From contig JAHIWS010000017.1 in NCBI GenBank assembly GCA_018815925.1, positions 15,285-79,284 on the forward strand: DNA of 64,000 nucleotides, written 5' to 3'. A program made the translations under genes and the position numbers. Shown here piece after piece: positions 1-64,000 of this stretch. Each line of letters begins with the position of its first letter. Positions within the stretch are counted from its first letter, which is position 1. The notes under the pieces are model-generated. The model had not been told where the DNA came from, did no database searches, and was given only the letters and a program-made list of their open reading frames with translations. Origin of the DNA: Nanobdellota archaeon (GTDB lineage: Archaea > Nanobdellota > Nanobdellia > Pacearchaeales > GW2011-AR1).

Positions 1-33
1 TATCTTTATATATGATTTAAATGAATTGTTTTT

Positions 34-723
34 ATGAATAGTCTCTCTTTAATCATTCCAGTCCATAATGGAGAAAAATTCATAGAAAGAAGCTTAAAAG
101 AGTATTTTGATTTTTTTACAAAAAGATTCCAAAAATTAGAGATTGTTGTTGTTTGTAACGCATGTACAGATAATACCTTCAACAAATCTTTGAATTTTTC
201 TTCTAAATTTCCTTTAAAGGTTCTAAATGTTCCAGAAAGAGGTAAAGGAAATGCTTTAATTGCTGGGTTTGGTCAAGCACAAAACGAAATAATTGGATTT
301 TTAGATGCAGATAATTCCTTTGATTTAAATGAAATTTCAAAAATGATTAGTTATTTAGAAAATGCAGATGTGGTTATAGTTTCTAAGTTTAAAAAGAATG
401 ATTTTAAACACCAAACTTCTTTAACAAGAAGATTCTTTTCTTTAGGAGCTTCTTTAGTTTCAAAAATGTTTTTTGGAATAAATGCTAGTGATACTCAAGG
501 GGGAGCAAAATTTATGAAAAGAACTGTCTGGAATAAAATAGATAAAAAATTTATTTGTAAAGGATTTGAATTTGATATAGAACTTCTTTTTAATCTCAAA
601 AAAGTAAATGCAAAAATAAAAGAATATTTTATTTTGCCAAAAACAACAGATTTCAGCACAGTAAAATTAAGAATTTTACCGGGAATTATATTTAGATTAT
701 TAAAATTAAGATTTTTAAGATGA
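34..723 (+). CDS. Family 2 glycosyltransferase, dolichol-phosphate sugar synthase-like
   Basis: N-terminal IIPVHNGEKFIERSL, DxD-like DADNS and GKGNALIAGF motifs typical of GT2 DPM1-like enzymes; first gene of the glycosylation block. Confidence 0.65.
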   Translation: MNSLSLIIPVHNGEKFIERSLKEYFDFFTKRFQKLEIVVVCNACTDNTFNKSLNFSSKFPLKVLNVPERGKGNALIAGFGQAQNEIIGFLDADNSFDLNEISKMISYLENADVVIVSKFKKNDFKHQTSLTRRFFSLGASLVSKMFFGINASDTQGGAKFMKRTVWNKIDKKFICKGFEFDIELLFNLKKVNAKIKEYFILPKTTDFSTVKLRILPGIIFRLLKLRFLR

Positions 724-1502
724 AAAAAATGCTTTTAACTTTAGATGTAGAGGAATTTGACCTCCCCTTACAGTTTAATCAAAAAATTTCTGAAAAAGAA
801 ATGTATGAAACTTCTAAAAAAGGATTAGTTTTACTTTTGAATCTTTTAGATAAATATAAAATTAAAGCAACTTTTTTTACTACTGCAAATTTTGCTAAAA
901 AATACCCTAAACTAATCAAATCTTTAATACTAAAAAAACATGAAATAGCAAGTCATGGATATTCTCATTCAGATTCTTTTCAAACAATCGATCAATTAAA
1001 AAAAGCAAAAAAAGAATTAGAAAAAATAACAAAATTTAAGATTAAAGGGTTTAGGGCTCCAAGATTTAATATACAAAATATAAATATTCTACCTGGATTA
1101 GGTTTTAAATATGATTCTTCTTTACATCCAACATTTATTCCAGGGAGATATAATAATTTTTTTAAATCAAGACAGATTCATAAAATTGGAAAGATTATTG
1201 AAATTCCCCCTTCTACAACCCCTTTTGTAAGACTGCCTTTGTTTTGGCTTGCTTTTAAAAATTTAGGAATTAATTATGCTAAGCAAACAACAAAATTTAA
1301 TTTTTTAGATTCAAAATATACAATGCTTTTATTTCATCCCTGGGAATTTACAGACATCTCAAAATTTAAGGTCCCAAATTATATAAAAAAGAATAATGGA
1401 AAAAAACTACTAAAAATATTAGAAAATTACATCTTATTCTGCTTAAAAAAAGGATATGAGTTTGATACTGTTGAAAGTTATTTGGAAAACAATAAAATTT
1501 AA
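720..1502 (+). CDS. Polysaccharide deacetylase (NodB/CE4-like)
   Basis: ATFFTTANF...HEIASHGYSH matches NodB-domain motifs; start overlaps upstream GT2 stop (translational coupling). Confidence 0.55.
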   Translation: MKKMLLTLDVEEFDLPLQFNQKISEKEMYETSKKGLVLLLNLLDKYKIKATFFTTANFAKKYPKLIKSLILKKHEIASHGYSHSDSFQTIDQLKKAKKELEKITKFKIKGFRAPRFNIQNINILPGLGFKYDSSLHPTFIPGRYNNFFKSRQIHKIGKIIEIPPSTTPFVRLPLFWLAFKNLGINYAKQTTKFNFLDSKYTMLLFHPWEFTDISKFKVPNYIKKNNGKKLLKILENYILFCLKKGYEFDTVESYLENNKI

Positions 1503-1511
1503 AAACAAGGT

Positions 1512-2339
1512 TTGGGGTCTTTTTCTATAAAAATGAATGTGGATCTTCATAATCATTTAGGTCCAAATGGGACTAACCCAGGATTTGATGAAACAATTGA
1601 TATAGCTTATTCTAGGTTAGGGGATGGAGGGATCTTTGGTATTTGTAATGATGGGCCAGATGACTCCAGATATGAAAAATTTGTAAATCAAAAACCAGAA
1701 AAATATGAAAGAATTTTTACAGATGATTTCAAAAAATATGTTTATGTTCCTCAAAAAAGAATAAGTATAGTAAAGGTTGAAGAAGTTGAACCTAGAGAAG
1801 GGCATTTTTTAGCTGTAGGTATGCCTTCAATTAAGAGAATATGGAAAAATAAAAATCCTCCAAGTCTTGAAGATGCATTAAAATCAGCAGAAGATTTTGA
1901 TGCAATTAAAATTATTGTCCATCCTTTTTCAAGAGATGGCCTTGGAGAATATCTTAATGAGAATTTTCCCCTATTAGAAGAATTTGATGCATGGGAAGTT
2001 TATAATGCGTCGGCAGAACTTTTAATTCCTGGTTTGCTTCCAAAAAATGCAAATAAAAAAGCCCAAGATTATTATAAGAATTTTATAGATCAGAATACTC
2101 CTTTAGGGTCTTTTAGCTCCATTGGAGCATGTGCATTTACAGATGGACATTCTGCAGAAGTTATTGGAACTAGTTATACAAAGATAAAAGATAATGGGGG
2201 TTTGTTTTTGTTAATGTTAAAATCAGGAATAAAACAAAATAAGAATTTTGATAATTTATATATGCAACCTGCAAAAAAAGATGCTTTAAAACATTGTTAT
2301 CATATGGCTAAACAAATTGCTTTTAAAATTCTTGCTTAA
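1512..2339 (+). CDS. Hypothetical protein, possible PHP-like metal-dependent hydrolase
   Basis: N-terminal VDLHNHL His-rich motif reminiscent of PHP/amidohydrolase metal sites; otherwise unrecognised. Confidence 0.3.
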   Translation: MGSFSIKMNVDLHNHLGPNGTNPGFDETIDIAYSRLGDGGIFGICNDGPDDSRYEKFVNQKPEKYERIFTDDFKKYVYVPQKRISIVKVEEVEPREGHFLAVGMPSIKRIWKNKNPPSLEDALKSAEDFDAIKIIVHPFSRDGLGEYLNENFPLLEEFDAWEVYNASAELLIPGLLPKNANKKAQDYYKNFIDQNTPLGSFSSIGACAFTDGHSAEVIGTSYTKIKDNGGLFLLMLKSGIKQNKNFDNLYMQPAKKDALKHCYHMAKQIAFKILA

Positions 2340-3799
2340 TTTTTCTTTAAAGAAAAATCCCTTAAATGACCTAGAACTGCTTTGAAACCTCTTAAATTTA
2401 AAATTATTTCATCTTTACTTCTCATAGCAAGCATCCTAGATAAGATATATTGAGGAGTTAGAAAAATAGTGTAAATTTTACCACAAATAGCAGCAATCTC
2501 ACTGGCTCTTGAATCTTTTGTTTTTAATACAGGTTCTCTCATATCATATCTTTCATAATCTAGGGGGTTAAATAAAAACCACTTTTTCTGTTTTGCTTCT
2601 TTCCATAAAGGGGTTCCAGGATAAGGAATTAACACAGTTGCTTGAAGTAAGCCGGCATCTCCTGATTGCATTAGTTTTTTAGCTAATTCAAGAGTCCTAA
2701 GAGCATCTTTCTTAGTTTCCCAAGGATAACCAACAATCATTGTCAAATGTACTGTTAAACCAGCTTTTTTAGCCATTTTACACCCATTTATAATGTCTTT
2801 AATTTTTACTCCTTTGTTTAATTTATCTAAGGTTATTTGGTTTCCTGATTCTAATCCAAATTTTAAAAGTCTAAAGCCTGCTTTTTTCATTAGATTATAA
2901 TCTTCTTGATTTAAGACTCCAAATCTCATATTACAAGAATATCTTATTTTTTTATTATAACCTCTTTTAATTAATCCCTTGCAAAGATCTCTTAACCATT
3001 TTCCAGTCATGAGTGTTCCAGAATCATCAAAAATTTCTTTAGCATTATATTTTTTAATTAATTCTCCAATTTCATCTAACACGTTTTTTACACCCCTGAC
3101 TCTAAATTTAGGAAAAAGAGTTGGCCAAGCACAAAATTTACATTTTCCCCACCAGCAATCTCTTCCAGACATTATATAAAAATATGGTTTTCTACTTATG
3201 TTATATTCTGTTTGATAAAGCCACCATTTTGTTAAACTTCTATCAGTAAAAGGGAGTTCATCAAGATTGTGTTTTAATTCAAATTTTCCAGAGCTTACAA
3301 TCTTATTTTTTTCTCTGTAATAAATGCCTTTTGGAATTTTTTTAATTTTTCCCTCTAGGAAATCAATTAAACCATCTATTAAAAAATCAAAATCTCCCCC
3401 ACAGAGAATAAAATCAATTTTTGAATTTTGCAGAGATTCTTTAGGCAAAGAAGTTACATGGTCTCCCATTAAAATTATTTTTAATTTTGGAAATTTTTCT
3501 TTTAATTTATTAATTGTTTTCCAATGCTGTTTTATTACAGGAGTCTTGGTTTCAAATGCAAAAAGATCTGGTTTTTCTTTTTTAATTATTTTTTCAAATT
3601 CAGACCAATTTATTCCTTCTGCAACACAATCTAGCCATTTTACCTTATGTCCTTTGAATTTTAATAAACTAGCTGCACTCCCTAAAACAACAGGGTAGAG
3701 ATAAGAAGCATTGCTGAACCACTGAAATTGTCTGTTTTGTGATAACAAAGCTATTCCTTTTTCAGATTCTGTGGGAGGATAACCAATGAGAATTTTCAT
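2336..3799 (-). CDS. B12-binding-domain radical SAM-like protein (variant CX4CX2C cluster motif)
   Basis: N-terminal Rossmann-like B12-binding-type region (KILIGYPP...GHKVKWLDC); Cys triad RDCWWGKCKFC; 487 aa; located inside the glycosylation locus. Confidence 0.5.
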   Translation of the reverse strand: MKILIGYPPTESEKGIALLSQNRQFQWFSNASYLYPVVLGSAASLLKFKGHKVKWLDCVAEGINWSEFEKIIKKEKPDLFAFETKTPVIKQHWKTINKLKEKFPKLKIILMGDHVTSLPKESLQNSKIDFILCGGDFDFLIDGLIDFLEGKIKKIPKGIYYREKNKIVSSGKFELKHNLDELPFTDRSLTKWWLYQTEYNISRKPYFYIMSGRDCWWGKCKFCAWPTLFPKFRVRGVKNVLDEIGELIKKYNAKEIFDDSGTLMTGKWLRDLCKGLIKRGYNKKIRYSCNMRFGVLNQEDYNLMKKAGFRLLKFGLESGNQITLDKLNKGVKIKDIINGCKMAKKAGLTVHLTMIVGYPWETKKDALRTLELAKKLMQSGDAGLLQATVLIPYPGTPLWKEAKQKKWFLFNPLDYERYDMREPVLKTKDSRASEIAAICGKIYTIFLTPQYILSRMLAMRSKDEIILNLRGFKAVLGHLRDFSLKKN

Positions 3800-3835
3800 T
3801 TAAATTTTTTAATCAAAGTCTTTTTTAAACTTTAT

Positions 3836-4819
3836 TTATCTTATATTTAGACCTCTATTAGCTTGTATATTCTTATTCTTAAAAAGAATTCCATAAATCC
3901 ATCCAAAACCATAGTAAAAATGAGTTAAGATTGTGGTGGTTGTTATCCAGAAAGTTATATTAATATTTTTGTGGATGCTTGTAGAAAATATAATAAGCAA
4001 ATAAATAAGCATTAAAAATAAAAAAATAACTTTAATAATTGAAGAAAAAAAAGACAAAATAATACCTCCAACAACTCCTAAAGTAAATATGCTTAATACA
4101 GAGTAATAGAATTTATCAAGAGTAAATTTTTTTTTAGATAACCATGCGATATCTCTTCCATAAATAAACATCTGTTTTAAATGTTTTTTTAAGGTATCTC
4201 TTCTATGGTGAAACACAACAACATCTTTAGCATATAAAATTTTATACCCTTGATCTTCTACTTTAAAACAAAATTCAGAATCTTCAGCAGTTAAAAAAGA
4301 GGGATCATATTTTGGAGAAATTTCTTTTCTTGAAATATAGTTGCAAGATGGAAGTTCTTTCACAAAACAATTTTTACTTTTTTTGTACCTTACACAGGCA
4401 TCTCCACTTGTCCAAAAATTAGAAAGTACATACCCTGAAATTTTTTCCCAGAAATTTCCTTCAGTAGGTGTCAGATTTGGGCCACCAACAATCCCAATTT
4501 TTTCTTCTTTAAAATATTGCATTGCATTTTTAAGCCAATCTTTTTCAGGATAAGCATCAGAATCAATAAATGCAAAAAAATTCCCTTTAGATTTTTCCAT
4601 ACCAAGATTTCTCTTAAAAGCTGGTTTAACAGGGCCTGTTTCTATTATTCTTAATTTTTTATCTTTATATTTTTTTGAAGCTTCTCTATCAATTGTGTCA
4701 GGAAGAATTAAAATTTCAAAATCTTCATAATCTAATTTTAAACATTTAATAATACATTTTCCAGTCATAAAGTCTATTTCTCTACAAGGAACTATTATTG
4801 AGACTTTTTTCATTCCCAT
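3836..4819 (-). CDS. Family 2 glycosyltransferase with C-terminal membrane anchor
   Basis: VSIIVPCRE...FIDSDAYPEKDW GT2 motifs; C-terminal hydrophobic segments. Confidence 0.65.
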   Translation of the reverse strand: MGMKKVSIIVPCREIDFMTGKCIIKCLKLDYEDFEILILPDTIDREASKKYKDKKLRIIETGPVKPAFKRNLGMEKSKGNFFAFIDSDAYPEKDWLKNAMQYFKEEKIGIVGGPNLTPTEGNFWEKISGYVLSNFWTSGDACVRYKKSKNCFVKELPSCNYISRKEISPKYDPSFLTAEDSEFCFKVEDQGYKILYAKDVVVFHHRRDTLKKHLKQMFIYGRDIAWLSKKKFTLDKFYYSVLSIFTLGVVGGIILSFFSSIIKVIFLFLMLIYLLIIFSTSIHKNINITFWITTTTILTHFYYGFGWIYGILFKNKNIQANRGLNIR

Positions 4820-5742
4820 CCTTTATTTTTTATGCTTAAAAAACTTCCTATAATTGCTGGAATAATTCCATAAAGAATAAAAGTTAAAAGAGACATAGAA
4901 AAAACTTTAGCACTTCCAAGCCCAAACAACGAAAAGAGGGTGATAAGTGTTGCTTCTCTTGTTCCTAAACCATTTATGGTTATAGGTATTAAAGCTATTA
5001 TCGTTCCTATTGAAAGGATAGCAAGAAAATAATAAAAAGGAAGATTTATTCCTAAAGAAACCCCTATAATGTAAGTTACAAAATATATTACAATCCAATT
5101 AAACATATTAAAAACAGAAAAAAGAAGGAACTCTCTTTTTTTTGGAATTTTTTCATAAAAAGAATCAAAAGCTTTTCTAGCTCTTTCTTTTATTTTTTTT
5201 GGAACCAAATATATATAAAAAATTCTTAATATTGGTTTACTTCTGTCTTTTTTTATAAATAACAAAAAAAGTAAGATCCCTGTAAGGAAAATAGTTATTA
5301 AAAGGGATATTGGAATAATTTCTAAGTCTTTTCCAATTAAAATAGAAAAAATTATTGCTAAAAAGAAGATAGAAAAAATATCTAAAAATTTATCTAAAAC
5401 AAAATTACTAAAACCCCTCCCCCTATTTTGAGTATATTTTTTTAAATATTCCACTCTCAAAATTGTTCCTAGTTTAGAAGGAGTAATAAAAGAATAAAAA
5501 TTAGTTATAAGGTTTATCTTAAATGCATCTTTGAAAGGTATTTTTATTTCTTGTTTTCTAGCTATTACAAACCATTTTAGGGTTTCAGTGATAAGTACAA
5601 GAAATACAAAAAAAAGAGCAATAAATAGTAAAAAAAGATTAGCATTTTTTATTTCTTGAATAATTTCTGAGAGATCTAATTTAATTAAAAGATATATGAA
5701 AATTAAAATTCCTATAAGTGGAAGAAATCTTTTAATTTTCAT
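4810..5742 (-). CDS. UPF0104 / LPG-synthase-TM family membrane protein (flippase-like)
   Basis: Polytopic membrane protein with GLGTREATLITLFSLFG motif typical of PF03706; often paired with GT2 genes in archaea. Confidence 0.5.
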   Translation of the reverse strand: MKIKRFLPLIGILIFIYLLIKLDLSEIIQEIKNANLFLLFIALFFVFLVLITETLKWFVIARKQEIKIPFKDAFKINLITNFYSFITPSKLGTILRVEYLKKYTQNRGRGFSNFVLDKFLDIFSIFFLAIIFSILIGKDLEIIPISLLITIFLTGILLFLLFIKKDRSKPILRIFYIYLVPKKIKERARKAFDSFYEKIPKKREFLLFSVFNMFNWIVIYFVTYIIGVSLGINLPFYYFLAILSIGTIIALIPITINGLGTREATLITLFSLFGLGSAKVFSMSLLTFILYGIIPAIIGSFLSIKNKGWE

Positions 5743-6746
5743 GTAAATAAAACCCCTCTAAAAAAAACTAATGATAATCCTATTAATATTAATTGGAATA
5801 AAAAGATTAAATAAACAACATCTTTTTCATAAACTCTTTTTTTAATTTTACTAAGGATAAGAATAAAAAGGTGTGTTAAACTATAAATTTTTTTATATGG
5901 CATTTCTAAAAAACCTTCTTTATTTGGTTTACCATAACATTGTTTTACCAACCTACCTCTTATTGTTAGGATTGTTTCAATTATATAGGGGATAAAGATA
6001 AAGATGGCAATTTTTTCAAAATTTCCTAAAATAGCCATAATTGCTATTAATGCCCCTATACTATATGTGAGAACATCTCCGGGAAAGACTTGTGCAGGAT
6101 ATTTATTAAAAAAATAAAAAGCCAATAATGAAACAACCATACACAATCCAAGAATTGATAACCAAGTACTTCCAGTTTTATAGGAAACAAAGGATAAAAA
6201 ACCAATTATTAAGACTCCTTGTCCTGCTTCTAATCCATTAAAACCAGCAAGAAAATTATAACTAATTGTAGCACCTAAGATTCCAAGCGGAATAAGAAAT
6301 AAGGGGTATATTAAACCAAGATTTGTGTGTCCAAAAAAGGGAATTAATACTTGATGTACTCCTGCATTTATAACTATCAAAGGAATTGTACCCCCCAGAA
6401 CCAAAAAGATTCTTGTTTTTTTTCCAAGACCTATTTTCCATCCAAAAAAATCATCCATAATTCCAACATAAGAAATTATTATTATTGAAGTTGTCAAAGC
6501 AAAAATTTCAGTTAAATTTGTTAGGTCTTTAAAATAAAAAGTTTTTATAGCAATGTAAATCAACACACCAATAAGAAAACCTAAAATTACAATTATTCCT
6601 CCAGATTCTGCTATTTCTAATTTACTTAACTTATTCAAATCTTTGCCTGTTAACCTAGTCTTTTTTGCTTTTTTTATCCAGGATGGTAAAACTAACATAG
6701 TTACAAAAAAACTTGTTAATAAGGGGATAAATAAGAGTGATTGCAT
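5739..6746 (-). CDS. aglH: UDP-GlcNAc:dolichyl-phosphate GlcNAc-1-phosphate transferase-like GT4 (AglH/MraY/WecA family)
   Basis: GIMDDFFGWK and NFLAGFNGLEAGQG motifs of the MraY-like polyprenyl-phosphate hexose-1-P transferase family; polytopic. Confidence 0.65.
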   Translation of the reverse strand: MQSLLFIPLLTSFFVTMLVLPSWIKKAKKTRLTGKDLNKLSKLEIAESGGIIVILGFLIGVLIYIAIKTFYFKDLTNLTEIFALTTSIIIISYVGIMDDFFGWKIGLGKKTRIFLVLGGTIPLIVINAGVHQVLIPFFGHTNLGLIYPLFLIPLGILGATISYNFLAGFNGLEAGQGVLIIGFLSFVSYKTGSTWLSILGLCMVVSLLAFYFFNKYPAQVFPGDVLTYSIGALIAIMAILGNFEKIAIFIFIPYIIETILTIRGRLVKQCYGKPNKEGFLEMPYKKIYSLTHLFILILSKIKKRVYEKDVVYLIFLFQLILIGLSLVFFRGVLFT

Positions 6747-6784
6747 TTTTTGAAATAGTTTTAATATTTTTTAAATATCACCTA

Positions 6785-9709
6785 TTATAATTTCCATTTA
6801 ATGTATTTGGAAGCATCTTTATCTAGATATTCTTCACGGATTTGTTCTTCTCCAGTATATTCTATTTCCCATATTTTAATTGGGCCTTGGATTCCTTGAT
6901 AATAGATAAATTCAGGAAGATTCATCCCTTGATTACGTAATTGATCAATAATAAGGTTTTGTTCAGAATGAACTAATTCAAAGTTTTGGAATTTTTTTAA
7001 AGGATCATCTAGGATATATATTTGAGCCACCATGCCCCTCATTAATCTGGGGGAAATGTACATTGCAGCCCCAAGAACATTAGATGTTAAACTTTGTCCT
7101 TGTTGTTTCATGGCTGGGAAAACATAAATTGCTGCTTCAATACCAGATTTAAAATCAACAAATTCTCCAGATATAGAAAGATATCTTAAGTTTACTTGGT
7201 ATTGTTGTCCTTGATAAACCATTATTACATAAGGTTGGGAAAATGTGGTTTTATTTTCTTTTTTTTCTACAGAAAGAATTATTGCTCCTGCTCCTGCTTG
7301 TTGTGCTGGAAGTAATATCTCTTTGTCATCCTTTGTTATTATTAAATCTTCATCCAATGCACTTCCTCCAGAATAAACATAAATAGTTTGATTTTTGGTT
7401 TCATGTGTTTGTTTTTCATCTTGTAAAAAGACCCCAATCCAAGAATATCTATCATAATTTTCATCACTTCCAATGCTTGAATAAGCCCCATATTTACCAA
7501 TATCTGAAGAATCAATTAGAAGATGTGTTGCATTATGGTTATATAAAAATTCCAAAGCATTTTTTTGATTATCTCCTGTTAACACATGCCTGCCCATCAA
7601 GTAGTTCCAATAAGTGATTGCATTTCCCCCATCTAAGACAGTAGCTCTATTTCCTATGCTTTGGACCCAATATCCATAATCCCACCAATGTGAAAATACA
7701 GCATCTTGTGGTGTTTCATCTCTAACCCATTGCATTGCTTTTTGCCATTGTTGGTTATAATAAGATGGTATAAAATTATATGCTTGTACTTTTATTGTTT
7801 TATAAAAATTCCAAAAAACAAACATACTCAATATAAGTATTATAATAATAAATACTCCTATAAATAGCTTTTGAGTTTCCTCATTTGTTTTTTTAAATTT
7901 GTCAATTGATTCAACAATAAGATAAGAAACAAAAATAGGAGCAATTGGAGCTAAAACCATTGTAAGCCTTACAGCACCTCTTGCACTAAACAAACATAAA
8001 ATAAATAAAACAAACAAAAATAAATATTCATAAGAAATTTGTTGAAAATTATTATTCCCTTCCTTGTAATATTTATCATAATAATAAATTAAAACACCTA
8101 TTAGAAGTATAGCAGAAAGATAATAAAAGCTTTTACTTATAAAATTTTCACCATTTAAAATACTTGATGAAGAATATCTCGAAAAAATCATACCAAATAA
8201 AAATAAAATGTAAAATCCAGTTAAAACCCAATTATCTTTATTTTTTATCTTATTCAACATTTTTCTAAATAAAACTATAGAACCGATTATAAATGACCAA
8301 AATAAGATAGGGATATTTTTAATAAAAGGACCAAAACTTGATCCCCATTCTGTAAAAAAAGGTTGCCTATTTTCAGCAACAGTTGTGTTCCATCTCCCGA
8401 TTACAGGCCTAAACATTGTTTGATGAATTGCTTTTATTTTACTAATAATAAAGTCAGGACCAAAAAAAATCAAGGCAAAAAAGAAAATCAAAACTATTGC
8501 AATAATTAAAGAGATAATTGTCTTTGGAAATTTTAGATTTTTTAGAAATTTTATGTTCCCTAATTTTGTATTGTTGAGGATAAAATGAACAGTCATAATA
8601 AAAAAAACTAAAAAAACCAAGCCTGTATTTATTGATGTAAGGAGACTAATCAATGAAAATTTATTTGTAAGGAGAAGCAATAATGAAAAAGAAGTAAAAA
8701 ACCAAAGAGTGTATATTAAAAATTCTTTTTTATTTATTTTGTTTAAAATAAAAGCAATCAAGTTTGTAGCAGAAATAACAATAAAAATATACATTACCCC
8801 TCCCCAAATTAGCCCCATACAAGCAGTAGAAATTCCTGCTAAAATTGTTAGGATAGAAGCTTTTTTTATTTTTTCAGTTTTCCAAGCTTTTAAGAAAAGA
8901 TAAAATGTAAGAAACATAAAAAAGAAAGCAGCTGATTCTTTTTCAGGAATACCTGCAACTGTTCTTGATAAGAAAACAGGAATAACAATCATGAAAAATG
9001 TGGAAATCAAGGCTATAGTATTAGCTTTAAGTATGCTTTTTTTGGAATTTTTTATAAAAATTTCTCTAACAAACAAAAAGAAAGAGATTATTGTTAATGC
9101 AAACATTATTACAGGAAAGATAACCCCTGCAAGTTCAATATTAGCCTCCATGAAAATATTTAATATGTGGTAAGTCCAATCTATCAGGCGTGGGAGAAGC
9201 ATAGATTCTTTACTCATATCAAATCCCAAGGGAACATTTCTCATCATATCTATTTTTGGTAATGAACCTTCTTCAACAATAATTTTAGCATATCTTTCAA
9301 ATAACCAAGGATCTAAGTCAGGTCCAAGAGTCCAAGTATTTGTTGTTATATCCCATAAACCTGGTGTGCCTCCATGATCTTGCATCGGAAGGCTTCTAAT
9401 ATAAATCCCTAAAATTAATGCAATGATTAATACACCCATAACCCAGATTTGTTTATTTTTTAAAAAATTAATTATTTTCTTTTTTCTTTCCTCTATTTCG
9501 TCTTTTGGTTCAGTTATTTTAGTTGTTATAGGCAATTCTGAAACAGCTTCTGAAATTTTTTCTTCTTTTTCTGCTATTTCTAGATTTACTACTTCTTGTT
9601 TTGGAACACTTTTTTGTATTTCTTTACTTATATCTTCAGAGTACTCTTTTTTTTCCTTAGTGCCTGAAGTTTTATCTTTAGGTGCTTGTTCTTTATTTTC
9701 TCCAATCAT
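6785..9709 (-). CDS. aglB: Oligosaccharyltransferase AglB (STT3 family)
   Basis: 974 aa; polytopic N-terminal half with large C-terminal soluble domain carrying the hallmark WWDYGYW motif. Confidence 0.85.
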   Translation of the reverse strand: MIGENKEQAPKDKTSGTKEKKEYSEDISKEIQKSVPKQEVVNLEIAEKEEKISEAVSELPITTKITEPKDEIEERKKKIINFLKNKQIWVMGVLIIALILGIYIRSLPMQDHGGTPGLWDITTNTWTLGPDLDPWLFERYAKIIVEEGSLPKIDMMRNVPLGFDMSKESMLLPRLIDWTYHILNIFMEANIELAGVIFPVIMFALTIISFFLFVREIFIKNSKKSILKANTIALISTFFMIVIPVFLSRTVAGIPEKESAAFFFMFLTFYLFLKAWKTEKIKKASILTILAGISTACMGLIWGGVMYIFIVISATNLIAFILNKINKKEFLIYTLWFFTSFSLLLLLTNKFSLISLLTSINTGLVFLVFFIMTVHFILNNTKLGNIKFLKNLKFPKTIISLIIAIVLIFFFALIFFGPDFIISKIKAIHQTMFRPVIGRWNTTVAENRQPFFTEWGSSFGPFIKNIPILFWSFIIGSIVLFRKMLNKIKNKDNWVLTGFYILFLFGMIFSRYSSSSILNGENFISKSFYYLSAILLIGVLIYYYDKYYKEGNNNFQQISYEYLFLFVLFILCLFSARGAVRLTMVLAPIAPIFVSYLIVESIDKFKKTNEETQKLFIGVFIIIILILSMFVFWNFYKTIKVQAYNFIPSYYNQQWQKAMQWVRDETPQDAVFSHWWDYGYWVQSIGNRATVLDGGNAITYWNYLMGRHVLTGDNQKNALEFLYNHNATHLLIDSSDIGKYGAYSSIGSDENYDRYSWIGVFLQDEKQTHETKNQTIYVYSGGSALDEDLIITKDDKEILLPAQQAGAGAIILSVEKKENKTTFSQPYVIMVYQGQQYQVNLRYLSISGEFVDFKSGIEAAIYVFPAMKQQGQSLTSNVLGAAMYISPRLMRGMVAQIYILDDPLKKFQNFELVHSEQNLIIDQLRNQGMNLPEFIYYQGIQGPIKIWEIEYTGEEQIREEYLDKDASKYIKWKL

Positions 9710-9801
9710 TTTAGATTATATGAAAGAAAATTAACCTCTATATAAAGATTTCTTATAAAAAAAAGGTAGGTGTTTGTATCTTATCTACTTACAAAAAATT
9801 A

Positions 9802-10662
9802 TTAATTAAATATTAAAGGAGTAATATAAACTTCTATTGTTGCAGCAAGAAGTAAGAGAACAATTGCTACAAAAAGCAAGATAATTGTGTTTTCTAAAAC
9901 CCTTAGAAATTGAGGGCTTTTTATTCCATTTTTAAGAATTCCAACTCCAAAAATTCCGCCAGCTAAAGCAGTTACAAAATATGCTGCAATTTCAGGAAAT
10001 CCATGAATCATATACCGCGCTATTCCAAGAGGTATTTGAGTTAATTGGTATTTTGTGAATATACCTATTGCTGCAGAAATTACACTTGCATTCCATGCTA
10101 AAACAAATATAGCTCCAGCTCCAAAGAGCAGTGAAAAAACCAGCGTGAAAATCATAACATAAACATTGTTTTCTATTATTGAAAAAAATCTTTTTCCATG
10201 TGTTGCAGCTCCTGTAGAAGTTATTTTTTCTGTAGGAGAATACCTAACAAAACAATCTTCAATATTTCCAGGACTATTTATCATGCAATAGGTTTTTATT
10301 TGGGCATTAAATAATTCATTATTATTCAATATAGGGTGCCAAAATGCAAAAGCAATTATAAAACCTAGAAAAAGCCACATAAAACCATAAAGAGCATCAC
10401 TATGTATTTTCCAGACACTAAAAAAGCCCTCTACTTGTTCATCTTCCTCCTCCTCTTGCTTTATCATATAATACATAAAAGGTAAAGAAAACATAACAGC
10501 AAAAGTTACAACAATTATTCCTGAAAATTTAGATAAAACAGGATCTCCAGCAAAAAACCAGTGTACTAATAAAAGTGAAAGTGAAGCATAGACAAGCCCT
10601 ATAAAAAACATTTTCCAAGGACCTTTCTCAGCTCTTTTTGGATTAATTAAAGATTCTAACAT
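9802..10662 (-). CDS. SpoIIM-like (DUF95) family membrane protein
   Basis: Multi-TM protein with ARYMIHGFPEIAAYF motif resembling the stage II sporulation protein M family. Confidence 0.45.
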   Translation of the reverse strand: MLESLINPKRAEKGPWKMFFIGLVYASLSLLLVHWFFAGDPVLSKFSGIIVVTFAVMFSLPFMYYMIKQEEEEDEQVEGFFSVWKIHSDALYGFMWLFLGFIIAFAFWHPILNNNELFNAQIKTYCMINSPGNIEDCFVRYSPTEKITSTGAATHGKRFFSIIENNVYVMIFTLVFSLLFGAGAIFVLAWNASVISAAIGIFTKYQLTQIPLGIARYMIHGFPEIAAYFVTALAGGIFGVGILKNGIKSPQFLRVLENTIILLFVAIVLLLLAATIEVYITPLIFN

Positions 10663-10712
10663 ATATCTATTAAAAAAAGAGATTTTTTAAACTTTCGTGA
10701 TTTCTTTTAATA

Positions 10713-11519
10713 ATGAATAAAAAAAAAGAGTTTAACCAAATTTTAAAAAACATAAAAAACATAAAAATTCAAGGAGCAAAAAATATTGCCAAAGCCGCAT
10801 TAAAAGCTTATTTTCTTTTTCCAACAAAATCTTCAAAAAAGAAACTTCTTTATTTAAGACCAACAGAACCTATGCTGGAGCGTGTTTTAAATTTAGCAGA
10901 AAAAAATTCAAAAGAAAAAATATTAGAACATTTTAAAATATCTCAAAATAAAATTAATAACCTCGTATATAAATTAATTAAAAATAAAGATGTAGTTTTT
11001 ACCCACTGCCATTCTACAAATGTTGTTAATGCTTTGGTTTATACAAGAAAAAAAAGAAAAAAGTTTGAAGTTTACAATACAGAGACCCGTCCTTTGTTTC
11101 AAGGAAGAAAAACTGCTAAAGAACTTAAGAAAGAGGGAATCAAAGTTACAATGTTTGTTGATTCTGCTTTAGGAATAGCTCTTTCTAAGGAGCTAGGAAC
11201 AAAAAAAGTTTCTAAAGTTTTTTTAGGTGCAGATGCTCTGACAAAAAAAGGAATAATCAATAAAGTTGGAAGTGAAGTAATAGCAAAAATAGCTAAATCA
11301 GAAAAAATTCCTGTTTTTATTGTAGCTGATTCTTGGAAATTTTCAAGGAAATTTGTTCCTATTGAACAAAGAAAACTAAATGAAGTTTGGGATAAAGCTC
11401 CTAAAAACATTAAAATAAGAAATCCTGCTTTTGAATTTGTAGATAAAAAATATATAACAAAGATAATTACTGAACAAGGCGTACTCAGTTATGAAAAATT
11501 TTGGAGGAAAGTAAAATAA
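10713..11519 (+). CDS. eIF-2B alpha/beta/delta family protein (aIF-2B subunit or ribose-1,5-bisphosphate isomerase-like)
   Basis: GADALTKKGIINKVGSEVIAKIA matches the eIF-2B/MtnA/E2b2 family signature GADxxxxDGxxxNKxGT. Confidence 0.55.
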   Translation: MNKKKEFNQILKNIKNIKIQGAKNIAKAALKAYFLFPTKSSKKKLLYLRPTEPMLERVLNLAEKNSKEKILEHFKISQNKINNLVYKLIKNKDVVFTHCHSTNVVNALVYTRKKRKKFEVYNTETRPLFQGRKTAKELKKEGIKVTMFVDSALGIALSKELGTKKVSKVFLGADALTKKGIINKVGSEVIAKIAKSEKIPVFIVADSWKFSRKFVPIEQRKLNEVWDKAPKNIKIRNPAFEFVDKKYITKIITEQGVLSYEKFWRKVK

Positions 11520-11921
11520 TCACTTTTCTTTTTCTTGAACTTCTTTAAATGTTTTTATTAGTTCTTCATTAACTTTTTCCAAGTTTTTACTTAATTCTTT
11601 TTTAATTTCTTCTAGTTTTTCAATCTGAGTATCAATTAGTTCTTGAGTTTTTGGAATCGTTTTCTTAACAAATTTTCTTTCCCCAATATCTACTATAAGC
11701 TCTTCTGATAATAATTTTGTTTTTGCAAAAATTCCTTTTCCAATTGAAGTTAGAATTTCTTTATCTTTTGCTCCTTTAAGATCATTAAGACCTAAATTTA
11801 AAGAACTCATTTCAACAATTCCTTGTTCAACAGCCTGCAATTGTTGTTGTAACTGCTGTATTTGCTGTTCAAATATGCTTAGCTTATACATAATTTCTTG
11901 TTGATTTTGATCCATTTCCAT
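11520..11921 (-). CDS. pfdA: Prefoldin subunit alpha
   Basis: 133 aa with flanking coiled coils and central double beta-hairpin segment KEILTSIGKGIFAKTKL...IVDIGERKFVKKT. Confidence 0.6.
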   Translation of the reverse strand: MEMDQNQQEIMYKLSIFEQQIQQLQQQLQAVEQGIVEMSSLNLGLNDLKGAKDKEILTSIGKGIFAKTKLLSEELIVDIGERKFVKKTIPKTQELIDTQIEKLEEIKKELSKNLEKVNEELIKTFKEVQEKEK

Positions 11922-12177
11922 TATAAACTCAGAAAAAGTATGTTTTTAAGGGTTGTGATTAGAGCAAATAATTGTTTGGTTTTTTTGAAACTGATTTGGA
12001 AGGAATTGTTGAAATGTTTGTTCTGGAGGGATACAGGGTATAAACCATTAATTAATATTGATTTCTGAATTATTAAATCTTACTAAAAATCAGGTAATAA
12101 TTTATTTTTCAGTTTCCTTTTAGAACCTTTATAATATTTTTTAAAGGGTAGATTATTTAATCCAGAAATTTATTTTC

Positions 12178-12576
12178 CTAAACAACTTTTAAAACCTTTC
12201 TAAGAATCATACTAGATATAATTCCTGTTGCAATATACCACCATATCCAGCTAGAGAATACAGGTGAATAAATTCCTCTAATCCACCAGAATAATATAAT
12301 GAGTGGGAGAAAAGTATATAGCATTGGTTTAAATGAGTGTTTCATAAGCTCCATAGAACAATCCATCATTTGTTTTTGAACTTTAGTCATTTCACCTGGG
12401 TCATGTCTAGCATCTTTGAGTTTTATTTGACAAGCTTTTTGAATCTGCTTTAACTCTTTCATCCGGTTCTGATTTGTGAATTTTTTAGTTACAAGAGTCA
12501 TTACAAGTGTAATTAAAAAAGAAACAACAATCACACTTACTTTGGGGTTTGCGATGAGTATTTCTTCCATAGTCAT
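12178..12576 (-). CDS. DUF106 family membrane protein (archaeal YidC/Oxa1-like, short form)
   Basis: TM1, then charged coiled region, then two TMs; sits directly downstream of secY where archaea usually encode the DUF106/Mj0480-like insertase. Confidence 0.4.
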   Translation of the reverse strand: MTMEEILIANPKVSVIVVSFLITLVMTLVTKKFTNQNRMKELKQIQKACQIKLKDARHDPGEMTKVQKQMMDCSMELMKHSFKPMLYTFLPLIILFWWIRGIYSPVFSSWIWWYIATGIISSMILRKVLKVV

Positions 12577-12622
12577 TTTAAGCTCTTTTAATATTTATAT
12601 TTATGAAGAGGTGTTTTTAAAA

Positions 12623-14062
12623 CTAACCCCCTCCCATGAACTTTCTCATTGCAGGAGCCATGTCCATTTGATGTTGTTGTGCAATGTTTTGATAGAACTG
12701 AAACATAATCATTATTACTAGTAGCATAGCTGTTCCTGAAACTAGAGCTCCTAGTAAATTAGTAACTGAAGCCAGCAAACCAATAGCAAGACCACCCATG
12801 ACTGTTAAGGGCATTATATATCTGTCTAAAATACTCTCAAGGATTCTTTCATCTTGTCTAAAACCAGATACTTGTAATCCAGAAGAAGCTATTTTATGAG
12901 CTTGTGCTTTTGAATCCATTCCAGAAGTTTTAACCCAGAATATAGCAAAAATAGTTGAAAAAAACATAAAGAACAAGGTATGTGTTAAACCTTGAAGAAG
13001 ATATTTAGGAAGAAATCCTCCTTTAATAGTTAATTGAAGAAGATTATTTGAACCCATCCAAAATGATAATCCTGAAATAGCTTGCCCTTCTACAAAATGA
13101 CCTAAAAAACCAAAGTATGAAGCAAATTTAGCCATTCCTGTACAAATTCCTTCTTCAACACAAGGTGCAGCAGCATTCTCAATCATACCTCCAAAAAGTT
13201 GCACATTAGCCATTAGAGCAGCAGTTAAGATAACAGGAATAACAGAAGCATAGAAAAAAGATAATGGCCATTTAACCCCATATCCTCTAATCCTACCAAA
13301 AGATAAAGGTATTTCTACCTTTAATGATTGTGCCCATACAACCATTAGAAAGATGAGTATTGTAGCTAAAATTGCTGCTAAAGCTGATAAAAGTTCTGTG
13401 GGATATTTATTAATTACAGATTGTATTAAAACAAAAACCTTTCCAGAGCACGGAGTTCCTTTAAAATCAAGTAAACAATTTCTTCCTTGTTGGTTTATGA
13501 ATTGGAAAGCACTAGTTACTAATCTCCAGCTAACTCCAGCACCTATAAATAGACTTACTCCTGATCCAAAACCCCATTTTTGGCACACATCGTCCATATA
13601 AAAAATAGCTAGTCCTCCAAGTATTAATTGGAAAACAACTAATCCTGTAAATCCTGGAGCTGCTTGAAGACCTTGCATCAAAACATATATTAGTGCTTCA
13701 AAAATAATAAAAAAGAAAACCAAAATTTTTTGAATGCCTTGGAAAAATCTTTTACCTTCATCTGTTGTAGTATCAATATTAAGGATTCCTGATCCAGTAA
13801 GTAATTGTAAAATAATAGAGGCCATTACAATTGGACCAATTCCTAAAGAAATAATACTTCCAAAATCTGTTCCAAGAAGAATAGCAAGATATTCAAATCT
13901 TGAAAGAGCATTTTCTGAGAGTCCAAAAAGAGGAATATTAGCAAGGACAAAAAATGCCCCCAAAATAATTAGAGTCCATTTTAGCTTTGTATTAAAACCA
14001 ACTTTTTTTTCAGAAGGTTTTGTAACTTCTGGAATATATCCAAATAAATCTTTAAGAGCCAT
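12623..14062 (-). CDS. secY: Preprotein translocase subunit SecY
   Basis: 479 aa, 10-TM SecY architecture and conserved motifs; terminal gene of the r-protein cluster. Confidence 0.9.
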   Translation of the reverse strand: MALKDLFGYIPEVTKPSEKKVGFNTKLKWTLIILGAFFVLANIPLFGLSENALSRFEYLAILLGTDFGSIISLGIGPIVMASIILQLLTGSGILNIDTTTDEGKRFFQGIQKILVFFFIIFEALIYVLMQGLQAAPGFTGLVVFQLILGGLAIFYMDDVCQKWGFGSGVSLFIGAGVSWRLVTSAFQFINQQGRNCLLDFKGTPCSGKVFVLIQSVINKYPTELLSALAAILATILIFLMVVWAQSLKVEIPLSFGRIRGYGVKWPLSFFYASVIPVILTAALMANVQLFGGMIENAAAPCVEEGICTGMAKFASYFGFLGHFVEGQAISGLSFWMGSNNLLQLTIKGGFLPKYLLQGLTHTLFFMFFSTIFAIFWVKTSGMDSKAQAHKIASSGLQVSGFRQDERILESILDRYIMPLTVMGGLAIGLLASVTNLLGALVSGTAMLLVIMIMFQFYQNIAQQHQMDMAPAMRKFMGGG

Positions 14063-14690
14063 TTTTATTCTCTTTTTTTAAACTTAAGATAATTTCGCTA
14101 CCAGCTTTAGTTTGACTTTTAGGAAAACTATTTAGGGAGTGTGATTCACCTCCAGCTTTTTCTACTTTTTTTATTGTTGATTTAGGGGCTTGTTTTGCTT
14201 TTGTTTGGCCATGTTTGGACAAACAAATGAGAATGATTTCTCCACCTTTTGATTTCACTTTCTCTCTTGCAGATTTAGAGGAATCATTTGCTTTTATAAT
14301 TAACTTGTTTTTTACCTCTCCTGTTCCAAGAATTTTATAATCTTTTAAATTAATTTCCCATTTATCACCTATTTTTTTACCATATTTTTCTAAACTAAAT
14401 TCTATTTGTTGAAGATTTATTCTTTTTCTTTTATCTTTTTTTGTTCCTTTACTTGTAATTCCTTGTTTTCCAAAATATTTGTGTCCATAAAGTTTTGTCA
14501 CAAGTGTTTTTTTCTGATCTGCTCTTTTTCCACTACCAGACATTCCTTTTCCTCCCTTATGTCCTGATTTTTTGTGTTTTTTTCTAGCTCCCCATCCATG
14601 ACTCCCCCTATTTCTACCATGCATTCTTGATGATTTTGTACGTTTTGTTAGTTTCATTTTAATTGTATTTTTAACCTTATAATATTCCAC
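14052..14690 (-). CDS. rpl15: 50S ribosomal protein L15 (uL15) with C-terminal extension
   Basis: N-terminus RTKSSRMHGRNRGSHGWGARKKHKKSGHKGGKG is a classic uL15 signature; about 60 extra C-terminal residues. Confidence 0.85.
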   Translation of the reverse strand: MEYYKVKNTIKMKLTKRTKSSRMHGRNRGSHGWGARKKHKKSGHKGGKGMSGSGKRADQKKTLVTKLYGHKYFGKQGITSKGTKKDKRKRINLQQIEFSLEKYGKKIGDKWEINLKDYKILGTGEVKNKLIIKANDSSKSAREKVKSKGGEIILICLSKHGQTKAKQAPKSTIKKVEKAGGESHSLNSFPKSQTKAGSEIILSLKKENKNGS

Positions 14691-14916
14691 CTTCTTTTAA
14701 TTTTTCTGAATAACTATTAAAATTGGGATTATCAGTTTCGATAATCTCTTCACTTAATGGTTTTAATTTTTCACCATCAATTATATATTTTGCTTTTATT
14801 ATTACCCCATTATATCCATCATAATACATAGTATCAAGAGAAACATCTGTTTTTCTAATAATTAATTCATCCCAACCTTTTTTGACTAAAATATTTTTTA
14901 GGTTTTTTGTTTCCAT
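14677..14916 (-). CDS. Hypothetical small protein inserted between L30 and L15
   Basis: 79-aa ORF precisely filling the L30-L15 gap with 1-nt/14-nt overlaps; no recognisable family. Confidence 0.35.
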   Translation of the reverse strand: METKNLKNILVKKGWDELIIRKTDVSLDTMYYDGYNGVIIKAKYIIDGEKLKPLSEEIIETDNPNFNSYSEKLKEGGIL

Positions 14917-15263
14917 TATAGCATCCTCTCTACTAATTTATTAATTTCTTTTCCATTATTTCCTAAAACACCTTTTCCAACTCCAAAATGTTTTTTACTC
15001 TCAATTCCTCCTCGGGGAGGATGCAATCTAAAGAAATTTTTTATTTTTGTTTTTCTTTTTTCTACAAGTCTTTTATAGACTTCTTCACTGATTTCTCCGA
15101 ATGCAACAAAATCTCTAACTTTATTTATCATTCCAAGTTGAATCTTTGTTGGTTTATCAATAACAATACAGGAATATTTTTTCCTAAGCCTAAGTCTATA
15201 TAGGGTTTCAATTATTTCTTTTTTTAATCCTACCTGCCCTTTTATTCTTATTATTAATTTCAT
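14916..15263 (-). CDS. rpl30: 50S ribosomal protein L30 (uL30)
   Basis: KLIIRIKGQVGLKKEIIETLYRLRLRKK matches uL30; start moved to the internal Met (MKLII) so that it no longer overlaps S5. Confidence 0.8.
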   Translation of the reverse strand: MKLIIRIKGQVGLKKEIIETLYRLRLRKKYSCIVIDKPTKIQLGMINKVRDFVAFGEISEEVYKRLVEKRKTKIKNFFRLHPPRGGIESKKHFGVGKGVLGNNGKEINKLVERML

Positions 15264-15271
15264 TTTATTTC

Positions 15272-16105
15272 CTATAAATTTGTTTTTTTTAAAGCACCTA
15301 TACATGCTTTAACAAGGTTAAAAGTTGTTCTTTTTCTACCAGATGTTCTACTGTAAATATCTTTTATTCCTGCTAATTTTAATATTTTTTTTAATTCACT
15401 TCCAACAACAAGACCTGTTCCTTGCGCCGCAGGAATAAGAGTTATTCTTACACTTCCTGTTTTTCCAGTTACTTTAAAAGGAATTGTGTGATTTTCTGAA
15501 CAATCACAATCAAATCCTGCACAGCTTCTTTTTATTTTCATAATATTTAGTTTAGCTTTTCTTATTGCTTTATCTCTAGCAGGAAGGGTTTCTTTAGATT
15601 TTCCTGTTCCAATTCCAATATGTCCTTTTCCATCCCCAATAACAGCAAGAGTTGAAAAGGTAGGAATATTTCCTTCTTTTCGTTTTTTTTGTGTTTGACG
15701 CCAAGCCCTTCTTTTTCCACCTCCAAATTTTCCTTTTGATTGACCTATAGAAATTAAATCTGATTCTACATTTAATAATGAATCTACAATTTCTGGTTCA
15801 AGAATTTTTCTTTTTTTGTCTAAAATTTCATCTATTTTTTTTATTTTTCCATCTTTTACTTCTTGCCCAAGTTTAGTTTTTGGATCCCAGGCAGCTAAAG
15901 CTTCTTTTTCTTCATCTTCTCTTGATTTTCTTCTCATATCTTTTCTAGATTCAACTTTTTTTGGTTTTTCTTTAGTTTCTGAATCTTGTTCAGAAATTCT
16001 TTCATTAGACTGCTTTGCCTTTTCTCCTATTTTTTCCATAGTTCTTGGGATTTCTTTATCTTCAATTTTTTCTCCAACGCCTTGATTTTTGATTTCTTTA
16101 GTCAT
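15272..16105 (-). CDS. rps5: 30S ribosomal protein S5 (uS5) with K/E-rich N-terminal extension
   Basis: GKRRAWRQTQ...VIGDGKGHIGIGTGKSKE...AIRKAK uS5 core; about 90-aa charged N-terminal extension. Confidence 0.85.
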   Translation of the reverse strand: MTKEIKNQGVGEKIEDKEIPRTMEKIGEKAKQSNERISEQDSETKEKPKKVESRKDMRRKSREDEEKEALAAWDPKTKLGQEVKDGKIKKIDEILDKKRKILEPEIVDSLLNVESDLISIGQSKGKFGGGKRRAWRQTQKKRKEGNIPTFSTLAVIGDGKGHIGIGTGKSKETLPARDKAIRKAKLNIMKIKRSCAGFDCDCSENHTIPFKVTGKTGSVRITLIPAAQGTGLVVGSELKKILKLAGIKDIYSRTSGRKRTTFNLVKACIGALKKTNL

Positions 16106-16584
16106 TTTTCTATTTTAGATTTAATTTCTTCAAAGGGAATTTTATTTTTTAGGTTAGAACCTTTTATGATATCTTCACTTGGGAAAACTTTTTCCTTGGT
16201 TTTTATTTTAACTCCAGCATCAACCAAACCTTTCAAAAAAGCATAGATTTTTGTTTTATGCAAATTTCTTATCATCCCAAAATCAATAATAGGGGTTTCT
16301 TTTTTGGTTTTTATTTCCTCTCCAATTAAAAAACCTGTAAAATATGCAGCAGGAATTGATTTTAGACTCCCAATAAACTCTTTTGGCCAACCATATTTAA
16401 TAAGATCTTTTGAGTTAACTCCTATTTCAACTTTGTCTTGTGCCTCTTTACTTAAAATGTATTGTGCAATAAGATATTTATTTGTTTTTCTAAAGACAAT
16501 CCTCGGAGACATGCTTTTAAGTAATTTTATTCTTTTTGAATAATTTGTTTTACTTTCTTTTCTTCTACGTTTTTGTGTTTTCAT
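16102..16584 (-). CDS. rpl18: 50S ribosomal protein L18 (uL18)
   Basis: KRRRKESKTNYSKRIKLLKSMSPRIVFRKTNKYLIAQ matches uL18. Confidence 0.85.
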   Translation of the reverse strand: MKTQKRRRKESKTNYSKRIKLLKSMSPRIVFRKTNKYLIAQYILSKEAQDKVEIGVNSKDLIKYGWPKEFIGSLKSIPAAYFTGFLIGEEIKTKKETPIIDFGMIRNLHKTKIYAFLKGLVDAGVKIKTKEKVFPSEDIIKGSNLKNKIPFEEIKSKIEK

Positions 16585-16988
16585 TTTTTACTTCCCCCTA
16601 ATTGTTCTTTTAAATGTGTTTTACTTCTGTATATTTTGTTTCTTATTTTTTTCCTAATTTCAGAAACTTCTTCTTTACTGACTTTTCCTTGTTCTTTTAG
16701 TTCAGAAATGTATTTTCTTAATTTTCTAGTTAAAGTAACATATTTTGATTTTCTTTTTTTCACCTTTTTTCTTATATTTCCTTTACTTCTTTTTGATTTT
16801 CTTTTTTTCACCTTTTTTCTTCCTTTAACTTCTTTTATAATTATTGCTCCATCTTTTTTTAAGTCTTTAATGTCTTGTTTTGTTATAGCTTCTTTTATTT
16901 CTTCTAATCTTTCTTTTAGAAAAACAATTCTTTTTTTTCCAACTTTTAAAGTTCTTGCAGATAATAATTTCTTTTTTTTCAAGTTCAT
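16581..16988 (-). CDS. rpl19e: 50S ribosomal protein L19e
   Basis: MNLKKKKLLSARTLKVGKKRIVF...EAITKQDIKDLKKDGAI matches eL19. Confidence 0.85.
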   Translation of the reverse strand: MNLKKKKLLSARTLKVGKKRIVFLKERLEEIKEAITKQDIKDLKKDGAIIIKEVKGRKKVKKRKSKRSKGNIRKKVKKRKSKYVTLTRKLRKYISELKEQGKVSKEEVSEIRKKIRNKIYRSKTHLKEQLGGSKK

Positions 16989-17503
16989 TTTTTAGTTTCC
17001 TTAGTGCCTGAAGTATTTTTGTCTTTAAGTGCTAGATTTGAGTTTGCCTCAGAGTTTTGTTTTTCTCCTTGCGGTTTTACAGCTATTTTTTCAGGAATTT
17101 TTTTTAAAGGTTCATTTTTCTTTTCTTTTTTCTTACTTTCTTTCTTTTCTATTTCTTTTAAAAATTTATTGATATTTACATTCCTAAACTGAATTTTTCT
17201 CTCTCTAGCTTTTTTTATTATTTCTATTTTCTTTTTTTTCCCGATATTACCCAAAATTAATTTTTCTTTTCCTATTTTTTCTAAATCTTTTAAATTTTGA
17301 ATTATTTTTGTTTTATTTTTTTTTGGTTTTTTATATCCAATACTAACTGTTTTTGGATATCCTTTTCTTTTTTCTCTCATTTTATTATCTCTTCCAGTAG
17401 GTCTCCTCCAAACTTGTTTTTTCTTTCTCCTTTTTCCAAGTTTTGAGTATCTATTTGATATTCGTCTGATAAAATTTTTTGTCATTTTAAATTTCCTTCC
17501 CAC
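16985..17503 (-). CDS. rpl32e: 50S ribosomal protein L32e with K-rich C-terminal extension
   Basis: KKKQVWRRPTGRDNKMREKRKGYPKTVSIGY matches eL32. Confidence 0.85.
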   Translation of the reverse strand: MGRKFKMTKNFIRRISNRYSKLGKRRKKKQVWRRPTGRDNKMREKRKGYPKTVSIGYKKPKKNKTKIIQNLKDLEKIGKEKLILGNIGKKKKIEIIKKARERKIQFRNVNINKFLKEIEKKESKKKEKKNEPLKKIPEKIAVKPQGEKQNSEANSNLALKDKNTSGTKETKK

Positions 17504-18029
17504 CTTTATTTGTTATGTATATTCCATCTTGAAATACTCTCTTGTCTCTTCCTCTTATTTTTGTGGCTGTTTCAAAGTTTGCTGCAGCCTGTCCACCCAA
17601 TTCTTTATTAGGTGAGATTATTGTTATTATTTCTTTATCTATTTTGACTTCAACTCCTTCAGGAATTTTAAATTTTCTTGGTATTTTTTCCCCTAGAAAA
17701 TTTTTTAGAATAACTTCATTACCTTTTAATTCAACATTCATCGGGAAATGACTGAAACATACCTTTAATTTATATTCAAATTTTTCTTGTACACCATGAA
17801 TCATATTTTTAATGTGTGCAGCTATTGTGTTTATTTTTTTCTTTTCGTGCTTGGTTGTTTTTTTATGCCCTACAAGTATTTTATTTTCTTGTTTTTTGAA
17901 TTCTAAATTTGCCATTTCAAATTCTCTTTTATTTTCCCCTTCAGGACCCTTTACGATTAGTGTTGAATCTTCTAAATTAGCTTCCACTCCTTCTGGGATT
18001 TCAATTTCTTGATAAAATTTTTTTTTCAT
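17487..18029 (-). CDS. rpl6: 50S ribosomal protein L6 (uL6)
   Basis: EIEIPEGVEANLEDSTLIVKGPEGE two-domain uL6 pattern. Confidence 0.85.
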   Translation of the reverse strand: MKKKFYQEIEIPEGVEANLEDSTLIVKGPEGENKREFEMANLEFKKQENKILVGHKKTTKHEKKKINTIAAHIKNMIHGVQEKFEYKLKVCFSHFPMNVELKGNEVILKNFLGEKIPRKFKIPEGVEVKIDKEIITIISPNKELGGQAAANFETATKIRGRDKRVFQDGIYITNKGGKEI

Positions 18030-18030
18030 T

Positions 18031-18411
18031 TTAATAAAAATATGCTATTAAGCATCCTCCTATGTTTTCTTCTTGTGCTTCTTCATGAGTAACAAGGCCT
18101 TTATTAGTAGAGATAATTAATGTTCCAATTTGTCTAGAGGGAAGATACCTTCTTCTATATTTTTCAATTTGAGTTTTTTTAACAGTAAACCTTGGTTTTA
18201 TGGCTTTACATTCATGCAAATCACCTATTGTTATTTGCAATGATTTATTTTTGCTATTAATTTTATATTTTTTTATGATATTTTTTTGTTTCATAATTTT
18301 TAGAATTTCGATTAATACATTTGAGATTATTTTTATCTCTATTGTTTCTTTTCCAGCTTTTTTTGCGTTTTTTATATTGTTTAGTGCATCGGCAACTATA
18401 TCTTGTGACAT
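18031..18411 (-). CDS. rps8: 30S ribosomal protein S8 (uS8)
   Basis: MSQDIVADALNNIKNAKKAGK uS8 N-terminus; conserved operon position. Confidence 0.85.
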   Translation of the reverse strand: MSQDIVADALNNIKNAKKAGKETIEIKIISNVLIEILKIMKQKNIIKKYKINSKNKSLQITIGDLHECKAIKPRFTVKKTQIEKYRRRYLPSRQIGTLIISTNKGLVTHEEAQEENIGGCLIAYFY

Positions 18412-18419
18412 TTTTTCTC

Positions 18420-18650
18420 CTATGAATATTTGTTAAAACCTATCTCTGTAGCTATCTCTCTAAAACATTGACGGCATAAATTTAATCCATGTGTTTTTAT
18501 ATGTGATCCAAATCTCCCACATTTTTCACATTTTCTTACAGCTATTCCAATTTTTCTTTGTTTTGGTTTGTTGTGTTTTAAGAATCTTGCAAGTATTTGG
18601 GGTTTATTTCTTAGTTGTACTAGTATTTTATTCCAATCACTTGCAGTCAT
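18420..18650 (-). CDS. rps14: 30S ribosomal protein S14 type Z (uS14, zinc-binding)
   Basis: CEKCGRFGSHIKTHGLNLCRQCFRE zinc-ribbon uS14 signature; true start may lie downstream. Confidence 0.8.
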   Translation of the reverse strand: MTASDWNKILVQLRNKPQILARFLKHNKPKQRKIGIAVRKCEKCGRFGSHIKTHGLNLCRQCFREIATEIGFNKYS

Positions 18651-18714
18651 TTGATAAATTCTCCATATTTTTTATTTAATGGATGAGCTAAAAATTTTAT
18701 ATTTGTATTCATTT

Positions 18715-19224
18715 TTAATTAAACTCCACTTGAAAGTTATCTTCCATAAATTTAATTATTTCTTCTTTACTTATTGTTTGTCTCTTAGGTATTTTTCCCC
18801 TTTTTATTTTCCTTAATTTAATTCTTCTTCCAGATCTTTTAAAAACTATAGTAACATCAAAACCTATAATTCCTATTTCTCTTTGGTATTCTACTCCTGG
18901 AATTTCGATATATTCTTTAATTCCAAATGAAAAATTGTTTTCACTTATTTGTTTTTTATTAAGGGAATTTTCTCGTGCAATTAATAATCTCTTTAAAAGT
19001 TCTTCATATTTTCTCCTAATTGTAACTACTGCTCCAACCTCTAATTTTGGCCTCACTCCTAAAGAAGGGATTCTTTTTTTTGATTTCATTTTTGCAGGTT
19101 TTCTATTTGTGATTATTTTAAGAAGTTTAAATCCTTTTTCAAGTTCTTCTCCAATTCCCCCAACACTTAGTATAACTTTTTCTATCTTTACTTTCTGCAT
19201 GATGTTTTTCTTTTTATTTTCCAT
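18715..19224 (-). CDS. rpl5: 50S ribosomal protein L5 (uL5)
   Basis: KVKIEKVILSVGGIGEE...KIITNRKPAK uL5 pattern. Confidence 0.85.
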   Translation of the reverse strand: MENKKKNIMQKVKIEKVILSVGGIGEELEKGFKLLKIITNRKPAKMKSKKRIPSLGVRPKLEVGAVVTIRRKYEELLKRLLIARENSLNKKQISENNFSFGIKEYIEIPGVEYQREIGIIGFDVTIVFKRSGRRIKLRKIKRGKIPKRQTISKEEIIKFMEDNFQVEFN

Positions 19225-19225
19225 T

Positions 19226-19897
19226 TTATTCTAAAACCATTAATTGTTTAATTAAAACATTAATTTTTTTATTCTTTAATTCCAGCTCTGCTATTTTTGT
19301 CTCTTTGTTTATTTTTTTTATAACTCCATATTCTCCAGCGTGTTTCCCAGCAAAAATAATAGCCTTTGATTTTTCTTTTAAGGGTAAACATTTTTCTATT
19401 TTTGATTTTTCTTTAAAATTAATTAAAACAGAATCATTAACGTCGCATTTATTTGGGTAGATAAAATTTTTTCCATCGCTTAAATTCAATTGAATCTTTT
19501 TTCCTTTTAATATTTTTTTATTGATAATTTTTGATGTTTTTGAGTTGGCCTCGGATTCTTTTATTTCTAGGAGATTAAATTTTCCTTTTTCAGATAATCC
19601 AAGACGGTAATATTTTTTTAAAATATTTTTTTCATCTTTTGGAGGAAGAATTGTTATAGTATCAAATAATAGTGCAGAATTTTTTTCATCTCTAATTTTT
19701 TTATTATTCAATAAAACCTGTTTTAAATGTATTGCTTTTTTTACTTCTTTTCTATTTTGAGCTAGTTTTAAAATATCTCTTAAAATAACAAGGATAGGCA
19801 TTCCTCCTTGAATATTAAAATTTGGTCTAACTATATACCTATTTTCTTTTCTTTTTATTGGCCAACTCTTTGGAATTATTTGTCTTTTTAAATGCAT
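19226..19897 (-). CDS. rps4e: 30S ribosomal protein S4e
   Basis: MHLKRQIIPKSWPIKRKENRYIVRP eS4 N-terminus. Confidence 0.85.
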   Translation of the reverse strand: MHLKRQIIPKSWPIKRKENRYIVRPNFNIQGGMPILVILRDILKLAQNRKEVKKAIHLKQVLLNNKKIRDEKNSALLFDTITILPPKDEKNILKKYYRLGLSEKGKFNLLEIKESEANSKTSKIINKKILKGKKIQLNLSDGKNFIYPNKCDVNDSVLINFKEKSKIEKCLPLKEKSKAIIFAGKHAGEYGVIKKINKETKIAELELKNKKINVLIKQLMVLE

Positions 19898-19898
19898 T

Positions 19899-20360
19899 TT
19901 ATTTTTTCTCCTCTGCTACTTCTTTAGATTTTTCTGGTTTTTGTTTAGTTTCTTTGGCTTTTTCTTTTTTCTTATCTTCTTTTTTAATTCCTATTTTTTT
20001 TGCTCTTTTTTTATCTTCTAGGTTTAATTCAAAAATTTGTAAATTTGAAGGACGAAGTTTAACATTTACTTTTGAACCATCTTGTTTTTTTATTTGAATA
20101 CCTTCTACAACCACACTTATTTTTTTTAGTTTAACTTCACTAACTTTTCCTCTTTTTGTTTTAAATTTACCTCTCATTACTTTTACACTATCTCCTTTTA
20201 TCACAGGGATGTTTCTTTTACCTGTCTTTTTTCTTAATTCTCTTGAAAGATTAACACTCAAAAATTTCTTTCTAAGATGTAGGGGGGCATTTGCTAAATA
20301 TTTTCTTTGCTTCCTTGGTTGTTTACTTGCCTTCCACTTTGTTGAAAATTCTTTTTTCAT
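19899..20360 (-). CDS. rpl24: 50S ribosomal protein L24 (uL24) with K/E-rich C-terminal tail
   Basis: [20 protein letters not shown]...[17 protein letters not shown] motif. Confidence 0.85.
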
Positions 20361-20404
20361 TTTATTTTTTATTCTGGTTTGGGAACTTTTTTAAAAGGTT
20401 CATT

Positions 20405-20806
20405 TTAATATACCATAGAAGCGATTTTAGCAACTTGTGGCCATCGCTCTAAAACCTCCCTTGCAATTGGTCCTTTAATTTGGGTTCCTTTTGGGTTTCC
20501 TTTATCATCTTTTAATATTGCCACAGCATTGTCTTCAAAAGCTATTCTTTCTCCATTTAATCTTCTGTAAGGTTTTTTTTGTCTTATCACAACAGCATCA
20601 AAAACCTTACCTTTCATATCCGGAATTCCTTTTTTAACACTGATTTTTACCCAATCTGCCATTTTTGCTGCGACTTGTTTTCCTTTTTTAGCTTTGCTTT
20701 TTTTCACGGAGACTATTTTTACCATTTTTGCCCCACTATTATCTGCTGAAATCATCCATGATCCTATATTCAATCCTTCTGTTGCTCTAGCTGATATTGC
20801 TTTCAT
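20405..20806 (-). CDS. rpl14: 50S ribosomal protein L14 (uL14)
   Basis: MKAISARATEGLNIGSWMISADNSGAK uL14 signature. Confidence 0.88.
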   Translation of the reverse strand: MKAISARATEGLNIGSWMISADNSGAKMVKIVSVKKSKAKKGKQVAAKMADWVKISVKKGIPDMKGKVFDAVVIRQKKPYRRLNGERIAFEDNAVAILKDDKGNPKGTQIKGPIAREVLERWPQVAKIASMVY

Positions 20807-21153
20807 TATAAATTTACCCCTATTTTATTTAGGATGAATTGAATTATTCCGTTTTTTCGTTCTCTTGATGAATAATTCATGTTTATTCCACTGTGTTCTG
20901 CAGGTAACATAGAAGGGCTGGGAGATCCTATTTTTTTATCCAATTCATTAAGTTTAGTTTCTAATAATTTAATTTCATATTTTTTATTTTTATTTTCAAT
21001 AATTTTTCTTTCTCCTTTTAGTTCTAATAATAAATTGTGTGCATTATCACTAGCTTGTTTAGCAACCATGTAATTTTCCCTAGATAAACATCTTTTAAAT
21101 AAACGTAAACTAGAATTTATTCTATTAACATATTCCATATAATTTTCACTCAT
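20806..21153 (-). CDS. Hypothetical protein inserted between S17 and L14
   Basis: 115-aa ORF translationally coupled on both sides (1-nt overlap with L14, 2-nt gap to S17); no recognisable family. Confidence 0.4.
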   Translation of the reverse strand: MSENYMEYVNRINSSLRLFKRCLSRENYMVAKQASDNAHNLLLELKGERKIIENKNKKYEIKLLETKLNELDKKIGSPSPSMLPAEHSGINMNYSSRERKNGIIQFILNKIGVNL

Positions 21154-21154
21154 T

Positions 21155-21517
21155 TTATTTTCCCTTTTCCTCCTTATTTTTTATTTTTTCAACAACTACA
21201 AAATGAGTTATTTTACTTAAGGGTCTGCACTCTTGAATTCTAACATAGTCTCCAACATTAATTTTATCTTTCATACAATCTGGAAGTCTGGCATGCATTT
21301 TTGTTTTTGATTTAGAATATCTTTCATATTTTTTTACATAAACCATCCTTTCAAATTCAATAACAATTCTTTTTGGAAATTTTTTAATTATCTTCCCTTT
21401 GAAAAATTTCCCCCTTGTTTTTAAATTTCCATGAATATGACAATCTTTGTTTTTGCATTCAGCCTTAGCTAGTTCTAGCTTTTCTACTCTTCCTTCTGTT
21501 TTTTTTACTATTTTCAT
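21155..21517 (-). CDS. rps17: 30S ribosomal protein S17 (uS17)
   Basis: CHIHGNLKTRGKFFKGKII...VGDYVRIQECRPLSKITHFVVV matches archaeal uS17. Confidence 0.88.
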   Translation of the reverse strand: MKIVKKTEGRVEKLELAKAECKNKDCHIHGNLKTRGKFFKGKIIKKFPKRIVIEFERMVYVKKYERYSKSKTKMHARLPDCMKDKINVGDYVRIQECRPLSKITHFVVVEKIKNKEEKGK

Positions 21518-21535
21518 TTTATTTTTTGTGTATGC

Positions 21536-21835
21536 TTACTCTGAGATGGATTCTTCACTAAATCCGAGTTTGACCATGATTTCTTTTATTTTGTTTCTAT
21601 GGTCTCCTTGAAGTTCTATTATGTTATCTTTGTAAGTCCCACCACAAGCTAGCTCATTTTTCAGAGCTTTTGTGATTTTTTTCACATCGACTTCACTCTC
21701 AAATCCTGTAACAACAGTCACTATTTTCCCGTATCTTTTTTTGTCTGTTGTTATCTTTATCTTTTGTGAACTTTTTACAATCTGTTCACATACACAAGCT
21801 TGCTTAGGCAAGCCACATTTTGGGCATATTTCCAT
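21536..21835 (-). CDS. Translation initiation factor SUI1 (aIF-1)
   Basis: 99 aa with ACGGTYKDNIIELQGDHRNKIKE, the SUI1 hallmark (GG...IQGDHR); canonical position between L29 and S17. Confidence 0.8.
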   Translation of the reverse strand: MEICPKCGLPKQACVCEQIVKSSQKIKITTDKKRYGKIVTVVTGFESEVDVKKITKALKNELACGGTYKDNIIELQGDHRNKIKEIMVKLGFSEESISE

Positions 21836-22029
21836 CAGATTCTTTTCAATACCTTTTTTTGAGGGGCATTGAGTGTGAGTATTCGTGCTATTATCTTTTT
21901 AATTTCTTTGGTTTTTGAGTTTCCACTTTTAGATGCATTTGCCTTTGATTTTAATAATTCTAATTTTAATTCTTTTAGTTTCTGCTTTCTGTTTTCCATA
22001 GTCATTTCTTTTAATTCCTTTGTTTTCAT
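21835..22029 (-). CDS. rpl29: 50S ribosomal protein L29 (uL29)
   Basis: 64-aa helical hairpin KELKEMTMENRKQKLKELKLELLK. Confidence 0.8.
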   Translation of the reverse strand: MKTKELKEMTMENRKQKLKELKLELLKSKANASKSGNSKTKEIKKIIARILTLNAPQKKVLKRI

Positions 22030-22709
22030 TTTTTATTTGCTGTTTTTTTTATTTTTTTTAAAAGGAGTTTTTCAGAATTTTCTTTAATTTTTTCAACCAT
22101 ATTTTCATCAATTTTTATTTTATCTTTTAATATGATGTAAGGTGATAATATGCTTACTTTTATTCCAACAGTCCCTGGTTTTGTTTCTGCTCTTGCTTGG
22201 GCTCTATCAACAACTTTTGCACTATCCCCTGTTTTCTTTAAATATCCTTGAGCAAATCTCCAAGATTTAGCTCTTGCTCCAGGAAGTTTTCCATTTAGTC
22301 TTATTTCAACACCCAAAGCTCCAGCACCCATTATTCTTTGTAGAGATCTATATGCAATGACTTTGAATCTCATAGGACCAAATCTCTCAAGTGATAATGC
22401 AATTTCATCAGCTACTGTTTGTGCATCAAATTGAGGTTCTTTAATTTCATCTATTTCAATATGGGGGTTTTCTAGTTTGAATCCTTTTTTTAACACCCTT
22501 GTTAATTCTGCTATTTTTTCTCCTCCTCTACCAATAATTAAGCCAGGTTTGCTTGTTGATATTATAATTTTTTCACCTACAGGAGTATATTCTATTTTTA
22601 CCCTGCTTGCTTTTCCTTTTCCAAGTGTTTTTTTTATGTACTCTTTAACTGAAAATTCTTCTTTCTTGAATTTAACTGTGTTTTTTTCTTCGATTTTGTT
22701 TTCCTCCAC
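22026..22709 (-). CDS. rps3: 30S ribosomal protein S3 (uS3)
   Basis: KH domain GRGGEKIAELTRVLKK plus uS3 C-terminal domain. Confidence 0.88.
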   Translation of the reverse strand: MEENKIEEKNTVKFKKEEFSVKEYIKKTLGKGKASRVKIEYTPVGEKIIISTSKPGLIIGRGGEKIAELTRVLKKGFKLENPHIEIDEIKEPQFDAQTVADEIALSLERFGPMRFKVIAYRSLQRIMGAGALGVEIRLNGKLPGARAKSWRFAQGYLKKTGDSAKVVDRAQARAETKPGTVGIKVSILSPYIILKDKIKIDENMVEKIKENSEKLLLKKIKKTANKK

Positions 22710-23355
22710 TTTTTTTTAATTCTTTTTTGCTTTTTGCAATTATTTTTATATGTGTTCTTTTTCTTTTTACTCTACCAAATCTTCCAAAAGGCCTTACAGC
22801 AATATTAGAGATAGCTTCTGCAATTATAGGGTCTTCTAATCCATTAGCATGGGAATTTGATAATAAACTTTTTAGTAATTTTATAAAATTTTTTACAGCT
22901 TTTTGAGGATATCGTCCAGATCCAATTCTTCCTTTTCTATGAGGGATTTCTCCTTTCATAGGTATAGCTTTTTTAAATATTAAAACCTGCTCTAGATCTG
23001 AGATAGCTTTTTCTATTTTTTTTCTTTTAATAAATTTGCTTATTGCTACAGATTCTTTTGTAGAGATAGGAACTCCAACTCCCCTTACAATTGCTTGATT
23101 TTTTTTGATAATTGGTTTTTTTTCAGCTACTTGTTTTTTAGTTTCTTTTTTGTCAAGTGCTTCTTCTGCCTTTGTAATTTTTTCAGGAACTCCACTTTTT
23201 TCTATATCTTTTATTATTTCTTTTTTAGTTTGAACTTGAGATGATTTTGGTATATTAATTATTTTTGCAGTTTCCGTTTTATTTGCTTTAGGAGTTTGAA
23301 ACACTCCTTGTTTTTTTTGCTCAGCTTTTGTTGCGGGTTTCTCTGTTTGTGTCAT
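22672..23355 (-). CDS. rpl22: 50S ribosomal protein L22 (uL22) with about 80-aa N-terminal extension
   Basis: AISKFIKRKKIEKAISDLEQV...RKGRIGSGRYPQKAVKNF uL22 core; N-terminal T/K/E-rich extension; 38-nt overlap with S3. Confidence 0.85.
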   Translation of the reverse strand: MTQTEKPATKAEQKKQGVFQTPKANKTETAKIINIPKSSQVQTKKEIIKDIEKSGVPEKITKAEEALDKKETKKQVAEKKPIIKKNQAIVRGVGVPISTKESVAISKFIKRKKIEKAISDLEQVLIFKKAIPMKGEIPHRKGRIGSGRYPQKAVKNFIKLLKSLLSNSHANGLEDPIIAEAISNIAVRPFGRFGRVKRKRTHIKIIAKSKKELKKSGGKQNRRKKHS

Positions 23356-23356
23356 T

Positions 23357-23752
23357 TTATTTTTTTGATTTATGTTTAGTTCCTTTTGTTGCTCCTACTC
23401 CAGCTTTACTATGTTTTACTTTTGGTCTTGTTGGTGCAAATTCACCAAATTTATGACCTAACATTTCTCCTATTACCTCAACAGAAACAAAAGTATTTCC
23501 GTTGTAAATTTGTATATTCATACCAACCATTTCTGGAACAACAATTAAATCTCTTTGATGGGTTTTTATTTTCTTATTTCTTTTTTGTTTTTCTTTAGAT
23601 TTTTTAATAAATTTTTCAATCTCTTGGAAATTTCTAAGAACATTTCTTCTTTCTCTTGACCTTAAATATTTTGCAAATTCTCTTACATCTAGGGTTTTAA
23701 GTTCTTCTAATGTTTTTCCTCGGTATGTGAATGTTTTCTTTTTTAGTATCAT
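23357..23752 (-). CDS. rps19: 30S ribosomal protein S19 (uS19)
   Basis: HQRDLIVVPEMVGMNIQIYNG...GHKFGEFAPTR matches uS19. Confidence 0.9.
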   Translation of the reverse strand: MILKKKTFTYRGKTLEELKTLDVREFAKYLRSRERRNVLRNFQEIEKFIKKSKEKQKRNKKIKTHQRDLIVVPEMVGMNIQIYNGNTFVSVEVIGEMLGHKFGEFAPTRPKVKHSKAGVGATKGTKHKSKK

Positions 23753-24447
23753 TTTCTTTTTCCTGTCCTTCTTGGTCTTAATAGTCCTACTTTTGCTCCA
23801 GGAGGGGCATTTCTTTTAGCTATTTTGGATTTTGGATTTTTTCCCCTTCCAGAACCAAAAGGGTGGTCTATTGCATTCATTTTTATAGCAGATGTTCTAG
23901 GCCAAAGTTTTCCTTTTGATTTTTTAATATAATAGTTTTTCCCAGCTTTAACAAGAGGTTTATCAACTCTCCCTGTTCCTGCGATAATACCTATGATTGC
24001 TCTACAATTTTGATTAAGTTTTTTTTCTTTTTTTGATGGCATTAAAACAAAAACATTTTTTCCTATAATTTTACTTACTATTGCAGAATTTCCAGCAGTT
24101 TTAATAAATATTCCCCCATCTCCTGGTTTTCCTTCAACATCATAAATGGGTGTTTTTAAAGGAATATCTTTTATGCTTAAAATATTTCCCGACTGAACTT
24201 CTTTTCCATTAAATTTTATTTTTTGACCCTCTACCATTTTTTTAAATGCAGGAATGTAAAAAAATCCATTTTTCCAAGAAATTTTTGCTAAGGGGGCACT
24301 ATGTGCTGTTGAATTAAAAAGTTTAATTACAGTTCCCTCTCCATCAAGAATTTTTGGATATTTTAATTTATATCTAAATGCTTTTTTATTCACTTTGTAA
24401 GTATTACTTCCTCTTCCACGCCTTTGTTGAATTATTCTTTTAGCCAT
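23749..24447 (-). CDS. rpl2: 50S ribosomal protein L2 (uL2)
   Basis: MAKRIIQQRRGRGSNTYKV and C-terminal GRGKNPKSK...GLLRPRRTGKRK uL2 signatures. Confidence 0.9.
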   Translation of the reverse strand: MAKRIIQQRRGRGSNTYKVNKKAFRYKLKYPKILDGEGTVIKLFNSTAHSAPLAKISWKNGFFYIPAFKKMVEGQKIKFNGKEVQSGNILSIKDIPLKTPIYDVEGKPGDGGIFIKTAGNSAIVSKIIGKNVFVLMPSKKEKKLNQNCRAIIGIIAGTGRVDKPLVKAGKNYYIKKSKGKLWPRTSAIKMNAIDHPFGSGRGKNPKSKIAKRNAPPGAKVGLLRPRRTGKRK

Positions 24448-24449
24448 TT

Positions 24450-24692
24450 TTACATCAATCCCATCTTAGTAGCTATATCAATAGCAGGAAATTTCTTATT
24501 TAATTTAATATAAACATTTTTTTTATTATCTTGTATTAAAGTTCTAATTTTATTGATTTTTATATCAAACATCTCTTCAATTTCTTTTTTTATCTGTTCT
24601 TTTGTTTTCCTTTTATCTGTTTGAAATGTTAAAATATTCTGCGATTCAATCATCATTATTGCTTTTTCAGTTGTTATTGGTTTAAGATTCAT
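24450..24692 (-). CDS. rpl23: 50S ribosomal protein L23 (uL23)
   Basis: 80-aa; MNLKPITTEKAIMMIESQNILTFQ uL23 pattern. Confidence 0.85.
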   Translation of the reverse strand: MNLKPITTEKAIMMIESQNILTFQTDKRKTKEQIKKEIEEMFDIKINKIRTLIQDNKKNVYIKLNKKFPAIDIATKMGLM

Positions 24693-25318
24693 TTTTTAAG
24701 ATTCTCCGGAATTTTAAATTCATCATATTCTGGAAAAAGATTTTTTCCATAAATTAATCTTGAGAAACACTCAGCTGTTAATTTAGCATCTTCTAGAGCA
24801 TTGTGAGGTTTACCTTCTTTAGTTAATTTTCCTTCTGTAAACTCAACTCTTTCTGGATTTAACCCACAAAAACCTATCACTTCATTTAAATTGAAATTAC
24901 TTTTATTATCTTTAATTGATAAACTATTATTTATTTCAGAAAATTTTGTTTGAACTATAGAATGTGTATCAAAAGCTCTATGGTGGAAAGTTTCTTTTAT
25001 TCCATATTTACTACACTTTACTCTAATAAAGGATACATCAAATTGAGGACATTGACAGATAAAATTTTTTATTTTTCTTTTTTCAACCCATTCCATAAAT
25101 TTTTCTAACATTTCTTTTTGTGTTTTTTTATTTGAATCTCTTAGTTCTTCTTCTGTTTTTCCAGTTACTTTTAATGATTCTTCTGAAACAATTTCTTCAT
25201 CATCTATTTTGCATTCATCAAGATATTCTTCTAAAGTGTCTAGATCTATTGTTCCTATTTGCCAAATTCCATTCTTAATAAAATCTACTCCACTTGTTTC
25301 TATATCTACTACTATCAT
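24689..25318 (-). CDS. DEDDh-family 3'-5' exonuclease (DnaQ/RNase T-like) embedded in the ribosomal protein operon
   Basis: Exo I VVDIETSG, Exo II QFDVSFIRV, Exo III HNALEDAKLTAECF; 209 aa; 4-nt overlaps with both L4 (upstream) and L23 (downstream). Confidence 0.75.
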   Translation of the reverse strand: MIVVDIETSGVDFIKNGIWQIGTIDLDTLEEYLDECKIDDEEIVSEESLKVTGKTEEELRDSNKKTQKEMLEKFMEWVEKRKIKNFICQCPQFDVSFIRVKCSKYGIKETFHHRAFDTHSIVQTKFSEINNSLSIKDNKSNFNLNEVIGFCGLNPERVEFTEGKLTKEGKPHNALEDAKLTAECFSRLIYGKNLFPEYDEFKIPENLKK

Positions 25319-26106
25319 TTGAATTCCTCCAGATCGTTAATTGCTTCTTCAGTATAAATAACAATTCTTCCAAGCCCACCTTTAGCAAGATCATTTATAC
25401 CCATTTTTTTAGCATAAACAATATCAAAAATTTTTGTTTTTAATTTTTCTTTTTTTCCAACCACAATTAGTAAACCCAAATTTTTTTTATATTTTCTTCC
25501 TCTTAATTTTCCTTTTCCTGCCCTAATCTTTTTTTTCTGCAATATAACCTTAAACATTTTTTCTCCTAAAATTTCTTTTAAGGATTTAACTAATTCTTTT
25601 GTTTTTAATGAAATTATTTTAGAATCAACTACAAATGGAACTTCCTTAATATCCTTTTGATCTAGAGTTTTATATTTCTCAACAATAAATTTTTTAGAAG
25701 CTGTTGCACTTAAGGCAGATGCAAAAGCTATTTTTAATTCTTTTTTATTTATTTTTTTTATATAAAAGGAAATTATTTTTGGGGGATGGGTTCTCATACC
25801 TCCTCTTGCCTGTGGAACTTCTGCAGCTTCCCAATTAAATTGAGATCCTTTTCGAGAAAATATTTTTCTTGGGACTCTGGATGCACCTCTTCCATAACCA
25901 CTTCTCCAAACATGCCTCCTATGTACTACTTTTCCTTTTGCAGCATGTTGTTTTCCAGCTACAGGTGAAGGAGAATATGGTTGTTTGTTTTTCTTTATTT
26001 CTAAAATTTTTTGAACAACATCTTTTCTTATTTTAGAAGAAAATATTTTAGGTAAATTTATTTCTTTTATTTTTTTTCCGTTTATGTTTAAAATATTTGA
26101 TTTCAT
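25315..26106 (-). CDS. rpl4: 50S ribosomal protein L4 (uL4)
   Basis: AGKQHAAKGKVVHRRHVWRSGYGRGASRVPRK uL4 core. Confidence 0.88.
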   Translation of the reverse strand: MKSNILNINGKKIKEINLPKIFSSKIRKDVVQKILEIKKNKQPYSPSPVAGKQHAAKGKVVHRRHVWRSGYGRGASRVPRKIFSRKGSQFNWEAAEVPQARGGMRTHPPKIISFYIKKINKKELKIAFASALSATASKKFIVEKYKTLDQKDIKEVPFVVDSKIISLKTKELVKSLKEILGEKMFKVILQKKKIRAGKGKLRGRKYKKNLGLLIVVGKKEKLKTKIFDIVYAKKMGINDLAKGGLGRIVIYTEEAINDLEEFK

Positions 26107-26366
26107 AATCTTACCTCTTCTAGTAATTTATTTCTTTTATTATACTCTTCTCCATCTATAGGGTAAAAATCATATCCTATAAGTGGTTTTAATATAATTC
26201 CTTTTTGTAACCAACCTGTTTTTTCTTTCATATAAGACCATTCTGTTATTTTTCTTGAATCTGTTCTTTTTAAACTTACTAAGGAATTATTATCTTCATA
26301 GATAATTCTTTCCCCTTCCACTACTCTTTTATGTTCAAGTGAATTTGGTATAGTTATATTTATCAT
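26103..26366 (-). CDS. Hypothetical small protein inserted between L3 and L4
   Basis: 87-aa ORF with 4-nt overlaps on both sides (translational coupling); no recognisable family. Confidence 0.4.
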   Translation of the reverse strand: MINITIPNSLEHKRVVEGERIIYEDNNSLVSLKRTDSRKITEWSYMKEKTGWLQKGIILKPLIGYDFYPIDGEEYNKRNKLLEEVRL

Positions 26367-27301
26367 CTTAATTCCACCAACTCGTAGTTCTTTTTTGATT
26401 GTTTTTTTGATTCTCTTAAGGGTGAAGTTGCAATCAGGGCTCTTTTTGCTGGGCCTTGAATTGAACCATTAACAATAAGATAATCTGTTTTTAAATCTCC
26501 AAAGTTTTTTAGATTTTTAATAGGTTTATTACTAGATTCTCCAATATCAATTATCTTATTATTATAAATAATTCTGGTGAACATTCCTAATTGACCAGCC
26601 ATTGGAACTCTAAATGTAACTCTTGCTGGATGCCAAGGACCAATACTTCCTGGGCCTCGCCTCCCTTTTTCTGATTTATGGTTTCTCAGTGTAACTCCAA
26701 ATCTTTTTACAGGGCCTTGAAAACCTTTTCCTTTTGTTAAACCTCTAAAATCAACTAATTGCCCCTTTTCAAAAACTTGGTTAATAGAAATTTCCTTATT
26801 AAAATTTTCCTTAATAAAATTTAATTTTTCATCTAAATTTCCAACCAAACCAATTTCCAATAAATTTGGTTTCTTTTTTAAACCAGTTTTTTTAATAACA
26901 GAATAAAAAATAAGATGGATATCATCATAATCTTTTATATCCTCAATTTTTTTCCTACTCTTTTTGGGCAATTTAACCTTCTTTTTTAATTCTTTATCAA
27001 GATTTTCAGCTAAAATATCTTGAGTCACCTTTCCATTTTTATAAAATCTAACAGAGAAGATCTTCATAGGAGGACATTCAAAAATAGTACAGGGGATAGC
27101 AATTTTTTTATCTTTTGTCATAGAATTAGGTGTATTGTTTTTTACAATAGCAGACCTCATTCCTGCTTTATAACAAATAAATCCTTTAAGTGATTTTTTC
27201 CCAGGAATAGAATTCCAGTTTACTCTAGGTAAAACTCTTGATGCCCTTTTTCTGGGCCAAAATTGCAAACTTCCTTTTCTTGGTGATTTTCTTGTAGGCA
27301 T
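26363..27301 (-). CDS. rpl3: 50S ribosomal protein L3 (uL3)
   Basis: MPTRKSPRKGSLQFWPRKRASR...FICYKAGM uL3 pattern; first gene of the cluster. Confidence 0.9.
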   Translation of the reverse strand: MPTRKSPRKGSLQFWPRKRASRVLPRVNWNSIPGKKSLKGFICYKAGMRSAIVKNNTPNSMTKDKKIAIPCTIFECPPMKIFSVRFYKNGKVTQDILAENLDKELKKKVKLPKKSRKKIEDIKDYDDIHLIFYSVIKKTGLKKKPNLLEIGLVGNLDEKLNFIKENFNKEISINQVFEKGQLVDFRGLTKGKGFQGPVKRFGVTLRNHKSEKGRRGPGSIGPWHPARVTFRVPMAGQLGMFTRIIYNNKIIDIGESSNKPIKNLKNFGDLKTDYLIVNGSIQGPAKRALIATSPLRESKKQSKKNYELVELR

Positions 27302-27476
27302 TTCTTATAGCGGAGATTACCATTTTATTTATTACCCTGGATAAATTAGAGAGAAAAAATGCCTATTTAAACCTTATGGAGAAGGTTTTACCTGTGCAAT
27401 CCATAGACATATGTCACCTAGGAGCACAAGAAAGTTTTACCACAATATTTATAAACTAATTTTTCTTTGATTTGTT

Positions 27477-27653
27477 ATGCAAACAATAACAAAAGGTGAT
27501 ACAGATGGAGGAAATTATCTAGGTGGCGGATCTGATGGATTACACTTAGGTGGCGGAGATGAAGGTTTACATCTAGGTGGAGGATCTGGCGGACATCACT
27601 TATATGGTGGCGGAGATTCAAATTTCAATGCTGGTAGTGGTGATGGTCCTTAA
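27477..27653 (+). CDS. Small Gly/His-rich repeat peptide (58 aa) encoded by GC-rich tandem repeats
   Basis: ATG...TAA open frame of 59 codons: MQTITKGDTDGGNYLGGGSDGLHLGGGDEGLHLGGGSGGHHLYGGGDSNFNAGSGDGP. About 30-nt tandem repeats (TAGGTGGCGGA...) in an otherwise AT-rich intergenic region; below the ORF-track size cutoff. Confidence 0.35.
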   Translation: MQTITKGDTDGGNYLGGGSDGLHLGGGDEGLHLGGGSGGHHLYGGGDSNFNAGSGDGP

Positions 27654-27717
27654 TTTTACTTCTTTTTAATTTTTTTCACAACAAAGTTTTTAAACCCTGA
27701 TAGATGAAAATCTATTT

Positions 27718-28149
27718 ATGGGAAATAAATCTTTAGATAAAAATTATATTTTAAAGTTAAAGGATCTTTCTGGAGAAAGTGCTAAAATAGCTAGTAATAT
27801 GTATTGCTATGGAAAAAAAGAATATATCACCTCTCAATATATTTCAAAAATATGGAGAGAAGAACTAAAATTAGAAAAACTTCAAGGAGGAAATAGGTCT
27901 TTAACAACTAAACAAGTTTCTGGATTATATAATTTTTGTAAAGGGGACTTTAAATTAATGTTAAAAATTTCAGGAACAGAAAAATCAAGGTTAATTAAAG
28001 CATGCTTAAATAATAATTTAAAACCAAATAATATGCCCATACTTAAATCTAGAAAAAAGAATAACAATAGCAAAGTTGGAAAAATTTATAAAACTAATCC
28101 TTATGGGAGAAAAATTACAGGAAGAAAAGTTTTTGGAGATGACTATTAA
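27718..28149 (+). CDS. Hypothetical protein
   Basis: 143-aa ORF, K/N-rich, no recognisable family. Confidence 0.4.
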   Translation: MGNKSLDKNYILKLKDLSGESAKIASNMYCYGKKEYITSQYISKIWREELKLEKLQGGNRSLTTKQVSGLYNFCKGDFKLMLKISGTEKSRLIKACLNNNLKPNNMPILKSRKKNNNSKVGKIYKTNPYGRKITGRKVFGDDY

Positions 28150-28151
28150 AC

Positions 28152-28850
28152 TCAAGCTTCAAATTCAATTTCCTTAGAAGTCTCTTTATTATCAATCATA
28201 ATTTTTCTTATTATTTTTCCTTTTCTTTTAGCTAATTCTCTGATTTTAGAATAATCTTTTTCACCTTCTGGTATAATTAATTTTTCAACAATTACACTAT
28301 GTTTTATATTGACTTTTTTAGTTTCTGGAATATCCCAAAAAAGATATTGTTTTATTTTTGAATAATATTTTTCATCTGCTTCTAATTGACAAAATTTGTC
28401 ATCTATTTTATCTTCACTCTTACCAGGTTTTGGAAGTTTTTTCTTAATTTTTAATTTAAATCCTTCTCCTTCAATATTTAATAATGTAGCATAAGAGGCT
28501 TTTTCTAATTCTATTAATTGTTCTGGTGTTAATTCTTGATCAGAAATATTATTTTGATAATATAATCCTCCTTTTTTTGTTTCAGAGTTTCCTTTTATAT
28601 TTTTTTCAGATAAAATCTTTGCTATGTTTTCTTTACTTAAAACTATTCCAGAAACTTTGCAGTTTCCAAATTCTGAACATAATAATACCAAGTCATTAAC
28701 AAATTCAAAACTTGTTTTAAGTTTAATTTTTTTTGTTTTCCATAAGGTTAAAAGAAACCTCCCGCCATATTCTCCCTTGCCAAATCTAATAAATTGTTTA
28801 TGAACAGGTTCATCAATTTGCTTCTCAACAATCTTTTTTATAAAATTCAT
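28152..28850 (-). CDS. Hypothetical protein
   Basis: 232-aa ORF, no recognisable family. Confidence 0.4.
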   Translation of the reverse strand: MNFIKKIVEKQIDEPVHKQFIRFGKGEYGGRFLLTLWKTKKIKLKTSFEFVNDLVLLCSEFGNCKVSGIVLSKENIAKILSEKNIKGNSETKKGGLYYQNNISDQELTPEQLIELEKASYATLLNIEGEGFKLKIKKKLPKPGKSEDKIDDKFCQLEADEKYYSKIKQYLFWDIPETKKVNIKHSVIVEKLIIPEGEKDYSKIRELAKRKGKIIRKIMIDNKETSKEIEFEA

Positions 28851-28941
28851 ATTAACTATTTGTTATTTTTACTTATAAACATTTTCCTTCTACAAAGGTT
28901 TATAAATTTCAGCGCCTTTTAACCAGTGTTTAAGAATAAAA

Positions 28942-29979
28942 ATGAAAGAAAATTCTTTTAAAAAGGCTTTGGTAATGGGGATTTTATTAGTCTTATTAGT
29001 TTTATCTTTTTTTCTTCTGAAACCTATTTTGATTCCTATGATAGTAGCATTTATTTTAGCATTTATTTTTAACCCGGTTTATAATATGTTTTATAAAATT
29101 TTTAAATCTAAAAATATTTCAGCTTCATTAATATGCTTAATCTTGCTTTTTTTAATAATCTTGCCTATTTGGTTTTTAACACCTATTGTTATTGATCAGT
29201 CTTTTAAGATTTATTTAGCTGCCCAGCAGATGGATTTTGTTACTCCTCTTAAAGGTATTTTCCCTTCTTTATTTGCTTCAGAACAATTTTCTGCAGAAAT
29301 AGGCTCTATTCTCCACTCTTTTTTTACCAAAACAACAAATTCCTTAGTAAATGAACTTTCCCAAATAATTTTTAATTTTCCAACTTTGTTATTGCAATTT
29401 TCAGTTGTATTTTTTACTTTTTTCTTTGTCCTTAGAGACAAAGATAAAGTCATAGATTATATTAAAACTTTATTACCTTTTTCAAAAGATGTTGAGACAA
29501 AAATGTTTGAATCTTCAAAAGGAATAACCACTTCACTTATTTATGGGCAAATTATAGTAGGTATAATCCAAGGTATTATTGTTGGGGTTGGACTTTTTAT
29601 TTTTAGTGTTCCAAATTCTCTTTTTTTAACACTTTTAGCAATTTTAGGGGGAATTTTACCTATCATAGGAACAACCCTTGTTTGGGTTCCTGTGGTTATT
29701 TACTTGTTTATAGCAGGAAACACATTTTCTGCAATCGGTGTTTTACTTTTTGGAATTTTTTCCTCTACAATAGATAATGTTATTCGTCCTTTAATTGTCT
29801 CAAAAAGAACTAATATACATCCTGTAGTTGTTTTAATAGGGATGATTGGGGGGTTATTCTTATTTGGTGTGTTAGGTTTTATTTTAGGCCCTTTAATACT
29901 TTCTTATCTTTTAATACTACTAGATACTTATAGAAAAAATCAAGCACCTTCACTTTTTATTGAGCAGAAGAAGAACTAG
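28942..29979 (+). CDS. AI-2E family transporter (UPF0118/PerM-like permease)
   Basis: 345 aa, about 8 TMs, characteristic C-terminal GMIGGLFLFGVLGFILGPLIL segment. Confidence 0.6.
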   Translation: MKENSFKKALVMGILLVLLVLSFFLLKPILIPMIVAFILAFIFNPVYNMFYKIFKSKNISASLICLILLFLIILPIWFLTPIVIDQSFKIYLAAQQMDFVTPLKGIFPSLFASEQFSAEIGSILHSFFTKTTNSLVNELSQIIFNFPTLLLQFSVVFFTFFFVLRDKDKVIDYIKTLLPFSKDVETKMFESSKGITTSLIYGQIIVGIIQGIIVGVGLFIFSVPNSLFLTLLAILGGILPIIGTTLVWVPVVIYLFIAGNTFSAIGVLLFGIFSSTIDNVIRPLIVSKRTNIHPVVVLIGMIGGLFLFGVLGFILGPLILSYLLILLDTYRKNQAPSLFIEQKKN

Positions 29980-30069
29980 ATAGATATAAAAATCTTTTTT
30001 TCCAATTAATTCTAGGAAAAAGGAAGAAAATCCTTTCTATGCTTTCCACAAGATAAAAAAAAGGGGAAA

Positions 30070-31545
30070 ATGAAACTTAAAACAAAATTTTTAAATTGGT
30101 CTGCAGGATTCCCAGTAGTTATGTTAAATGAAAAAACAGCAGGTGAAATGGGGGTGCCGGCCAAAGGAAGAGTTCTTCTTAAAACCATTTCAAAAAAATC
30201 AAAAGAAACAATGGCTATAACAAATCTTGTTAAGAATATTGTTAAAGAAAATGAGGTAGCTGTTTCTTCTGAAATCAAAAAAATACTTTCTGTTAAAAAG
30301 AATCAAAAAATTGAAGTTATTTTAGGCGAAATTCCTAAAAGTATAGAGTTAATAAAAAAGAAATTAGATAATAAACCTCTTTCAGAAAAAGAAATAGATG
30401 AGATAATAATTGATGTAGTTAAGGGAACTTTATCTGATCCAGAAATTGCTCTTTTTGTTTCTGCTCTCTATAAGCAGGGATTGTCAATGAAGGAAACAAT
30501 TTCATTAATAAAAGCTATTTTAAAAACAGGGAACCGTCTTTACTTTAAGAATAAATTAGTTGTAGATAAGCATTCAATAGGGGGAATAGCAGGAAGAACC
30601 ACTCCTATTGTTGTTTCTATTTGTGCAGCTGCAGGACTTATAGTTCCAAAAACCTCTTCTAGAGCTATAACAAGTGCAGCAGGAACAGCAGATATCTTGG
30701 AATCAGTAGCTGATGTTGATTTTCCACTTAAAAAAATAAAAAAAATAATACGAAAAACAAATGCATGTATTGTTTGGGGTGGTTCTTTAGGTTTGGTTCC
30801 AGCAGATTCAAAAATAATCAATGTCGAAAAATTACTTAAAATTGATCCTGAGGCACAACTTCTCTCTTCTATAATTGCAAAAAAACTAGCAGTAGGAAGC
30901 AAATATATTGTTATTGATATTCCCTATGGAAAAACAGCTAAGGTTAACAAAAGTAAAGCGTTAAAGCTAAAAAAGAATTTTGAAAAAATTGCAAGATATT
31001 TTAACAAAAACATAAAATGTCTTTTGGTAGAAAATACAGGCCCATTAGGAAATAGTATTGGTCCTTGTTTAGAATTAATAGATGTTTTAAAAATACTAAG
31101 AAGAGAAAGTCCTTGCCATTTACTAGAAAAAAGATCTTTAGAGCTTTCTGGAGCTCTTTTAGAAATGTCTGGAAAAGCAAAAAAAAATCAGGGCAAGAAA
31201 CTAGCTAAAGAAATTTTAGATTCCGGAAAAGCATTAGACAAATTTAAACAAATAATTAAAGCTCAAAATGGAGATTTGAATAGAATTTATCTTGGAAAAT
31301 TCAAAAAAAATATTTTAGCTTCTAGTTCTGGAAAAATACAAGAGATTGATAATAAAAATATTAATTTGCTTGCAAGAATTACTGGTTCTCCTATTTACAA
31401 GGGTTCTGGAATTTCTTTGCATAAAAATGTTGGGTCTAGGGTTCAAAAAGGACAGTCTCTTTTAACAATTTATTCAGAATCAAAAACAAGATTAAGAAAT
31501 GCTTTGGATTTTTATAAAAAATCTAAACCAGTAAGAATTAATTAA
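30070..31545 (+). CDS. AMP phosphorylase (thymidine phosphorylase family, archaeal long form)
   Basis: DKHSIGGIAGRTTPIVVSICAAAGLIVPKTSSRAITSAAGTADILESV matches the pyrimidine-nucleoside phosphorylase family signature; 491 aa with extra N-terminal domain as in archaeal AMPpase. Confidence 0.6.
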   Translation: MKLKTKFLNWSAGFPVVMLNEKTAGEMGVPAKGRVLLKTISKKSKETMAITNLVKNIVKENEVAVSSEIKKILSVKKNQKIEVILGEIPKSIELIKKKLDNKPLSEKEIDEIIIDVVKGTLSDPEIALFVSALYKQGLSMKETISLIKAILKTGNRLYFKNKLVVDKHSIGGIAGRTTPIVVSICAAAGLIVPKTSSRAITSAAGTADILESVADVDFPLKKIKKIIRKTNACIVWGGSLGLVPADSKIINVEKLLKIDPEAQLLSSIIAKKLAVGSKYIVIDIPYGKTAKVNKSKALKLKKNFEKIARYFNKNIKCLLVENTGPLGNSIGPCLELIDVLKILRRESPCHLLEKRSLELSGALLEMSGKAKKNQGKKLAKEILDSGKALDKFKQIIKAQNGDLNRIYLGKFKKNILASSSGKIQEIDNKNINLLARITGSPIYKGSGISLHKNVGSRVQKGQSLLTIYSESKTRLRNALDFYKKSKPVRIN

Positions 31546-31905
31546 ATTGTAACTATTTCTAAAAAGTAACAATAGAAAACTTTTTAAGTCAAGAATCTAT
31601 AAAAAAAGCATGGTACGAGTAAATATTGAAGCAAGCATTAAAGGTTTAGGAGATATTGGTTACATTGTTATATCTTGGGATCAATCATTAAGGGAATTAA
31701 AATCAAAAGAAGCATTAACAATATTTTAATAAAAATTAATGAATTTTCTCAAGGAAATATGAGTTATTATAAGATTTTAGAAGTTCACCAAGGTTGGCAA
31801 GCATATGCTGGGGAGCTAACACTTACAAACTAAGAAAAAGTGTTAAATTTAAAATTTTAAGTAAACCACAACTAATCTTTTAAAGTCTTTTTTTTTACAG
31901 AATTT

Positions 31906-32175
31906 ATGAGAGAAGTCAGTTCTAAAAATAAAGTTGTAGGATATTTTAAAAAAAACTTATCAAAAGGATACACTCCTGATACACTTAAATATGCCCTATT
32001 TAATCAAGGTTATTCAAGAGCAATAGTTGAAATGGCTCTAACTCAAGCAAATAAAGAACTAGCAGAAAAAGCACCTATTCTTAAAGAGAAGCCAATAATA
32101 AAACATGAAGTTCTTGATGAAGATGATAATCCTATTGAGATAAAAAAATCCTGGTGGAAGAGGGTATTTGGTTAA
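31906..32175 (+). CDS. Hypothetical protein
   Basis: 89-aa ORF, no recognisable family. Confidence 0.3.
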   Translation: MREVSSKNKVVGYFKKNLSKGYTPDTLKYALFNQGYSRAIVEMALTQANKELAEKAPILKEKPIIKHEVLDEDDNPIEIKKSWWKRVFG

Positions 32176-32271
32176 GTGACTAAATTTGAAGTTAATAACA
32201 GCTTAGTCAAGTAGGAGGAAGATTTTCTCCAACTAAACAAAATATTTAAACTCTTATAGGCATTGTAAAAT

Positions 32272-33807
32272 ATGAAGAAAAAGAAAATTATTAAGACTTT
32301 GCTTGTTTTAGCAATTGTTTTTATACTGGCTGATGTTGCTTTTCTTTTTTCAAAATCTAATTTAAAAATAGTTGATGCAAAAAATTTACCTGTTGTTTTA
32401 TCTTCTTGTGAAGATTCTGATCAAGGAGTAGAGCCTTTTTTTAAAGGAAGTGTTACTATAGGGCCTTCTGGAAAAAAATATGATGATTATTGTATAGGGG
32501 ATGACACTTTAGTAGAATATTCTTGTAATAGAAACAAAATAGCATCAGAACAAATAAAATGTGAATTAGGTTGTTCAACAGGTTTATGTTTTGATCCAGA
32601 ACCTCATTTATATCTTACACTCACAGTATATTCTGAAGCACTTGTAAATTCAGAAGAAGATTGGGACAGATATGATGTTATTTATAATTTTAGTAATTAT
32701 GATAAAACAAATAGTATTATGGCTGATTTTTTTAATACTGAAAAAAGAGAAAATATAAAAGATTCTTATGGTGTTCCTCATAAAATATCGTGGATGGCTT
32801 ATAGTTCTGAGGACATGTGTAATGCAAATAATGCAGATTGCACCTCTTTATATGATGTCCTTACTAATAATTGGGGAAAAGAAATAGAAAAATATGGAGA
32901 TACTGTTGAATGGCATCTTCATAATGAGTACTGGCATCCTAATGGAGAATGTTGGACTCAAGCATTATTTTTTGATGAAGATAGGCAAGAAGTTGCAGAA
33001 CGTATTTTAAATCATCTGGTTATTGACCATTCATATTTTCCAAGTGTCTATGGAGGAGGATGGGCCTGGATGGATAATGATCTATCTAATTTTCTTGATA
33101 ATTTAGTATTTTCAGAATATACAAATATAGCACCTTTTAAAAATATGCCTGGAGCAGGAGGGCCTCCTGATTGTTCTGGAAATTATTATGATTGGTCTAG
33201 GGCTCCAGATGATTGGGGTTTTTATAATCCTAGTGTAACTGATTATCAAATTCCAGGAGATCAAAACAGGACAGTTTTTAGATGTAAAGAATTTTCTATT
33301 GTTTATCTTTACCAGATGTTTAATAGAGCAGAAGAAACAAATGAAAATGTAATGGGTTGTTTTTTTATTCATAATACTTTGGGAAATGAAGGAATGTATG
33401 TAGCTAATTTTCTTAATAATAATGTAAAAAACTTAGCTGAGCTATATAGTATACCTGTTTCCTATGTTAATGTAAGAGAAGCCACACAAATTGCTTTACA
33501 AACAACAGATCAAACTCCTGCGGAATTAATTTTAAATTATAATGGGGATAACTTAGTTAATATTCAATCAAATGAACCTCTTTATAGTATTTATTCAGCA
33601 ATTAAATATGATAATAATTATCAAAGAGTTGAGGTTACACAATTAGAAAATTCTTATCAAGCAATAATTCCTAAAGATATTGATGATTCTTTTGTTTTTG
33701 CAGTTGCAACAACAGATTTAGCAGGAAATGTAAATGTTGTTCAGAAAACCTACACTCCAATTAAGCCTGCTCCATTAGATAGGACTCTTGAGAAGGTTTT
33801 TGACTAA
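32272..33807 (+). CDS. Secreted/anchored Cys- and aromatic-rich hypothetical protein
   Basis: N-terminal signal anchor KTLLVLAIVFILADVAFLF; 511 aa with many Cys, Trp/Tyr and N-x-S/T sequons. Confidence 0.5.
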   Translation: MKKKKIIKTLLVLAIVFILADVAFLFSKSNLKIVDAKNLPVVLSSCEDSDQGVEPFFKGSVTIGPSGKKYDDYCIGDDTLVEYSCNRNKIASEQIKCELGCSTGLCFDPEPHLYLTLTVYSEALVNSEEDWDRYDVIYNFSNYDKTNSIMADFFNTEKRENIKDSYGVPHKISWMAYSSEDMCNANNADCTSLYDVLTNNWGKEIEKYGDTVEWHLHNEYWHPNGECWTQALFFDEDRQEVAERILNHLVIDHSYFPSVYGGGWAWMDNDLSNFLDNLVFSEYTNIAPFKNMPGAGGPPDCSGNYYDWSRAPDDWGFYNPSVTDYQIPGDQNRTVFRCKEFSIVYLYQMFNRAEETNENVMGCFFIHNTLGNEGMYVANFLNNNVKNLAELYSIPVSYVNVREATQIALQTTDQTPAELILNYNGDNLVNIQSNEPLYSIYSAIKYDNNYQRVEVTQLENSYQAIIPKDIDDSFVFAVATTDLAGNVNVVQKTYTPIKPAPLDRTLEKVFD

Positions 33808-33855
33808 AAAGCCAAACAGAAATCTTTAAAACTCTTTAATTAATTCTAATATAAT

Positions 33856-33983
33856 GCCTCCATCGCGTAATGGTATCGCACCGGTCTTGAGATTAAACAC
33901 ATTTGTGTTTGAATTCTTCGTTTCTTACGAACCGAGAAAACCGGGCCCTTCGGGGCATCCCCGTTCGATTCGGGGTGGGGGCG
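33856..33983 (+). tRNA. tRNA-Ser (anticodon UGA) with 46-nt intron at 37/38 and long variable arm
   Basis: Hand-folded: acceptor GCCTCCA/TGGGGGC, D-arm GCG-AATGGTA-CGC, anticodon stem CCGGT/ACCGG with loop CUUGAG|intron|A, variable hairpin GCCC-TTCG-GGGC, T-arm CCCCG-TTCGATT-CGGGG, discriminator G. Confidence 0.65.
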
Positions 33984-34303
33984 TATGTGTGGCTTTATGC
34001 CACACTTTCCTAGAACTGTTTAGGTTTAGAAATATTTTTCATCCTCGTTTAGTGCTTAAATTTATTTAAGTGCTAGTGAGAAATCTTTGATTTCACTCCG
34101 ATTCAAGGGGGGGTGTATTTCACTTCAATTCCTGAAACCAAAGAAAGCCAAAAATTAATCCAGGTATTAAAAAATAAAACCATATTTTATTGCTTAGAGG
34201 TGTAAATAAAATTGCAAGTAAGCTAAAAATAGATATCACCTTAAAAAAATCTTTTTTTTGCATAAATTATAAAAATTAGTTTAGTTATAAAAATTATTGC
34301 ATC

Positions 34304-34552
34304 TTAACTCAATATTTTATAAGCTAATGTTCCGTAAAGAAAAACTTTTGATGCAGGAATAAACACATTCACATATTTGTTTGCCCAGTCTACATCTGAA
34401 AAAGGTGCAACCAAACACATCCTATCTAATTTTGAAAACGGCCTTAATAAATGGTTTAACATACTTGCTATAGCTTTTTTATCTGAAACCCCTGTTACTA
34501 ATCCATCAAGTTCTTTTTTCTTTTGTAAAATATATCTTGTAGATCTTTTCAT
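34304..34552 (-). CDS. Hypothetical protein
   Basis: 82-aa ORF downstream of L12; no recognisable family. Confidence 0.3.
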   Translation of the reverse strand: MKRSTRYILQKKKELDGLVTGVSDKKAIASMLNHLLRPFSKLDRMCLVAPFSDVDWANKYVNVFIPASKVFLYGTLAYKILS

Positions 34553-34643
34553 GACAAAAATAAATTTCTAATCCTTTTAAAATTTATTATACCAATATAT
34601 TAAAGTTCTAACTAGAAGTATAGAACTCTCAGCTATTAATAAT

Positions 34644-34934
34644 TTAACCAAATAGTGCTGAGAGTCCTTCTGCTGCAGCTTCTTTCTTTTCTTCTTTAGG
34701 TTTTTCAGGCTTTTTCTGTTCAGCTGGTTCATTAGATCCAGCAGGAGCAGCCGCAACAAGGCTAGCATTTTCTAGCTCTTTTGCTATATCAACACCTTTT
34801 AAACTAGCAACAAGAGACTTTATTTTTGATTCATCTGTCTCTGCACCAGCAGCCGCAACAACACTTTTTACATTTTCTTCACTAACTTCTTTTCCAAGTT
34901 TGTGTAGCAATAAAGCAGCGTATGTGTATTCCAT
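34644..34934 (-). CDS. rpl12: 50S ribosomal protein L12 (P1 stalk protein)
   Basis: [35 protein letters not shown]...acidic tail...GLSALFG, classic archaeal L12/P1. Confidence 0.9.
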
Positions 34935-35244
34935 TATTTATTTTCCTCCGAATTTAGATGGAGAGTTTTATAAACTTCTTTTTCAGATTTAAGTACTTTT
35001 ATTAAGGACATTTCTAGTCTTTTTAATTTTTTATCCATTTCACTTAACTTTTCTTTATCTATAATTGAGATTATTCTATTGTTATTTCCATTAAGAGATT
35101 TTTCAAATAATTCTTTTTTATTAAAATAATTAATATATTTTGCAACACATTTTTCTCTTTGCTCTTTTGCATATGTTTTTATTTGTTCTGGAGGTAGTTT
35201 AATTAGTTCATCAGTAGTCATAGTCAAGGATAATTCATTCATTT
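34934..35244 (-). CDS. Hypothetical protein inserted between P0 (L10) and L12
   Basis: Track ORF 34934..35410 overlaps P0 in another frame; probable true start is the internal Met ([12 protein letters not shown]..., about 103 aa); helical, K/E-rich. Confidence 0.35.
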
Positions 35245-36194
35245 TTTTCTTCTCCTTCAGGTTTATCTGATTGAGTATTTTGCTCACTAGGTTTTTCGCC
35301 CGCTTGATTTGAATTAACTTCATCCTTTTCTTCTTGATTGGGAGCTTTATCTTCACTAGGCTTATCATTACTATTTTGAGCATTATCAGCCTTGTCTTTT
35401 TCACTAACATCTTTTTCTTCTTTACCTAATAAATTATCAAGAACTTTCTCATGGCCTGACGCCTTGCCAATTAAAAACTTAATAGTATCATCAGATGAAT
35501 AACCTATTTCCACTGCAAAACCTAAAGCTTTTGAAAATGCTTCTTTGAGTTCTTTAATTGTTGCTTCTGGATCAATATTAATATCCAAATATAATTTGTT
35601 TTCTTTTGTGTCAAAAGCAGCTAAAGGAGTAAAACCTATTGAAAAAGGTTTTATGTCTAGTTTGGCCATAATATCTGCAGCTGCTTGTTTTATTTTTTCT
35701 CCTTTTTTTGCAATTATTCTTGGTTCTTTAATAGTAATTTTTCCTTTTTCTATTTGAATTTGAATTCCTAAAGACCCTAGTTCAGAAATTGCTGGTCCTG
35801 GAACTAAATCAGTAGGTCCTTCTTGGACTTCAATGTCTTCTGGAGCTTCTTGCCCTGCTTTTGCTTTTGTAGGGGTCTTATTTTTTATAAGTTCTGCAGC
35901 AAGTTCAAAACAATCTAAATCTGAAAATAAAATAGCAGTATTTTCTTTAATATATTGACTAATTTTTTTAACAACCTCATTTCCTGAAGAATCAATTGCC
36001 CTAAAAACCAAAGATTTTTTTGGAACCTTAATAATTGCTTTTCCCCTGAGTTTTTTTCCAATTTCTTGGAATTGAGAGGCAGGAATATTTTTTATAGATG
36101 TTATTAAAACTGTTTTTTTGTCTTTGATTAGATTTTTTAAATCCTCTACTTCTTTTAGCTTTCTTTTTGGAATATTTTCTATTGTTTTTTTCAT
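35235..36194 (-). CDS. rplP0: 50S ribosomal protein L10 (uL10, acidic ribosomal protein P0)
   Basis: IPKRKLKEVEDLKNLIKDKKTVLITSIKNIPASQFQEIGKKLRGKAIIKV uL10/P0 N-domain; charged C-terminal tail. Confidence 0.88.
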   Translation of the reverse strand: MKKTIENIPKRKLKEVEDLKNLIKDKKTVLITSIKNIPASQFQEIGKKLRGKAIIKVPKKSLVFRAIDSSGNEVVKKISQYIKENTAILFSDLDCFELAAELIKNKTPTKAKAGQEAPEDIEVQEGPTDLVPGPAISELGSLGIQIQIEKGKITIKEPRIIAKKGEKIKQAAADIMAKLDIKPFSIGFTPLAAFDTKENKLYLDINIDPEATIKELKEAFSKALGFAVEIGYSSDDTIKFLIGKASGHEKVLDNLLGKEEKDVSEKDKADNAQNSNDKPSEDKAPNQEEKDEVNSNQAGEKPSEQNTQSDKPEGEEKNE

Positions 36195-36195
36195 T

Positions 36196-36825
36196 TTATC
36201 TTATTTTTATTTTTACAGGTTTAGTCATAGTGAATTTTATTTCCACATTCTTAATGTTTTCTTTGTCTCTTGGAAGAGCTTTTAAAATAGATTCATAAAT
36301 AATATTAATATTTTCAAGAATTTCCTCATCTTTCATACTCTGTTTTCCAATAGCAAGTTTAATAGAAGCCTCTTTGACCTTAATTTTAATACTATTATTT
36401 ATTTTATTTTTTAATTCATCAATTATTTTATCATTTATATTAACAATTATTCCAAGTTGTGGAGAAGGCATTTTTCCAGCAGGCCCTAAAACTCTTCCAA
36501 AAGTTGTAGCAACTTTTGGCATTAAACTTGCTTGAGAAATAAAAAAATCATATTTCTTAACTAAGTTCCTAAGTGCTTTTTTATCTTTATATTTTTTAAA
36601 TTCTTCTTGAGTTATAGTATCAACTTTTGGATTTTTTACTTCTAAAAATCCAGCTATTTTTTTATCTTTTATTCTAAATGGGACATTTATAAATAAGTTT
36701 AAGGGGGTTTTTTTAACATCAAACTTTTGAAGATTTACAATTAAGTCTACTGTCTGATCAAATTTTCTTTCTTTACTTTTCCGCAATTCAGCTAAAGCTT
36801 TTTTTAATTCTAATTTAAATTCCAT
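36196..36825 (-). CDS. rpl1: 50S ribosomal protein L1 (uL1)
   Basis: KERKFDQTVDLIVNLQKFDVKK uL1 signature; canonical position upstream of L10. Confidence 0.88.
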   Translation of the reverse strand: MEFKLELKKALAELRKSKERKFDQTVDLIVNLQKFDVKKTPLNLFINVPFRIKDKKIAGFLEVKNPKVDTITQEEFKKYKDKKALRNLVKKYDFFISQASLMPKVATTFGRVLGPAGKMPSPQLGIIVNINDKIIDELKNKINNSIKIKVKEASIKLAIGKQSMKDEEILENINIIYESILKALPRDKENIKNVEIKFTMTKPVKIKIR

Positions 36826-36973
36826 TTTATTCTTTTATCCTCCCAAATCATGCGTCACAAGCCTAGAATTTATCTTGTAACGATATGGTACAAACGGATA
36901 AATTTTTGAGATAAATTTAGTTTATAAATCTTCCTATCAAAATCTTTAAGTAATCTTCTTCTTATTTACTATC

Positions 36974-37900
36974 ATGAAAAAAGATGGTTTTTTGCAAATA
37001 TCTTTTAGTTGGCTTTTTGCATTTATTGTAGGAGGATTTATTTTATTTCTCGCAATATATGCAGCAGTAAAAATGATAAATACAAGTGAAACAGAAATAG
37101 ACGCTAGAATAGGAAAAGAAATAGGTATTTTACTTAATCCTCTTGAAATAAGTTTTGAATCTGAAAAAACAACTTCCTTAACAACACCCGTAACGACCAG
37201 GATAATTAATAAATGCTATCCAAGTGGGATATTCGGAGAGCAGGTAATTCAAATTCAACAAAAAAGTTTTAATAAGTGGACAAATACAAATATTGATATA
37301 GGTTTTTCAAATAAATATATTTTTTCAGAAAGACAAACAGAAGGAAAAAAATTTTATGTTTTTCTAAAACCTTTTGAATTTCCATTTAAGGTTGCTGATT
37401 TAATCTTTTTAAGTTCTGCAGATAAAAATTATTGTTTTGTTGATGCTCCAGAACAAATTAAAAACAAATTAACAGATCTTAGTCAAAAAAATATTTTTAA
37501 TGAGGATGATTTAAAAAACTGTCCTGAATCTAGTATTAAAGTGTGTTTTGGAACAGGAAATTGCAATATAAAAATAAATCAGAATGCTAATTATGTAGAA
37601 AAACAAAATAAAAGACTTTACTTTGAAACAGATGCTTTAATGTATGCTGCTATTTTTGCAGAGCCTGAAATTTATGAATGCCAGGTTAAAAGACTAATGC
37701 AAAGGACAAGCGAATTAGCAATACTCTATAAAGATAAGGCAACATTTATAGCTAGAACAGGTTGTAATTCTAATTTGGATTTAGTTTCTTTAAGTACTTT
37801 AGCCAGTGGGTTGGAGCAATCTTCTCAGCTTACCTCACTCTTCCAAATTGTAAATAAAATAGGAGAAAATAATAATGATGCAGATTGTAAATTATGGTAA
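36974..37900 (+). CDS. Type IV pilin-like protein (class III signal peptide), candidate 1
   Basis: N-terminus MKKDG|FLQISFSWLFAFIVGGFILFLAI: charged residues, Gly, then Phe-initiated hydrophobic helix (prepilin-peptidase-like site); rest extracellular and Cys-containing. Confidence 0.4.
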   Translation: MKKDGFLQISFSWLFAFIVGGFILFLAIYAAVKMINTSETEIDARIGKEIGILLNPLEISFESEKTTSLTTPVTTRIINKCYPSGIFGEQVIQIQQKSFNKWTNTNIDIGFSNKYIFSERQTEGKKFYVFLKPFEFPFKVADLIFLSSADKNYCFVDAPEQIKNKLTDLSQKNIFNEDDLKNCPESSIKVCFGTGNCNIKINQNANYVEKQNKRLYFETDALMYAAIFAEPEIYECQVKRLMQRTSELAILYKDKATFIARTGCNSNLDLVSLSTLASGLEQSSQLTSLFQIVNKIGENNNDADCKLW

Positions 37901-38423
37901 AACAAAAAAAGCACAACTCAAAATCCAGCAAATGGCATTTATGTTGATAGCAGTTACAATTTTTTTTGCATTAGTTGGTATGTTTGTTTTGGTATTTAAA
38001 TTTTCTGAATTAAAAGAATCAGCAAGTTTACTAGAAGAAAAAGATGCAATATTATTAGCTGAAAAACTTGCAAATTCACCTGAATTTTCATGTGGAGATA
38101 GTTTTGGAACACATAAGCTTAATTGTATTGATGCTGATAAAATAATGATTTTAAAATCAAGAATTTCAAGATATTCAAATTTTTGGGGAAGTTCTAATAT
38201 TGAAATAAGAAAAATTTACCCTGGAATTACTGGAAAAGTTCTTTGCAATTCTGGAAATTATCCTAATTGCAATATAATTAGACTTATTTCAGATGAAATA
38301 ACAGGAGTAGATGCTTCAACTTTTGTATCTTTATGTAGAAAAGAGCTTGATACAGGCTCTGATTTAGGGTTTTATAATAAATGTGAACTAGCTAAGCTTA
38401 TGGTGAGTTATGAACAAAAATAA
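37875..38423 (+). CDS. Type IV pilin-like protein (class III signal peptide), candidate 2
   Basis: N-terminus ...KIQQMA|FMLIAVTIFFALVGMFVLVF; overlaps upstream gene by 26 nt. Confidence 0.4.
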   Translation: MMQIVNYGKTKKAQLKIQQMAFMLIAVTIFFALVGMFVLVFKFSELKESASLLEEKDAILLAEKLANSPEFSCGDSFGTHKLNCIDADKIMILKSRISRYSNFWGSSNIEIRKIYPGITGKVLCNSGNYPNCNIIRLISDEITGVDASTFVSLCRKELDTGSDLGFYNKCELAKLMVSYEQK

Positions 38424-38480
38424 AGGAAACTAAGGTTTTCTTATTAACCCTTCTTTTAGGAGAGGGTTAAGTCTAATAAG

Positions 38481-39002
38481 ATGGTAAAAAATAAAACAAA
38501 AAAAACTCAGGAACAAAAATCAAAGATTTTATATAAGCCTAGAAAGGCTCAAGAAGAAATGGTCGGATTTACACTAATAATAGTGATAGTAGCTGTGATT
38601 TTACTTATTTTACTAGTATTTTCTTTAAAAAAACCTCAGCAACAAGCAGTAGATAGTCATGAAGTAGAAGCCTTTATTCAAGGATTATTACAATATACAA
38701 CAGATTGCAAAGATAATTTAGAATATTTTTCAGTTGAAAAGCTTATATATGCATGCAATAGAAATGAAAATTGTTTAGATGAAAGAAATACTTGTGATGT
38801 TTTACACACTACATTAGAAGATATTTCAGATCAAAGTTGGTTAATTTCAGACTCAAGTTCCATAAAAGGATATGGTCTAAATATAACAGTAAATGAACAA
38901 GAACTGTTTTCTTTTATAAAAGGCAATTTAACTAAAATATATAAGGGCACCATACAAGTAAAACCTTCAAAAATTAACATATTTTTTAGTGTTTATTATT
39001 AA
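38481..39002 (+). CDS. Type IV pilin-like protein (class III signal peptide), candidate 3
   Basis: N-terminus ...KAQEEMVG|FTLIIVIVAVILLIL closely resembles the G|FTLIE prepilin motif. Confidence 0.45.
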   Translation: MVKNKTKKTQEQKSKILYKPRKAQEEMVGFTLIIVIVAVILLILLVFSLKKPQQQAVDSHEVEAFIQGLLQYTTDCKDNLEYFSVEKLIYACNRNENCLDERNTCDVLHTTLEDISDQSWLISDSSSIKGYGLNITVNEQELFSFIKGNLTKIYKGTIQVKPSKINIFFSVYY

Positions 39003-39005
39003 AAC

Positions 39006-39359
39006 TTACACCTTAACATGTATTGTAATAGTATCTACAACAATTTTAGGAACATGCCTAATTCTTTTTTGGGTTTTTTCTTCAACCAATTCAATAAAGC
39101 CAAATCTTTTGAGTAGTTTTATATCATCACTCACAGATTTAAAGCCTCTTCCTAGTTTTTTAGCTAAATCATATATTGAATTTGGGTGTTGAATCTTTAT
39201 TACATGTAAAATACGTGCTTTTTCATTGCTTAATAGCTGTCTTAAAGCTAGAATACCATCAAAATCAAAATCTTTTTTAGAAATTCCTGGTTTTTTTAAA
39301 AGAGAAAACACTCCTTTTGATTCTTTTATTGTTACTTCTCTTGTTTTTGTTGAACCCAT
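39006..39359 (-). CDS. Winged-helix transcriptional regulator (ArsR/MarR-like)
   Basis: 117 aa; HVIKIQHPNSIYDLAKKLGRGFKSVSDDIKLLKRFGFIE HTH-wing pattern. Confidence 0.5.
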   Translation of the reverse strand: MGSTKTREVTIKESKGVFSLLKKPGISKKDFDFDGILALRQLLSNEKARILHVIKIQHPNSIYDLAKKLGRGFKSVSDDIKLLKRFGFIELVEEKTQKRIRHVPKIVVDTITIHVKV

Positions 39360-39872
39360 TTTTTCTTAAATCCCTTGTTTTTATATATCTATTATTTTTA
39401 AATAGATATTTTTAACATATGTTTTATAGTTATATGTTATTTATTAGTATATATTAAGATTAAAAACCATACATTAATAAATGTTTTGTTTTATGGGGCT
39501 TTTAAAATATGTGTTGATGACTTAGTGATAACATAAGCTTTATAAATAAAACCATTAAAAAAGAGTTTTTTTATTATATATAGGAAAAATATATATGTAA
39601 GCTTTATAAAGAAAAATAGTTTTTTGATATTACACTCTTTGAGTGTTCTAATAGGGTATTAGATAAAAAAGGTATTAACCAAAATGTACAATATATTAAG
39701 ATTCATAGAACAATTATTCATGCTTATCCAACCTATAGTTTACCCTATGCTATAGAGGATGTAGTTGTCATAGACAACAGAGGCTAATATAATGAAAAAA
39801 GAGAAATCAAAGATAAATCTTGAATTAACTATATTAGCTTATAGAGTTGAAAGGAGGTTAAAATAAAGAAAT

Positions 39873-42374
39873 ATGAAATTTAATTTTAAAAAAATTTCTG
39901 CAATAGGAAGTAGTTTATTATTAGCTGGTATGAGCATTGCTGCTCCAATTGCTGCTGCAAACTATCCAGCACCTTTTGTTGTTGGAGGTTCAGAAGATAT
40001 CTCAGCACTTGTGTATGGAGCTAATGCTGCTACACTTGATGGTGTTTTAGCAGGTAAAATAAACGAAGATTTGAATAGTTATGTAACCACTACAACTTCT
40101 GGTACTTCAAGTACAGTTACTGGGGGAGATAGTGTTCTAATTGGGAAGTCCAGTGACCATTTAAATCTTGGAAATACCTGGTCTGTTTTTACTGGATCAG
40201 TTGGAGATGATGATTTAAGTTTATTACTTGCTGATGGAACATATAGAGCAAATGATAATGATGAGTTTGACTATGAACAAAAAATCAATCTTGGTGCTCC
40301 CACATTCTCTTTTTTTAGAGATTCAGATTACGAAGATTTGATTGGTGCTAGTGGTAAAACGCCAACACTTGGATTTAGAATCACTTCAAACACGTATATT
40401 ATGAACTATACCCTAGATTTCACAACAGATGTTGAAGATGATAGTGCAGGAGCAACTGACTTGGCAGATATAGAAGGAAGTGACTTAACTATCTTAGGTA
40501 AAACATATTATGTATCTGATGCTAAGAATGGTACTTCAAGTAGTGTTGCAGGTAAATTTACACTTTTAGACTCAGCACAGATTGGAACAGTTAGTGAAGG
40601 AGAGAGTGTAACTATCTCTGGACATGATGTTAGTATTTCCTACATGGACAATAATGAGGTTAAATTCATTGTAGATGGGAAAGATGTTCCTTCAAGTGGG
40701 AAACTTACTGCTGGAAGTAGCTATAAGTTAGATGATGGTTCATACATTGGAGTAAGAGATATAAGTAAACTTGAAATCCAAGGAGAAATTGGGACTGCTT
40801 CATTTAGTATTGGGTCAGGAAAATTAGAAGTTACTTCAGGATCTGAAGTAAAACTCAACGATGATACTATTAGTGGTGTAAGAGGATGGATCCACAAAGG
40901 AACTGCATCTGGAGGAGTTGAAAAAATAGACAAGATTGTTCTTGAATGGAGAGTTGATGGTGAAGTTTTTATAACTCCTGAATCAGAATTGATATTACCT
41001 GGTTTTGGATCTATTAAGTTTTCAATGAATTCTATCATGAGAAATACAGAAGAAAAAATCACTATTGATAGAGATGGAGATACAAGCATTGAATTAACTG
41101 CTCCAATAAAAGATGGAGATGTTAGTATAAATCTTCTTTATTCAAATGCTTCAGGAGATTGGATTGGAATTGGAAAAGACGCTACAAATAGGTTAGCAAC
41201 AGATGGAGATAGGACTCTTACTTTCATCCAAAAAGTTGGAAGTGAAGATTACCATGAAGAATTTGTTGTTTCATACAATATAACTGGCGAAGCACAATCT
41301 TATTTAATGAAAGCAAAAATTACAGAAGATAAAACTGCAGGAAGAAATGAAACAGAACTTTTGAAATATGCTAATGGAGCATGGGTAACTGTTTGTAGTG
41401 AAAAAACAGCATTAGATACATGTGATGTTGGGGATGTTACTTTAACAATTAATTCCTTAATGTCCAATTCTTCAGATAAAAATGTGTCCTTAACAGGTAG
41501 TGCAAACACTAACTTTTATACACTTTTTACTGCAGGAGGACTTAAGATAATTCTTCCTTATACAAAAGCAACTATTTTAGCATCAACAGCTGATTATGAA
41601 AAAGGTGCTTTAAATGTTACTGCTGGAAATGTAACTGGAAATAATGAAATAGAGTGGTATTTGCACATGGAAGGTGAAGACAAGGATGATAATATTGGTT
41701 CTGGAACTGGATTTAGTTTTACATTAACTTCTACTACTGCAAACAAAGTACATGTTTCTGCTGTAAACACTACTGGAGGTGGAGCTGGTTCAGGAACAGG
41801 AGGATTAACTGGTCTTGAATTAGAAGAGAGCAATAACTATTACAATTATGTGATAGATGATGTGGCTCCTAAGATCATCCATTATACAGGTGGTGATGAA
41901 GATTATGCAGAAGTATATTATCCTTCAGGAGATTCTGAAAGTTATGCAGAAGTTTTCTTAGCTGAAGTTGGTGCTCAGATTACTGCTGGAAGTGTTGGAA
42001 GTTCAGGAGGAACCTCTTTCGGATATCTTGTGGTTTCAGATAATGAAGTGGCTTCTGTGGCTAATAAAAATATAATTGTGGTTGGTGGAACTTGTATTAA
42101 TTCTGCTGCTGCTAAAGTATTAGGTGTTGCTACAGGAACTTGTGGAGCTGAATTTACAACTGCAACTGGTGTTGGAGCAGGACAGTTCTTAATACAAAGT
42201 GTTGAAGGAGCTTATACTGCTGGAAAGATTGCATTGGTTGTTGCTGGATATGAAATGGCAGAGACACAAATGGCTACAACATACCTAACAACTCAGAAGC
42301 CGGATGTAAGTGCTGGTAACAAATATACAGGTACATCTTCTACAAGTGCTACTCTTGTTACAGAAACAGCTTAG
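39873..42374 (+). CDS. Secreted S-layer-like glycoprotein candidate
   Basis: Signal peptide MKFNFKKISAIGSSLLLAGMSIAAPIAAA; 833 aa, Thr/Ser/Gly/Asp-rich, many N-x-S/T sequons; preceded by a 500-nt AT-rich leader and followed by an oligo-T terminator. Confidence 0.55.
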   Translation: MKFNFKKISAIGSSLLLAGMSIAAPIAAANYPAPFVVGGSEDISALVYGANAATLDGVLAGKINEDLNSYVTTTTSGTSSTVTGGDSVLIGKSSDHLNLGNTWSVFTGSVGDDDLSLLLADGTYRANDNDEFDYEQKINLGAPTFSFFRDSDYEDLIGASGKTPTLGFRITSNTYIMNYTLDFTTDVEDDSAGATDLADIEGSDLTILGKTYYVSDAKNGTSSSVAGKFTLLDSAQIGTVSEGESVTISGHDVSISYMDNNEVKFIVDGKDVPSSGKLTAGSSYKLDDGSYIGVRDISKLEIQGEIGTASFSIGSGKLEVTSGSEVKLNDDTISGVRGWIHKGTASGGVEKIDKIVLEWRVDGEVFITPESELILPGFGSIKFSMNSIMRNTEEKITIDRDGDTSIELTAPIKDGDVSINLLYSNASGDWIGIGKDATNRLATDGDRTLTFIQKVGSEDYHEEFVVSYNITGEAQSYLMKAKITEDKTAGRNETELLKYANGAWVTVCSEKTALDTCDVGDVTLTINSLMSNSSDKNVSLTGSANTNFYTLFTAGGLKIILPYTKATILASTADYEKGALNVTAGNVTGNNEIEWYLHMEGEDKDDNIGSGTGFSFTLTSTTANKVHVSAVNTTGGGAGSGTGGLTGLELEESNNYYNYVIDDVAPKIIHYTGGDEDYAEVYYPSGDSESYAEVFLAEVGAQITAGSVGSSGGTSFGYLVVSDNEVASVANKNIIVVGGTCINSAAAKVLGVATGTCGAEFTTATGVGAGQFLIQSVEGAYTAGKIALVVAGYEMAETQMATTYLTTQKPDVSAGNKYTGTSSTSATLVTETA

Positions 42375-42415
42375 TAAATCAAATTTAATTTTTTCTTTTT
42401 TCTTTTTTCTTTTTT
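42375..42415 (+). terminator. Oligo-T transcription terminator downstream of the S-layer-like gene
   Basis: TTTTTTCTTTTTTCTTTTTTCTTTTTTT tract immediately after the stop codon (archaeal poly-T termination signal). Confidence 0.5.
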
Positions 42416-42491
42416 TAGGATATATTGGAAATCTAAGAAACCTCTTGAATGGTTAAGCAAAGTTTTTATACTCTTTATCATAAAAGAAAAT

Positions 42492-43073
42492 ATGAGAAAG
42501 ATAAACTTAAAAAATAAGAAAGAAAAGGACAAACGAACAAAACAATTTCTTGTAGGAGCCATTCTTATAGCTATAATGTTTTTTAGTGTTTTAGGATATT
42601 CTTTTAGTGGAAAAGACCAAAAAAATACAAATAAGGTGGTTTATAATGGATTTGAATTCACAAAACAAGATCCTTACTGGATTTCAGAAAAAGAAAGTTT
42701 AAAATTTGTTTTTACATATAATCCTGAAGAAACTTCTAGGATTGATTCATATTTAAAAGATTTAAATAATTATTATGGAAAACCTCTTTATATTTATTCT
42801 GATGCTGATGAATCAGAATTAGAAATTTATAGAAATCTTGATCCCAGAAATAATCCTATTGTTCAAAGAATTCAACCAGCATGTTTAGAAGAGCAGAAAT
42901 GTGAAGGAGATTTACCTATTAAAACTTGTGAAGATAATTTTATCATAATTAAAGAAGATAATATGACCACTATTGTGCAGGATAATAATTGTGTATTTAT
43001 TCAGGCTTCTAAAGAGGATTTAACAAAGATTACAGATGAATTTTTATTTAAACTATTTAAAATAGTGCAATAA
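42492..43073 (+). CDS. Secreted/anchored hypothetical protein
   Basis: N-terminal signal anchor FLVGAILIAIMFFSVLGYSF; 193 aa, Cys-containing. Confidence 0.45.
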   Translation: MRKINLKNKKEKDKRTKQFLVGAILIAIMFFSVLGYSFSGKDQKNTNKVVYNGFEFTKQDPYWISEKESLKFVFTYNPEETSRIDSYLKDLNNYYGKPLYIYSDADESELEIYRNLDPRNNPIVQRIQPACLEEQKCEGDLPIKTCEDNFIIIKEDNMTTIVQDNNCVFIQASKEDLTKITDEFLFKLFKIVQ

Positions 43074-43104
43074 ATCTTATAAACTAAAAAAATAGAAAAG
43101 AATA

Positions 43105-43767
43105 ATGGAATGGAAAAGAGATAAAGAAGAGGAGAACAAAAAAGAGCTAGAAGAAAAAATAAAAAATAACTTAGATATTGAACAAAATAAAACTCTAAAA
43201 AAAATTTTTGTTTTTCTTGGTGTTTTTATACTAATTATAACTTTATGGGTAATTTTTATTAATTCTACTAAACATTTTGAGTACAGAGGTATAACAGGAA
43301 ATGTTATTAAAGAAGGAGAACTAATTTTTTATCAAACTACTGTTCCAATGAAATATCAAGGAGAGTGGGTGGATTACAATATTTTTTTAAGAAATAGTCC
43401 TAAAAGTTTGGAGAGGATTCCTTTTGATGGAGAAATTAATTTATTACATAATATGGTTTTAGAAAGTGAGGAAGAGTTTTCATGTGATGGAAAAGGAATT
43501 ATTTCTATTGTAAATTTAAAAAATTTATATAATGTAGTAGGGACAAAAGTAATAAAAGATGAAAATGCAACCTGTGACCCAGAAGGAAGATATATGTTTT
43601 TAAGAATTCAAAATGGAGATGTGACAAGTATAGAACAAGTAGGTCCTGCCTGTTACAACCTTAATGTTAACAATTGTGAAATTTTAGAAGTAACAGAAAA
43701 ATTTATGGTTGAAACTCTTGTTAAAGCAAATGAGATAGTTAATGAAAATAAGGAAAATTTTTCTTAA
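43105..43767 (+). CDS. Secreted/anchored hypothetical protein
   Basis: N-terminal charged region then anchor IFVFLGVFILIITLWVIFI; 220 aa. Confidence 0.45.
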   Translation: MEWKRDKEEENKKELEEKIKNNLDIEQNKTLKKIFVFLGVFILIITLWVIFINSTKHFEYRGITGNVIKEGELIFYQTTVPMKYQGEWVDYNIFLRNSPKSLERIPFDGEINLLHNMVLESEEEFSCDGKGIISIVNLKNLYNVVGTKVIKDENATCDPEGRYMFLRIQNGDVTSIEQVGPACYNLNVNNCEILEVTEKFMVETLVKANEIVNENKENFS

Positions 43768-44386
43768 TTTTTTTCTTTTTCAAGATTATATAAACTAATA
43801 TTGTTAGTAAAGAAAAAAATAAGAGAATAAGAGTCATAAAATTCATGTTCTGATAAATCCACTCAAGATTAGTTCCAAAAACATATCCAAGATAAATTAA
43901 AACTAGAGCCCAGATTCCTGCTCCTAATGCAGTAAAAAAAGTAAATTTAAAAAAATTCATTCTTGAAAATCCTGCTGGAAGAGAAATTAGTTGTCTTATC
44001 ATAGGAATAAGTCTTCCAGCAAAAGTTGTGATTTCTCCGTGTTTTTTAAAATAAAGGTCTGCTTCACTTAATTTTCTTTTATTTAAAAATAAAAATTTTC
44101 CATGTTTTGAAATAAGATAATCAACTGTTTTTCTCCCCAGGAAAAAGGCTAAAAAGAAATTAATAAAAGCCCCAATCAGACTTCCTAATAATCCTGCAAA
44201 AAAAACAAAGAAAAAATTCATTTCTCCCCTAGCAATAAGTGCTCCTGCAGGAATTAAAATAACTTCACTTGGAAAAGGAAAAAAAGAACTTTCAATAGTC
44301 ATCCCCAAAAAAATACCTAAGTAACCTAAATTTCCTATAAAAGATAAAATACTTTCTATTAATTGAGATATTATTTCTAAAACCAT
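43739..44386 (-). CDS. DedA/SNARE-associated (VTT domain) family membrane protein
   Basis: LGYLGIFLGMTIESSFFPFPSEVILIPAGAL motif typical of DedA family. Confidence 0.65.
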   Translation of the reverse strand: MVLEIISQLIESILSFIGNLGYLGIFLGMTIESSFFPFPSEVILIPAGALIARGEMNFFFVFFAGLLGSLIGAFINFFLAFFLGRKTVDYLISKHGKFLFLNKRKLSEADLYFKKHGEITTFAGRLIPMIRQLISLPAGFSRMNFFKFTFFTALGAGIWALVLIYLGYVFGTNLEWIYQNMNFMTLILLFFSLLTILVYIILKKKKIKKNFPYFH

Positions 44387-44387
44387 T

Positions 44388-44921
44388 TTATTTTTTTAAT
44401 AGGGATTTAGAATATAAAAACTTTACATCTGAATAAAAAGGAATTTCTTTTATCTTAAACATTTTTACTTCTGTGAACCAGATTCCAATAACAAAAACAA
44501 TGCTTATCAAATACCAAAATAATTTATGAGTTATATCAAACAAAGAAGAACTTGTCACATTCAAAACATCCAATAAAAAAATCCTTAAAATATTTAAGAT
44601 TAAAAAAACTACAAAAGCAAACAAAATCATTTTTATTCTTTTAGAAAATTTTATTTGTGGAACAGAAAGATTAAATATAAGCAAAAGATAATAAGCAGAT
44701 CCTGCAACACAAGCAGGAATTAAGGTTATAGAGGATTCTCCTATTATTAAAATATTTTGGATAATTAAAATATCAAAGAATATATCCAATAAGAAGTAAA
44801 CAGGATAAATTGTAAGTGGAGTAAATATAAAATACAAAACATTTATTCCAACCCCCAGGGCAATCAGAATTAGGTATCTTGTTAAAATGCTAAATATACC
44901 TCTTTTCCATACCATTTCCAT
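44388..44921 (-). CDS. Archaeosortase/exosortase-like polytopic membrane protein (candidate)
   Basis: 177 aa, about 5 TMs, conserved-looking ITLIPACVAGSAYY Cys motif and later Arg residues; adjacent to a surface protein with C-terminal TM and basic tail. Confidence 0.35.
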   Translation of the reverse strand: MEMVWKRGIFSILTRYLILIALGVGINVLYFIFTPLTIYPVYFLLDIFFDILIIQNILIIGESSITLIPACVAGSAYYLLLIFNLSVPQIKFSKRIKMILFAFVVFLILNILRIFLLDVLNVTSSSLFDITHKLFWYLISIVFVIGIWFTEVKMFKIKEIPFYSDVKFLYSKSLLKK

Positions 44922-44970
44922 ATATGCAAAAGAAAAATATTATTTAAATAGTTGACCCTTAGAGTATTAT

Positions 44971-45267
44971 TTAAAAGTCACAGCTATCATTATAAGTTCT
45001 TCCTTTTAGTGGGCCTTCTAATATTGTTAAACTATAATCTACTGTTTCACTACCGCTTTTTAGAGTATAAGAAGAACAATCATATTTAACTGTTTTACCT
45101 AAAAGAGCTGCCTGAAAAGGAAGTAGACTAAAATCAGAATTAGTTTCAAAAGGAAACTCTACTTCTAATTTATCACCTTCTTTTTTTTCTATATCAAAAG
45201 TAAAAAATCCGTTGTGAATACTCCCCAAATCAACTACTTTTCCTTCAACTGTTGTATGATGTGTCAT
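44971..45267 (-). CDS. Hypothetical protein
   Basis: 98-aa ORF between archaeosortase-like gene and surface protein gene. Confidence 0.35.
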   Translation of the reverse strand: MTHHTTVEGKVVDLGSIHNGFFTFDIEKKEGDKLEVEFPFETNSDFSLLPFQAALLGKTVKYDCSSYTLKSGSETVDYSLTILEGPLKGRTYNDSCDF

Positions 45268-45285
45268 TTTTATATAATTAAAGAA

Positions 45286-47196
45286 TTATCTCTTAGCAAC
45301 TCTTACTGCTACGATTATGATTATAATAACAAGAATTATATTTAATAATCCAATTCCCCATAGATATGCATTGCCTCCACCAATAATTCCTCCAGTAATT
45401 CCTGCAAAACCTGTCTTTTCAATTGTAACAGAAGCAGGTTGACTTAAAATCAATTTATTGTTTGAAGTAACATCAATATAAAAAATTTGTTCCCCTGAAA
45501 TACCTTTGTTTACTATAAAAGTAAATAATGCATCTCCTGAATCTCCAGGAGCTAAAACAAGTGTTTTAAGGTTAACATCTGTTAATTCAGCCCAATCAGA
45601 ATACCCTGAAACATCTAATCCATATGCTGCTAAAACATCACTTGGGTTGGTTATTGTCGCTCTAACTACTAATTCTTTTCCTGCTTGACCTCCAGATTCT
45701 AATTGTGCAGTAACAAGAACATTCCCTACATCTGGAGTACTAACACTTTCTCCTTCTATTATGATTGGAAACCTAAATAATGCACTATCTTCTTCTTCAT
45801 CAGTTTCATAAAGATTATCATCATCATAAACTCTAAATTCAATATAATAAGTTCCCTTTTTTGCATCTCCTGGTATTTTTATAGTTGCTTCTAATTTTTC
45901 ACTATCAAATTCTTTTACCTCTCCAATAGTGATTTTTTTGTTTATTCCTAAACTACTCTCAGAAATGAATACCATAACATCATCTTGATCATTGTCTCCA
46001 ACATTCCAAACATCTGCAGTTAAATGTAATTCACTTCCTGGGGAAATTGTTGATTCTTGGATATTAATATCATCTAAAATAACAAAATTATCATCAGTTA
46101 TTACTTCTACTTCTTGAGAATCCCAATCACAAGTGTTTTCATTATCATATTCATCAGCATCATTATCATTTATTTTTCCTGTTGCTTTAACATAAAAAAT
46201 TGCATTTTCTCCTTTAAAATCATCTATATTTTTATTTAATTTAAATGTTATAGTAATTGTTTTATCATCATTGTAATCAAGATTAAAATTACTTTCATCT
46301 CCTTTCATTATTCTTTTACCATCTGTTGTATATAATTCCCATTCAATTTTTATTTTATCTATATCCCAGCTTCCATCAATATCTACATCTGTGTCAATTT
46401 CTATTTCATCAAAAAGATACCAGTATGAGTCATCATCTCCAAAACCTTCTTTAACATTTATTTGATCTATTGTTATGTCTAATTGCCCTGGATTTGGGTT
46501 ATCACAAAAAGAACCTATTGTGTTAACTCTTTCTGAGGCAGTAGTTGTTCCAGAAGTTGCAGTAACTGTTACAAAATTTGAGCCAAAATTTAAATTACTT
46601 AAGTCACTTGTTATAGTAATTATAACATTTTGGGATGCTCCAGCATTTAAATTAAAATTATTTGTATTAAAAGAAATATCAAAATCACTTCCAGATTTAA
46701 CTAAAGAAATTCCTGTTAAAACAGTGTTTCCCTTGTTTGTTATAGTCATAGTTCCTGAATTGCTTCCTTGTGATATTGTTAAAGGAGTAATTGAAAGAGA
46801 AGGAGAATCATTAATAGTAATTGTTGAAAAAGTTAAAGAATCAGTGTCTGTGGTATTAGTATCCTTTACAATAATTTCAGCATCATTAATGCTCCCTGAT
46901 GCATGTTCATTGATTTTTAGTGTTGCTGTTAAAGATAAATTATCTCCTGCATTTATAGAAGTTATTTTTGGTAATGATGTCCAAGTAGCTTTTGCAGGAT
47001 TAATAGTGTCTGACCAATCAAGATTTGTATAATCAGCATCTGATTCTAAATTAAAACTAATTGTAATTTCAGTATTATGCTCTGCTGTAGAAGGTACAGT
47101 AACTTCAGTTAAAGTTAAAGTAGCACTAGCAATACCTATAAATAAGAAAAGTACAAATATACTTAGACTATTCAAAACAATTGATTTTGTTATCAT
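45286..47196 (-). CDS. Cell-surface protein with N-terminal signal peptide and C-terminal TM anchor (sortase-type sorting signal candidate)
   Basis: Signal peptide; 636 aa, Thr/Ser/Asn/Asp-rich repeats with many sequons; C-terminus GGGNAYLWGIGLLNIILVIIIIIVAVRVAKR (Gly-rich linker, TM, basic tail). Confidence 0.55.
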   Translation of the reverse strand: MITKSIVLNSLSIFVLFLFIGIASATLTLTEVTVPSTAEHNTEITISFNLESDADYTNLDWSDTINPAKATWTSLPKITSINAGDNLSLTATLKINEHASGSINDAEIIVKDTNTTDTDSLTFSTITINDSPSLSITPLTISQGSNSGTMTITNKGNTVLTGISLVKSGSDFDISFNTNNFNLNAGASQNVIITITSDLSNLNFGSNFVTVTATSGTTTASERVNTIGSFCDNPNPGQLDITIDQINVKEGFGDDDSYWYLFDEIEIDTDVDIDGSWDIDKIKIEWELYTTDGKRIMKGDESNFNLDYNDDKTITITFKLNKNIDDFKGENAIFYVKATGKINDNDADEYDNENTCDWDSQEVEVITDDNFVILDDINIQESTISPGSELHLTADVWNVGDNDQDDVMVFISESSLGINKKITIGEVKEFDSEKLEATIKIPGDAKKGTYYIEFRVYDDDNLYETDEEEDSALFRFPIIIEGESVSTPDVGNVLVTAQLESGGQAGKELVVRATITNPSDVLAAYGLDVSGYSDWAELTDVNLKTLVLAPGDSGDALFTFIVNKGISGEQIFYIDVTSNNKLILSQPASVTIEKTGFAGITGGIIGGGNAYLWGIGLLNIILVIIIIIVAVRVAKR

Positions 47197-47280
47197 TTTG
47201 TTATCATTTTTGCGTTACTATGGTTTATAAAGTTTTCTATGTTTTAACATATAGTTTATAGAAAAAATATAATTTAAAGT

Positions 47281-48123
47281 CTAATCTTTATTTTCTTGAC
47301 GAAGCTTTATTAATTCTTTTTCATAATTTTCTATTCTTTTTTTGACAGCATCAATTTTTTCTTGTTTTTTACTTTTTTCTTTATTTTCACCTGTTTCCTT
47401 AATCTTTTTTATTTCTTCTTTAACTTCTCTTATTTTATCTTCTGATTCTTTTATTGTTTTTTCAAGATCATCAATTTTGTCTTGTTTTTTGGCTTTTACT
47501 TCACTTAATTTTCTTACTTTTATTTCTTTAGGTTCTTTTTCTAATTTGTATTTTGTTATTTTTGAAGTAATAAAAACAATAATTAGTAGAGCAAAGATTC
47601 CAACAATAAAATAAAATATTTTACTTGAAAAAACATTTCCAATAACAAAACCAGTAATAGCAGCACTGTTTTGACTATTTTCATCTTCTATTAAAATTTC
47701 ATCTTCTATTGTTTCATTTTCAGGTTCTTCTGTAATATTGATTTCATTGTTTGGAGTTTCAATAAATTCAAAGTAAGATGGGGCTCTTTCTATGTAGATT
47801 TCTTCTCCTGCTGCATTCTTTAGAAACATTTCTGGATTTAATGTCCAGGTTACTTTTTCTCCATCTTTTTTAATAAAGAGTATTAAATTAAATTCAGGCT
47901 CATTAGATAAAAGAGTAAAATAGCAATCTCCATATTGATTTGATATATTTTTAAAAACCTCTATTTTGCCTTCACTTGGAGAAAAACCAATCTTATAAGT
48001 AGTTATTTGTACTTCGTGATAAGGCATTGTTTTTATTTTTATTTCAGTAGTATATGCACTCACAACCTGAAATAATAAAATAAATACTAATAAAGCTAAA
48101 ACTAATTTACCTCTTTCTTTCAT
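47281..48123 (-). CDS. Membrane protein with extracellular N-domain and K/E-rich cytoplasmic coiled coil
   Basis: Signal peptide, central TM FYFIVGIFALLIIVFI, C-terminal coiled-coil KEIKVRKLSEVKAKKQDKIDDLEK... Confidence 0.45.
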   Translation of the reverse strand: MKERGKLVLALLVFILLFQVVSAYTTEIKIKTMPYHEVQITTYKIGFSPSEGKIEVFKNISNQYGDCYFTLLSNEPEFNLILFIKKDGEKVTWTLNPEMFLKNAAGEEIYIERAPSYFEFIETPNNEINITEEPENETIEDEILIEDENSQNSAAITGFVIGNVFSSKIFYFIVGIFALLIIVFITSKITKYKLEKEPKEIKVRKLSEVKAKKQDKIDDLEKTIKESEDKIREVKEEIKKIKETGENKEKSKKQEKIDAVKKRIENYEKELIKLRQENKD

Positions 48124-48222
48124 TTTTAAACCAGTATTTTTTTATTTATAAAGTTTTTTACATTGCAAAATAAGGCTTCTCAAAACATTTATATATTTCA
48201 GAGTCTTTAAATTTATAATAAA

Positions 48223-48615
48223 ATGGCTTTAAGATCTAATGAAAATTCTGCTGGTGCATGGGCTTTTTTAATAGGAGTTATTCTTGCAGTGGTTATTGGA
48301 TTAAGCACATCATCTTTTCTTTCTATAGAAAGCATAACAAAATATAGTTCTCAGATTTATGCTATTCTCATAATTTTAGGTTTTTTTGTTGGTTTTTCTA
48401 TAAATGTAGGTGGTAAGGATTCTCAGAGTTTTTTATTAGCAGGAGCTATTTTAGTCGTTGTTAGTAAATTTGGTATGGAGAGTGTTGTTGGTTCTTTAAT
48501 TGGAATAGGAATTGGATCCACAGTTTCTTCAACTTTTGCAGCTCTTTTAGCTTTGTTTGTACCTGCAACAATAATTGTAGCCCTCAAGACTGTTTTTTCA
48601 CTGGCTAAGGTTTAG
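48223..48615 (+). CDS. Small polytopic membrane protein, hypothetical
   Basis: 130 aa, 3-4 Gly/Ala-rich TM helices. Confidence 0.4.
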   Translation: MALRSNENSAGAWAFLIGVILAVVIGLSTSSFLSIESITKYSSQIYAILIILGFFVGFSINVGGKDSQSFLLAGAILVVVSKFGMESVVGSLIGIGIGSTVSSTFAALLALFVPATIIVALKTVFSLAKV

Positions 48616-49101
48616 AAGTTATTAGGATTAAACAATCTATCCTCACAGCCAATGTAAACTTCTAAAGCAAAAATAAGAAAGGAATAATTACTTAGTTTTT
48701 TAGAAATTTTTAAAAAACCAAGAATAATGTAAGATTATGGAAATTATAAATAATATGGAATTACTTTCTTCAATAAAATTTAATATTGTAATAGATAATA
48801 CTAAATTAAAACAATTTGAGGAGGTATTCCAATAACATTGAAAAGTGTTGCAGAAGTTTTAACAAGATCCCTTCCAAAACTGGGTGCAACCTCTGCAATA
48901 GGAGGATCTAATTCAAGGGATTATAAATTATATGCTTCAACAATATATATTATTGGAAATGAACAAAATGGTTATCACTTAGCCCCTAAATTTCCAAATA
49001 TTTCAGAAACCTATATCTCTTGTGGAAGATTAATTCCAATAAAATAATTCTTACCCTTTTTATTTCTAGGTGATTCTAAAAAACAAAAAACTAGATAATT
49101 T

Positions 49102-49722
49102 TTAATCCAATTTTTTTAAATTGCTCACATTAACAATCCTACTATCCATATCAAGCCTTGGGCAGGAAGTATTTATCCAAGAGTCAATTTTAAAGTTTTC
49201 AAATTCAAAAGAGTTAATATTATCTCCTAGAAATAAATAAGATTTTTTATTTTTTATTTTGTTTTTTACTTCTAAAGCTTTTTTTAGATTTTGCTGACCA
49301 GGTTTTGTTGAAATCAATATACCAATTTTATTTGCATGAAGAAATTTCAAAAAACTAGCTTTTTGCTTTTTTTCAAGTGTTTCAATATCTTTTTTTGAAA
49401 TTTTATAGAGTTGGTTTTGTTCTAGTATATAAATAGGGAGCTTTGTTTCTTGAGCAAGAGATATTGCATGAAATCTTCCAGAACCTACTAGGAGTATAGC
49501 TTGTGTTGTTTTTGAAAGTTTAGGTTTACTACAACCTAAAACCTGCATAGTTTTTGTTATTTCATGGTTTTTTGATAATATTTTTTCAATTTCAAACACA
49601 ATATTTTGATACTGTATAGAATAAGCTATAGAGATAGTCTTAGGTAATTTTTTTGATATTTCAAGTATCTTTGCTTTATTTACTTCTGATCTGACTTTTG
49701 CTGGGATGAATATTGTTTTCAT
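49102..49722 (-). CDS. Diphthamide synthesis Dph2-like protein (short form)
   Basis: C-terminal WINTSCPRLDMD resembles the conserved Dph1/Dph2 ...ACPRL... motif, plus GILISTKPGQ-type repeat; only 206 aa versus about 340 for archaeal Dph2. Confidence 0.35.
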   Translation of the reverse strand: MKTIFIPAKVRSEVNKAKILEISKKLPKTISIAYSIQYQNIVFEIEKILSKNHEITKTMQVLGCSKPKLSKTTQAILLVGSGRFHAISLAQETKLPIYILEQNQLYKISKKDIETLEKKQKASFLKFLHANKIGILISTKPGQQNLKKALEVKNKIKNKKSYLFLGDNINSFEFENFKIDSWINTSCPRLDMDSRIVNVSNLKKLD

Positions 49723-49775
49723 TGTAATTTTAAACAGAAATAAGTAGTTTTAAAGGTTTTGGGGTTAACAAGAAT

Positions 49776-50165
49776 TCAATCCCACCTATCTTTTTTTTCT
49801 TCAGGGGGTTTTACTGCTTTGTGAATTTTTGCAAAAGAAGGAGTTACAATTATCATGTTTTCTCCAAACCCGGCAATACTTCCTTCAAGAGCATCTGCTG
49901 TTTTTTTTATTTTTGATACAGCTCTTTTCAACTCTATTGAATCTTTTTGTCTAAGAATTTTAATATCAACTATCGCAATTGTATAACCTTCTCTTAAAGA
50001 ATTAAGAATATCAGTAACATCTTCGTATTGTTTTAGTGTAAATAGTTTTACAAGAACCTTGTTTTCTTTTTCAGGCTGATCTAAATCAATTTCTAAATAT
50101 TCATTGCCAACTTCTTCATCATCTGTTGAGCCTGAAAAAACCTTTTTTAGTTTATCAAAAACCAT
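49776..50165 (-). CDS. sepF: Cell division protein SepF-like (DUF552)
   Basis: DILNSLREGYTIAIVDIKIL...LKRAVSKIKKTADALEGSIAGFGENMIIVTP matches SepF core; FtsZ encoded 3.5 kb away. Confidence 0.55.
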   Translation of the reverse strand: MVFDKLKKVFSGSTDDEEVGNEYLEIDLDQPEKENKVLVKLFTLKQYEDVTDILNSLREGYTIAIVDIKILRQKDSIELKRAVSKIKKTADALEGSIAGFGENMIIVTPSFAKIHKAVKPPEEKKDRWD

Positions 50166-50218
50166 GGTAATTTTAACTTGCCGAGATTTATAAAGATTTC
50201 GGGGTTTTTTAATATATT

Positions 50219-50542
50219 TTATTTCTTGATAGAGTTCATAACTTCTTTTCTGAGTTTTTTGAGTTGATCAGTTAAAGAACCCTCTTGTTTTTCAAGACTA
50301 TTTATTCTTAAATTCAAAATTTTCTCTTTATTCAAAAGCTCTTCTTTAATTTTAGGTTTTTCTGTTTTAAGCATAAGTTGCCCTATTATTTTATAAACCT
50401 CTTCTCCAGAACATTCTATTTCTTTTAATGCAGATTGAGTTTCATTTAATTCAATTTGGAATGCTTGTTTTTGAAACATGACATTCTGTAGGTTTTGTTC
50501 TAACATTTGCAGTTCTTGCATTTTATTGTCTTGTTCCTTCAT
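50219..50542 (-). CDS. pfdB: Prefoldin subunit beta
   Basis: 107 aa, two coiled-coil arms around a single beta-hairpin (VYKIIGQLMLKTEK); follows rpoP as in many archaea. Confidence 0.55.
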   Translation of the reverse strand: MKEQDNKMQELQMLEQNLQNVMFQKQAFQIELNETQSALKEIECSGEEVYKIIGQLMLKTEKPKIKEELLNKEKILNLRINSLEKQEGSLTDQLKKLRKEVMNSIKK

Positions 50543-50551
50543 TTTATGATC

Positions 50552-50689
50552 TTATACAGCCCTTATTTTTTTTACTTTTGTTCTTGGTTTGTAAAAAATT
50601 TTACCCCCACAATTAGGGCATACAAATCTCTTTTCAAGGGCAGCACTCTTTATTTTTTTCTCACACTTGAAACATTTATATTCTACCAT
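50552..50689 (-). CDS. rpoP: DNA-directed RNA polymerase subunit P (RpoP/Rpb12-like)
   Basis: Hand-translated 45 aa MVEYKCFKCEKKIKSAALEKRFVCPNCGGKIFYKPRTKVKKIRAV with CxxC...CxxC zinc ribbon; below ORF-track cutoff. Confidence 0.75.
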   Translation of the reverse strand: MVEYKCFKCEKKIKSAALEKRFVCPNCGGKIFYKPRTKVKKIRAV

Positions 50690-50733
50690 TTTATTATATT
50701 TTTTAGTTTGTTTTTAAAGTATTCTATTTTATT

Positions 50734-50967
50734 TTAGTTGTATGTCTGAATAATCTCTTTGTCTAAATTCAGGTAGGCATTCATCCTACTTCCTCTTCCC
50801 TTGTTTTTTAATTTTTCTTCCATTTGTTTTTGAAAAACATTTATTTTTTTCAGATCCCCGTTAAAAGTATCTTTATTATAAATATAACTAGTAAGACTAA
50901 ATAATTCATTTGTATACAAAGGAGCTATATCATAAAAGCCCTTATAATCTACTTCTCTATTTATCAT
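50734..50967 (-). CDS. Hypothetical small protein inserted between L37ae and rpoP
   Basis: 77-aa ORF tightly packed (2-nt gap to L37ae); no recognisable family. Confidence 0.35.
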   Translation of the reverse strand: MINREVDYKGFYDIAPLYTNELFSLTSYIYNKDTFNGDLKKINVFQKQMEEKLKNKGRGSRMNAYLNLDKEIIQTYN

Positions 50968-50968
50968 T

Positions 50969-51193
50969 TTAATCTAAATAATATGTATTTGATGCAAATT
51001 TTTTATTGCATTTTTTCCTTGTACATTGCCAAATTCCTTTTGAAAGTCTTTTTACTCCTAATTTTCCACAAAAAGGACATTTTTGTTTTTTTCTTTGTTT
51101 TTCTTCGACTTTTACTAATTTATTTCTAACTCTTTTTCCGTATCTAGCTCCAAAACGGCCTGCTGATTTTGTTTTTTTTAATTTTGTTGGCAT
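50969..51193 (-). CDS. rpl37ae: 50S ribosomal protein L37ae (eL43)
   Basis: GRFGARYGKRVRNK...CPFCGKLGVKRLSKGIWQCTRKKC zinc-ribbon eL43 signature. Confidence 0.85.
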   Translation of the reverse strand: MPTKLKKTKSAGRFGARYGKRVRNKLVKVEEKQRKKQKCPFCGKLGVKRLSKGIWQCTRKKCNKKFASNTYYLD

Positions 51194-51204
51194 TTTTTAT
51201 TAAA

Positions 51205-51278
51205 TGGGGCTGCCAAGATTTGAACTTGGGTCGCCAGGTCCCAAACCTGGAATACTAACCAGGCTATACTACAGCCCC
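51205..51278 (-). tRNA. tRNA-Pro (anticodon UGG)
   Basis: Hand-folded minus strand: acceptor GGGGCTG/CAGCCCC, D-loop AGCCTGGTTAG, anticodon stem CCAGG/CCTGG with loop UUUGGGA, T-arm CCAAG-TTCAAAT-CTTGG. Confidence 0.75.
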
Positions 51279-51318
51279 TTATAATTTAAGGGGTCAGAGC
51301 AATTTATAAACCTAACCT

Positions 51319-51972
51319 TTATTTCTTTTCCTCTTTTTTATCTTCGACTTTCTCTTCTGTTTTTGTTTCTCCAACAGGTTTTTCTTTTTTTGCTTCTTCT
51401 GCTTCTTGTTCTTGTTTAATTAATTTTTCCTGTTCTTTTTGTATCGCTTTAAAATATTCATCTAATTTTTTCTTTTTTTCTTCTGGAGTTTCTGTTTTTT
51501 CTTCTTCAATTTCTTTACCAAACTTTCCTCCCGCAATTTGATGCCCTAAATCTGCAGCTAGTTGATTTTCTACTAAAATTCCAAGACTTGCACAAGTTCC
51601 TATTACATTTTTAACAGCAGTTTTTAAATTATTACAAAGAAGGTTTGGGAGTTTAGTTTTAGCAATAGATATTACTTGCTCTATTGAAATATTTCCAGCA
51701 TATTGTTTTTTTTGAAGTCCAGAACCCTTTTCAATTCCAAGTTCTTTTTTTAATAATTCAGATACAGGAGGAGAAAAAACCTTTACTTCAAATTCTTTAG
51801 TTCCTACATCCACATCAAGTTCAACAGGAACTTTCATTCCTTTGAAATTTTTTGTTGCTTCATTAACTTTATTTATAACCTCTCCAATATTTATTCCTAC
51901 AGGACCAAGTTTCTGGCTAAGAGCAGGACCTGGTGACATGCTTCCTCCTTCTGCTAGAATTTTAATTATCAT
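51319..51972 (-). CDS. rpl11: 50S ribosomal protein L11 (uL11) with E/K-rich C-terminal extension
   Basis: IIKILAEGGSMSPGPALSQKLGPVGINIGEVINKVNEATKNFKGMKVPV uL11 core; about 70-aa charged tail. Confidence 0.88.
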   Translation of the reverse strand: MIIKILAEGGSMSPGPALSQKLGPVGINIGEVINKVNEATKNFKGMKVPVELDVDVGTKEFEVKVFSPPVSELLKKELGIEKGSGLQKKQYAGNISIEQVISIAKTKLPNLLCNNLKTAVKNVIGTCASLGILVENQLAADLGHQIAGGKFGKEIEEEKTETPEEKKKKLDEYFKAIQKEQEKLIKQEQEAEEAKKEKPVGETKTEEKVEDKKEEKK

Positions 51973-52183
51973 TTTGCACTCCTAATAATTGGACCAATTT
52001 ATTTTGTTTTAAAACTAAATTATCATGTTCTATTAAAGTTTCTACAGCCGATTCATATTCCCCTGTACCTCCTGTTTTTTCTAATCTTGACATCCTACCT
52101 TCATAAAGAGTTGCCAAATAGGTTATTCTATTATTTATTTTATCTATTTTTAATTTTAAATACAACCCGTATATTTTATTCAT
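51962..52183 (-). CDS. Hypothetical small protein between spt5 and L11
   Basis: 73-aa ORF filling the spt5-L11 gap with short overlaps on both sides; no recognisable family. Confidence 0.3.
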   Translation of the reverse strand: MNKIYGLYLKLKIDKINNRITYLATLYEGRMSRLEKTGGTGEYESAVETLIEHDNLVLKQNKLVQLLGVQNDN

Positions 52184-52628
52184 CTTCTTCCTCCTCCCTT
52201 CGAATTACTTTTACATTATCGAGTTTAACTGTGACAGGCAATGGAACAACTGCTGCAAGTAAACTAACAACAACCTCTTCTTTTTGTTTATCTATTCTTA
52301 CTACTTTTGCTTTTTCTTTTTTAAAAGGTTCTGCAATCATTTCAACAATATCTCCTTCTTTAATTTGAATATCTGCTATAGAAGGTTCCACCATATTTTT
52401 GATTTCTTCATAACCTATTGTTTTTCCAATAATACCTTTTACATACGGAAGATTAAAAACAGCTTCTTCTGCACTTTCACGATCTTCTGCTTCTAAAAGA
52501 ATATAACCTCTAAGACCATGCGGACGTGATACTGAAAAAACATTTAGTTCTTTTTTTCTTATTCTGTCAGCAATCATGTCAACTGCTCTTTCTTCTTTGT
52601 TTGTTGTTACTTTTATAATAAATATCAT
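52176..52628 (-). CDS. spt5: Transcription elongation factor Spt5 (NusG homolog)
   Basis: NGN domain (IFIIKVTTNKEERAVDMI) plus KOW motif GDIVEMIAEPFKKEKAKVVRID; canonical position between secE and L11. Confidence 0.85.
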   Translation of the reverse strand: MIFIIKVTTNKEERAVDMIADRIRKKELNVFSVSRPHGLRGYILLEAEDRESAEEAVFNLPYVKGIIGKTIGYEEIKNMVEPSIADIQIKEGDIVEMIAEPFKKEKAKVVRIDKQKEEVVVSLLAAVVPLPVTVKLDNVKVIRREEEEDE

Positions 52629-52707
52629 TTTATTTTGCTTCCACTACCCCTCAACTTTGTAATGTGTTAAGAAGTATAAATATATTTAAAATTAAACCTT
52701 TATAAAA

Positions 52708-52956
52708 TTAATGTTTTCTTCTATTATAACTATCTTTAAGAACTACAGCAGCAGCAGATAAGATTGGAGGTATGACTCCTGCTGTTGCCAAATTCATTGA
52801 TGTTTCATACATTAAGGGATTTGGATTTGATATATGATACTCTAACGCTAGTCCAATACCAGATGAAATTAAAACAGCTCCAAATACAATTGATCCTAAT
52901 AAACCTTGTTCAAGTGAAATCCCTTTTTTATTATTTTTTAAATTATTGTCTTCCAT
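52708..52956 (-). CDS. Small two-TM membrane protein inserted between secE and spt5
   Basis: 82 aa, two hydrophobic helices (LLGSIVFGAVLISSGIGLAL; AGVIPPILSAAAVVL). Confidence 0.35.
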   Translation of the reverse strand: MEDNNLKNNKKGISLEQGLLGSIVFGAVLISSGIGLALEYHISNPNPLMYETSMNLATAGVIPPILSAAAVVLKDSYNRRKH

Positions 52957-53013
52957 ATATTAAATTACAAAAAGCCATTTAAATATTTAATTTTAATGGA
53001 TTATAACTTTAAT

Positions 53014-53190
53014 TTATACAAAAATTTTCATAATTAATGAAATTAAGAAGCCGAGCAATCCAAGAATAGCTATACCTATTGAAGATATTTTAGAAACTTG
53101 CTCATATTCTTTTTTATTTGGTTTTTTAAGAATATGCCACACTCTTTTACACTTAAGTAAAAAGGACTTTGATTTTAATAGTATTGTCAT
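53014..53190 (-). CDS. secE: Protein translocase subunit SecE (Sec61 gamma)
   Basis: Hand-translated 58 aa MTILLKSKSFLLKCKRVWHILKKPNKKEYEQVSKISSIGIAILGLLGFLISLIMKIFV: amphipathic N-region plus single C-terminal TM; canonical position upstream of spt5; below ORF-track cutoff. Confidence 0.65.
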   Translation of the reverse strand: MTILLKSKSFLLKCKRVWHILKKPNKKEYEQVSKISSIGIAILGLLGFLISLIMKIFV

Positions 53191-53224
53191 GATTTAAATA
53201 GAAATAAAGAGTTTTTAAAATTTG

Positions 53225-53716
53225 TTAATAATCATAATAAGAATAATCGTTTATTATTTCTATTCCCATTGCCTTTGCAGTTTTAATATTAGATTCTTCC
53301 ATAAACCATTTAGATAATCTTTCAAATTGAGCTTTTTTACAAATGTCCCAATTGGCTCTAGGAGTATCTTCTTTTGGGAGTTGTTTTTCTTCAAATCTTA
53401 ATAAAAGTTTTGTGGTTGGAGGAGCTCCAGGATAAGTTAAATCAACTTGAATAAATTGGTAACCTACTGAAAAACCCATATTGGTATTAATAGGCATAAA
53501 ACAAATATTATCTCTTTTAATAATTATCTCTATAATTTTCCCTAGTTGTCTTTTAGTTAATTTTTTATCTTTATAATTATCTACAAATCCTTCTCCATAA
53601 ACTTTAGAACATACTCTTTGAACACCTCTCATAGATTTATCTAGTTTAGTAAAGAAATTTATATCTGCTGAGGTTAATTTTTTTGATAATTTTGTCATAT
53701 TATTCAATAAACTCAA
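53225..53716 (-). CDS. Hypothetical protein
   Basis: 163-aa ORF between ftsZ and secE; 17-nt overlap with ftsZ; no recognisable family. Confidence 0.4.
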   Translation of the reverse strand: MSLLNNMTKLSKKLTSADINFFTKLDKSMRGVQRVCSKVYGEGFVDNYKDKKLTKRQLGKIIEIIIKRDNICFMPINTNMGFSVGYQFIQVDLTYPGAPPTTKLLLRFEEKQLPKEDTPRANWDICKKAQFERLSKWFMEESNIKTAKAMGIEIINDYSYYDY

Positions 53717-54821
53717 TTCCTAATTCTTCCTCGATTTCACGGTGTTTCATACTTTCTACAGATTCACCATGTCCTAGAATTTGAGCTGATTTAACTCCTG
53801 TAACAATTAATAAAACTCTAATTGATTTTTCCATATCAGCAGAAATCTGGGCTCCCCATATTAATCTCGCGTCAGGACTTAGTTTTTCTCCTATTGTTTC
53901 TATTATTATTTTACACTCTTCTAGGCTCATATTAGGACCTCCAACAATATTTACTAAAGAACCAGTTGCATTTGAAATATCAACATCAAGTAAAGGATTT
54001 TGGATTGCTTTGTTAACAGCATCCATAGCTCTTTGCTCTGTATCAGATTCACCCATTCCTATTAAAGAAACACCTCCATTTGCCATGACAGCCCTTATAT
54101 CTGCAAAATCAAGATTAACTAAACCAGAAGTTGTTACTAATTCAGTGACTCCTTTAACCGCATTAGTGAGTATTTCATCAGCAATTTTAAATGCTGTATG
54201 TAATGGAAGTTCAGGAGCTAATTCTAAAAGTTTATCATTGGGAATAACTATAAGGGTATCAACACTAGCTTCAAGTCTTTCAAGACCATCCATTGCATTC
54301 TCAATTCTTTTTTTACCTTCTATTGTAAAAGGAAGAGTCACAACCCCTATAGTCAAAGAACCTTGTTTTTTTGCCAAATCTGCAATAACAGGAGCAGCTC
54401 CTGTTCCTGTTCCTCCTCCTAATCCACATGTAATAAAAATCATATCGCTTCCTAAAAGTTTTTTCTTTATTTCAGATCCAGATTCTTTTGCTGCTTCTTG
54501 CCCTATTTTTGGATTGCTTCCAGCTCCTAAACCTTGTGTTAATTCTTTTCCAATCAAAATTTTATGGTCAGCATTAACATAAAGAAGATCTTGTGCATCT
54601 GTATTTATTGCTATAAGTTCCCCTCCTTTGATTCCAATTTCTCTCATTCTGCTTAAAGAATTGCCTCCACCACCCCCAACTCCAATAACTTTAATTTTAG
54701 CTGATTGTTTTTTAAGGAGTTCTTCTAATTCATGATCAATTTCTTTTAGTTCAGAAGAAAATTCAGACATAGGTTTAGAATATGAATTCCCTCCATTATT
54801 TGAACCATAAATATCATCCAT
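53700..54821 (-). CDS. ftsZ: Cell division GTPase FtsZ
   Basis: GGGGNSLSRM, GLGAGSNPKIGQEAA and GLGGGTGTGAAPVIA tubulin/FtsZ signatures; start set at the second Met (MDDIYG...) because the track start (54854) lies inside the conserved promoter motif at 54848-54864. Confidence 0.85.
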   Translation of the reverse strand: MDDIYGSNNGGNSYSKPMSEFSSELKEIDHELEELLKKQSAKIKVIGVGGGGGNSLSRMREIGIKGGELIAINTDAQDLLYVNADHKILIGKELTQGLGAGSNPKIGQEAAKESGSEIKKKLLGSDMIFITCGLGGGTGTGAAPVIADLAKKQGSLTIGVVTLPFTIEGKKRIENAMDGLERLEASVDTLIVIPNDKLLELAPELPLHTAFKIADEILTNAVKGVTELVTTSGLVNLDFADIRAVMANGGVSLIGMGESDTEQRAMDAVNKAIQNPLLDVDISNATGSLVNIVGGPNMSLEECKIIIETIGEKLSPDARLIWGAQISADMEKSIRVLLIVTGVKSAQILGHGESVESMKHREIEEELGIEFIE

Positions 54822-54847
54822 GTCTTGAAGTAAGCAGGAATTATTTA

Positions 54848-54864
54848 TAAGCATTATTGTGGTA
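54848..54864 (-). promoter_or_regulatory. Conserved BRE/TATA promoter motif (copy 1, upstream of ftsZ)
   Basis: Plus-strand TAAGCATTATTGTGGTA (coding strand TACCACAATAATGCTTA followed by AAAA), about 27 nt upstream of the probable ftsZ start; identical to copy at 62927. Confidence 0.5.
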
Positions 54865-54913
54865 CAAAAAACACCAAAGTGTTTTAGAGAATTATTGTGC
54901 TCTTTTAGGAGGG

Positions 54914-55237
54914 TTATTTTAAAATTTTAAAATTTTCTTCATCTATTTGTTTTTTATATTGATTAAAAAAATTCTTAACAGATGGAAGAAGAGCTTTGTT
55001 ATACAACACTTCTATTCTTTTATACCCTAATTTATGTGGTCCAGTAAAAGGATGTTCATAATTACCTATAAATTCTAATTTTCCTTTATTATCTATAACA
55101 ATTTTAACTAAACTTTCTTCACTATGTCCATCAAAGATAGTCCTCTCTAAAAATACTTTTTTATTTTGTTTATCTATTAAATAAAAAACTCCAAAATCAA
55201 GATCTTTAAATTCAATTCCTTCTGTTTCAGTTGGCAT
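54914..55237 (-). CDS. Hypothetical protein
   Basis: 107-aa ORF; no recognisable family. Confidence 0.4.
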   Translation of the reverse strand: MPTETEGIEFKDLDFGVFYLIDKQNKKVFLERTIFDGHSEESLVKIVIDNKGKLEFIGNYEHPFTGPHKLGYKRIEVLYNKALLPSVKNFFNQYKKQIDEENFKILK

Positions 55238-55267
55238 TTTTAAAAAATTAAATCTAGTATTTATAAT

Positions 55268-55921
55268 TTATTGTTCTTTATCAATATTTTTTTTGTTTTC
55301 AATTTCTTTAACTTCTAGATCCAAGCCCAAAATATCTTTGAATTTATCTTTGAAAAGCCCTGCAAATTGTTTCATGCCTTTATCAACATTTAATACAATT
55401 TTCTTCTCTTCTATCTTAAACTCAAAATCTTTTCTAAATAAGAATTCAATAATAGATTTTACTTTTTCATTTAGATCAGTTACAATTCTTTTTACATTTA
55501 TATCATAAATAACATCTTTTCCTGCTATTGGATTATTAAAATCAGTTAAAATTCTACCTCCAGAAGCACTTAATATTTTTCCAATTCTTCCATCAAAATT
55601 AAATATTGCTCCAGGAATTGGGTTAATTTGTTGTTCTTTAAAAACTTTCATTGGAATTCTTTTTATTAGTTCTGGATTTCTATTACCAAATGCTTTTTCA
55701 GGAGAAAGTTCAACTTTATATTCTCCAATATTTTTTTCAATCAAAAAATCTTCAACACTTTTCAGAAACATTTCTTGTCCAAGAACAATTATAAGTGGTT
55801 TTGCTTGTATCTGAGGATTTATTTTTTGAAGATCTTCTTTGATATTTGAATCAAAAATGTTTCCTTCTTTAGTTTTTGCTGTAAATTCTATTTCAATGAA
55901 ATCATTTTTTTTAAGAGGCAT
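55268..55921 (-). CDS. FKBP-type peptidyl-prolyl cis-trans isomerase (long archaeal type)
   Basis: FKBP fold motifs IEIEFTAKTKEGNIFDSN...LIIVLGQEMFLKSVEDFL with inserted IF/flap region. Confidence 0.55.
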   Translation of the reverse strand: MPLKKNDFIEIEFTAKTKEGNIFDSNIKEDLQKINPQIQAKPLIIVLGQEMFLKSVEDFLIEKNIGEYKVELSPEKAFGNRNPELIKRIPMKVFKEQQINPIPGAIFNFDGRIGKILSASGGRILTDFNNPIAGKDVIYDINVKRIVTDLNEKVKSIIEFLFRKDFEFKIEEKKIVLNVDKGMKQFAGLFKDKFKDILGLDLEVKEIENKKNIDKEQ

Positions 55922-55971
55922 AAAAGAAATTTCTCAGCAATCTTTATAAATCTACCTTTTCTTCCTAACTT

Positions 55972-56358
55972 ATGGTTGCTAAAATTATTAATGCTACAGA
56001 GGCGAGAGTAGGAACTAATATTCTTCTCGAAGGTGAACCTTATACTGTAAAAAAAATAGATATAAGCAGTACAGGAAAACATGGGCATTCTAAATGTAGG
56101 ATTGAAGCAACAGGCATAATTAGTGATAAGAAAAAAGTTTTTGTTATTCCAGGACATGATAGATTTGAGGTTCCAATGGTAAATAAAAACAAAGCACAAG
56201 TTTTATCAATAGGGGATAAAGTAAGTGTTATGGATCTTGAAAGTTTTGAAACTTTAGAAATTCCTTGTTCAGATGAAATAAAATCAGAATTAAATGAAAA
56301 CTCTAATGTTGAATATTGGGATATTGAGGGGCAGAGGATAATCAAACGGAAATTATAA
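55972..56358 (+). CDS. Translation initiation factor 5A (aIF-5A)
   Basis: Hypusine-loop STGKHGHSKCRIEATGII and OB-fold C-terminal domain; 128 aa. Confidence 0.85.
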   Translation: MVAKIINATEARVGTNILLEGEPYTVKKIDISSTGKHGHSKCRIEATGIISDKKKVFVIPGHDRFEVPMVNKNKAQVLSIGDKVSVMDLESFETLEIPCSDEIKSELNENSNVEYWDIEGQRIIKRKL

Positions 56359-56529
56359 AAATGAAAAAATATGATTCAAATAAACCAAATATAAAAATAA
56401 AGTATAATGGGGATAATTATGTGGCTCTTCCAATAAGAGAAAAAGCAAATTTATTTTTATTAGTGATTCAATCTCGAAAGAAATTTAAAAGTAGGTTAGA
56501 AAAAGATTCTTGTGGAAGTGTTAATTAAA

Positions 56530-56691
56530 ATGACAAAAATATTAGAGGCACAAAATAGATTGTTCAAGAACATGTTTGTTTGCAAGAGATGCAAAACAAA
56601 AATTAGAGCAGACCCCCAAAAAATTCTCAAAGGCAAAGTCAAATGCAGAAAATGTAAAAAATCTGCCTTTAGACCTTTAAAAAAGAAATAG
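56530..56691 (+). CDS. rpl40e: 50S ribosomal protein L40e
   Basis: Hand-translated 53 aa MTKILEAQNRLFKNMFVCKRCKTKIRADPQKILKGKVKCRKCKKSAFRPLKKK with the C..C...C..C eL40 zinc-ribbon pattern; below ORF-track cutoff. Confidence 0.65.
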   Translation: MTKILEAQNRLFKNMFVCKRCKTKIRADPQKILKGKVKCRKCKKSAFRPLKKK

Positions 56692-56702
56692 GTGATTAAA
56701 AA

Positions 56703-58127
56703 ATGGGATTTATTATTTATGATTATATTGTATTTGCTTTACTTATAATTTTTATCTTTGTTTTTTTGTATTCTAATAGAAAGAGATTGAAGAAGGAAGG
56801 GGGAGCATTTTTATATAAAACAAAATGGGGTATGAAATTAATAGAAAAAATTGGGGGAAAGTATAAAAAAACCCTTTATTTTTTAAGTTATATTTCTATA
56901 ACTTTAGGATATTTTTTAATGGTAGCATGTTTTTATTTAGTTGGAAAAATTGTTTGGCTTTATGCTTTTCACCCCCAGATTGTAAAAATAATAAAAGTTC
57001 CGCCTATAATGCCTCTGATTCCTTATATTGATAAACTAGTTCCAGGATTGCCTCCTTTTTATACTACTTATTTTATATTAATTTTAGCTGTTATTGCAAT
57101 AACCCATGAATTTGCTCACGGAATTTTTATGAAAAGATATGATATTAAGATAAAATCTACTGGTTTTGGATTTTTCCCTTTTTTCTTTCCTGTTCTTCCT
57201 CTTGCTTTTGTTGAACAGGATGAAGAAAGCATGGTTAAACAATCAAAATTTAAACAAATGGCTGTGCTTTCTGCAGGAACATTTGCTAATCTATTAACTG
57301 CAATTTTCTTTTTTATTGTAATTTTGATATTTTTTAGTTTAGTTTTTACTCCAACAGGAGTTGTTTTTGATGATTATTCTTATTCTATGTTGCAGATAAC
57401 AGGGATTTCAATGGTTAATGGAATTTCTTTAACTAATCCTAATTATGAGGATATATCAAACTCCTTAGATGAAGAAGGAATCAATGAGGTTAAGGTAGGG
57501 GATACAACTTATTTTTTAACAAAAGAATTTCTAAGTAAGCAGGCAAATAACATAGAAAATATTTATTTATATGATAATGCTCCTGCACTTAAATCTAATT
57601 TAGATGAAACAATTCTAGAAATTAATGGAATAAAAATAGATAGTGTGAATAAATTAGGAGAAGAATTATTAAAATATGCTCCAGGGCAAGAGATAACAAT
57701 AACAACTCTAAATGGTGAAGAAATCAAAGACTATAAAATTGTTCTTGAAGATAATCCTGCTTCACCAGGAAGACCTTGGTTAGGAATAGGTTTTGTTAAT
57801 AATGGGAATGGGGGGTTAATTAATAAAATTTTTAGTATATTATCTTCATTTAAAAAACCACATGTTTATTATGAACCTGCTCTTGATGGGTTGTGTTGGT
57901 TTATTTATTATTTATTATGGTGGCTTATTTTAATTTGTGTTAGTGTTGCTTTGATTAATATGCTTCCTGTAGGAGGTCTTGATGGGGGAAGATTCCTTTA
58001 TCTTACTATTTTAAGTTTAACTGGAAGAGAAAAAATAGCAAAAAGAACCTACAATTACTTAACTTATTTCTTTCTTTTTTTAATTGTATTTTTAATGTTT
58101 TTTTGGGTTTGGAATTTTTTTAGGTAA
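56703..58127 (+). CDS. Site-2 protease family (M50) membrane metalloprotease with PDZ-like insert
   Basis: HEFAHGIFM zinc-binding HExxH in a TM helix and later NMLPVGGLDGGRF LDG motif; polytopic, 474 aa. Confidence 0.75.
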   Translation: MGFIIYDYIVFALLIIFIFVFLYSNRKRLKKEGGAFLYKTKWGMKLIEKIGGKYKKTLYFLSYISITLGYFLMVACFYLVGKIVWLYAFHPQIVKIIKVPPIMPLIPYIDKLVPGLPPFYTTYFILILAVIAITHEFAHGIFMKRYDIKIKSTGFGFFPFFFPVLPLAFVEQDEESMVKQSKFKQMAVLSAGTFANLLTAIFFFIVILIFFSLVFTPTGVVFDDYSYSMLQITGISMVNGISLTNPNYEDISNSLDEEGINEVKVGDTTYFLTKEFLSKQANNIENIYLYDNAPALKSNLDETILEINGIKIDSVNKLGEELLKYAPGQEITITTLNGEEIKDYKIVLEDNPASPGRPWLGIGFVNNGNGGLINKIFSILSSFKKPHVYYEPALDGLCWFIYYLLWWLILICVSVALINMLPVGGLDGGRFLYLTILSLTGREKIAKRTYNYLTYFFLFLIVFLMFFWVWNFFR

Positions 58128-58158
58128 GATTTATATTCCTATTTCTCAGTTTAATTTA

Positions 58159-59148
58159 ATGATTCCAGAAAAAATTAAAAAGATTTTAAAAAAACAACAT
58201 TATGAAATAGTTGGAAATCATTCTGCTGTCCAAATATGTAGATGGACAAAAAATTCTTTAAGAGATCAAGGTGTTTGTTATAAAGAAAAATTCTATGGAA
58301 TAAAAAGTCATTTATGTTGTCAAATGACTCCTGCAATAATGTGGTGTCCAAATAAGTGTGTACATTGTTGGAGAGCAATTGAATATACTATTGGAGATAA
58401 ACTACCTGATAATATTGATAATCCCAAAAAAATAATTGATGGTTGTATTAAGGCCCAGAGAAAATTATTACAAGGTTTTAATATTGATCCTAAAAGCAAA
58501 AAGAAACAACTAAGTAAGGCGAATCAAAAAAAATATACTGAAGCTCAAGAACCAATGCAGTTTGCAATAAGTTTAAGTGGAGAACCAACACTTTATCCTT
58601 TAATAGGGGATTTAATCTCTGAATTAAGAAAAAGAAAAAAAACAAGTTTTTTAGTTACAAATGGACTTTATCCAGAAAAATTAAAAGAATTAAAAAATAA
58701 AAAACAACTTCCAACTCAACTATACATAAGTGTTAATATTTCTAATAAAAATCAGTATCAGAAGTTCCATAGAAGCTCATTGCTAGATGCTTGGACAAGA
58801 TTAATGAAATCTTTAAAAATAATGTCAGACCTAAAAACCAGAACTGTTTTTAGAATTAATTTAATTAGGGAAATTAATATGCAAGATAAAGATGTTCAAG
58901 AGTTTGCAGAGTTAATTAAGAAAGCTAAAAGTGATTTTATAGAAATAAAAAGCTATATGGCCGTAGGCTTCGCTAGAAAAAGATTGGGTTATGATCGTAT
59001 GCCCCTCATGAAAGAAATGTTGGATTTTTCTAAAAAGATTGAAAAAACAACAGGTTATAAAATAGAAGATCAGGATGAACGGAGCAGGGTTGTTTTATTA
59101 AAAAGAGATGATTCAGTTGAACGTTTTATTTCTAAGGCCGATTTGTGA
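58159..59148 (+). CDS. taw1: tRNA 4-demethylwyosine synthase TYW1/Taw1 (radical SAM)
   Basis: CPNKCVHC radical SAM CxxxCxxC plus N-terminal extra Cys cluster (CRWTK...CYKEKF); 329 aa as in archaeal Taw1. Confidence 0.6.
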   Translation: MIPEKIKKILKKQHYEIVGNHSAVQICRWTKNSLRDQGVCYKEKFYGIKSHLCCQMTPAIMWCPNKCVHCWRAIEYTIGDKLPDNIDNPKKIIDGCIKAQRKLLQGFNIDPKSKKKQLSKANQKKYTEAQEPMQFAISLSGEPTLYPLIGDLISELRKRKKTSFLVTNGLYPEKLKELKNKKQLPTQLYISVNISNKNQYQKFHRSSLLDAWTRLMKSLKIMSDLKTRTVFRINLIREINMQDKDVQEFAELIKKAKSDFIEIKSYMAVGFARKRLGYDRMPLMKEMLDFSKKIEKTTGYKIEDQDERSRVVLLKRDDSVERFISKADL

Positions 59149-60098
59149 GCCCAATTTCCTTTAAAATCCGTAAAAATAACATAACAATTAAAGTTTTTCA
59201 TAAACTCCCTTTCTTTTTTTACCCAATCTTGATTTCCCCAATCTTTATGTAGCACAAGAACTGTTGAGAGATTATGTAAATGGTTCCACTTAATTGAAAA
59301 ATAAAATCTCATCAAAATTTGTGATGCTTTGATGCTACTCATTCTATGTTGTGGTTGATTTGAATCTAAAGAAGGTTTTGAAGCTGTAACTTCTATAGGA
59401 ATTTTATTATTTTTATAATTAAAAATAATGTCTGCTTTTAGGTTATCAAATTTACTTGGTTTTTTAACAACCCCTATTTTGTTTAATTCGTTTGCTAACT
59501 GTCCATCTTCTAGAGACTCTGTACTAAATAGGTCACCAATAGAAACATCCCATTCATCAAGATAAATTCCTATTTTGACAGGCATTGCCTTTGCAGAAAG
59601 AATTTTTAAAATATTCTTGGAAATTAATTTACGGGAGAGAGATATCCCCACAGATTTGGATTTTAATAAATATAATTTACTTCCTGCAAATTTATTGCTT
59701 TTTCTTATTATTACCTTATCTTTTTCAAAACTTTCTACTACACAATATTTTCCATTATTTATCTCTCCAAATTTAGAGTTATAAACAGTTATCCAAACAC
59801 CGTTGCTAGAACCCATTACTCTAATACATCCTTTAATAAAAAATAAATCTCCTTTAATTTTAGAAATTTTGGAGTAATTTTCAAAAGTTTCTGGTAAACA
59901 ATAAAATCCTCTCTTCATTCTTTTTGTAAAACCCCATTTTTCTAATTTGTGCAGTCTTGGTTTTGCTGCACCATAAGTAATATTCAAAAACCTTGCAACT
60001 TCTTTTATAGATAAAGGTCCTTTTTCTAATAGTTTAATTATTGGTAGATAAAATTTTGGATCTTTTCCTTGCTTTCTAATAACTTCCTCGTTGTTCAT
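59070..60098 (-). CDS. Winged-helix domain protein, hypothetical
   Basis: N-terminal wHTH (LSIKEVARFLNITYGAAKPRLHKLEKWGF) then 250-aa uncharacterised domain; convergently overlaps TYW1 3' end by 79 nt. Confidence 0.4.
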   Translation of the reverse strand: MNNEEVIRKQGKDPKFYLPIIKLLEKGPLSIKEVARFLNITYGAAKPRLHKLEKWGFTKRMKRGFYCLPETFENYSKISKIKGDLFFIKGCIRVMGSSNGVWITVYNSKFGEINNGKYCVVESFEKDKVIIRKSNKFAGSKLYLLKSKSVGISLSRKLISKNILKILSAKAMPVKIGIYLDEWDVSIGDLFSTESLEDGQLANELNKIGVVKKPSKFDNLKADIIFNYKNNKIPIEVTASKPSLDSNQPQHRMSSIKASQILMRFYFSIKWNHLHNLSTVLVLHKDWGNQDWVKKEREFMKNFNCYVIFTDFKGNWAHKSALEIKRSTESSLFNKTTLLRSS

Positions 60099-60250
60099 AT
60101 AATAATAAATCCTTTAATCTTTATATATTTTACTATATGTCTGTTGGATTTGATAATGAAGAGTTCTCAGTAAATAATCTCCCCTCTACAAAAAGTGTCC
60201 TCTATTATGTATCGAGATTTAGAAATAAATAAGGACCTGATTGTTTGTAC

Positions 60251-60273
60251 TAATCCCTATCTGGGCGTTTATG
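60251..60273. repeat. GC-rich 23-nt intergenic element, copy 1
   Basis: TAATCCCTATCTGGGCGTTTATG; 20/23 identical to element at 61826..61848; overlaps stop codon of minus-strand gene 60269..60589. Confidence 0.4.
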
Positions 60274-60589
60274 TTTGTTTATTTCTTAAACTATAAGCCG
60301 AAGCTCCTAAAAGAGATAAGCTCCCCAATATAATGAATGGTGCTGAAACCCCATATCTTTCTGAGGCCTTATCTTCCAATTCTCTTATTTCTTCAATTGC
60401 AACATTACTTAGTTCCTTGAGATTAGATACTTGCCCAGAGATATAATCTCTTCTTGCTTGAGGAAATCTTTCACTTACTTCTTTGTATTTTAAGTTATCT
60501 CCTTGTAATCCAATCAAAGCACCTATACCAAATAAACTAGTGGCTACAATTGGAACTACTTTTCTTATTAAAGTTCTTTTAGTTATCAT
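60269..60589 (-). CDS. Hypothetical membrane-anchored protein
   Basis: 106 aa with N- and C-terminal hydrophobic segments. Confidence 0.35.
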   Translation of the reverse strand: MITKRTLIRKVVPIVATSLFGIGALIGLQGDNLKYKEVSERFPQARRDYISGQVSNLKELSNVAIEEIRELEDKASERYGVSAPFIILGSLSLLGASAYSLRNKQT

Positions 60590-60981
60590 TTTTTATGATC
60601 CTCAAAAGTATTTAAAATTCTTTTTTCCAATTCATCTCTTTTCATTGAACCAAGTAGTCGATAATCATTAAGTGGCTTATCTGGAGCTTCAGTTCCAACA
60701 TAAATTTCAATCTTGTTATCTCCCCACTGATCCGCTTTAAAATAAATTCTTTCTCTATCATTAAGAATTATCCCTTTGTAACCCAAAGCATCTAGAGCTT
60801 TTCTACTTTCTCCGTAATCTATTGTTCTATCTTCCCCAGCTATTTTTCTAGTTACTATTTCTGTTGTTTGGAAATTTTTTTGTATTTCTGTACAAGAGGT
60901 TATAAATCCTAAAGAAATGGCAAAACCTGTACCAACTATAAAATTTTTCATTTTGTCAAATTTGTTTTTATAATCTTTCAT
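60586..60981 (-). CDS. Hypothetical lipoprotein-like protein
   Basis: N-terminal signal with lipobox-like FITSC; 131 aa. Confidence 0.4.
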   Translation of the reverse strand: MKDYKNKFDKMKNFIVGTGFAISLGFITSCTEIQKNFQTTEIVTRKIAGEDRTIDYGESRKALDALGYKGIILNDRERIYFKADQWGDNKIEIYVGTEAPDKPLNDYRLLGSMKRDELEKRILNTFEDHKK

Positions 60982-61075
60982 AAATCTAGGGGATTTACTC
61001 CCTATTTATATGGAAGTAGTCGGAAAAGACCGACTAAAAAGAAAGATTTAAATAGTATTTCTACTAAAGATTGTT

Positions 61076-61828
61076 ATGGAGAGAGATTTATTCACGTTGT
61101 TTAAGGAATATGGGCTTAGTGAAAAGGAAATACAAATATACCTTTTTTTAGTTAGAAAAAATGAACTAACAGCATATAAGATATCCAAAGAAACTAAAAT
61201 CCACCGTTCTACTTGTTATGATGTTTTAGAAAGACTAATTTCTAAGGGATTTATCTCTCAAATAGAAGAAGGAAATAAAAAAGTTTTTTCTGCAAATAAT
61301 ATAACAAATGTTATAGCAAACCTAAAGGATAAAGAAACGATTTTAACTTCAATAATTCCCAAAATACAAAGATTAGAACAAAAACAAGACAGATATGTAA
61401 AGGTATTGGAAAGCCCCCTTAGTCAAAAAGAATTCTATAATAATTTATTATCTTTAATCAAACAAGGAAAATTAACTTTTGTTTATCTTTTAAGTCCAGG
61501 ACCAAGTGAAGGATCCAAATTAAGTACCAATATTTTTATTGAAAGGATTATAAATGAAGCAATTTCAAAGAGATTACTAAATAAAATAGACTACAAAGCA
61601 ATTTGGGATTCTAGATTTAAAGATTCTGATTTTTTTAAAACTGCTAAGAGATTGGGAGAAAATAAATTTCTTAATTTGCCAACACATGCTACAACAATGA
61701 TTTTTAATAACCATCTAGCTTTTTTATATACTCAAGAGGAATCTAATCTAATTGAAATTAAGAATCAATTTGTTTCAGGAGAAATGAAAGCATATTTTGA
61801 ACACCTTTGGAAACAAGCTAAACTCTAA
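61076..61828 (+). CDS. TrmB-family transcriptional regulator
   Basis: N-terminal LFKEYGLSEKEIQIYLFLVRKNELTAYKISKETKIHRSTCYDVLERLISKGFI TrmB-type HTH. Confidence 0.55.
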   Translation: MERDLFTLFKEYGLSEKEIQIYLFLVRKNELTAYKISKETKIHRSTCYDVLERLISKGFISQIEEGNKKVFSANNITNVIANLKDKETILTSIIPKIQRLEQKQDRYVKVLESPLSQKEFYNNLLSLIKQGKLTFVYLLSPGPSEGSKLSTNIFIERIINEAISKRLLNKIDYKAIWDSRFKDSDFFKTAKRLGENKFLNLPTHATTMIFNNHLAFLYTQEESNLIEIKNQFVSGEMKAYFEHLWKQAKL

Positions 61829-61848
61829 TCCCTGTTTGGGCGTTAATG
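61826..61848. repeat. GC-rich 23-nt intergenic element, copy 2
   Basis: TAATCCCTGTTTGGGCGTTAATG beginning at the TrmB-like gene stop codon, between convergent genes. Confidence 0.4.
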
Positions 61849-61877
61849 CAGAAAATAAACAATCAGATGATTATTTT

Positions 61878-62228
61878 CTATAAATCAATAACACCCTCTT
61901 TTGTTAATGCTGCAAACCTTACTCCAATAGGCAAATTAATCAAAGCAGAGATTAAGGCCATGTGTTCCTTACCATCTCCACTTGCTATTGATAAAGCAAC
62001 TTCCATACCTTCAAATTTACCTCTGAGTTTTTGAGACAAATCATCCCTAAGTTCTTTTAGTTTTTTATTAAGATCAACTTTAATAAACTCAAATTTTTTC
62101 TCGTGTTTAAAATCTTTAGCAAAATCACTTCCAAGAAGAATTATTTTTTCCCATTCTCCGTGTTTCATTAATCCAGAAACCTGTGCCCATGTTCCTTTTC
62201 CAGAAGATAATAATGCTATGAGTTCCAT
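61878..62228 (-). CDS. Hypothetical protein
   Basis: 116-aa ORF; first of a run of small minus-strand genes. Confidence 0.35.
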   Translation of the reverse strand: MELIALLSSGKGTWAQVSGLMKHGEWEKIILLGSDFAKDFKHEKKFEFIKVDLNKKLKELRDDLSQKLRGKFEGMEVALSIASGDGKEHMALISALINLPIGVRFAALTKEGVIDL

Positions 62229-62229
62229 T

Positions 62230-62586
62230 TTACAACATAATCCTCATTCCGTTTTTAAATATTCTTTTATTTCTTGCGGAAATTATATTAGTAGTTATTG
62301 GGAATTGGTTTTTTATTGAAGGTATTTTTTTGGAGTATTTTCTTTCAATTTCCTGTTTAGATATCTTTTCAATACTATAACTAGATTTTACAATAGGAGT
62401 TCCATCAGTTAAAATATGTTTTATTGAAGATTCATCAGGAGCTTCTCCCCATACTCTTTCTAACCCTCTATAAATACTATCAAAAATTTTATTATTTTGG
62501 TTATTATCTGTAAAAACTTTTATTACTAATCCCCCTGTCTTGCATGATCCATTATCAAATTTGATTTCATAATATTTAGGATTCAT
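62230..62586 (-). CDS. Hypothetical protein
   Basis: 118-aa ORF; 2-nt gap to downstream gene. Confidence 0.35.
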   Translation of the reverse strand: MNPKYYEIKFDNGSCKTGGLVIKVFTDNNQNNKIFDSIYRGLERVWGEAPDESSIKHILTDGTPIVKSSYSIEKISKQEIERKYSKKIPSIKNQFPITTNIISARNKRIFKNGMRIML

Positions 62587-62592
62587 TTTAAA

Positions 62593-62901
62593 TTATTCTG
62601 TTCTATTTTGAATTAAATCAAGATTTTGTTTAATTGTATTAGAAGTTATTAAATGATCTGGCTTACAATAATCTAACATAGCTTTAACATAAAAAGAATC
62701 CTTAGCTAATTTTTCAGCTTTTTTTTCATTAATTTCTGTTTTAGAATAATGGCTTGAAACTCTAAAATTTCCTTCTTTATCTAGAAAAAAACCTTTTTTT
62801 CCTTCTCCTGCAATAACTTCTAATTCTCCATCTTCAAATTTAACAACAATTCCGTCTCCATCGGGATTTTTTCTTGGCCCCACTCTATAATATTTAATCA
62901 T
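62593..62901 (-). CDS. Small conserved hypothetical protein, paralog A
   Basis: 102 aa; paralogous to 62972..63220 (shared MxxKYxxxxPRxKPxxxGDxVVxxDGxLxxxxGxG N-domain); own copy of the conserved promoter motif. Confidence 0.45.
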   Translation of the reverse strand: MIKYYRVGPRKNPDGDGIVVKFEDGELEVIAGEGKKGFFLDKEGNFRVSSHYSKTEINEKKAEKLAKDSFYVKAMLDYCKPDHLITSNTIKQNLDLIQNRTE

Positions 62902-62926
62902 AGAAAAAATATACTCAAGAACTTTT

Positions 62927-62943
62927 TAAGCATTATTGTGGTA
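62927..62943 (-). promoter_or_regulatory. Conserved BRE/TATA promoter motif (copy 2, upstream of paralog A)
   Basis: TAAGCATTATTGTGGTA 26 nt upstream of start codon; coding-strand TTAAAAA TATA-like element centred near -25. Confidence 0.5.
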
Positions 62944-62971
62944 TTAGTTAGTTATTGCAATTAAATTACTT

Positions 62972-63220
62972 TCACCATAAAGGCCTACAGTTCCATTTAT
63001 CGCGAGCTTGTTTGTGTCTGAGTGCTTCTTTTTCTGTGATTCTCTCTAAATAATATTTTTTTGAACAACTAACTTGATCATATCTATCTGCTTTTAATTC
63101 AGGATCCTCAGGATAACCATCTCCTGTAAAAGTTTTTAATTGTCCGTCTTTTAATATGACAACATCTCCATTAATTTCTGGTTTATTTCTTGGTTTAAGA
63201 GAAAAATATTTTACTTCCAT
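62972..63220 (-). CDS. Small conserved hypothetical protein, paralog B
   Basis: 82 aa; paralog of 62593..62901; own copy of the conserved promoter motif. Confidence 0.45.
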   Translation of the reverse strand: MEVKYFSLKPRNKPEINGDVVILKDGQLKTFTGDGYPEDPELKADRYDQVSCSKKYYLERITEKEALRHKQARDKWNCRPLW

Positions 63221-63245
63221 TTTAAGTAAATTAATAGAGAGTTTT

Positions 63246-63262
63246 TAAGCATTATTGTAGTT
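63246..63262 (-). promoter_or_regulatory. Conserved BRE/TATA promoter motif (copy 3, upstream of paralog B)
   Basis: TAAGCATTATTGTAGTT (1-2 mismatches) 26 nt upstream of start codon. Confidence 0.45.
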
Positions 63263-63263
63263 T

Positions 63264-63755
63264 TTACCTAGTTATTGTAACTAAACTATCACCAAAATCT
63301 TTTTTTAGGGTTAATTTGATTTTTCCATCTGGATTTGAAACACAGAACTTGTTGCCCTGAGTGATTGTCTTACTAAAATCTATATGGTTTAATGCATAAC
63401 CTGGTATGTGTTTTTCAGAAAGAAAAACTAGATTTTCATAATCATTATCTCTAAAACAAACAGATTCTACTTTTTTAGGTAAAAAATATGAAATTTCTTC
63501 TGAAGCTTGGGTTGCTTGCCATATTCGATTTAGGTCTTCTTGTAATTCTTTTTTAAACTTTGCTATTTCAGCAGTGTCTCTTAATTCAAGAAATTTTTTT
63601 ATTGCAAAAAAAGCAAACACAATAAAAACAATTATCAAAATGATTGAAAAAATCATCCCAAAAGACATTTTCATCTGACCTCTTTTCATGAATACAATAG
63701 TAAAATAGCAGTTATAAAGGTTTTTTATAGAAACATTTAAATATAAGTTATACAT
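63264..63755 (-). CDS. Hypothetical single-pass membrane protein
   Basis: 163 aa with TM MIFSIILIIVFIVFAFFAI. Confidence 0.4.
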   Translation of the reverse strand: MYNLYLNVSIKNLYNCYFTIVFMKRGQMKMSFGMIFSIILIIVFIVFAFFAIKKFLELRDTAEIAKFKKELQEDLNRIWQATQASEEISYFLPKKVESVCFRDNDYENLVFLSEKHIPGYALNHIDFSKTITQGNKFCVSNPDGKIKLTLKKDFGDSLVTITR

Positions 63756-63764
63756 GTATAATTT

Positions 63765-64000
63765 ATGGAAAGAATAACAACTAAAGTAAAAAAATGGGGT
63801 AATTCTTTTGGAATTATATTGCCAAGAAAGATATTTAATAAAGAAGTTAGAGAAGGATTAGAAGTTAATGTAATTATTCAACCAAAAAATAGAATGACTG
63901 TTGGAGATCTTTTAAATTTCAGTAAAAAAAACAAACTTCCAAAATTGAAAAAGTCCACCCAACAGATTATGGACGAAATAGATAAAGAGTTGTGGCCGGA
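63765..64000 (+). CDS. AbrB/MazE/SpoVT-family antitoxin-like protein (partial, runs off window end)
   Basis: N-terminus MERITTKVKKWGNSFGIILPRKI is the classic swapped-hairpin AbrB/MazE/VapB signature; no stop before window end. Confidence 0.5.
   Translation, partial: MERITTKVKKWGNSFGIILPRKIFNKEVREGLEVNVIIQPKNRMTVGDLLNFSKKNKLPKLKKSTQQIMDEIDKELWP

Follow-up and report, generated by a model that had tools for sequence, protein, structure and literature searches.

A DEDDh exonuclease gene between uL4 and uL23 in the ribosomal protein operon of Nanoarchaeota: an insertion conserved in many genomes yet polymorphic among close relatives

The described enzymes closest to the gene reported here belong to the DnaQ/RNase T superfamily and comprise RNase T of Escherichia coli (rnt), a homodimeric DEDDh enzyme; Pol III epsilon, the PolC exonuclease and the CRISPR-associated DnaQ proteins (Cas2-DEDDh); the Orn/REXO2 proteins; and RNase AS (Rv2179c-like, PF16473). 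For the genomic setting, the closest precedents are the known non-ribosomal passengers of archaeal ribosomal operons, which include the RNase P protein Rpp29 after uL29, and SecY, Adk and Cmk after uL15. We found no description in the searchable literature of an exonuclease gene at the uL4|uL23 junction of DPANN ribosomal operons. The gene analyzed here, termed EXO, occupies that junction in a 64,000-nucleotide stretch of DNA (the window) from a Nanobdellota archaeon (assembly GCA_018815925.1, contig JAHIWS010000017.1, positions 15,285 to 79,284 of the forward strand). It resembles the known passengers in being non-ribosomal, on the same strand and without spacer inside a conserved operon, but differs from them in its place, in its DEDDh gene type, and in that close relatives are polymorphic for the insertion. 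The chemistry of EXO is ordinary; what is noteworthy is its conserved yet polymorphic insertion at a highly conserved junction, together with the cassette-like character of the operon junctions.

The coordinates of EXO, its neighbors and its motifs are collected in Table 1. A preliminary description of this DNA had placed a 209-aa ORF between uL4 and uL23, and Pfam searches confirmed the ORF and both neighbors, with uL3 and uL2 flanking the trio. The 4-nt start/stop overlaps with the two ribosomal protein genes that it had noted are likewise present, each junction reading ATGA. EXO has the layout of a member of this S10-like uL3-uL4-uL23-uL2 operon, being on the same strand, without spacer, and overlapping both neighbors by its start and stop, and its GC content (0.24-0.27) is similar to that of the neighboring genes (0.25-0.32). 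The gene string of the window begins uL3, orf87, uL4, EXO, uL23, uL2, uS19, uL22, uS3, uL29, SUI1, uS17, orf115, uL14, and continues with uL24, eS4, uL5, uS14, uS8, uL6, eL32, eL19, uL18, uS5, uL30, orf79, uL15, SecY and an EMC3-like gene (EMC3/YidC-like). It also holds SUI1, SecY and the EMC3/YidC-like gene beside the ribosomal protein genes. No credible Pfam match was obtained for orf87, orf115 or orf79. Gins51, apgM, eS27, eIF2alpha, GAN and other genes of the alternative EXO contexts described below were sought in the window, and none is present. Scans of the window with tRNA and Rfam models for a nearby stable-RNA substrate gave one tRNA-Pro only (51205..51278), 26 kb away from EXO.

Table 1. 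Features of the EXO locus, in window coordinates
Feature	Coordinates	Strand	Details and basis
DEDDh 3'-5' exonuclease gene (EXO)	24689..25318	minus	209 aa, ATG start
uL4 gene, upstream neighbor of EXO	25315..26106	minus	PF00573, 75.9 bits
uL23 gene, downstream neighbor of EXO	24450..24692	minus	PF00276, 49.7 bits
ATGA overlap of uL4 stop (TGA) and EXO start (ATG)	25315..25318	minus	DNA sequence; same 4-nt overlap in 38/48 related loci
ATGA overlap of EXO stop (TGA) and uL23 start (ATG)	24689..24692	minus	DNA sequence; same overlap in 33/47 related loci
GGAGG Shine-Dalgarno-like motif within the final codons of uL4, preceding the EXO ATG by 8 nt	25326..25330	minus	Sequence
ExoI motif D5-I-E7, predicted metal ligands	25298..25306	minus	Invariant in 30 relatives; aligns to ExoI of DnaQ, PolC and Cas2-DEDDh
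ExoII aspartate D94	25037..25039	minus	Invariant in alignments, distant members included; aligns to ExoII of PDB DEDDh chains
ExoIII motif H172-N-A-L-E-D177, predicted general base His and fourth acidic residue	24788..24805	minus	H172 and D177 invariant in 30 sequences; aligns to pHRALdDA of PolC and DnaQ
Beta-hairpin insertion (residues 157-170, RVEFTEGKLTKEGK) immediately ahead of ExoIII	24809..24850	minus	Model strands 159-161 and 164-167
Family-specific C-terminal tail, E183..GKNLFPEY..IPENLKK	24692..24772	minus	Kept from archaeal to CPR members; predicted ordered, pLDDT ~93-95

The translation of EXO contains the motifs previously quoted for it, MIVVDIETSG (D5 and E7), CPQFDVSF (D94) and KPHNALEDA (H172 and D177), and its proposed identity as a DEDDh exonuclease was borne out by profile search and by alignment of the intact catalytic residues to solved enzymes. 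The PF00929 (RNase_T) profile matches with an E value of 3.3e-13 and 50.9 bits against a cut-off of 24, EXO residues 2-185 covering profile positions 1-164 of 164, and the Rv2179c-like Pfam profile (PF16473) matches with 38.3 bits. An alignment of 30 relatives at 52-70% identity has 27 invariant columns, which include D5, E7, D94, H172 and D177, and the profile made from it matches ExoI, ExoII and ExoIII to the solved structures of DnaQ, PolC and Cas2-DEDDh. The nearest solved structures by sequence are DNA exonucleases, namely the CRISPR DnaQ 8h18 (E 3e-10), the PolC exonuclease (2e-9) and Cas2-DEDDh. The AlphaFold model of EXO (pLDDT 94.9, pTM 0.90) has the RNase H-like alpha/beta fold of DnaQ-type exonucleases, and the structure does not discriminate between RNA and DNA as the substrate.

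None of the curated NCBIfam models reaches its own cut-off on EXO. The RNase T equivalog TIGR01298 gives 13.3 bits against a cut-off of 246.2, and EXO is only 17-20% identical to RNase T, from which it also differs in its C-terminal tail, in its hairpin preceding ExoIII, and in its archaeal and CPR taxa. The Pol III epsilon models TIGR01406 and PRK05711 give 34.9 against 222.7 and 37 against 196, respectively, and only the N-terminal 135 residues match. No NCBIfam Orn model matches EXO at E up to 1, and the structural similarity of EXO to Orn/REXO2 and to RNase AS is lower than that to RNase T or epsilon. Unlike epsilon, the PolC exonuclease and the CRISPR-associated DnaQ proteins, EXO is fused to neither polymerase nor Cas2, and its neighborhood showed no cas and no bacterial Pol III genes. 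A CRISPR or defense role, suggested by the look-alikes Cas2-DEDDh and Cap18, was considered and set aside: no cas or CBASS genes adjoin EXO in the window or in the loci read. Because all scores are below cut-off, EXO falls outside the RNase T, epsilon and Orn families as curated, and its sequence identifies it as a canonical DEDDh exonuclease of the DnaQ/RNase T superfamily that lies outside all characterized subfamilies.

A word-indexed search returned 833 EXO homologs, and those with an organism name derive from MAGs of Nanoarchaeota, Pacearchaeota and Woesearchaeota; a protein identical to EXO, on a 120-kb contig, carries the database name '3'-5' exonuclease [Nanoarchaeota archaeon]'. An exhaustive profile search gave 1227 clusters (50% identity) at E up to 1e-3 and 419 at E up to 1e-10, nearly all of them full length (~195-215 aa), and the named hits among the distant members are Patescibacteria/CPR (Saccharimonadales, Parcubacteria and Paceibacteria). 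Among named hits, the EXO subfamily is confined to ultra-small archaea (Nanoarchaeota of the Pace-/Woesearchaeota type) and CPR/Patescibacteria. Family members at 30-40% identity retain the C-terminal tail, with the consensus SRLIxGKNLLxEFxxYxVPExLK, whereas the hairpin that precedes ExoIII is specific to the Pace-type archaeal clade and absent in distant and CPR members. The ExoIII aspartate (D177) is replaced by Gly in most of the distant/CPR members aligned, and is retained in EXO and its own clade.

The genomic contexts of EXO were read from 80 loci obtained by scanning one genome per GTDB species, a sample conditioned on similarity to the window EXO. The ORFs of these loci were labeled by BLAST against a small reference set, composed of the window proteins and a complete Pacearchaeota genome, and the NCBI organism names of the MAGs are coarse. 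The order uL3-uL4-EXO-uL23-uL2 is found in 48 of the 80 species-level Nanoarchaeota genomes (Pace-/Woesearchaeota type), and among the 80 loci EXO never occupies another junction of that operon. In 36 of the 48 loci the EXO start is preceded, at -16..-4, by a GGAG, GAGG or GGAGG motif, a frequency that, jointly with that of uL23, is the highest in the operon, and this fits the earlier claim of translational coupling. The conserved uL4|uL23 position, the overlaps and the Shine-Dalgarno motifs indicate that EXO is an expressed-looking, long-standing operon member in many lineages. A different context, in which EXO is followed by Gins51 (Gins51_C, PF22090), accounts for 17 of the 80 loci, and in 13 of these 17 the stop of EXO and the start of Gins51 overlap. 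The apgM gene is directly upstream of EXO in eight Gins51 loci and two genes upstream in four more; two further loci, in which no Gins51 was detected, likewise have apgM immediately before EXO, so that the archaeal total is ten direct and four two-genes-upstream loci. No other replication genes were seen beside the apgM-EXO-Gins51 triad in those loci. The order uS15-GAN-eS27-EXO-eIF2alpha-aS21-EF1beta occurs in three of the 80 loci, one of them in the complete genome CP061211.1, and translation-related operons make up 51 of the 80 EXO contexts. Among the 12 loci with other contexts, four (L028, L033, L044 and L060) have in common parts of one TrmB/HTH/cytidylyltransferase/cysteine-desulfurase neighborhood, two have apgM upstream, and six are without a recurring neighbor. 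The recurring sites of EXO outside the uL4|uL23 junction are thus mostly in tightly packed housekeeping operons, at eS27|eIF2alpha and apgM|Gins51. Trees were built by neighbor-joining from short proteins, and the EXO tree was discarded as a guide to the ancestral context, its resolution being too poor and the ribosomal-operon and Gins51 contexts being interleaved in it.

Metagenome contigs were also scanned with the window uL4 protein, which gave 80 contigs at 57-72% identity and 73 informative loci. In this sample EXO lies between uL4 and uL23 in nine of the 73 loci; uL23 follows uL4 directly in 56, nine of which have a Lys-rich N-terminal extension of uL23, and a different small ORF separates the two genes in the remaining eight. 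The uL4|uL23 insertion is thus present in 48 of the 80 EXO-bearing genomes, but in only nine of the 73 relatives sampled by uL4. We considered whether the uL4-uL23 gaps in relatives might represent decayed EXO, and rejected this, the gaps being the nine Lys-rich uL23 extensions and the eight unrelated ORFs; no frameshifted or truncated EXO remnants were found in the empty uL4|uL23 sites of the uL4-sampled relatives. The EXO-bearing and EXO-less states interleave near the window in the uL4 tree, and the nearest uL4 relative of the window (L090) is without both EXO and orf87. The DNA of loci L026 and L109 is ~90% identical on both sides of a clean presence/absence of the EXO cassette. The difference is a 777-nt block, made up of a 58-aa ORF (orf58) and EXO, that fits precisely between the stop of uL4 and the start of uL23, and all junctions at the site are ATGA overlaps. 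In the uL4 tree L109 falls among operons that bear EXO, so that a clean loss or relocation in the recent past seems to account for its lack of the gene. The uL4|uL23 insertion is probably old and inherited, and has probably been lost or moved repeatedly.

EXO is not alone in entering these operons. In the 48 loci, neighboring ribosomal genes are often more than 100 nt apart (uL3|uL4, 18 of 46; uL23|uL2, 21 of 45). These gaps, read on the operon strand with a minimum ORF length of 35 aa, gave 81 candidates; lengths of 60-180 aa are common among them, and almost all are singletons or belong to tiny families. In L048 an ORF for a NUDIX hydrolase separates uL4 from EXO, and in L026 the uS3|uL29 junction holds one for an HD phosphohydrolase. 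Because the junctions take unrelated ORFs, position in the operon is to be read as expression with the translation apparatus, and not as work on the ribosome. We regard the junctions within the ribosomal operons of these Nanoarchaeota as permissive slots, in which promoterless genes (EXO, NUDIX, HD and ORFans) come and go while the ATGA/Shine-Dalgarno coupling is kept, and which may represent an interesting mode of gene-expression capture. In this lineage, place within even a highly conserved operon is weak functional evidence, which calls for caution in guilt-by-association annotation.

Seven loci of distant homologs were read: two for proteins named as CPR, one that is probably archaeal, and four that contain a LOG-family gene. 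In none of the seven does the homolog lie inside a ribosomal operon. The neighbors of the Saccharimonadales (L084) and Parcubacteria (L085) genes are unremarkable; in the probably archaeal locus (L086), on a contig that has a gene for an XPG/FEN1-type nuclease as well, the homolog follows a class II aminoacyl-tRNA synthetase gene. The four LOG loci, probably from CPR bacteria, have one synteny (L9-PPIase-L27...EXO-LOG) and therefore amount to roughly one observation. In them, EXO is directly followed by the LOG-family gene (PF03641/PF18306) and then by ROK, with PGI between LOG and ROK in two of the four (L087 and L169) and a 7-nt overlap of EXO and LOG in L170. UDG is divergently upstream in two of the four, and the L27 and L9 genes are 0.4-2 kb upstream of EXO, with other genes between, in at least three. 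LOG-family enzymes include nucleotide 5'-monophosphate nucleosidases, and an NMP-releasing exonuclease beside LOG and sugar-phosphate enzymes suggests nucleotide catabolism.

The explanation that we favor, and to which we assign about an even chance, is that EXO is a housekeeping exonuclease of RNA 3' ends or oligoribonucleotides, with a part in turnover, salvage and possibly stable-RNA trimming, that travels as an operon passenger. RNA or short oligoribonucleotides as the substrate is a guess. EXO would be carried on the polycistronic ribosomal protein mRNA; a ribosome terminating at the UGA of uL4 would re-initiate on the overlapping AUG of EXO, aided by the GGAGG motif 8 nt upstream, and translation would be handed on from EXO to uL23 by the same stop/start coupling. 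By two-metal-ion hydrolysis the enzyme would then shorten single-stranded ends from the 3' side, with 5'-NMPs as the products, and its action on RNA or oligoribonucleotides, coupled to growth, would serve maturation or turnover and supply NMPs for nucleotide salvage. We favor a housekeeping RNA role because the sole constant in the placement of EXO is constitutive, tightly packed operons of different kinds, and because the family, among named hits, is common to CPR and DPANN, which live on salvaged nucleotides and of which the AMP/RuBisCO salvage pathway is typical (PMC6389311, PMC5113843). The window itself contains AMP-phosphorylase-like and IF-2B/R15P-isomerase-like genes, and LOG, apgM and NUDIX, found as neighbors of EXO, are nucleotide or central-carbon enzymes, which both speak for the same role; the AMP phosphorylase gene of the window is on the strand opposite to EXO and ~5 kb distant, and the links of EXO to the salvage pathway are weak. 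Counting against an RNA role, cluster-2 DPANN archaea retain the Rrp4/41/42 exosome (PMC7414124), and 3'-5' RNA decay is therefore not obviously missing. A function of EXO as the substitute for a missing exosome was rejected as unsupported on the same grounds.

The preliminary description had gone further: taking EXO to be expressed stoichiometrically with ribosomal proteins, it suggested a dedicated role in the trimming of rRNA or tRNA 3' ends or in the quality control of ribosome-associated RNA, or else a moonlighting proofreader. A dedicated ribosome-linked factor, co-made with the ribosomal proteins, would trim the 3' ends of rRNA (23S/5S) or tRNA, or police ribosome-bound RNA, in analogy to RNase T in E. 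coli and ERI1/Rex1 in eukaryotes. The uL4-EXO-uL23 arrangement in 48 of 80 genomes and eS27-EXO-eIF2alpha in three more, with conserved overlaps and Shine-Dalgarno motifs, favor this reading, the 51 translation-related contexts could mean a real ribosome link, and no enzyme is known to complete the 3' ends of 23S and 5S rRNA in archaea. The step from operon position to a dedicated or stoichiometric ribosomal role is not supported, however, since only nine of the 73 uL4-sampled relatives carry EXO at this site, near-identical strains differ (L026 versus L109, a recent and clean polymorphism), EXO is coupled to Gins51 in 17 of the 80 loci and equally tightly (13 of 17), and the same junctions accept unrelated ORFs, including the NUDIX and HD genes. 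The seven distant loci without a ribosomal-operon insertion, and the 13 bits of the RNase T equivalog model against its cut-off of 246, also argue against a ribosomal factor. Stoichiometric expression is unwarranted because coupling does not fix ratios, and because internal termination has been documented for ribosomal operons of archaea (PMC10450193). With its position labile, we consider a dedicated ribosome-linked role unlikely, and EXO is probably not a stoichiometric ribosome-bound factor. A more specific form, in which EXO is the finishing enzyme of archaeal 23S/5S rRNA (or tRNA) 3' ends, made in step with ribosomal proteins, and its re-insertions reflect selection for growth-rate-coupled dosage, seems to us somewhat less likely again.

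As unlikely as the dedicated ribosome-linked role, in our estimate, is a role on DNA, in which EXO would be a stand-alone DnaQ-like exonuclease that proofreads or trims ends either in repair or as a partner of the replisome (CMG/GINS, primase or PolB). What keeps this reading alive is the position of EXO immediately upstream of Gins51 in 17 of 80 loci, with a stop/start overlap in 13, together with the best matches among solved structures, which are to DnaQ, the PolC exonuclease and Cas2-DEDDh; in addition, the top partial NCBIfam hits are Pol III epsilon models, GAN (a Cdc45/RecJ homolog) is two genes upstream in the eS27 context, and UDG is divergently upstream in two LOG loci. However, every epsilon and PolC model scores far under its cut-off (e.g., 37 versus 196), most contexts are translation operons, the apgM-EXO-Gins51 triad has no further replication gene, and archaeal PolB and PolD have proofreading nucleases of their own. 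The domains attached to relatives of EXO point in opposite directions: rare fusions to a MazF/PemK RNA-endonuclease-type domain to RNA, and a Top1-type zinc ribbon in two relatives, below the Pfam cut-off, to DNA. The many singleton ORFs at operon junctions of this clade, and the gain or loss of EXO between near-identical strains, would also be expected of a neutral or selfish hitch-hiker, a promoterless cassette in a permissive junction with no important function or in decay. This is contradicted by strong conservation, evident in the 27 invariant columns with all five catalytic residues across 30 sequences at 52-70% identity, in the 419 family clusters (50% identity) at E below 1e-10, and in the position conserved in 48 species-level genomes, and no frameshifted or truncated remnants were found at the empty sites; we regard a functionless EXO as very improbable. 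Should RNA 3' ends prove to be its substrate, EXO would close a gap in the RNA processing of archaea, and would constitute a CPR/DPANN-specific housekeeping nuclease, another gene family common to both groups of ultra-small symbionts.

Two further relatives of EXO are tandem fusions of one active and one catalytically dead copy, which hints that an EXO-type enzyme may act as a homodimer, by analogy with RNase T, Orn and TREX.

In their behavior, the junctions between ribosomal protein genes of related Nanoarchaeota resemble slots that hold promoterless gene cassettes. Two contigs sharing about 90% DNA identity, L026 and L109, are distinguished at the uL4/uL23 junction by a clean 777-nt block that consists of orf58 and the DEDDh exonuclease gene EXO (L026:5857-6634 versus L109:1032-1063), and they differ again between uL3 and uL4 by a 265-nt block carrying an 87-aa ORF. 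All boundaries of these blocks lie at AAAATGAA-type stop/start overlaps. In the related loci L004-L083, such junctions, of which L048:5618-6004, L026:9183-9731, and L041:4205-5710 are examples, gave 81 candidate ORFs. They are for the most part singletons, and include a NUDIX hydrolase at uL4/EXO, an HD phosphohydrolase at uS3/uL29, and a 501-aa ORF at EXO/uL23. At the junctions examined, those of L026 and of orf87 in the window, the ATGA overlaps are kept by the inserts.

The features of the window are listed in the table. The small ORF orf87 forms ATGA overlaps with both of its neighbors; it has no match in Pfam or NCBIfam and no homolog among the 80 related loci. Other, unrelated small ORFs occupy the uL3/uL4 junction in 18 of 46 related operons. 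Credible Pfam matches were found for neither orf115 nor orf79. The SUI1/eIF1 gene is kept in its position in about 40 related loci; the uL29-uS17 slot of most archaea holds the RNase P protein Rpp29. Coordinate-based scans also returned a seeming ORF insert between uL4 and uL23 at L104, L107, L127, L135, L136, L139, L143, L145, and L166, which proved to be a Lys/Glu/Ala-rich N-terminal extension of 60 to 70 aa on uL23, found in one clade of relatives.

Coordinates of features in the window
Feature	Position	Strand	Location or description
orf79	14677..14916	-	between uL30 and uL15
orf115	20806..21153	-	between uS17 and uL14
SUI1/eIF1 gene	21536..21835	-	between uL29 and uS17
orf87 (87 aa)	26103..26366	-	between uL3 and uL4
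Gly-rich 58-aa ORF	27477..27653		between orf232 and uL3
143-aa ORF	27718..28149	opposite	between orf232 and uL3
orf232 (232 aa)	28152..28850	-	conserved protein preceding uL3
AMP/pyrimidine-nucleoside-phosphorylase-like gene	30070..31545	+	
IF-2B-family (ribose-1,5-bisphosphate isomerase-like) gene	10713..11519	+	

In about 30 related loci (L003-L083), orf232 precedes uL3 on the same strand, and the gene order phosphorylase-AI-2E-orf232-uL3 is kept in relatives. The orf232 protein has no Pfam match, and its invariant residues include H17, G26, K134, K136, P140, F153, C154, and R204. An 850-nt stretch, within which the 143-aa and Gly-rich ORFs are found, separates orf232 from uL3 in the window. 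The phosphorylase-like and IF-2B-family genes are both components of the pentose bisphosphate/RuBisCO pathway, by which archaea and CPR salvage nucleotides.

Distant EXO homologs at four loci (L087, L168, L169, and L170) are found in a conserved cluster with genes for a LOG family protein (PF03641/PF18306) and ROK, in the order EXO-LOG-ROK. Two of the four loci have PGI separating LOG from ROK, and UDG is positioned divergently upstream, likewise in two. The Asp of the ExoIII motif is replaced by Gly (PHNALTGA) in these homologs, and the neighboring genes look bacterial or CPR in origin. Among other relatives, the exonucleases P0121 and P0143 occur as tandem duplicates, one copy of which has lost ExoI residues, either by D to H together with E to K, or by E to K. 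This arrangement suggests that the EXO family functions as a dimer in which one active site is dispensable.

Follow-up and report, generated by a model that had tools for sequence, protein, structure and literature searches.

How does an open reading frame of 87 codons come to lie between the genes for ribosomal proteins uL3 and uL4, and does it encode part of the ribosome? The window, the whole stretch of 64,000 nucleotides analysed here, carries the ribosomal protein operon of a Pacearchaeota (DPANN) archaeon on its minus strand, in the order uL3, the open reading frame in question (termed X87 in the following), uL4, a DEDD exonuclease gene, uL23, uL2, uS19 and onward to SecY. SUI1, S4e, L32e and L19e are also encoded in the window. 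The uL3-uL4-uL23-uL2 core has been reported always to co-occur in archaea (PMC10833476). A first-pass annotation had placed an ATG-initiated ORF of 87 aa at positions 26103 to 26366 of the minus strand, overlapping both neighbours by 4 nt; coordinates, translation and overlaps all proved correct, and both overlaps are of the ATGA type. The features needed for the argument are these:

26363-27301, minus strand: uL3 gene, 312 aa (PF00297, E 2.7e-60; archaeal L3 model TIGR03626, E 1.5e-82)
26374-26378, minus strand: GGTGG, a Shine-Dalgarno-like motif in the last uL3 codons, 7 nt upstream of the X87 ATG (read from the sequence, putative function)
26103-26366, minus strand: X87, an orphan ORF of 87 aa with an ATG start (ORF and overlaps, coding potential)
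26125-26141, no strand assigned: one copy of a 17-nt perfect direct repeat, AATTTATTTCTTTTATT (plus-strand letters), with its partner at 26055-26071
26113-26117, minus strand: GAGGT, a Shine-Dalgarno-like motif in the last X87 codons, 6 nt upstream of the uL4 ATG (read from the sequence, putative function)
25315-26106, minus strand: uL4 gene, 263 aa (PF00573, E 4.3e-21; archaeal L4 model TIGR03672, E 4.1e-54)
24689-25318, minus strand: DEDD 3'-5' exonuclease gene, 209 aa, a second non-ribosomal insert, located between uL4 and uL23 (PF00929 RNase_T, E 3.3e-13)

The identities of uL3 and uL4 rest on Pfam and NCBIfam models. X87 fills the gap between them exactly: its ATG (26366-26364) overlaps the uL3 TGA (26365-26363) and its TGA (26105-26103) overlaps the uL4 ATG (26106-26104). 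Relatives carry GGAG at the spot in the 3' end of uL3 that corresponds to GGTGG. The GAGGT motif resides inside the end of X87, and the ribosome-binding site of uL4 would therefore be supplied by the insert; GGAG or GAGG motifs are likewise found at the ends of other insert ORFs described below. ATGA overlaps couple the exonuclease gene to both of its neighbours, and GGAGG (25326-25330) precedes it. Two further unassigned ORFs are present in the operon at 20806-21153 and 14677-14916. The sequence leaves no space for a promoter or terminator of X87, terminator-like sites were not found at the gap, and promoter-like hits there were no more numerous than in shuffled sequence. Co-transcription of X87 with uL3 and uL4, and its translational coupling to both, are almost certain. 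A non-coding RNA or regulatory element in the gap was considered and dismissed, as the Rfam search returned a single tRNA, located elsewhere in the window. Nor is X87 a broken-off piece or an elongation of either neighbour: uL3 and uL4 each align with their orthologues over the full length.

X87 is a real protein-coding gene. A run of 87 open codons is expected by chance with P ~3e-4, because stop codons occur at a frequency of ~0.088 per codon at 28% GC, and the opposite strand holds no ORF of at least 40 aa across X87. Codon-usage log-odds in the annotated frame amount to +0.195 bits/codon vs +0.206 for uL23, a score that is low relative to long genes and situated at the low end of the range of real genes. 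The other five frames are near zero or clearly negative; the +0.04 of one antisense frame is marginal, and this frame is positive in neighbouring genes too. GC and GC3 are as in the neighbouring genes and give no hint of a recent foreign origin. The identical gene is present on seven independently assembled contigs, which rules out an assembly artefact, and NCBI lists the identical protein, from a Nanoarchaeota MAG, as hypothetical. Against the gene, the first-pass annotation had named a lack of conserved homologues in relatives combined with poor coding statistics; homologues are indeed nearly absent, yet the coding statistics are acceptable.

Searches for known families gave little. X87 has no match at E<=1 in Pfam and NCBIfam, no family match in PHROGs, PADLOC or PDB sequences and, in a PDB profile search, a marginal match only, to an oxidoreductase (E 0.045). 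Neither did it match the families of known archaeal ribosomal-operon passengers (aIF1/SUI1, Rpp29, adenylate kinase, SecY), two of which, SUI1 and SecY, are present elsewhere in the same operon. Structure prediction was tried with AlphaFold2 and a two-sequence alignment and yielded five strands and a C-terminal helix at a pLDDT of 55, a model of low confidence that we treat as uninformative; the same holds for a model of the 58-aa core (pLDDT 52), the topology of which differs from that of the full-length model. Foldseek against the PDB returned nothing below E 0.1, with partial matches to Tsi1 at the top.

The gene is also very narrowly distributed. A word-indexed search of 5.8 billion clustered proteins recovered the X87 query itself only, and tblastn and comparison with 52 related species representatives gave no homologue at E<=1, all with the proviso that a query of 87 aa has limited power for homologues below ~30% identity. 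One more protein, of 58 aa (P0002, E 3.5e-6), came from an exhaustive phmmer search of 1.84 billion representatives; it is encoded on a Hainich groundwater contig of 2x coverage just past the end of uL3. Metagenome contigs contributed one further locus, from a second assembly of that population (L056), in which an intact homologue of 78 aa (positions 219-455) is found in the order uL3, homologue, an orphan ORF of 120 aa, uL4. Its ATG overlaps the uL3 TGA in the same ATGA manner. X87 thus appears confined to two known genomes, that of the query and that of the Hainich population, assembled as L055 and L056. Viral contigs (IMG/VR) and phage genomes and records contained no homologue. A closer relative suited to assessing conservation within the genus was sought among the 5.8 billion proteins and not found, the best uL4 identity being 71%; the nearest species representatives, MAGs assigned to Pacearchaeota/Woesearchaeota, do not exceed 71% identity in uL4. 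X87 is rare and lineage-restricted, and probably a passenger gene.

Comparison with the one intact homologue indicates which part of the protein matters. Identity between the two proteins is 42% along the full length and 51% across residues 30-84, and 28 positions are invariant; uL4, the uL3 C-terminus and uL23 of the same pair of genomes reach 65-68%. A variable N-terminal third (residues 1-29), which is nearly unconstrained (pN 0.53), is followed by a conserved C-terminal core (residues 30-84) whose invariant residues include R34, D36, R38, W43, LIGY 62-65, F67, P69, D71, G72, Y75 and RNK 78-80. All three indels between the homologues comprise whole codons. When neutral drift was simulated to the observed nucleotide divergence of 39%, the frame stayed open in 0.2-0.4% of cases (P ~0.002-0.004). 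Nei-Gojobori dN/dS is 0.72 for X87 and 0.58 for the core, compared with 0.24-0.32 for neighbouring ribosomal protein genes; these values are not significantly below 1, and the pN/pS contrast in the core (Fisher P = 0.09) is not significant alone, so amino-acid constraint on X87 may be weak. On these figures we read X87 as coding, with a constraint that is real though relaxed, and its functional part probably corresponds to the C-terminal ~55 residues. Its product is predicted to be small, soluble and roughly neutral, with a conserved C-terminal portion of ~55 residues rich in invariant aromatic and basic residues. The proposal of the first-pass annotation that the ORF encodes a real protein is borne out by coding statistics, ATGA overlaps, Shine-Dalgarno-like motifs, the intact homologue at the same position and the improbability of ORF maintenance under drift.

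The same data have to be weighed for the possibility that X87 is translated merely by coupling, as a functionless decaying remnant or a very young proto-gene that remains open mainly for delivery of ribosomes to uL4. Selection for coupling of uL4 could alone hold the frame open, and the non-significant dN/dS, the nearly free N-terminal third and the modest codon-usage score all fit. Frame maintenance, however, needs none of the 28 invariant core residues, among them W, G and P and the string LIGYxFxPxDG, in a genome pair whose uL4 is 65% identical, and the whole-codon spacing of the three indels also speaks for a protein. In the replicate assembly L055 the N-terminus of the homologue is interrupted by a stop codon, as a decaying gene would have it, but that stop sits on a contig of 2x coverage and the sister assembly L056 is intact. 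We therefore regard a functionless X87 as improbable.

The proposal that the ORF encodes a lineage-specific ribosomal protein, or a factor for assembly or modulation of the ribosome with rRNA or uL3/uL4 as its binding partner, fared worse than the proposal of a real gene. It is a natural thought: X87 is tightly coupled to uL3 and uL4, its position is kept in the one homologous genome, and the invariant W43, Y65, F67, Y75, R34, R38, R78 and K80 resemble those of many small RNA-binding proteins. In the Methanococcus spc operon, moreover, ORFs that had been without assignment later proved to encode S4e, L32e and L19e. The statement that uL3 and uL4 are normally contiguous holds, as the two genes overlap or lie less than 25 nt apart in 39 of the 52 related genomes, and it is exactly this comparison, put forward by the first-pass annotation as a check for a conserved ORF at the junction, that speaks against a ribosomal protein. 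X87 occurs in 0/52 representatives though their ribosomes share the same proteins, uL3 and uL4 are contiguous in the closest relatives (L003 and L007, uL4 ~71% identical), and in 11 of the 52 the gap is occupied by a different ORF of the same strand (61-141 aa), which fills it exactly and is mostly ATGA-coupled. These 11 inserts make up ten families unrelated to X87 and to each other, a family being shared by L006 and L039 only, and no known family was matched by the ten that were scanned. X87 has a pI of 7.9 (15 K+R vs 14 D+E), whereas uL3, uL4 and uL23 range from 9.8 to 10.4 with uL3 and uL4 above 10; its non-synonymous evolution is 1.5-2 times faster than that of its neighbours; and no Pfam or NCBIfam ribosomal family recognizes it, whereas the divergent ribosomal proteins of this genome are detected. 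X87 is probably not a ribosomal component of the lineage, and we consider a role as a lineage-specific ribosomal protein or factor unlikely. A ribosome- or RNA-related role, with which the aromatic and basic invariant residues and the operon position are compatible, is possible but unsupported; that the partner of X87 is RNA or the ribosome seems rather doubtful to us, and our guess is a non-essential accessory role. X87 cautions against taking tight packing in a ribosomal operon as proof of a ribosomal protein; a function transferred automatically from context would be wrong here. What an orphan gene does is known to be poorly predicted by its place in an operon alone (PMC1480536).

Inserts are not restricted to the junction of uL3 and uL4. 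Among the 52 relatives, ORFs were found between uL4 and uL23 in ten (seven of them exonuclease genes, at the same junction as in the window), between uL23 and uL2 in eight, between uL2 and uS19 in five, between uS19 and uL22 in one and between uL22 and uS3 in three. At least one such ORF is present in 23 of the 52 species representatives, and 43 insert ORFs together with X87 fall into 35 unrelated clusters. The boundaries uL3/uL4, uL4/uL23, uL23/uL2 and uL2/uS19 are recurrent insertion sites, at which unrelated small genes come and go among related genomes. Besides the exonuclease, the sole insert with a recognizable domain is a HAD hydrolase between uL23 and uL2 in L013, and this is not a translation function. 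A shared family of junction ORFs had been prompted by a C-terminal motif, G-x3-Y-x2-[YL]-N-x-L-L, seen by eye in several of them, and was rejected: an HMM built from X87 and its homologue reached an E of 0.18 at best when all 42 inserts were searched without filters, and an all-against-all BLASTP linked the exonucleases, the X87 pair and a pair of 141 aa only. A uL4 homologue of 414 aa (P0032) was considered as a fused insert and set aside; its N-terminus resembles an unrelated signal-peptide protein and its contig is 2 kb long, so that it is probably a chimera.

Some inserts retain traces of how they may have arrived. L021 and L023 share 91-99% identity in five ribosomal proteins, yet differ by two inserts found in L021 only, an ORF of 127 aa between uL3 and uL4 and one of 108 aa between uL2 and uS19. 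The former is bracketed by (T)AAAATGAAA, a direct repeat of 9-10 nt across the uL3 stop and the uL4 start, and the latter by the perfect 15-nt repeat TAAAATGGAAATAAA, which covers the stop of uL2 as well as the 11 nt that open uS19. In L020, the uL23 ribosome-binding site and the five codons that open this gene recur as a 26/27-nt copy around the start of the exonuclease gene, with the microhomology ATAGTT at the joint. The 120-aa ORF of L056 has a 15-nt run in common with the uL4 start, and 9-nt runs through the ATG occur in L012 and L022. A target-site duplication at both ends of every insert, in contrast, was not upheld: local alignments of insert ends scored no better for cognate than for non-cognate pairs (means of 8.5 vs 7.9 at the 5' end and 8.0 vs 8.0 at the 3' end), and clear duplications emerged only by anchored analysis and in a subset (L020, twice in L021, L056). 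From these repeat footprints it follows that young inserts carry a duplicate of the initiation region of the downstream gene, which explains why coupling survives insertion.

X87 itself has no preserved junction duplication, the identical run being just 4 nt. Such a lack is expected if the insert is old, and the mechanism of its insertion is therefore an extrapolation from other genomes. As to the 17-nt repeat listed above, the copy in X87 corresponds to residues N76-L81 and the partner lies within uL4 codons 12-18 in a different frame; the repeat is one of only two local perfect repeats of at least 17 nt in the 64-kb window, and inspection by eye of the homologous locus in L056 revealed no counterpart.

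Patchy and rapid gain and loss of junction inserts with repeat footprints could also be read as the work of a selfish or conflict system, with X87 as a mobile gene of the homing type, as one part of a toxin-antitoxin module or as a factor directed against virus or host, for which the operon is a safe and highly expressed site. The identity of the exonucleases between genomes does not track that of uL4 (r = -0.23), a possible sign that this gene is exchanged laterally or replaced at a fixed boundary, and the DEDD exonuclease next to X87 matches a CRISPR-associated DEDDh model in PADLOC. PADLOC was blank, however, for X87, for seven junction inserts and for the two other unassigned ORFs of the operon; X87 and nine junction inserts lack PHROGs and Pfam matches and endonuclease motifs; and X87 has no recognizable nuclease or transposase domain (Pfam, PHROG, PADLOC), no direct or inverted repeats that bracket it, no toxin-antitoxin-type partner gene and, as stated, no viral or phage homologue. 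A selfish X87 is therefore very unlikely in our view.

The reading we consider probable is that X87 is a genuine orphan gene, restricted to its lineage, which entered the operon at the uL3/uL4 boundary and rides on its expression. It would be transcribed within the operon mRNA without a promoter or terminator of its own. A ribosome that finishes uL3 would re-initiate on X87 at the ATGA, aided by GGTGG in the 3' end of uL3, and would be handed on to uL4 by the GAGGT of X87 and the second ATGA overlap. With coupled re-initiation, the amounts of X87 would probably be comparable to those of ribosomal proteins. In the recent cases, the new gene comes with a duplicated ribosome-binding site, start codon and first codons of the downstream gene. 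A bolder version is conceivable and put forward here tentatively: the first four boundaries of the uL3-uS3 stretch could be landing pads at which new small genes are captured and lost time and again and the downstream start region is copied. X87 could then have arisen in this way long ago and been domesticated in part, perhaps with a facultative association with the ribosome or RNA in its two host lineages. If so, an incoming or newborn ORF would be expressed at once at the level of a ribosomal protein, and the most conserved operon of very reduced genomes would offer a systematic route of gene gain or birth.

The wider pattern of inserts matters more than X87 by itself. The uL3-uL4-uL23-uL2 block is treated as invariant and serves as a marker set for archaeal phylogeny and metagenome binning, yet the 23 representatives mentioned above carry at least one foreign small ORF within it. 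The operon offers a tractable natural system for studying how orphan genes enter operons without breaking translational coupling, and it also bears on what small-genome symbionts gain from very high expression of strain-specific small proteins and on whether any of the insert proteins modify ribosomes.

Several known systems resemble the one described here. Like X87, the genes for S4e, L32e, L19e, Rpp29 (RNase P) and aIF1/SUI1 in archaeal operons are extra ORFs among the universal ribosomal genes. They are conserved in archaea and eukaryotes and detectable with Pfam, whereas X87 is known from two genomes and matches nothing. Variable islands between conserved core genes are swapped by homologous recombination in the capsule loci of Streptococcus, between dexB and aliA. 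The conserved flanks, the variable content and an exonuclease whose identity does not track that of the flanking uL4 are reminiscent of such islands; the inserts described here differ in being single small ORFs within one transcription and translation unit. Phage morons, extra genes between the conserved genes of phage operons, likewise represent unrelated cargo at fixed boundaries of conserved co-linear genes and are patchy among close relatives. They usually arrive with a promoter and a terminator of their own. The junction ORFs, X87 included, in contrast lack both and would rely on read-through transcription and re-initiation, and the viral contigs and phage genomes searched did not furnish X87 with a phage counterpart. 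The term moron is also used in PMC3573128.

The closest parallel is provided by orphan genes that reside in native operons and are expressed from the native promoter, a phenomenon established by Price, Arkin and Alm (2006) in 'The Life-Cycle of Operons' (PMC1480536), with flhE in flhBAE, btuE in btuCED and b0725 between sdhCDAB and sucABCD as examples. X87 resembles these genes in that it has no apparent homologues beyond a narrow group, lies inside an old operon and would be expressed from a native promoter, that its flanking genes are adjacent in relatives and that its position does not predict its function. It differs in its host, the archaeal uL3-uL4-uL23-uL2 core, in the 4-nt overlaps on both sides and in the repeated use of one boundary by unrelated genes within one clade. 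X87 thus fits best among the orphan genes that entered native operons, an already known kind; what is unusual about it is a ribosomal core operon as the host and the recurrent hits at its boundaries across one DPANN clade.

The genomes of loci L021 and L023 differ in two junction inserts, small ORFs between ribosomal protein genes, and yet are 91-99% identical in five ribosomal proteins. The inserts of L021, located at 3616-3999 and 5843-6169 of that locus, encode 127 aa and 108 aa, respectively. Each lies between direct repeats, 9-10 nt long for the first insert and 15 nt for the second, in which the upstream stop codon and the first codons of the downstream gene are included.

In the window, two further small ORFs reside inside the ribosomal operon, and another one lies upstream of uL3:

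14677-14916, minus strand: 79-aa ORF in the uL30/uL15 interval
20806-21153, minus strand: 115-aa ORF in the uS17/uL14 interval
27477-27653, plus strand (opposite to uL3): 58-aa glycine-rich repetitive ORF (GGGSDGLHLGGGDEGLHLGGG...), a gene call in the source contig

No Pfam match was obtained for the 115-aa ORF and no significant one for the 79-aa ORF, for which only CbiK appeared below threshold (E 0.009). Both may be further junction inserts or, alternatively, very divergent Rpp29-type proteins. The 58-aa ORF falls into a 415-nt stretch (27302-27717) with a GC content of about 0.35, which is higher than in the surroundings.

Three ribosomal proteins of the same operon carry long N-terminal extensions:

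14052-14690: uL15, Pfam domain from residue 91
15272-16105: uS5, Pfam domain from residue 136
22672-23355: uL22, Pfam domain from residue 94

Alignments of uL22 with its relatives begin well within the window protein, and the extension thus seems to vary between genomes. It is conceivable that the extensions of all three proteins were once junction ORFs that became fused to the downstream gene. A fusion of this kind is probably not present in P0032, a 414-aa uL4 homologue whose N-terminus is extended by a fused segment of 150 aa that begins like a signal peptide. It is encoded on a 2-kb contig and is probably an assembly chimera. Locus L048 (DATJPO010000007.1) features two junction inserts in an archaeal, Pacearchaeota-type uL3-uL4-uL23-uL2 operon and is labelled 'Candidatus Omnitrophota bacterium'; this contig has probably been mis-binned.

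The orphan ORF X87 (87 aa, between uL3 and uL4) shares a repeat with its neighbor uL4, and another repeat is found in uL19e:

16743-16821: 31-nt perfect direct repeat, 48-nt spacing, in the lysine-rich coding region of uL19e
26055-26071 and 26125-26141: 17-nt perfect direct repeat, uL4 codons 12-18 and X87 3' end

Across the 64-kb window, just one other local repeat comparable to the 17-nt repeat occurs. Its copies fall in different reading frames, and inspection by eye revealed no counterpart in the homologous locus L056. It could have arisen by chance in A-rich coding sequence or be the trace of a gene conversion. L055 and L056 are replicate assemblies of the same Hainich population with 2x coverage each. 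They disagree over the first 20 codons of the X87 homologue (L055 41-100 versus L056 219-280), with a stop codon in L055, pointing either at a sequencing error or at a strain that makes only the 58-aa core.

The uL4/uL23 junction is occupied by an enzyme gene:

24689-25318, minus strand: DEDD/RNase T-type 3'-5' exonuclease, 209 aa, ATGA coupling at both ends, GGAGG upstream

An exonuclease of the same family is present at this boundary in 7 of the 52 relatives (species representatives). Between genomes its identity does not follow that of uL4, as exemplified by the loci L020 and L022 (52% for the exonuclease, 82% for uL4). In L020 (around 4869-4895), the exonuclease has a chimeric N-terminus, in which MKPIV from uL23 is joined to the native (M)IVLDIE at the microhomology ATAGTT, and the chimeric start is preceded by a duplicate, matching in 26 of 27 nt, of the region that holds the ribosome-binding site and start of uL23. 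The exonuclease/uL23 start region of locus L012 looks likewise. The window exonuclease also matches a CRISPR-associated DEDDh model (PADLOC).

Follow-up and report, generated by a model that had tools for sequence, protein, structure and literature searches.

Minor pilins of bacteria come in sets, such as FimU-PilVWX with PilY1 and GspH-I-J-K of type II secretion, in which four mutually non-homologous pilin-like proteins are encoded in a fixed-order operon beside a very large surface protein; they are conserved, presumably scarce subunits, in contrast to the variable major pilin. In the type IV pilin fold, a long N-terminal α-helix of some 50 residues lies packed on a head built of β-sheet. 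For archaeal class III signals, the processing rules call for G, A or S at position −1, ahead of a hydrophobic domain, and for a charged residue at −2 (PMC4371748). The Epd pilins of Methanococcus maripaludis (EpdA-E) are processed by EppA, whose substrates require glutamine at +1, and their sites read RAQI, KGQV, KGQL and KGQI (PMC4371748). Two platform genes lie in the epd cluster together with genes for an ATPase and a peptidase, and a 2026 preprint reports that DPANN archaea have an Epd-like TFF ‘system 1’ comprising many pilins. Two further groups of proteins combine a pilin-type N-terminus with other functions. ArlF and ArlG (FlaF and FlaG) are monotopic proteins with a pilin/archaellin-like N-terminal helix and a β-rich pseudo-periplasmic head, and FlaF binds the S-layer protein (PMC4425475), whilst the binding proteins of the Sulfolobus bindosome (PMC4371748) show that proteins of non-pilin size can carry a pilin-type signal.

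We analysed a stretch of 64,000 nucleotides (the window) from a Nanobdellota archaeon of the Pacearchaeales. The first-pass annotation had picked out three consecutive co-directional genes for proteins of 308, 182 and 173 aa, followed by a convergent winged helix-turn-helix (wHTH) regulator, as a probable operon for a type IV pilus-like filament. The ORF list confirms the three reading frames, p1, p2 and p3, and the N-termini quoted for them; each translation has an N-terminal hydrophobic helix, and an N-terminal scan adds a fourth gene, p0. The relevant features of the window are as follows.

36922..36930, + strand: TATA-box-like element TTTATAAAT, 44 nt 5′ of the p1 start (direct reading of the sequence)
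36974..37900, + strand: p1, pilin-like protein of 308 aa (ORF list)
37875..38423, + strand: p2, pilin-like protein of 182 aa, 181 aa in the NCBI gene model (ORF list)
38481..39002, + strand: p3, pilin-like protein of 173 aa (ORF list)
39006..39359, − strand: wHTH gene of the HVO_A0114 family, 117 aa, convergent to p3 (Pfam PF25212)
39873..42374, + strand: gene for an S-layer-type protein, 833 aa, Sec-secreted (orthologue of the protein of related locus L001 with S_layer_C, PF05124)
42492..43767, + strand: genes for a 193-aa and a 220-aa bitopic membrane protein, both conserved (synteny)
44388-44921, − strand: pacearchaeosortase (NCBIfam NF033505, E 8e-62)
45286-47196, − strand: PACE-CTERM ‘putative S-layer protein’ (NCBIfam NF033506, E 7e-138)
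63264..63689, − strand: p0, fourth small pilin-like gene, 141 aa from an internal ATG (N-terminal scan)

These genes belong to a neighbourhood that recurs across related genomes, usually in the order g3-g4-g5-p0-p1-p2-p3, wHTH gene, S-layer gene, two bitopic genes, pacearchaeosortase and PACE-CTERM substrate. At least 184 related species carry p1, and 74 of 80 species-level genomes show the order p0-p1-p2-p3, with p0 directly upstream of p1; orthologues of p0 lie immediately upstream of p1 in related loci L001, L003 and L008. In the present genome p0 is displaced by about 24 kb from p1-p3. A misassembly was considered as the origin of this split and rejected, as both halves recur in independent assemblies. 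The co-directional trio is no three-gene operon, as first proposed, but part of a conserved set of about nine genes that is split here, with p0 displaced. In the ancestral cluster, a class III-type N-terminus is encoded by six or seven of the nine genes. Among them are g3, whose family has the canonical [KR]G↓QVTIFIIIA (↓ marks a predicted cut), and g5, of 670-1200 aa, whereas g2 and g4 encode two giant Cys-rich secreted proteins.

Downstream of the trio, the regulator has been borne out as a fixed neighbour: its 117-aa product matches PF25212 with E 3.9e-16 and 59 bits, above the gathering cutoff of 27.6, orthologues in related loci match the same model, identity between genomes is 61-76%, and position and orientation are kept in all related loci that extend far enough, except L020. 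The S-layer gene follows the wHTH gene in all loci extending that far, and its product shares 48% identity with the L001 orthologue in BLASTP and 52% over the columns of a global alignment. The two bitopic proteins (p6 and p7), which have no Pfam or NCBIfam match, are always encoded after the S-layer gene. Synteny places the pacearchaeosortase and the PACE-CTERM protein, its presumed substrate, at the conserved far end of this envelope gene neighbourhood. We found no description of the cluster in the literature on Pacearchaeota pili, HVO_A0114 or pacearchaeosortase.

All three N-termini had been read as class III signals of the kind processed by prepilin peptidases, and conservation among homologues supports a signal-like segment of this type in each. 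In the p1-p3 families, conservation is highest in the N-terminal motifs. Counts were taken over 101 (p1), 114 (p2), 116 (p3) and 118 (p0) homologues, and across these ~450 sequences of four families position −1 is limited to G, A or S. G or A occupies it in 101/101 sequences of the p1 family, 111/114 of the p2 family (S in 3), 109/116 of the p3 family (S in 7) and 116/118 of the p0 family, where all exceptions are Ser. Glutamine at +1 is found in 114/114 (p2), 116/116 (p3) and 106/118 (p0) sequences; it is absent from p1, in whose family the residue is Y or F. Position −2 is K or R in 91% of the p1 family (92/101), 82% of the p2, 66% of the p3 and 89% of the p0 family, and the leaders of all four are 4-10 residues long, with median lengths of 5-10 residues and a median net charge of +3 to +4. 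Further invariant residues are S5 and F6 in the p0 family (G7 in 116/118) and, in the p3 family, Q24, E25, E26, V28, G29 and F30.

The site conserved among homologues is [KR][KR][GA]↓Q, read as KKA↓QLKIQQ in p2 and RKA↓QEEMVGF in p3. The predicted cuts give KKA↓QLKIQQMAFMLIAV for p2, RKA↓QEEMVGFTLIIVIVAV for p3 and MKRG↓QMKMSFGMIFSIILIIVF for the N-terminus of p0. In p1, with the leader MKKDG, the predicted cut is G↓FLQISFSWLF, ahead of an H-domain of approximately residues 11-32; the aspartate at −2 in p1 of this genome has a precedent in Haloferax PilA1, with the site DAVS (PMC4371748). Judged from sequence, the motif of p0-p3 fits the published archaeal class III rules. When all ORFs of the window were scanned with a regular expression for [KR][GA] plus a hydrophobic stretch, +1 Gln was found only in p2, p3 and p0, and the remaining matches were polytopic transporters or Sec signal peptides. 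A +1 Gln also occurs in the g1 and g3 families.

The cleavage positions of the first-pass annotation were misplaced in two of the three proteins. At its MA↓F cut in p2, position −1 is T, L or V in 11/117 homologues and −2 is Met or Thr. At its VG↓F cut in p3, Gly-Phe is invariant in 120/120 sequences, but −2 is V and +5 is I, M or V rather than Glu; the likeness to the bacterial G↓FTLIE motif is superficial. We have therefore replaced both by the [KR][KR][GA]↓Q site 6-8 residues upstream, where −1 is only G, A or S and the +1 Gln is invariant. With these cuts the +5 residue is S in p0 and p1, Q in p2 and V in p3, Glu being absent from this position, and in p0-p3 the cut is followed by 4-8 polar residues before the hydrophobic core is reached. 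Because of the polar residues in positions +2 to +5, p0-p3 might not fit the FlaFind pattern. Among 45 family members there was no match to a Pfam pilin or class III model, even at E<=1.

Homologues are numerous: about 990 for p1 (the best 120 at 53-64% identity), 1384 for p2 (those listed at 58-70%) and 126 for p3, full-length homologues of the three ORFs being 42-70% identical overall, whilst the p0 family comprises 726 clusters at 50% identity. So many full-length homologues, with the N-terminal motifs as their most conserved parts, place the features of p1-p3 beyond chance. One p2 homologue bears the UniRef name ‘PilX N-terminal domain-containing’. A relationship of p1-p3 as paralogues was rejected, as hhalign aligned only the N-terminal 12-32 residues, with probabilities of 0.8-7.5%; families that share an N-terminal segment only are what is seen among pilins.

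The mature domains had been described as Cys-containing and unlike characterised archaellins, and both statements hold. Cysteine counts are even, namely 8 in 96/101 homologues of p1, 6 in 109/114 of p2 and 4 in 112/120 of p3, with 8 invariant head cysteines in p1, 6 invariant in p2 and 4 conserved in p3. Even and conserved counts of this kind point to extracytoplasmic heads. The AF2 model of p1 (pLDDT 81.5) has a helix at 11-53, a β domain at 65-216 and a helical domain at 220-302; that of p2 (pLDDT 79) has two helices, at 8-43 and 46-66, and after them a four-stranded α/β head. The predicted N-terminal helix is thus 43 residues long in p1, and about 59 residues and kinked in p2, before a β-containing head. 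Foldseek searches of the two models against the PDB returned no pilin and nothing significant (best E 0.12 and 0.75), profile searches of families A1-A3 against PDB sequences gave nothing, or neuropilin at E>0.4, and Pfam and NCBIfam scans of p0-p3 and the 45 family members left the head domains without a match, as in the PDB. The heads show no similarity to known archaellins or pilins; the match of p3 to NCBIfam PRK10506 ‘prepilin peptidase-dependent protein’ (14 bits, E 0.033) is non-significant. PspB, EssA and MLANA appeared as family matches at noise level in the Pfam and NCBIfam scans.

We put at roughly 0.5 the probability that p0-p3 are the unprocessed forms of type IV pilin-like (type IV filament) subunits, most likely conserved ones of the minor-pilin type. 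Each precursor would be inserted by Sec, its short basic leader staying in the cytoplasm, and a prepilin peptidase of the EppA/PibD type would cleave after the G or A of [KR][KR][GA]↓Q (G↓F in p1). The hydrophobic helix of 21-25 residues would hold the protein in the membrane with its disulfide-bonded head outside, and the four subunits would pack through their N-terminal helices into a minor-pilin-type complex or a short pseudopilus. Since four non-homologous, conserved subunits always co-occur in fixed order, one defined sub-assembly is expected rather than a variable major filament. The complex probably includes g3 and g5, and it may carry the giant g2 and g4 proteins through or onto the S-layer. 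Genes for the ATPase, the platform and the peptidase would have to lie elsewhere. Strong conservation together with the fixed linkage to the S-layer gene suggests a core role in the envelope, rather than that of a variable adhesin, and a role of p1-p3 in host attachment is a matter of speculation.

Compared with the Epd pilins, p0, p2 and p3 share the [KR][GA]↓Q site with its obligatory +1 Gln, and several different pilin-like genes are clustered here as in system 1, the g3 family (KG↓QVTIF/QVSLF) showing the closest likeness to the QxSxE type. The differences lie in the residue at +5, the polar stretch before the core and the failure to match Pfam pilin or class III models, in the heads of p1-p3, which are large, Cys-rich and conserved, and in the machinery genes of the epd cluster, which have no counterpart in the cluster here. 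The bacterial minor-pilin sets resemble p0-p3 in their gene arrangement beside a very large surface protein, in their conservation and in the low abundance to be expected of the subunits. However, they belong to another domain of life, and p0-p3 lack the Glu5 of G↓F(T/S)LxE (the VGFTLI of p3 being superficially similar), any Pfam pilin match, any structural match to solved minor pilins and any linked machinery.

A serious rival reading, though a less probable one, is that p0-p3 are bitopic pseudo-periplasmic proteins kept in the membrane, with the leader removed or not, which form a fixed complex tethering or patterning the S-layer without an extended filament. The S-layer gene, the two bitopic genes, the pacearchaeosortase and the PACE-CTERM substrate lie beside p0-p3 in essentially every genome, and the S-layer protein reads as having no C-terminal anchor of its own. 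Between genomes the heads are 56-68% (p2) and 52-58% (p1) identical, against 34-52% for the S-layer protein, as would be expected of shielded parts constrained by their interactions. For exposed pilins it would be unusual to have heads better conserved than the S-layer protein. Furthermore, no secretion ATPase was found within 10 kb of the cluster in ~85 genomes. FlaF provides a precedent for a pilin-like monotopic protein that binds the S-layer, and the bindosome for class III signals on binding proteins, of which p1 (308 aa) and g5 are reminiscent in their non-pilin size. On the other hand, neither sequence profiles nor Foldseek detected similarity to FlaF, FlaG or binding proteins, no homology to substrate-binding proteins was found in the proteins of the cluster, and there are no archaellum genes nearby. 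Compared with ArlF and ArlG, the proteins here have a clear peptidase-type site, and the strict G, A or S at −1 with Gln at +1 would still imply processing by a peptidase. Seven pilin-like genes are also many for a simple tether, and synteny with the S-layer gene would equally fit a filament that crosses the S-layer, an idea taken from the 2026 preprint on TFF.

No machinery was found in the neighbourhood of the cluster. Pfam scans of ~46 ORFs of the window (ribosomal operon skipped) and of two 10-kb contig extensions gave no prepilin peptidase (Peptidase_A24/FlaK-type), T2SSE-type ATPase or T2SSF/TadC platform in the 64 kb and the 20 kb flanking it, and none of these is among the precomputed Pfam matches of loci L001, L003, L008, L009 and L010. 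In 80 genomes, the cluster and up to 10 kb on either side of it contained no match to a regular expression for the GxTGSGKTT Walker A motif, and a crude expression for a GxGDxK-like motif in polytopic ORFs was likewise without a match in 1.39 Mb of related loci. These searches cover only the surroundings of the cluster (~10 kb per related genome). If the Pacearchaeales do lack the ATPase and platform of type IV filaments, the six or seven class III-type proteins might form a motor-independent, membrane-rooted scaffold that builds or holds the S-layer and presents the giant Cys-rich proteins. We regard this as unlikely; if true, a pilin module would have been repurposed as the core of a DPANN envelope or attachment organelle.

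Also unlikely is that p0-p3 are ordinary uncleaved signal-anchor (type II) proteins in a lineage without prepilin peptidase, [KR][KR][GA]Q serving as a juxtamembrane positive-inside or interaction motif. This would agree with the absence of a peptidase from the window, its flanks and the crude 1.39-Mb scan, with the want of pilin-model matches, and with the statement of one preprint that DPANN genomes have no type IV pilus components. Yet positive-inside charge explains neither the restriction of −1 to G, A or S across four unrelated families nor the invariant +1 Gln, the neighbouring p6 and p7 have basic N-termini but no [GA]↓Q site, and the peptidase search spanned only ~10 kb per genome. 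Finally, a basic n-region followed by a hydrophobic stretch is also what a Sec-secreted soluble protein would show before removal of its signal peptide by signal peptidase I, but this is very improbable here, as the 21-25-residue stretches run on, in the AF2 models of p1 and p2, as one continuous helix into the head, they are not followed by a conserved small-x-small site, and they are the most conserved part of each family, which is unexpected of a discarded signal peptide.

The reading of p0-p3 as minor-pilin-type subunits bears on organisms whose cell surface is essentially unknown, the Pacearchaeota and their relatives being abundant, uncultured and probably host-dependent. Four, and probably six or seven, new and unannotated protein families with pilin-type signals and a likely processing site share a gene neighbourhood, among the best conserved in the lineage, with an S-layer gene, a lineage-specific sortase and the substrate of that sortase. 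The p0-p3 families are concrete targets for proteomics, cryo-ET labelling and structural work on envelope building and host contact, and they sharpen the question of whether these genomes encode the peptidase and motor that pilin-like proteins normally need.

Two smaller observations concern the DNA itself. The sole RNA gene returned by Rfam and tRNA scans is a tRNA-Pro gene at 51205-51278. The element TTTATAAAT upstream of p1 is a possible promoter that may have arisen after the cluster was split, although TATA-like strings of this kind are common in a genome of 27% G+C.

The first-pass annotation had described three co-directional pilin-like genes beside a winged-helix regulator. The ORF listing bears out both the trio (p1, p2 and p3) and its convergent neighbour, and when every ORF of the window was screened for N-termini of this type, a fourth, displaced small gene, p0, came to light. 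In N-terminal sequences a dash marks the predicted cut, and positions are numbered from it.

Genes of the window: coordinates, strand, description
36974-37900, plus strand: p1, ORF of 308 aa
37875-38423, plus strand: p2, ORF of 182 aa
38481-39002, plus strand: p3, ORF of 173 aa
39006-39359, minus strand, convergent: winged-helix (wHTH) gene, 117-aa ORF, Pfam HVO_A0114, E 3.9e-16
39873-42374: S-layer-type protein, 833 aa, Sec-secreted; the orthologue at related locus L001 (48 % identical) has Pfam S_layer_C
44388-44921, minus strand: 'pacearchaeosortase', NCBIfam NF033505, E 8e-62; 177 aa, polytopic
45286-47196, minus strand: PACE-CTERM 'putative S-layer protein', NCBIfam NF033506, E 7e-138; 636 aa
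63264-63689, minus strand: p0, starting MKRG-QMKMSFGMIFSIILIIVF

The DNA is AT-rich (26-35 % G+C) with archaeal gene content, encoding archaeal L1/L10/L12, S10-spc and L11/NusG gene sets together with SecY, AglB/STT3 with glycosyltransferases, FtsZ and SepF, and the nearest relatives of its proteins carry the label Pacearchaeota; identical proteins are on deposit from a MAG under the name 'Nanoarchaeota archaeon'.

The N-terminus is the most conserved part of the p1, p2 and p3 families, which yielded about 990 full-length matches (the best 120 at 53-64 % identity), 1384 and 126 (35-57 % identity), respectively. The consensus is KK[GA]-[YF]LQISFAWLFAIIVG for p1, [KR]K[AG]-QLKIQQMAFMLIAVTLFF for p2 and [KR][KS][GA]-QEEMVGFALIIIIVAV for p3. 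Counted over the listed homologues (n = 101, 114 and 116), residue -1 is glycine or alanine in 101/101, 111/114 and 109/116, every exception being serine; lysine or arginine occupies -2 in 91 %, 82 % and 66 %; and +1 is glutamine throughout p2 (114/114) and p3 (116/116). Median values for the leaders are 5-10 residues in length and +3 to +4 in net charge. In the p0 family (726 clusters at 50 % identity), -1 is glycine or alanine in 116/118 and +1 glutamine in 106/118, S5 and F6 are invariant and G7 is found in 116/118. Archaeal pilin processing requires G, A or S at -1 and a charged residue at -2 is critical, whilst EppA, the second Methanococcus peptidase, needs glutamine at +1 of its substrates (sites RAQI, KGQV, KGQL and KGQI) (PMC4371748). 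As read from sequence, the predicted p1-p3 motif fits these published rules closely, including the limitation of -1 substitutions to serine.

By sequence, all of p0-p3 have predicted signal peptides of the archaeal type IV pilin-like kind. They depart from textbook sites in that the hydrophobic core begins only after 4-8 polar residues past the predicted cut and +5 is never glutamate; the Glu5 and Pfam-model match of the Epd/DUF361 type were not found, nor were the features of the bacterial G-FTLIE type. The cut first proposed for p1 (G-F) agrees with its family, but those for p2 (MA-F) and p3 (VG-F) fit less well: the former would place T, L or V at -1 in 11/117 homologues and Met or Thr at -2, and the latter, despite an invariant glycine, would have valine at -2 and a hydrophobic +5. 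The p1 of this genome is an outlier among its homologues in having aspartate at -2, for which the Haloferax PilA1 site DAVS is a precedent (PMC4371748).

Profile-profile comparison found nothing in common between the families beyond this segment, and searches of Pfam, NCBIfam and PDB sequences with the pilin-like proteins gave no match. As first noted, the mature domains contain cysteine, in even and conserved numbers (2 in p0, 8 in p1, 6 in p2 and 4 in p3), which indicates disulfide-bonded extracytoplasmic heads. The AF2 model of p1 (pLDDT 81.5, pTM 0.78) comprises a helix (11-53), a β-rich domain (65-216) and a helical domain (220-302), and that of p2 (pLDDT 79, pTM 0.61) has helices at 8-43 and 46-66 followed by a four-stranded α/β head. 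Structure prediction, suggested at the outset as a check, gave modelled layouts that resemble those of pilins, but Foldseek of both models against the PDB returned no pilin and no significant match. Compared with three other genomes, identity is 56-68 % for p2, 52-58 % for p1, 50-52 % for p0 and 42-45 % for p3, against 34-52 % for the S-layer protein and 61-76 % for the wHTH protein. Two heads out of the four thus exceed the S-layer protein in conservation, which speaks against their being exposed subunits subject to diversifying selection. N-x-S/T sequons number a median of two in p3 homologues and zero in the other three families. At its extreme C-terminus (window 37886-37897) the p1 family has a nearly invariant C-[KR]-L-W, with C305 invariant and L307 and W308 conserved at 90 % or above; protein ends are seldom like this, and the sequence may act in docking.

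The trio had been taken for a minor-pilin or pseudopilin operon; its genes are co-directional, but they are only a fragment of a larger conserved cluster. The p0 orthologue sits immediately upstream of p1 in L001, L003 and L008. Scanning one genome per species, we found p1 relatives in 184 species and annotated the best 80 loci by BLAST. The near-universal order (arrowheads give direction) is PCNA > (g1, g2) g3 > g4 > g5 > p0 > p1 > p2 > p3 >, then < wHTH, S-layer gene > p6 > p7 > (< VTT) < sortase < PACE-CTERM protein, where p6 and p7 encode bitopic proteins. p0 directly precedes p1 in 74/80 loci; three of the remaining six are cut by a contig end and three (L020, L023, L028) have unrelated genes upstream, like the window. 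In this genome g2-g5 lie just past the window end, beside p0 (flank L004), and as both halves recur in independent assemblies, the split is real. Proteins g1 and g3 (about 260-290 aa) have a canonical site, [KR]G-QVTIFIIIA or KKG-QVSLF; in g5 (670-1200 aa) a basic leader is followed by a small residue and then [AI][LI]SQIIILIVGIIAISYA; and g2 and g4 are large and Sec-secreted, with 45-78 Cys. Six or seven of the nine cluster genes therefore have predicted pilin-type N-termini.

The upstream half spans L004 723-9386, equivalent to L008 133-9479, and its proteins at both loci have no Pfam match on record. The giant Sec-secreted Cys-rich pair, with a conserved SYCCEKT..AWCQN start, measures 989 and 547 aa in L004 and in L008 reaches 1312 aa, with 78 Cys; the pilin-type proteins include ones of 276 aa and 734 aa, the latter with KKSG-MALSQIIILIVG. 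Here g5 is separated from p0 by two genes, one for a PIN-domain toxin and one, of 81 aa, of AbrB/MazE-like antitoxin type (window about 63765-64000 and beyond; L004 9387-9991), and in L020 four small genes resembling a toxin-antitoxin or nucleotidyltransferase cassette separate p1 from p2. Breaks in the otherwise rigid cluster seem to be marked by such small mobile cassettes. Directly downstream of p0 (62230-63220, minus strand) are three small tandem paralogous ORFs (82, 102 and 118 aa) that begin alike, with (K)YY..P(R)(N)K..G..V, and have no TM segment and no family match on record.

The S-layer, sortase and PACE-CTERM protein genes nearby place the pilin-like genes inside a conserved cell-envelope neighbourhood. 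Of the two S-layer-type proteins that the lineage seems to possess, one would be sortase-processed, and the other (39873-42374) lacks a C-terminal anchor.

In the best-supported reading, to which we give a probability of roughly 0.5, p0-p3 would be cut by a prepilin peptidase, at signals of the Epd/EppA type, and co-assemble into a type IV filament-type sub-structure. A leader of 4-25 residues would be removed, the conserved hydrophobic helices would keep the proteins in the membrane, and these helices would then allow co-assembly. Four unrelated, well-conserved subunits, always together in fixed order beside a very large pilin-type protein and two giant Cys-rich proteins, make a minor-pilin-type complex or a short pseudopilus passing the S-layer likelier than a major pilus fibre. 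Methanococcus Epd pilins are closest in signal type and multiplicity of pilins, and bacterial minor-pilin operons in organisation. The main competing explanation keeps the signal and dispenses with the filament: p0-p3 would remain membrane-bound, where they would tether the S-layer or give it its pattern, for which FlaF in the archaellum (PMC4425475) and bindosome proteins with pilin signals are precedents. We consider this possible, although on the unlikely side.

Searches for a secretion ATPase, a TadC/PilC platform or an A24/FlaK-type peptidase were negative in about 46 window ORFs (all but the ribosomal operon), in the 10 kb beyond each window end and in the Pfam annotation already available for five related loci. 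The GxTGSGKTT Walker A motif was absent from 80 loci that extend as far as 10 kb to each side of the cluster, and a crude motif scan of 1.39 Mb gave no polytopic GxGDxK protein. Because genes for archaeal pilins and for the machinery that serves them often lie apart, as for Haloferax pilA1-6 (PMC4371748), the lack of machinery near the cluster does not refute the pilin model. The literature on type IV filaments in DPANN archaea is divided, a 2026 preprint having found an Epd-like 'system 1' there and an earlier one describing type IV pilus components as missing from DPANN genomes. That p0-p3 are plain signal anchors, in a lineage without the peptidase, is doubtful, as this leaves G/A/S at -1 and the Gln pattern unexplained. 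A cleavable Sec signal is highly improbable given the long, conserved helix.

In the searchable literature we found neither these protein families nor the cluster described, and database entries all read 'hypothetical protein' except for one whose UniRef name comes from a PilX N-terminal signature. The analysis defines a lineage-wide surface gene cluster and raises a clear question, open to testing, about the motor and peptidase that are missing.

Several further features were noted. The 57-nt p2-p3 spacer holds a short inverted repeat, AACCCT ... AGGGTT (38446-38468), just before the p3 start, with an 11-nt loop containing AGGAG. The BRE/TATA-like sequence AAGCTTTATAAA occurs twice, 64 nt apart (39535-39546 and 39599-39610), in the 513-nt spacer between the wHTH and S-layer genes. 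The S-layer start codon follows 260-340 nt further downstream, an arrangement that suggests putative tandem strong promoters and a long leader for that gene. Window 1-9709 and L006 1-10000 carry a large N-glycosylation/surface-polysaccharide gene block comprising AglB/STT3 (974 aa), GT2 and GT4 transferases, a polysaccharide deacetylase, two B12-radical-SAM enzymes, PMT_2, methyltransferases and an IS200-type Y1 transposase, consistent with a heavily modified envelope.
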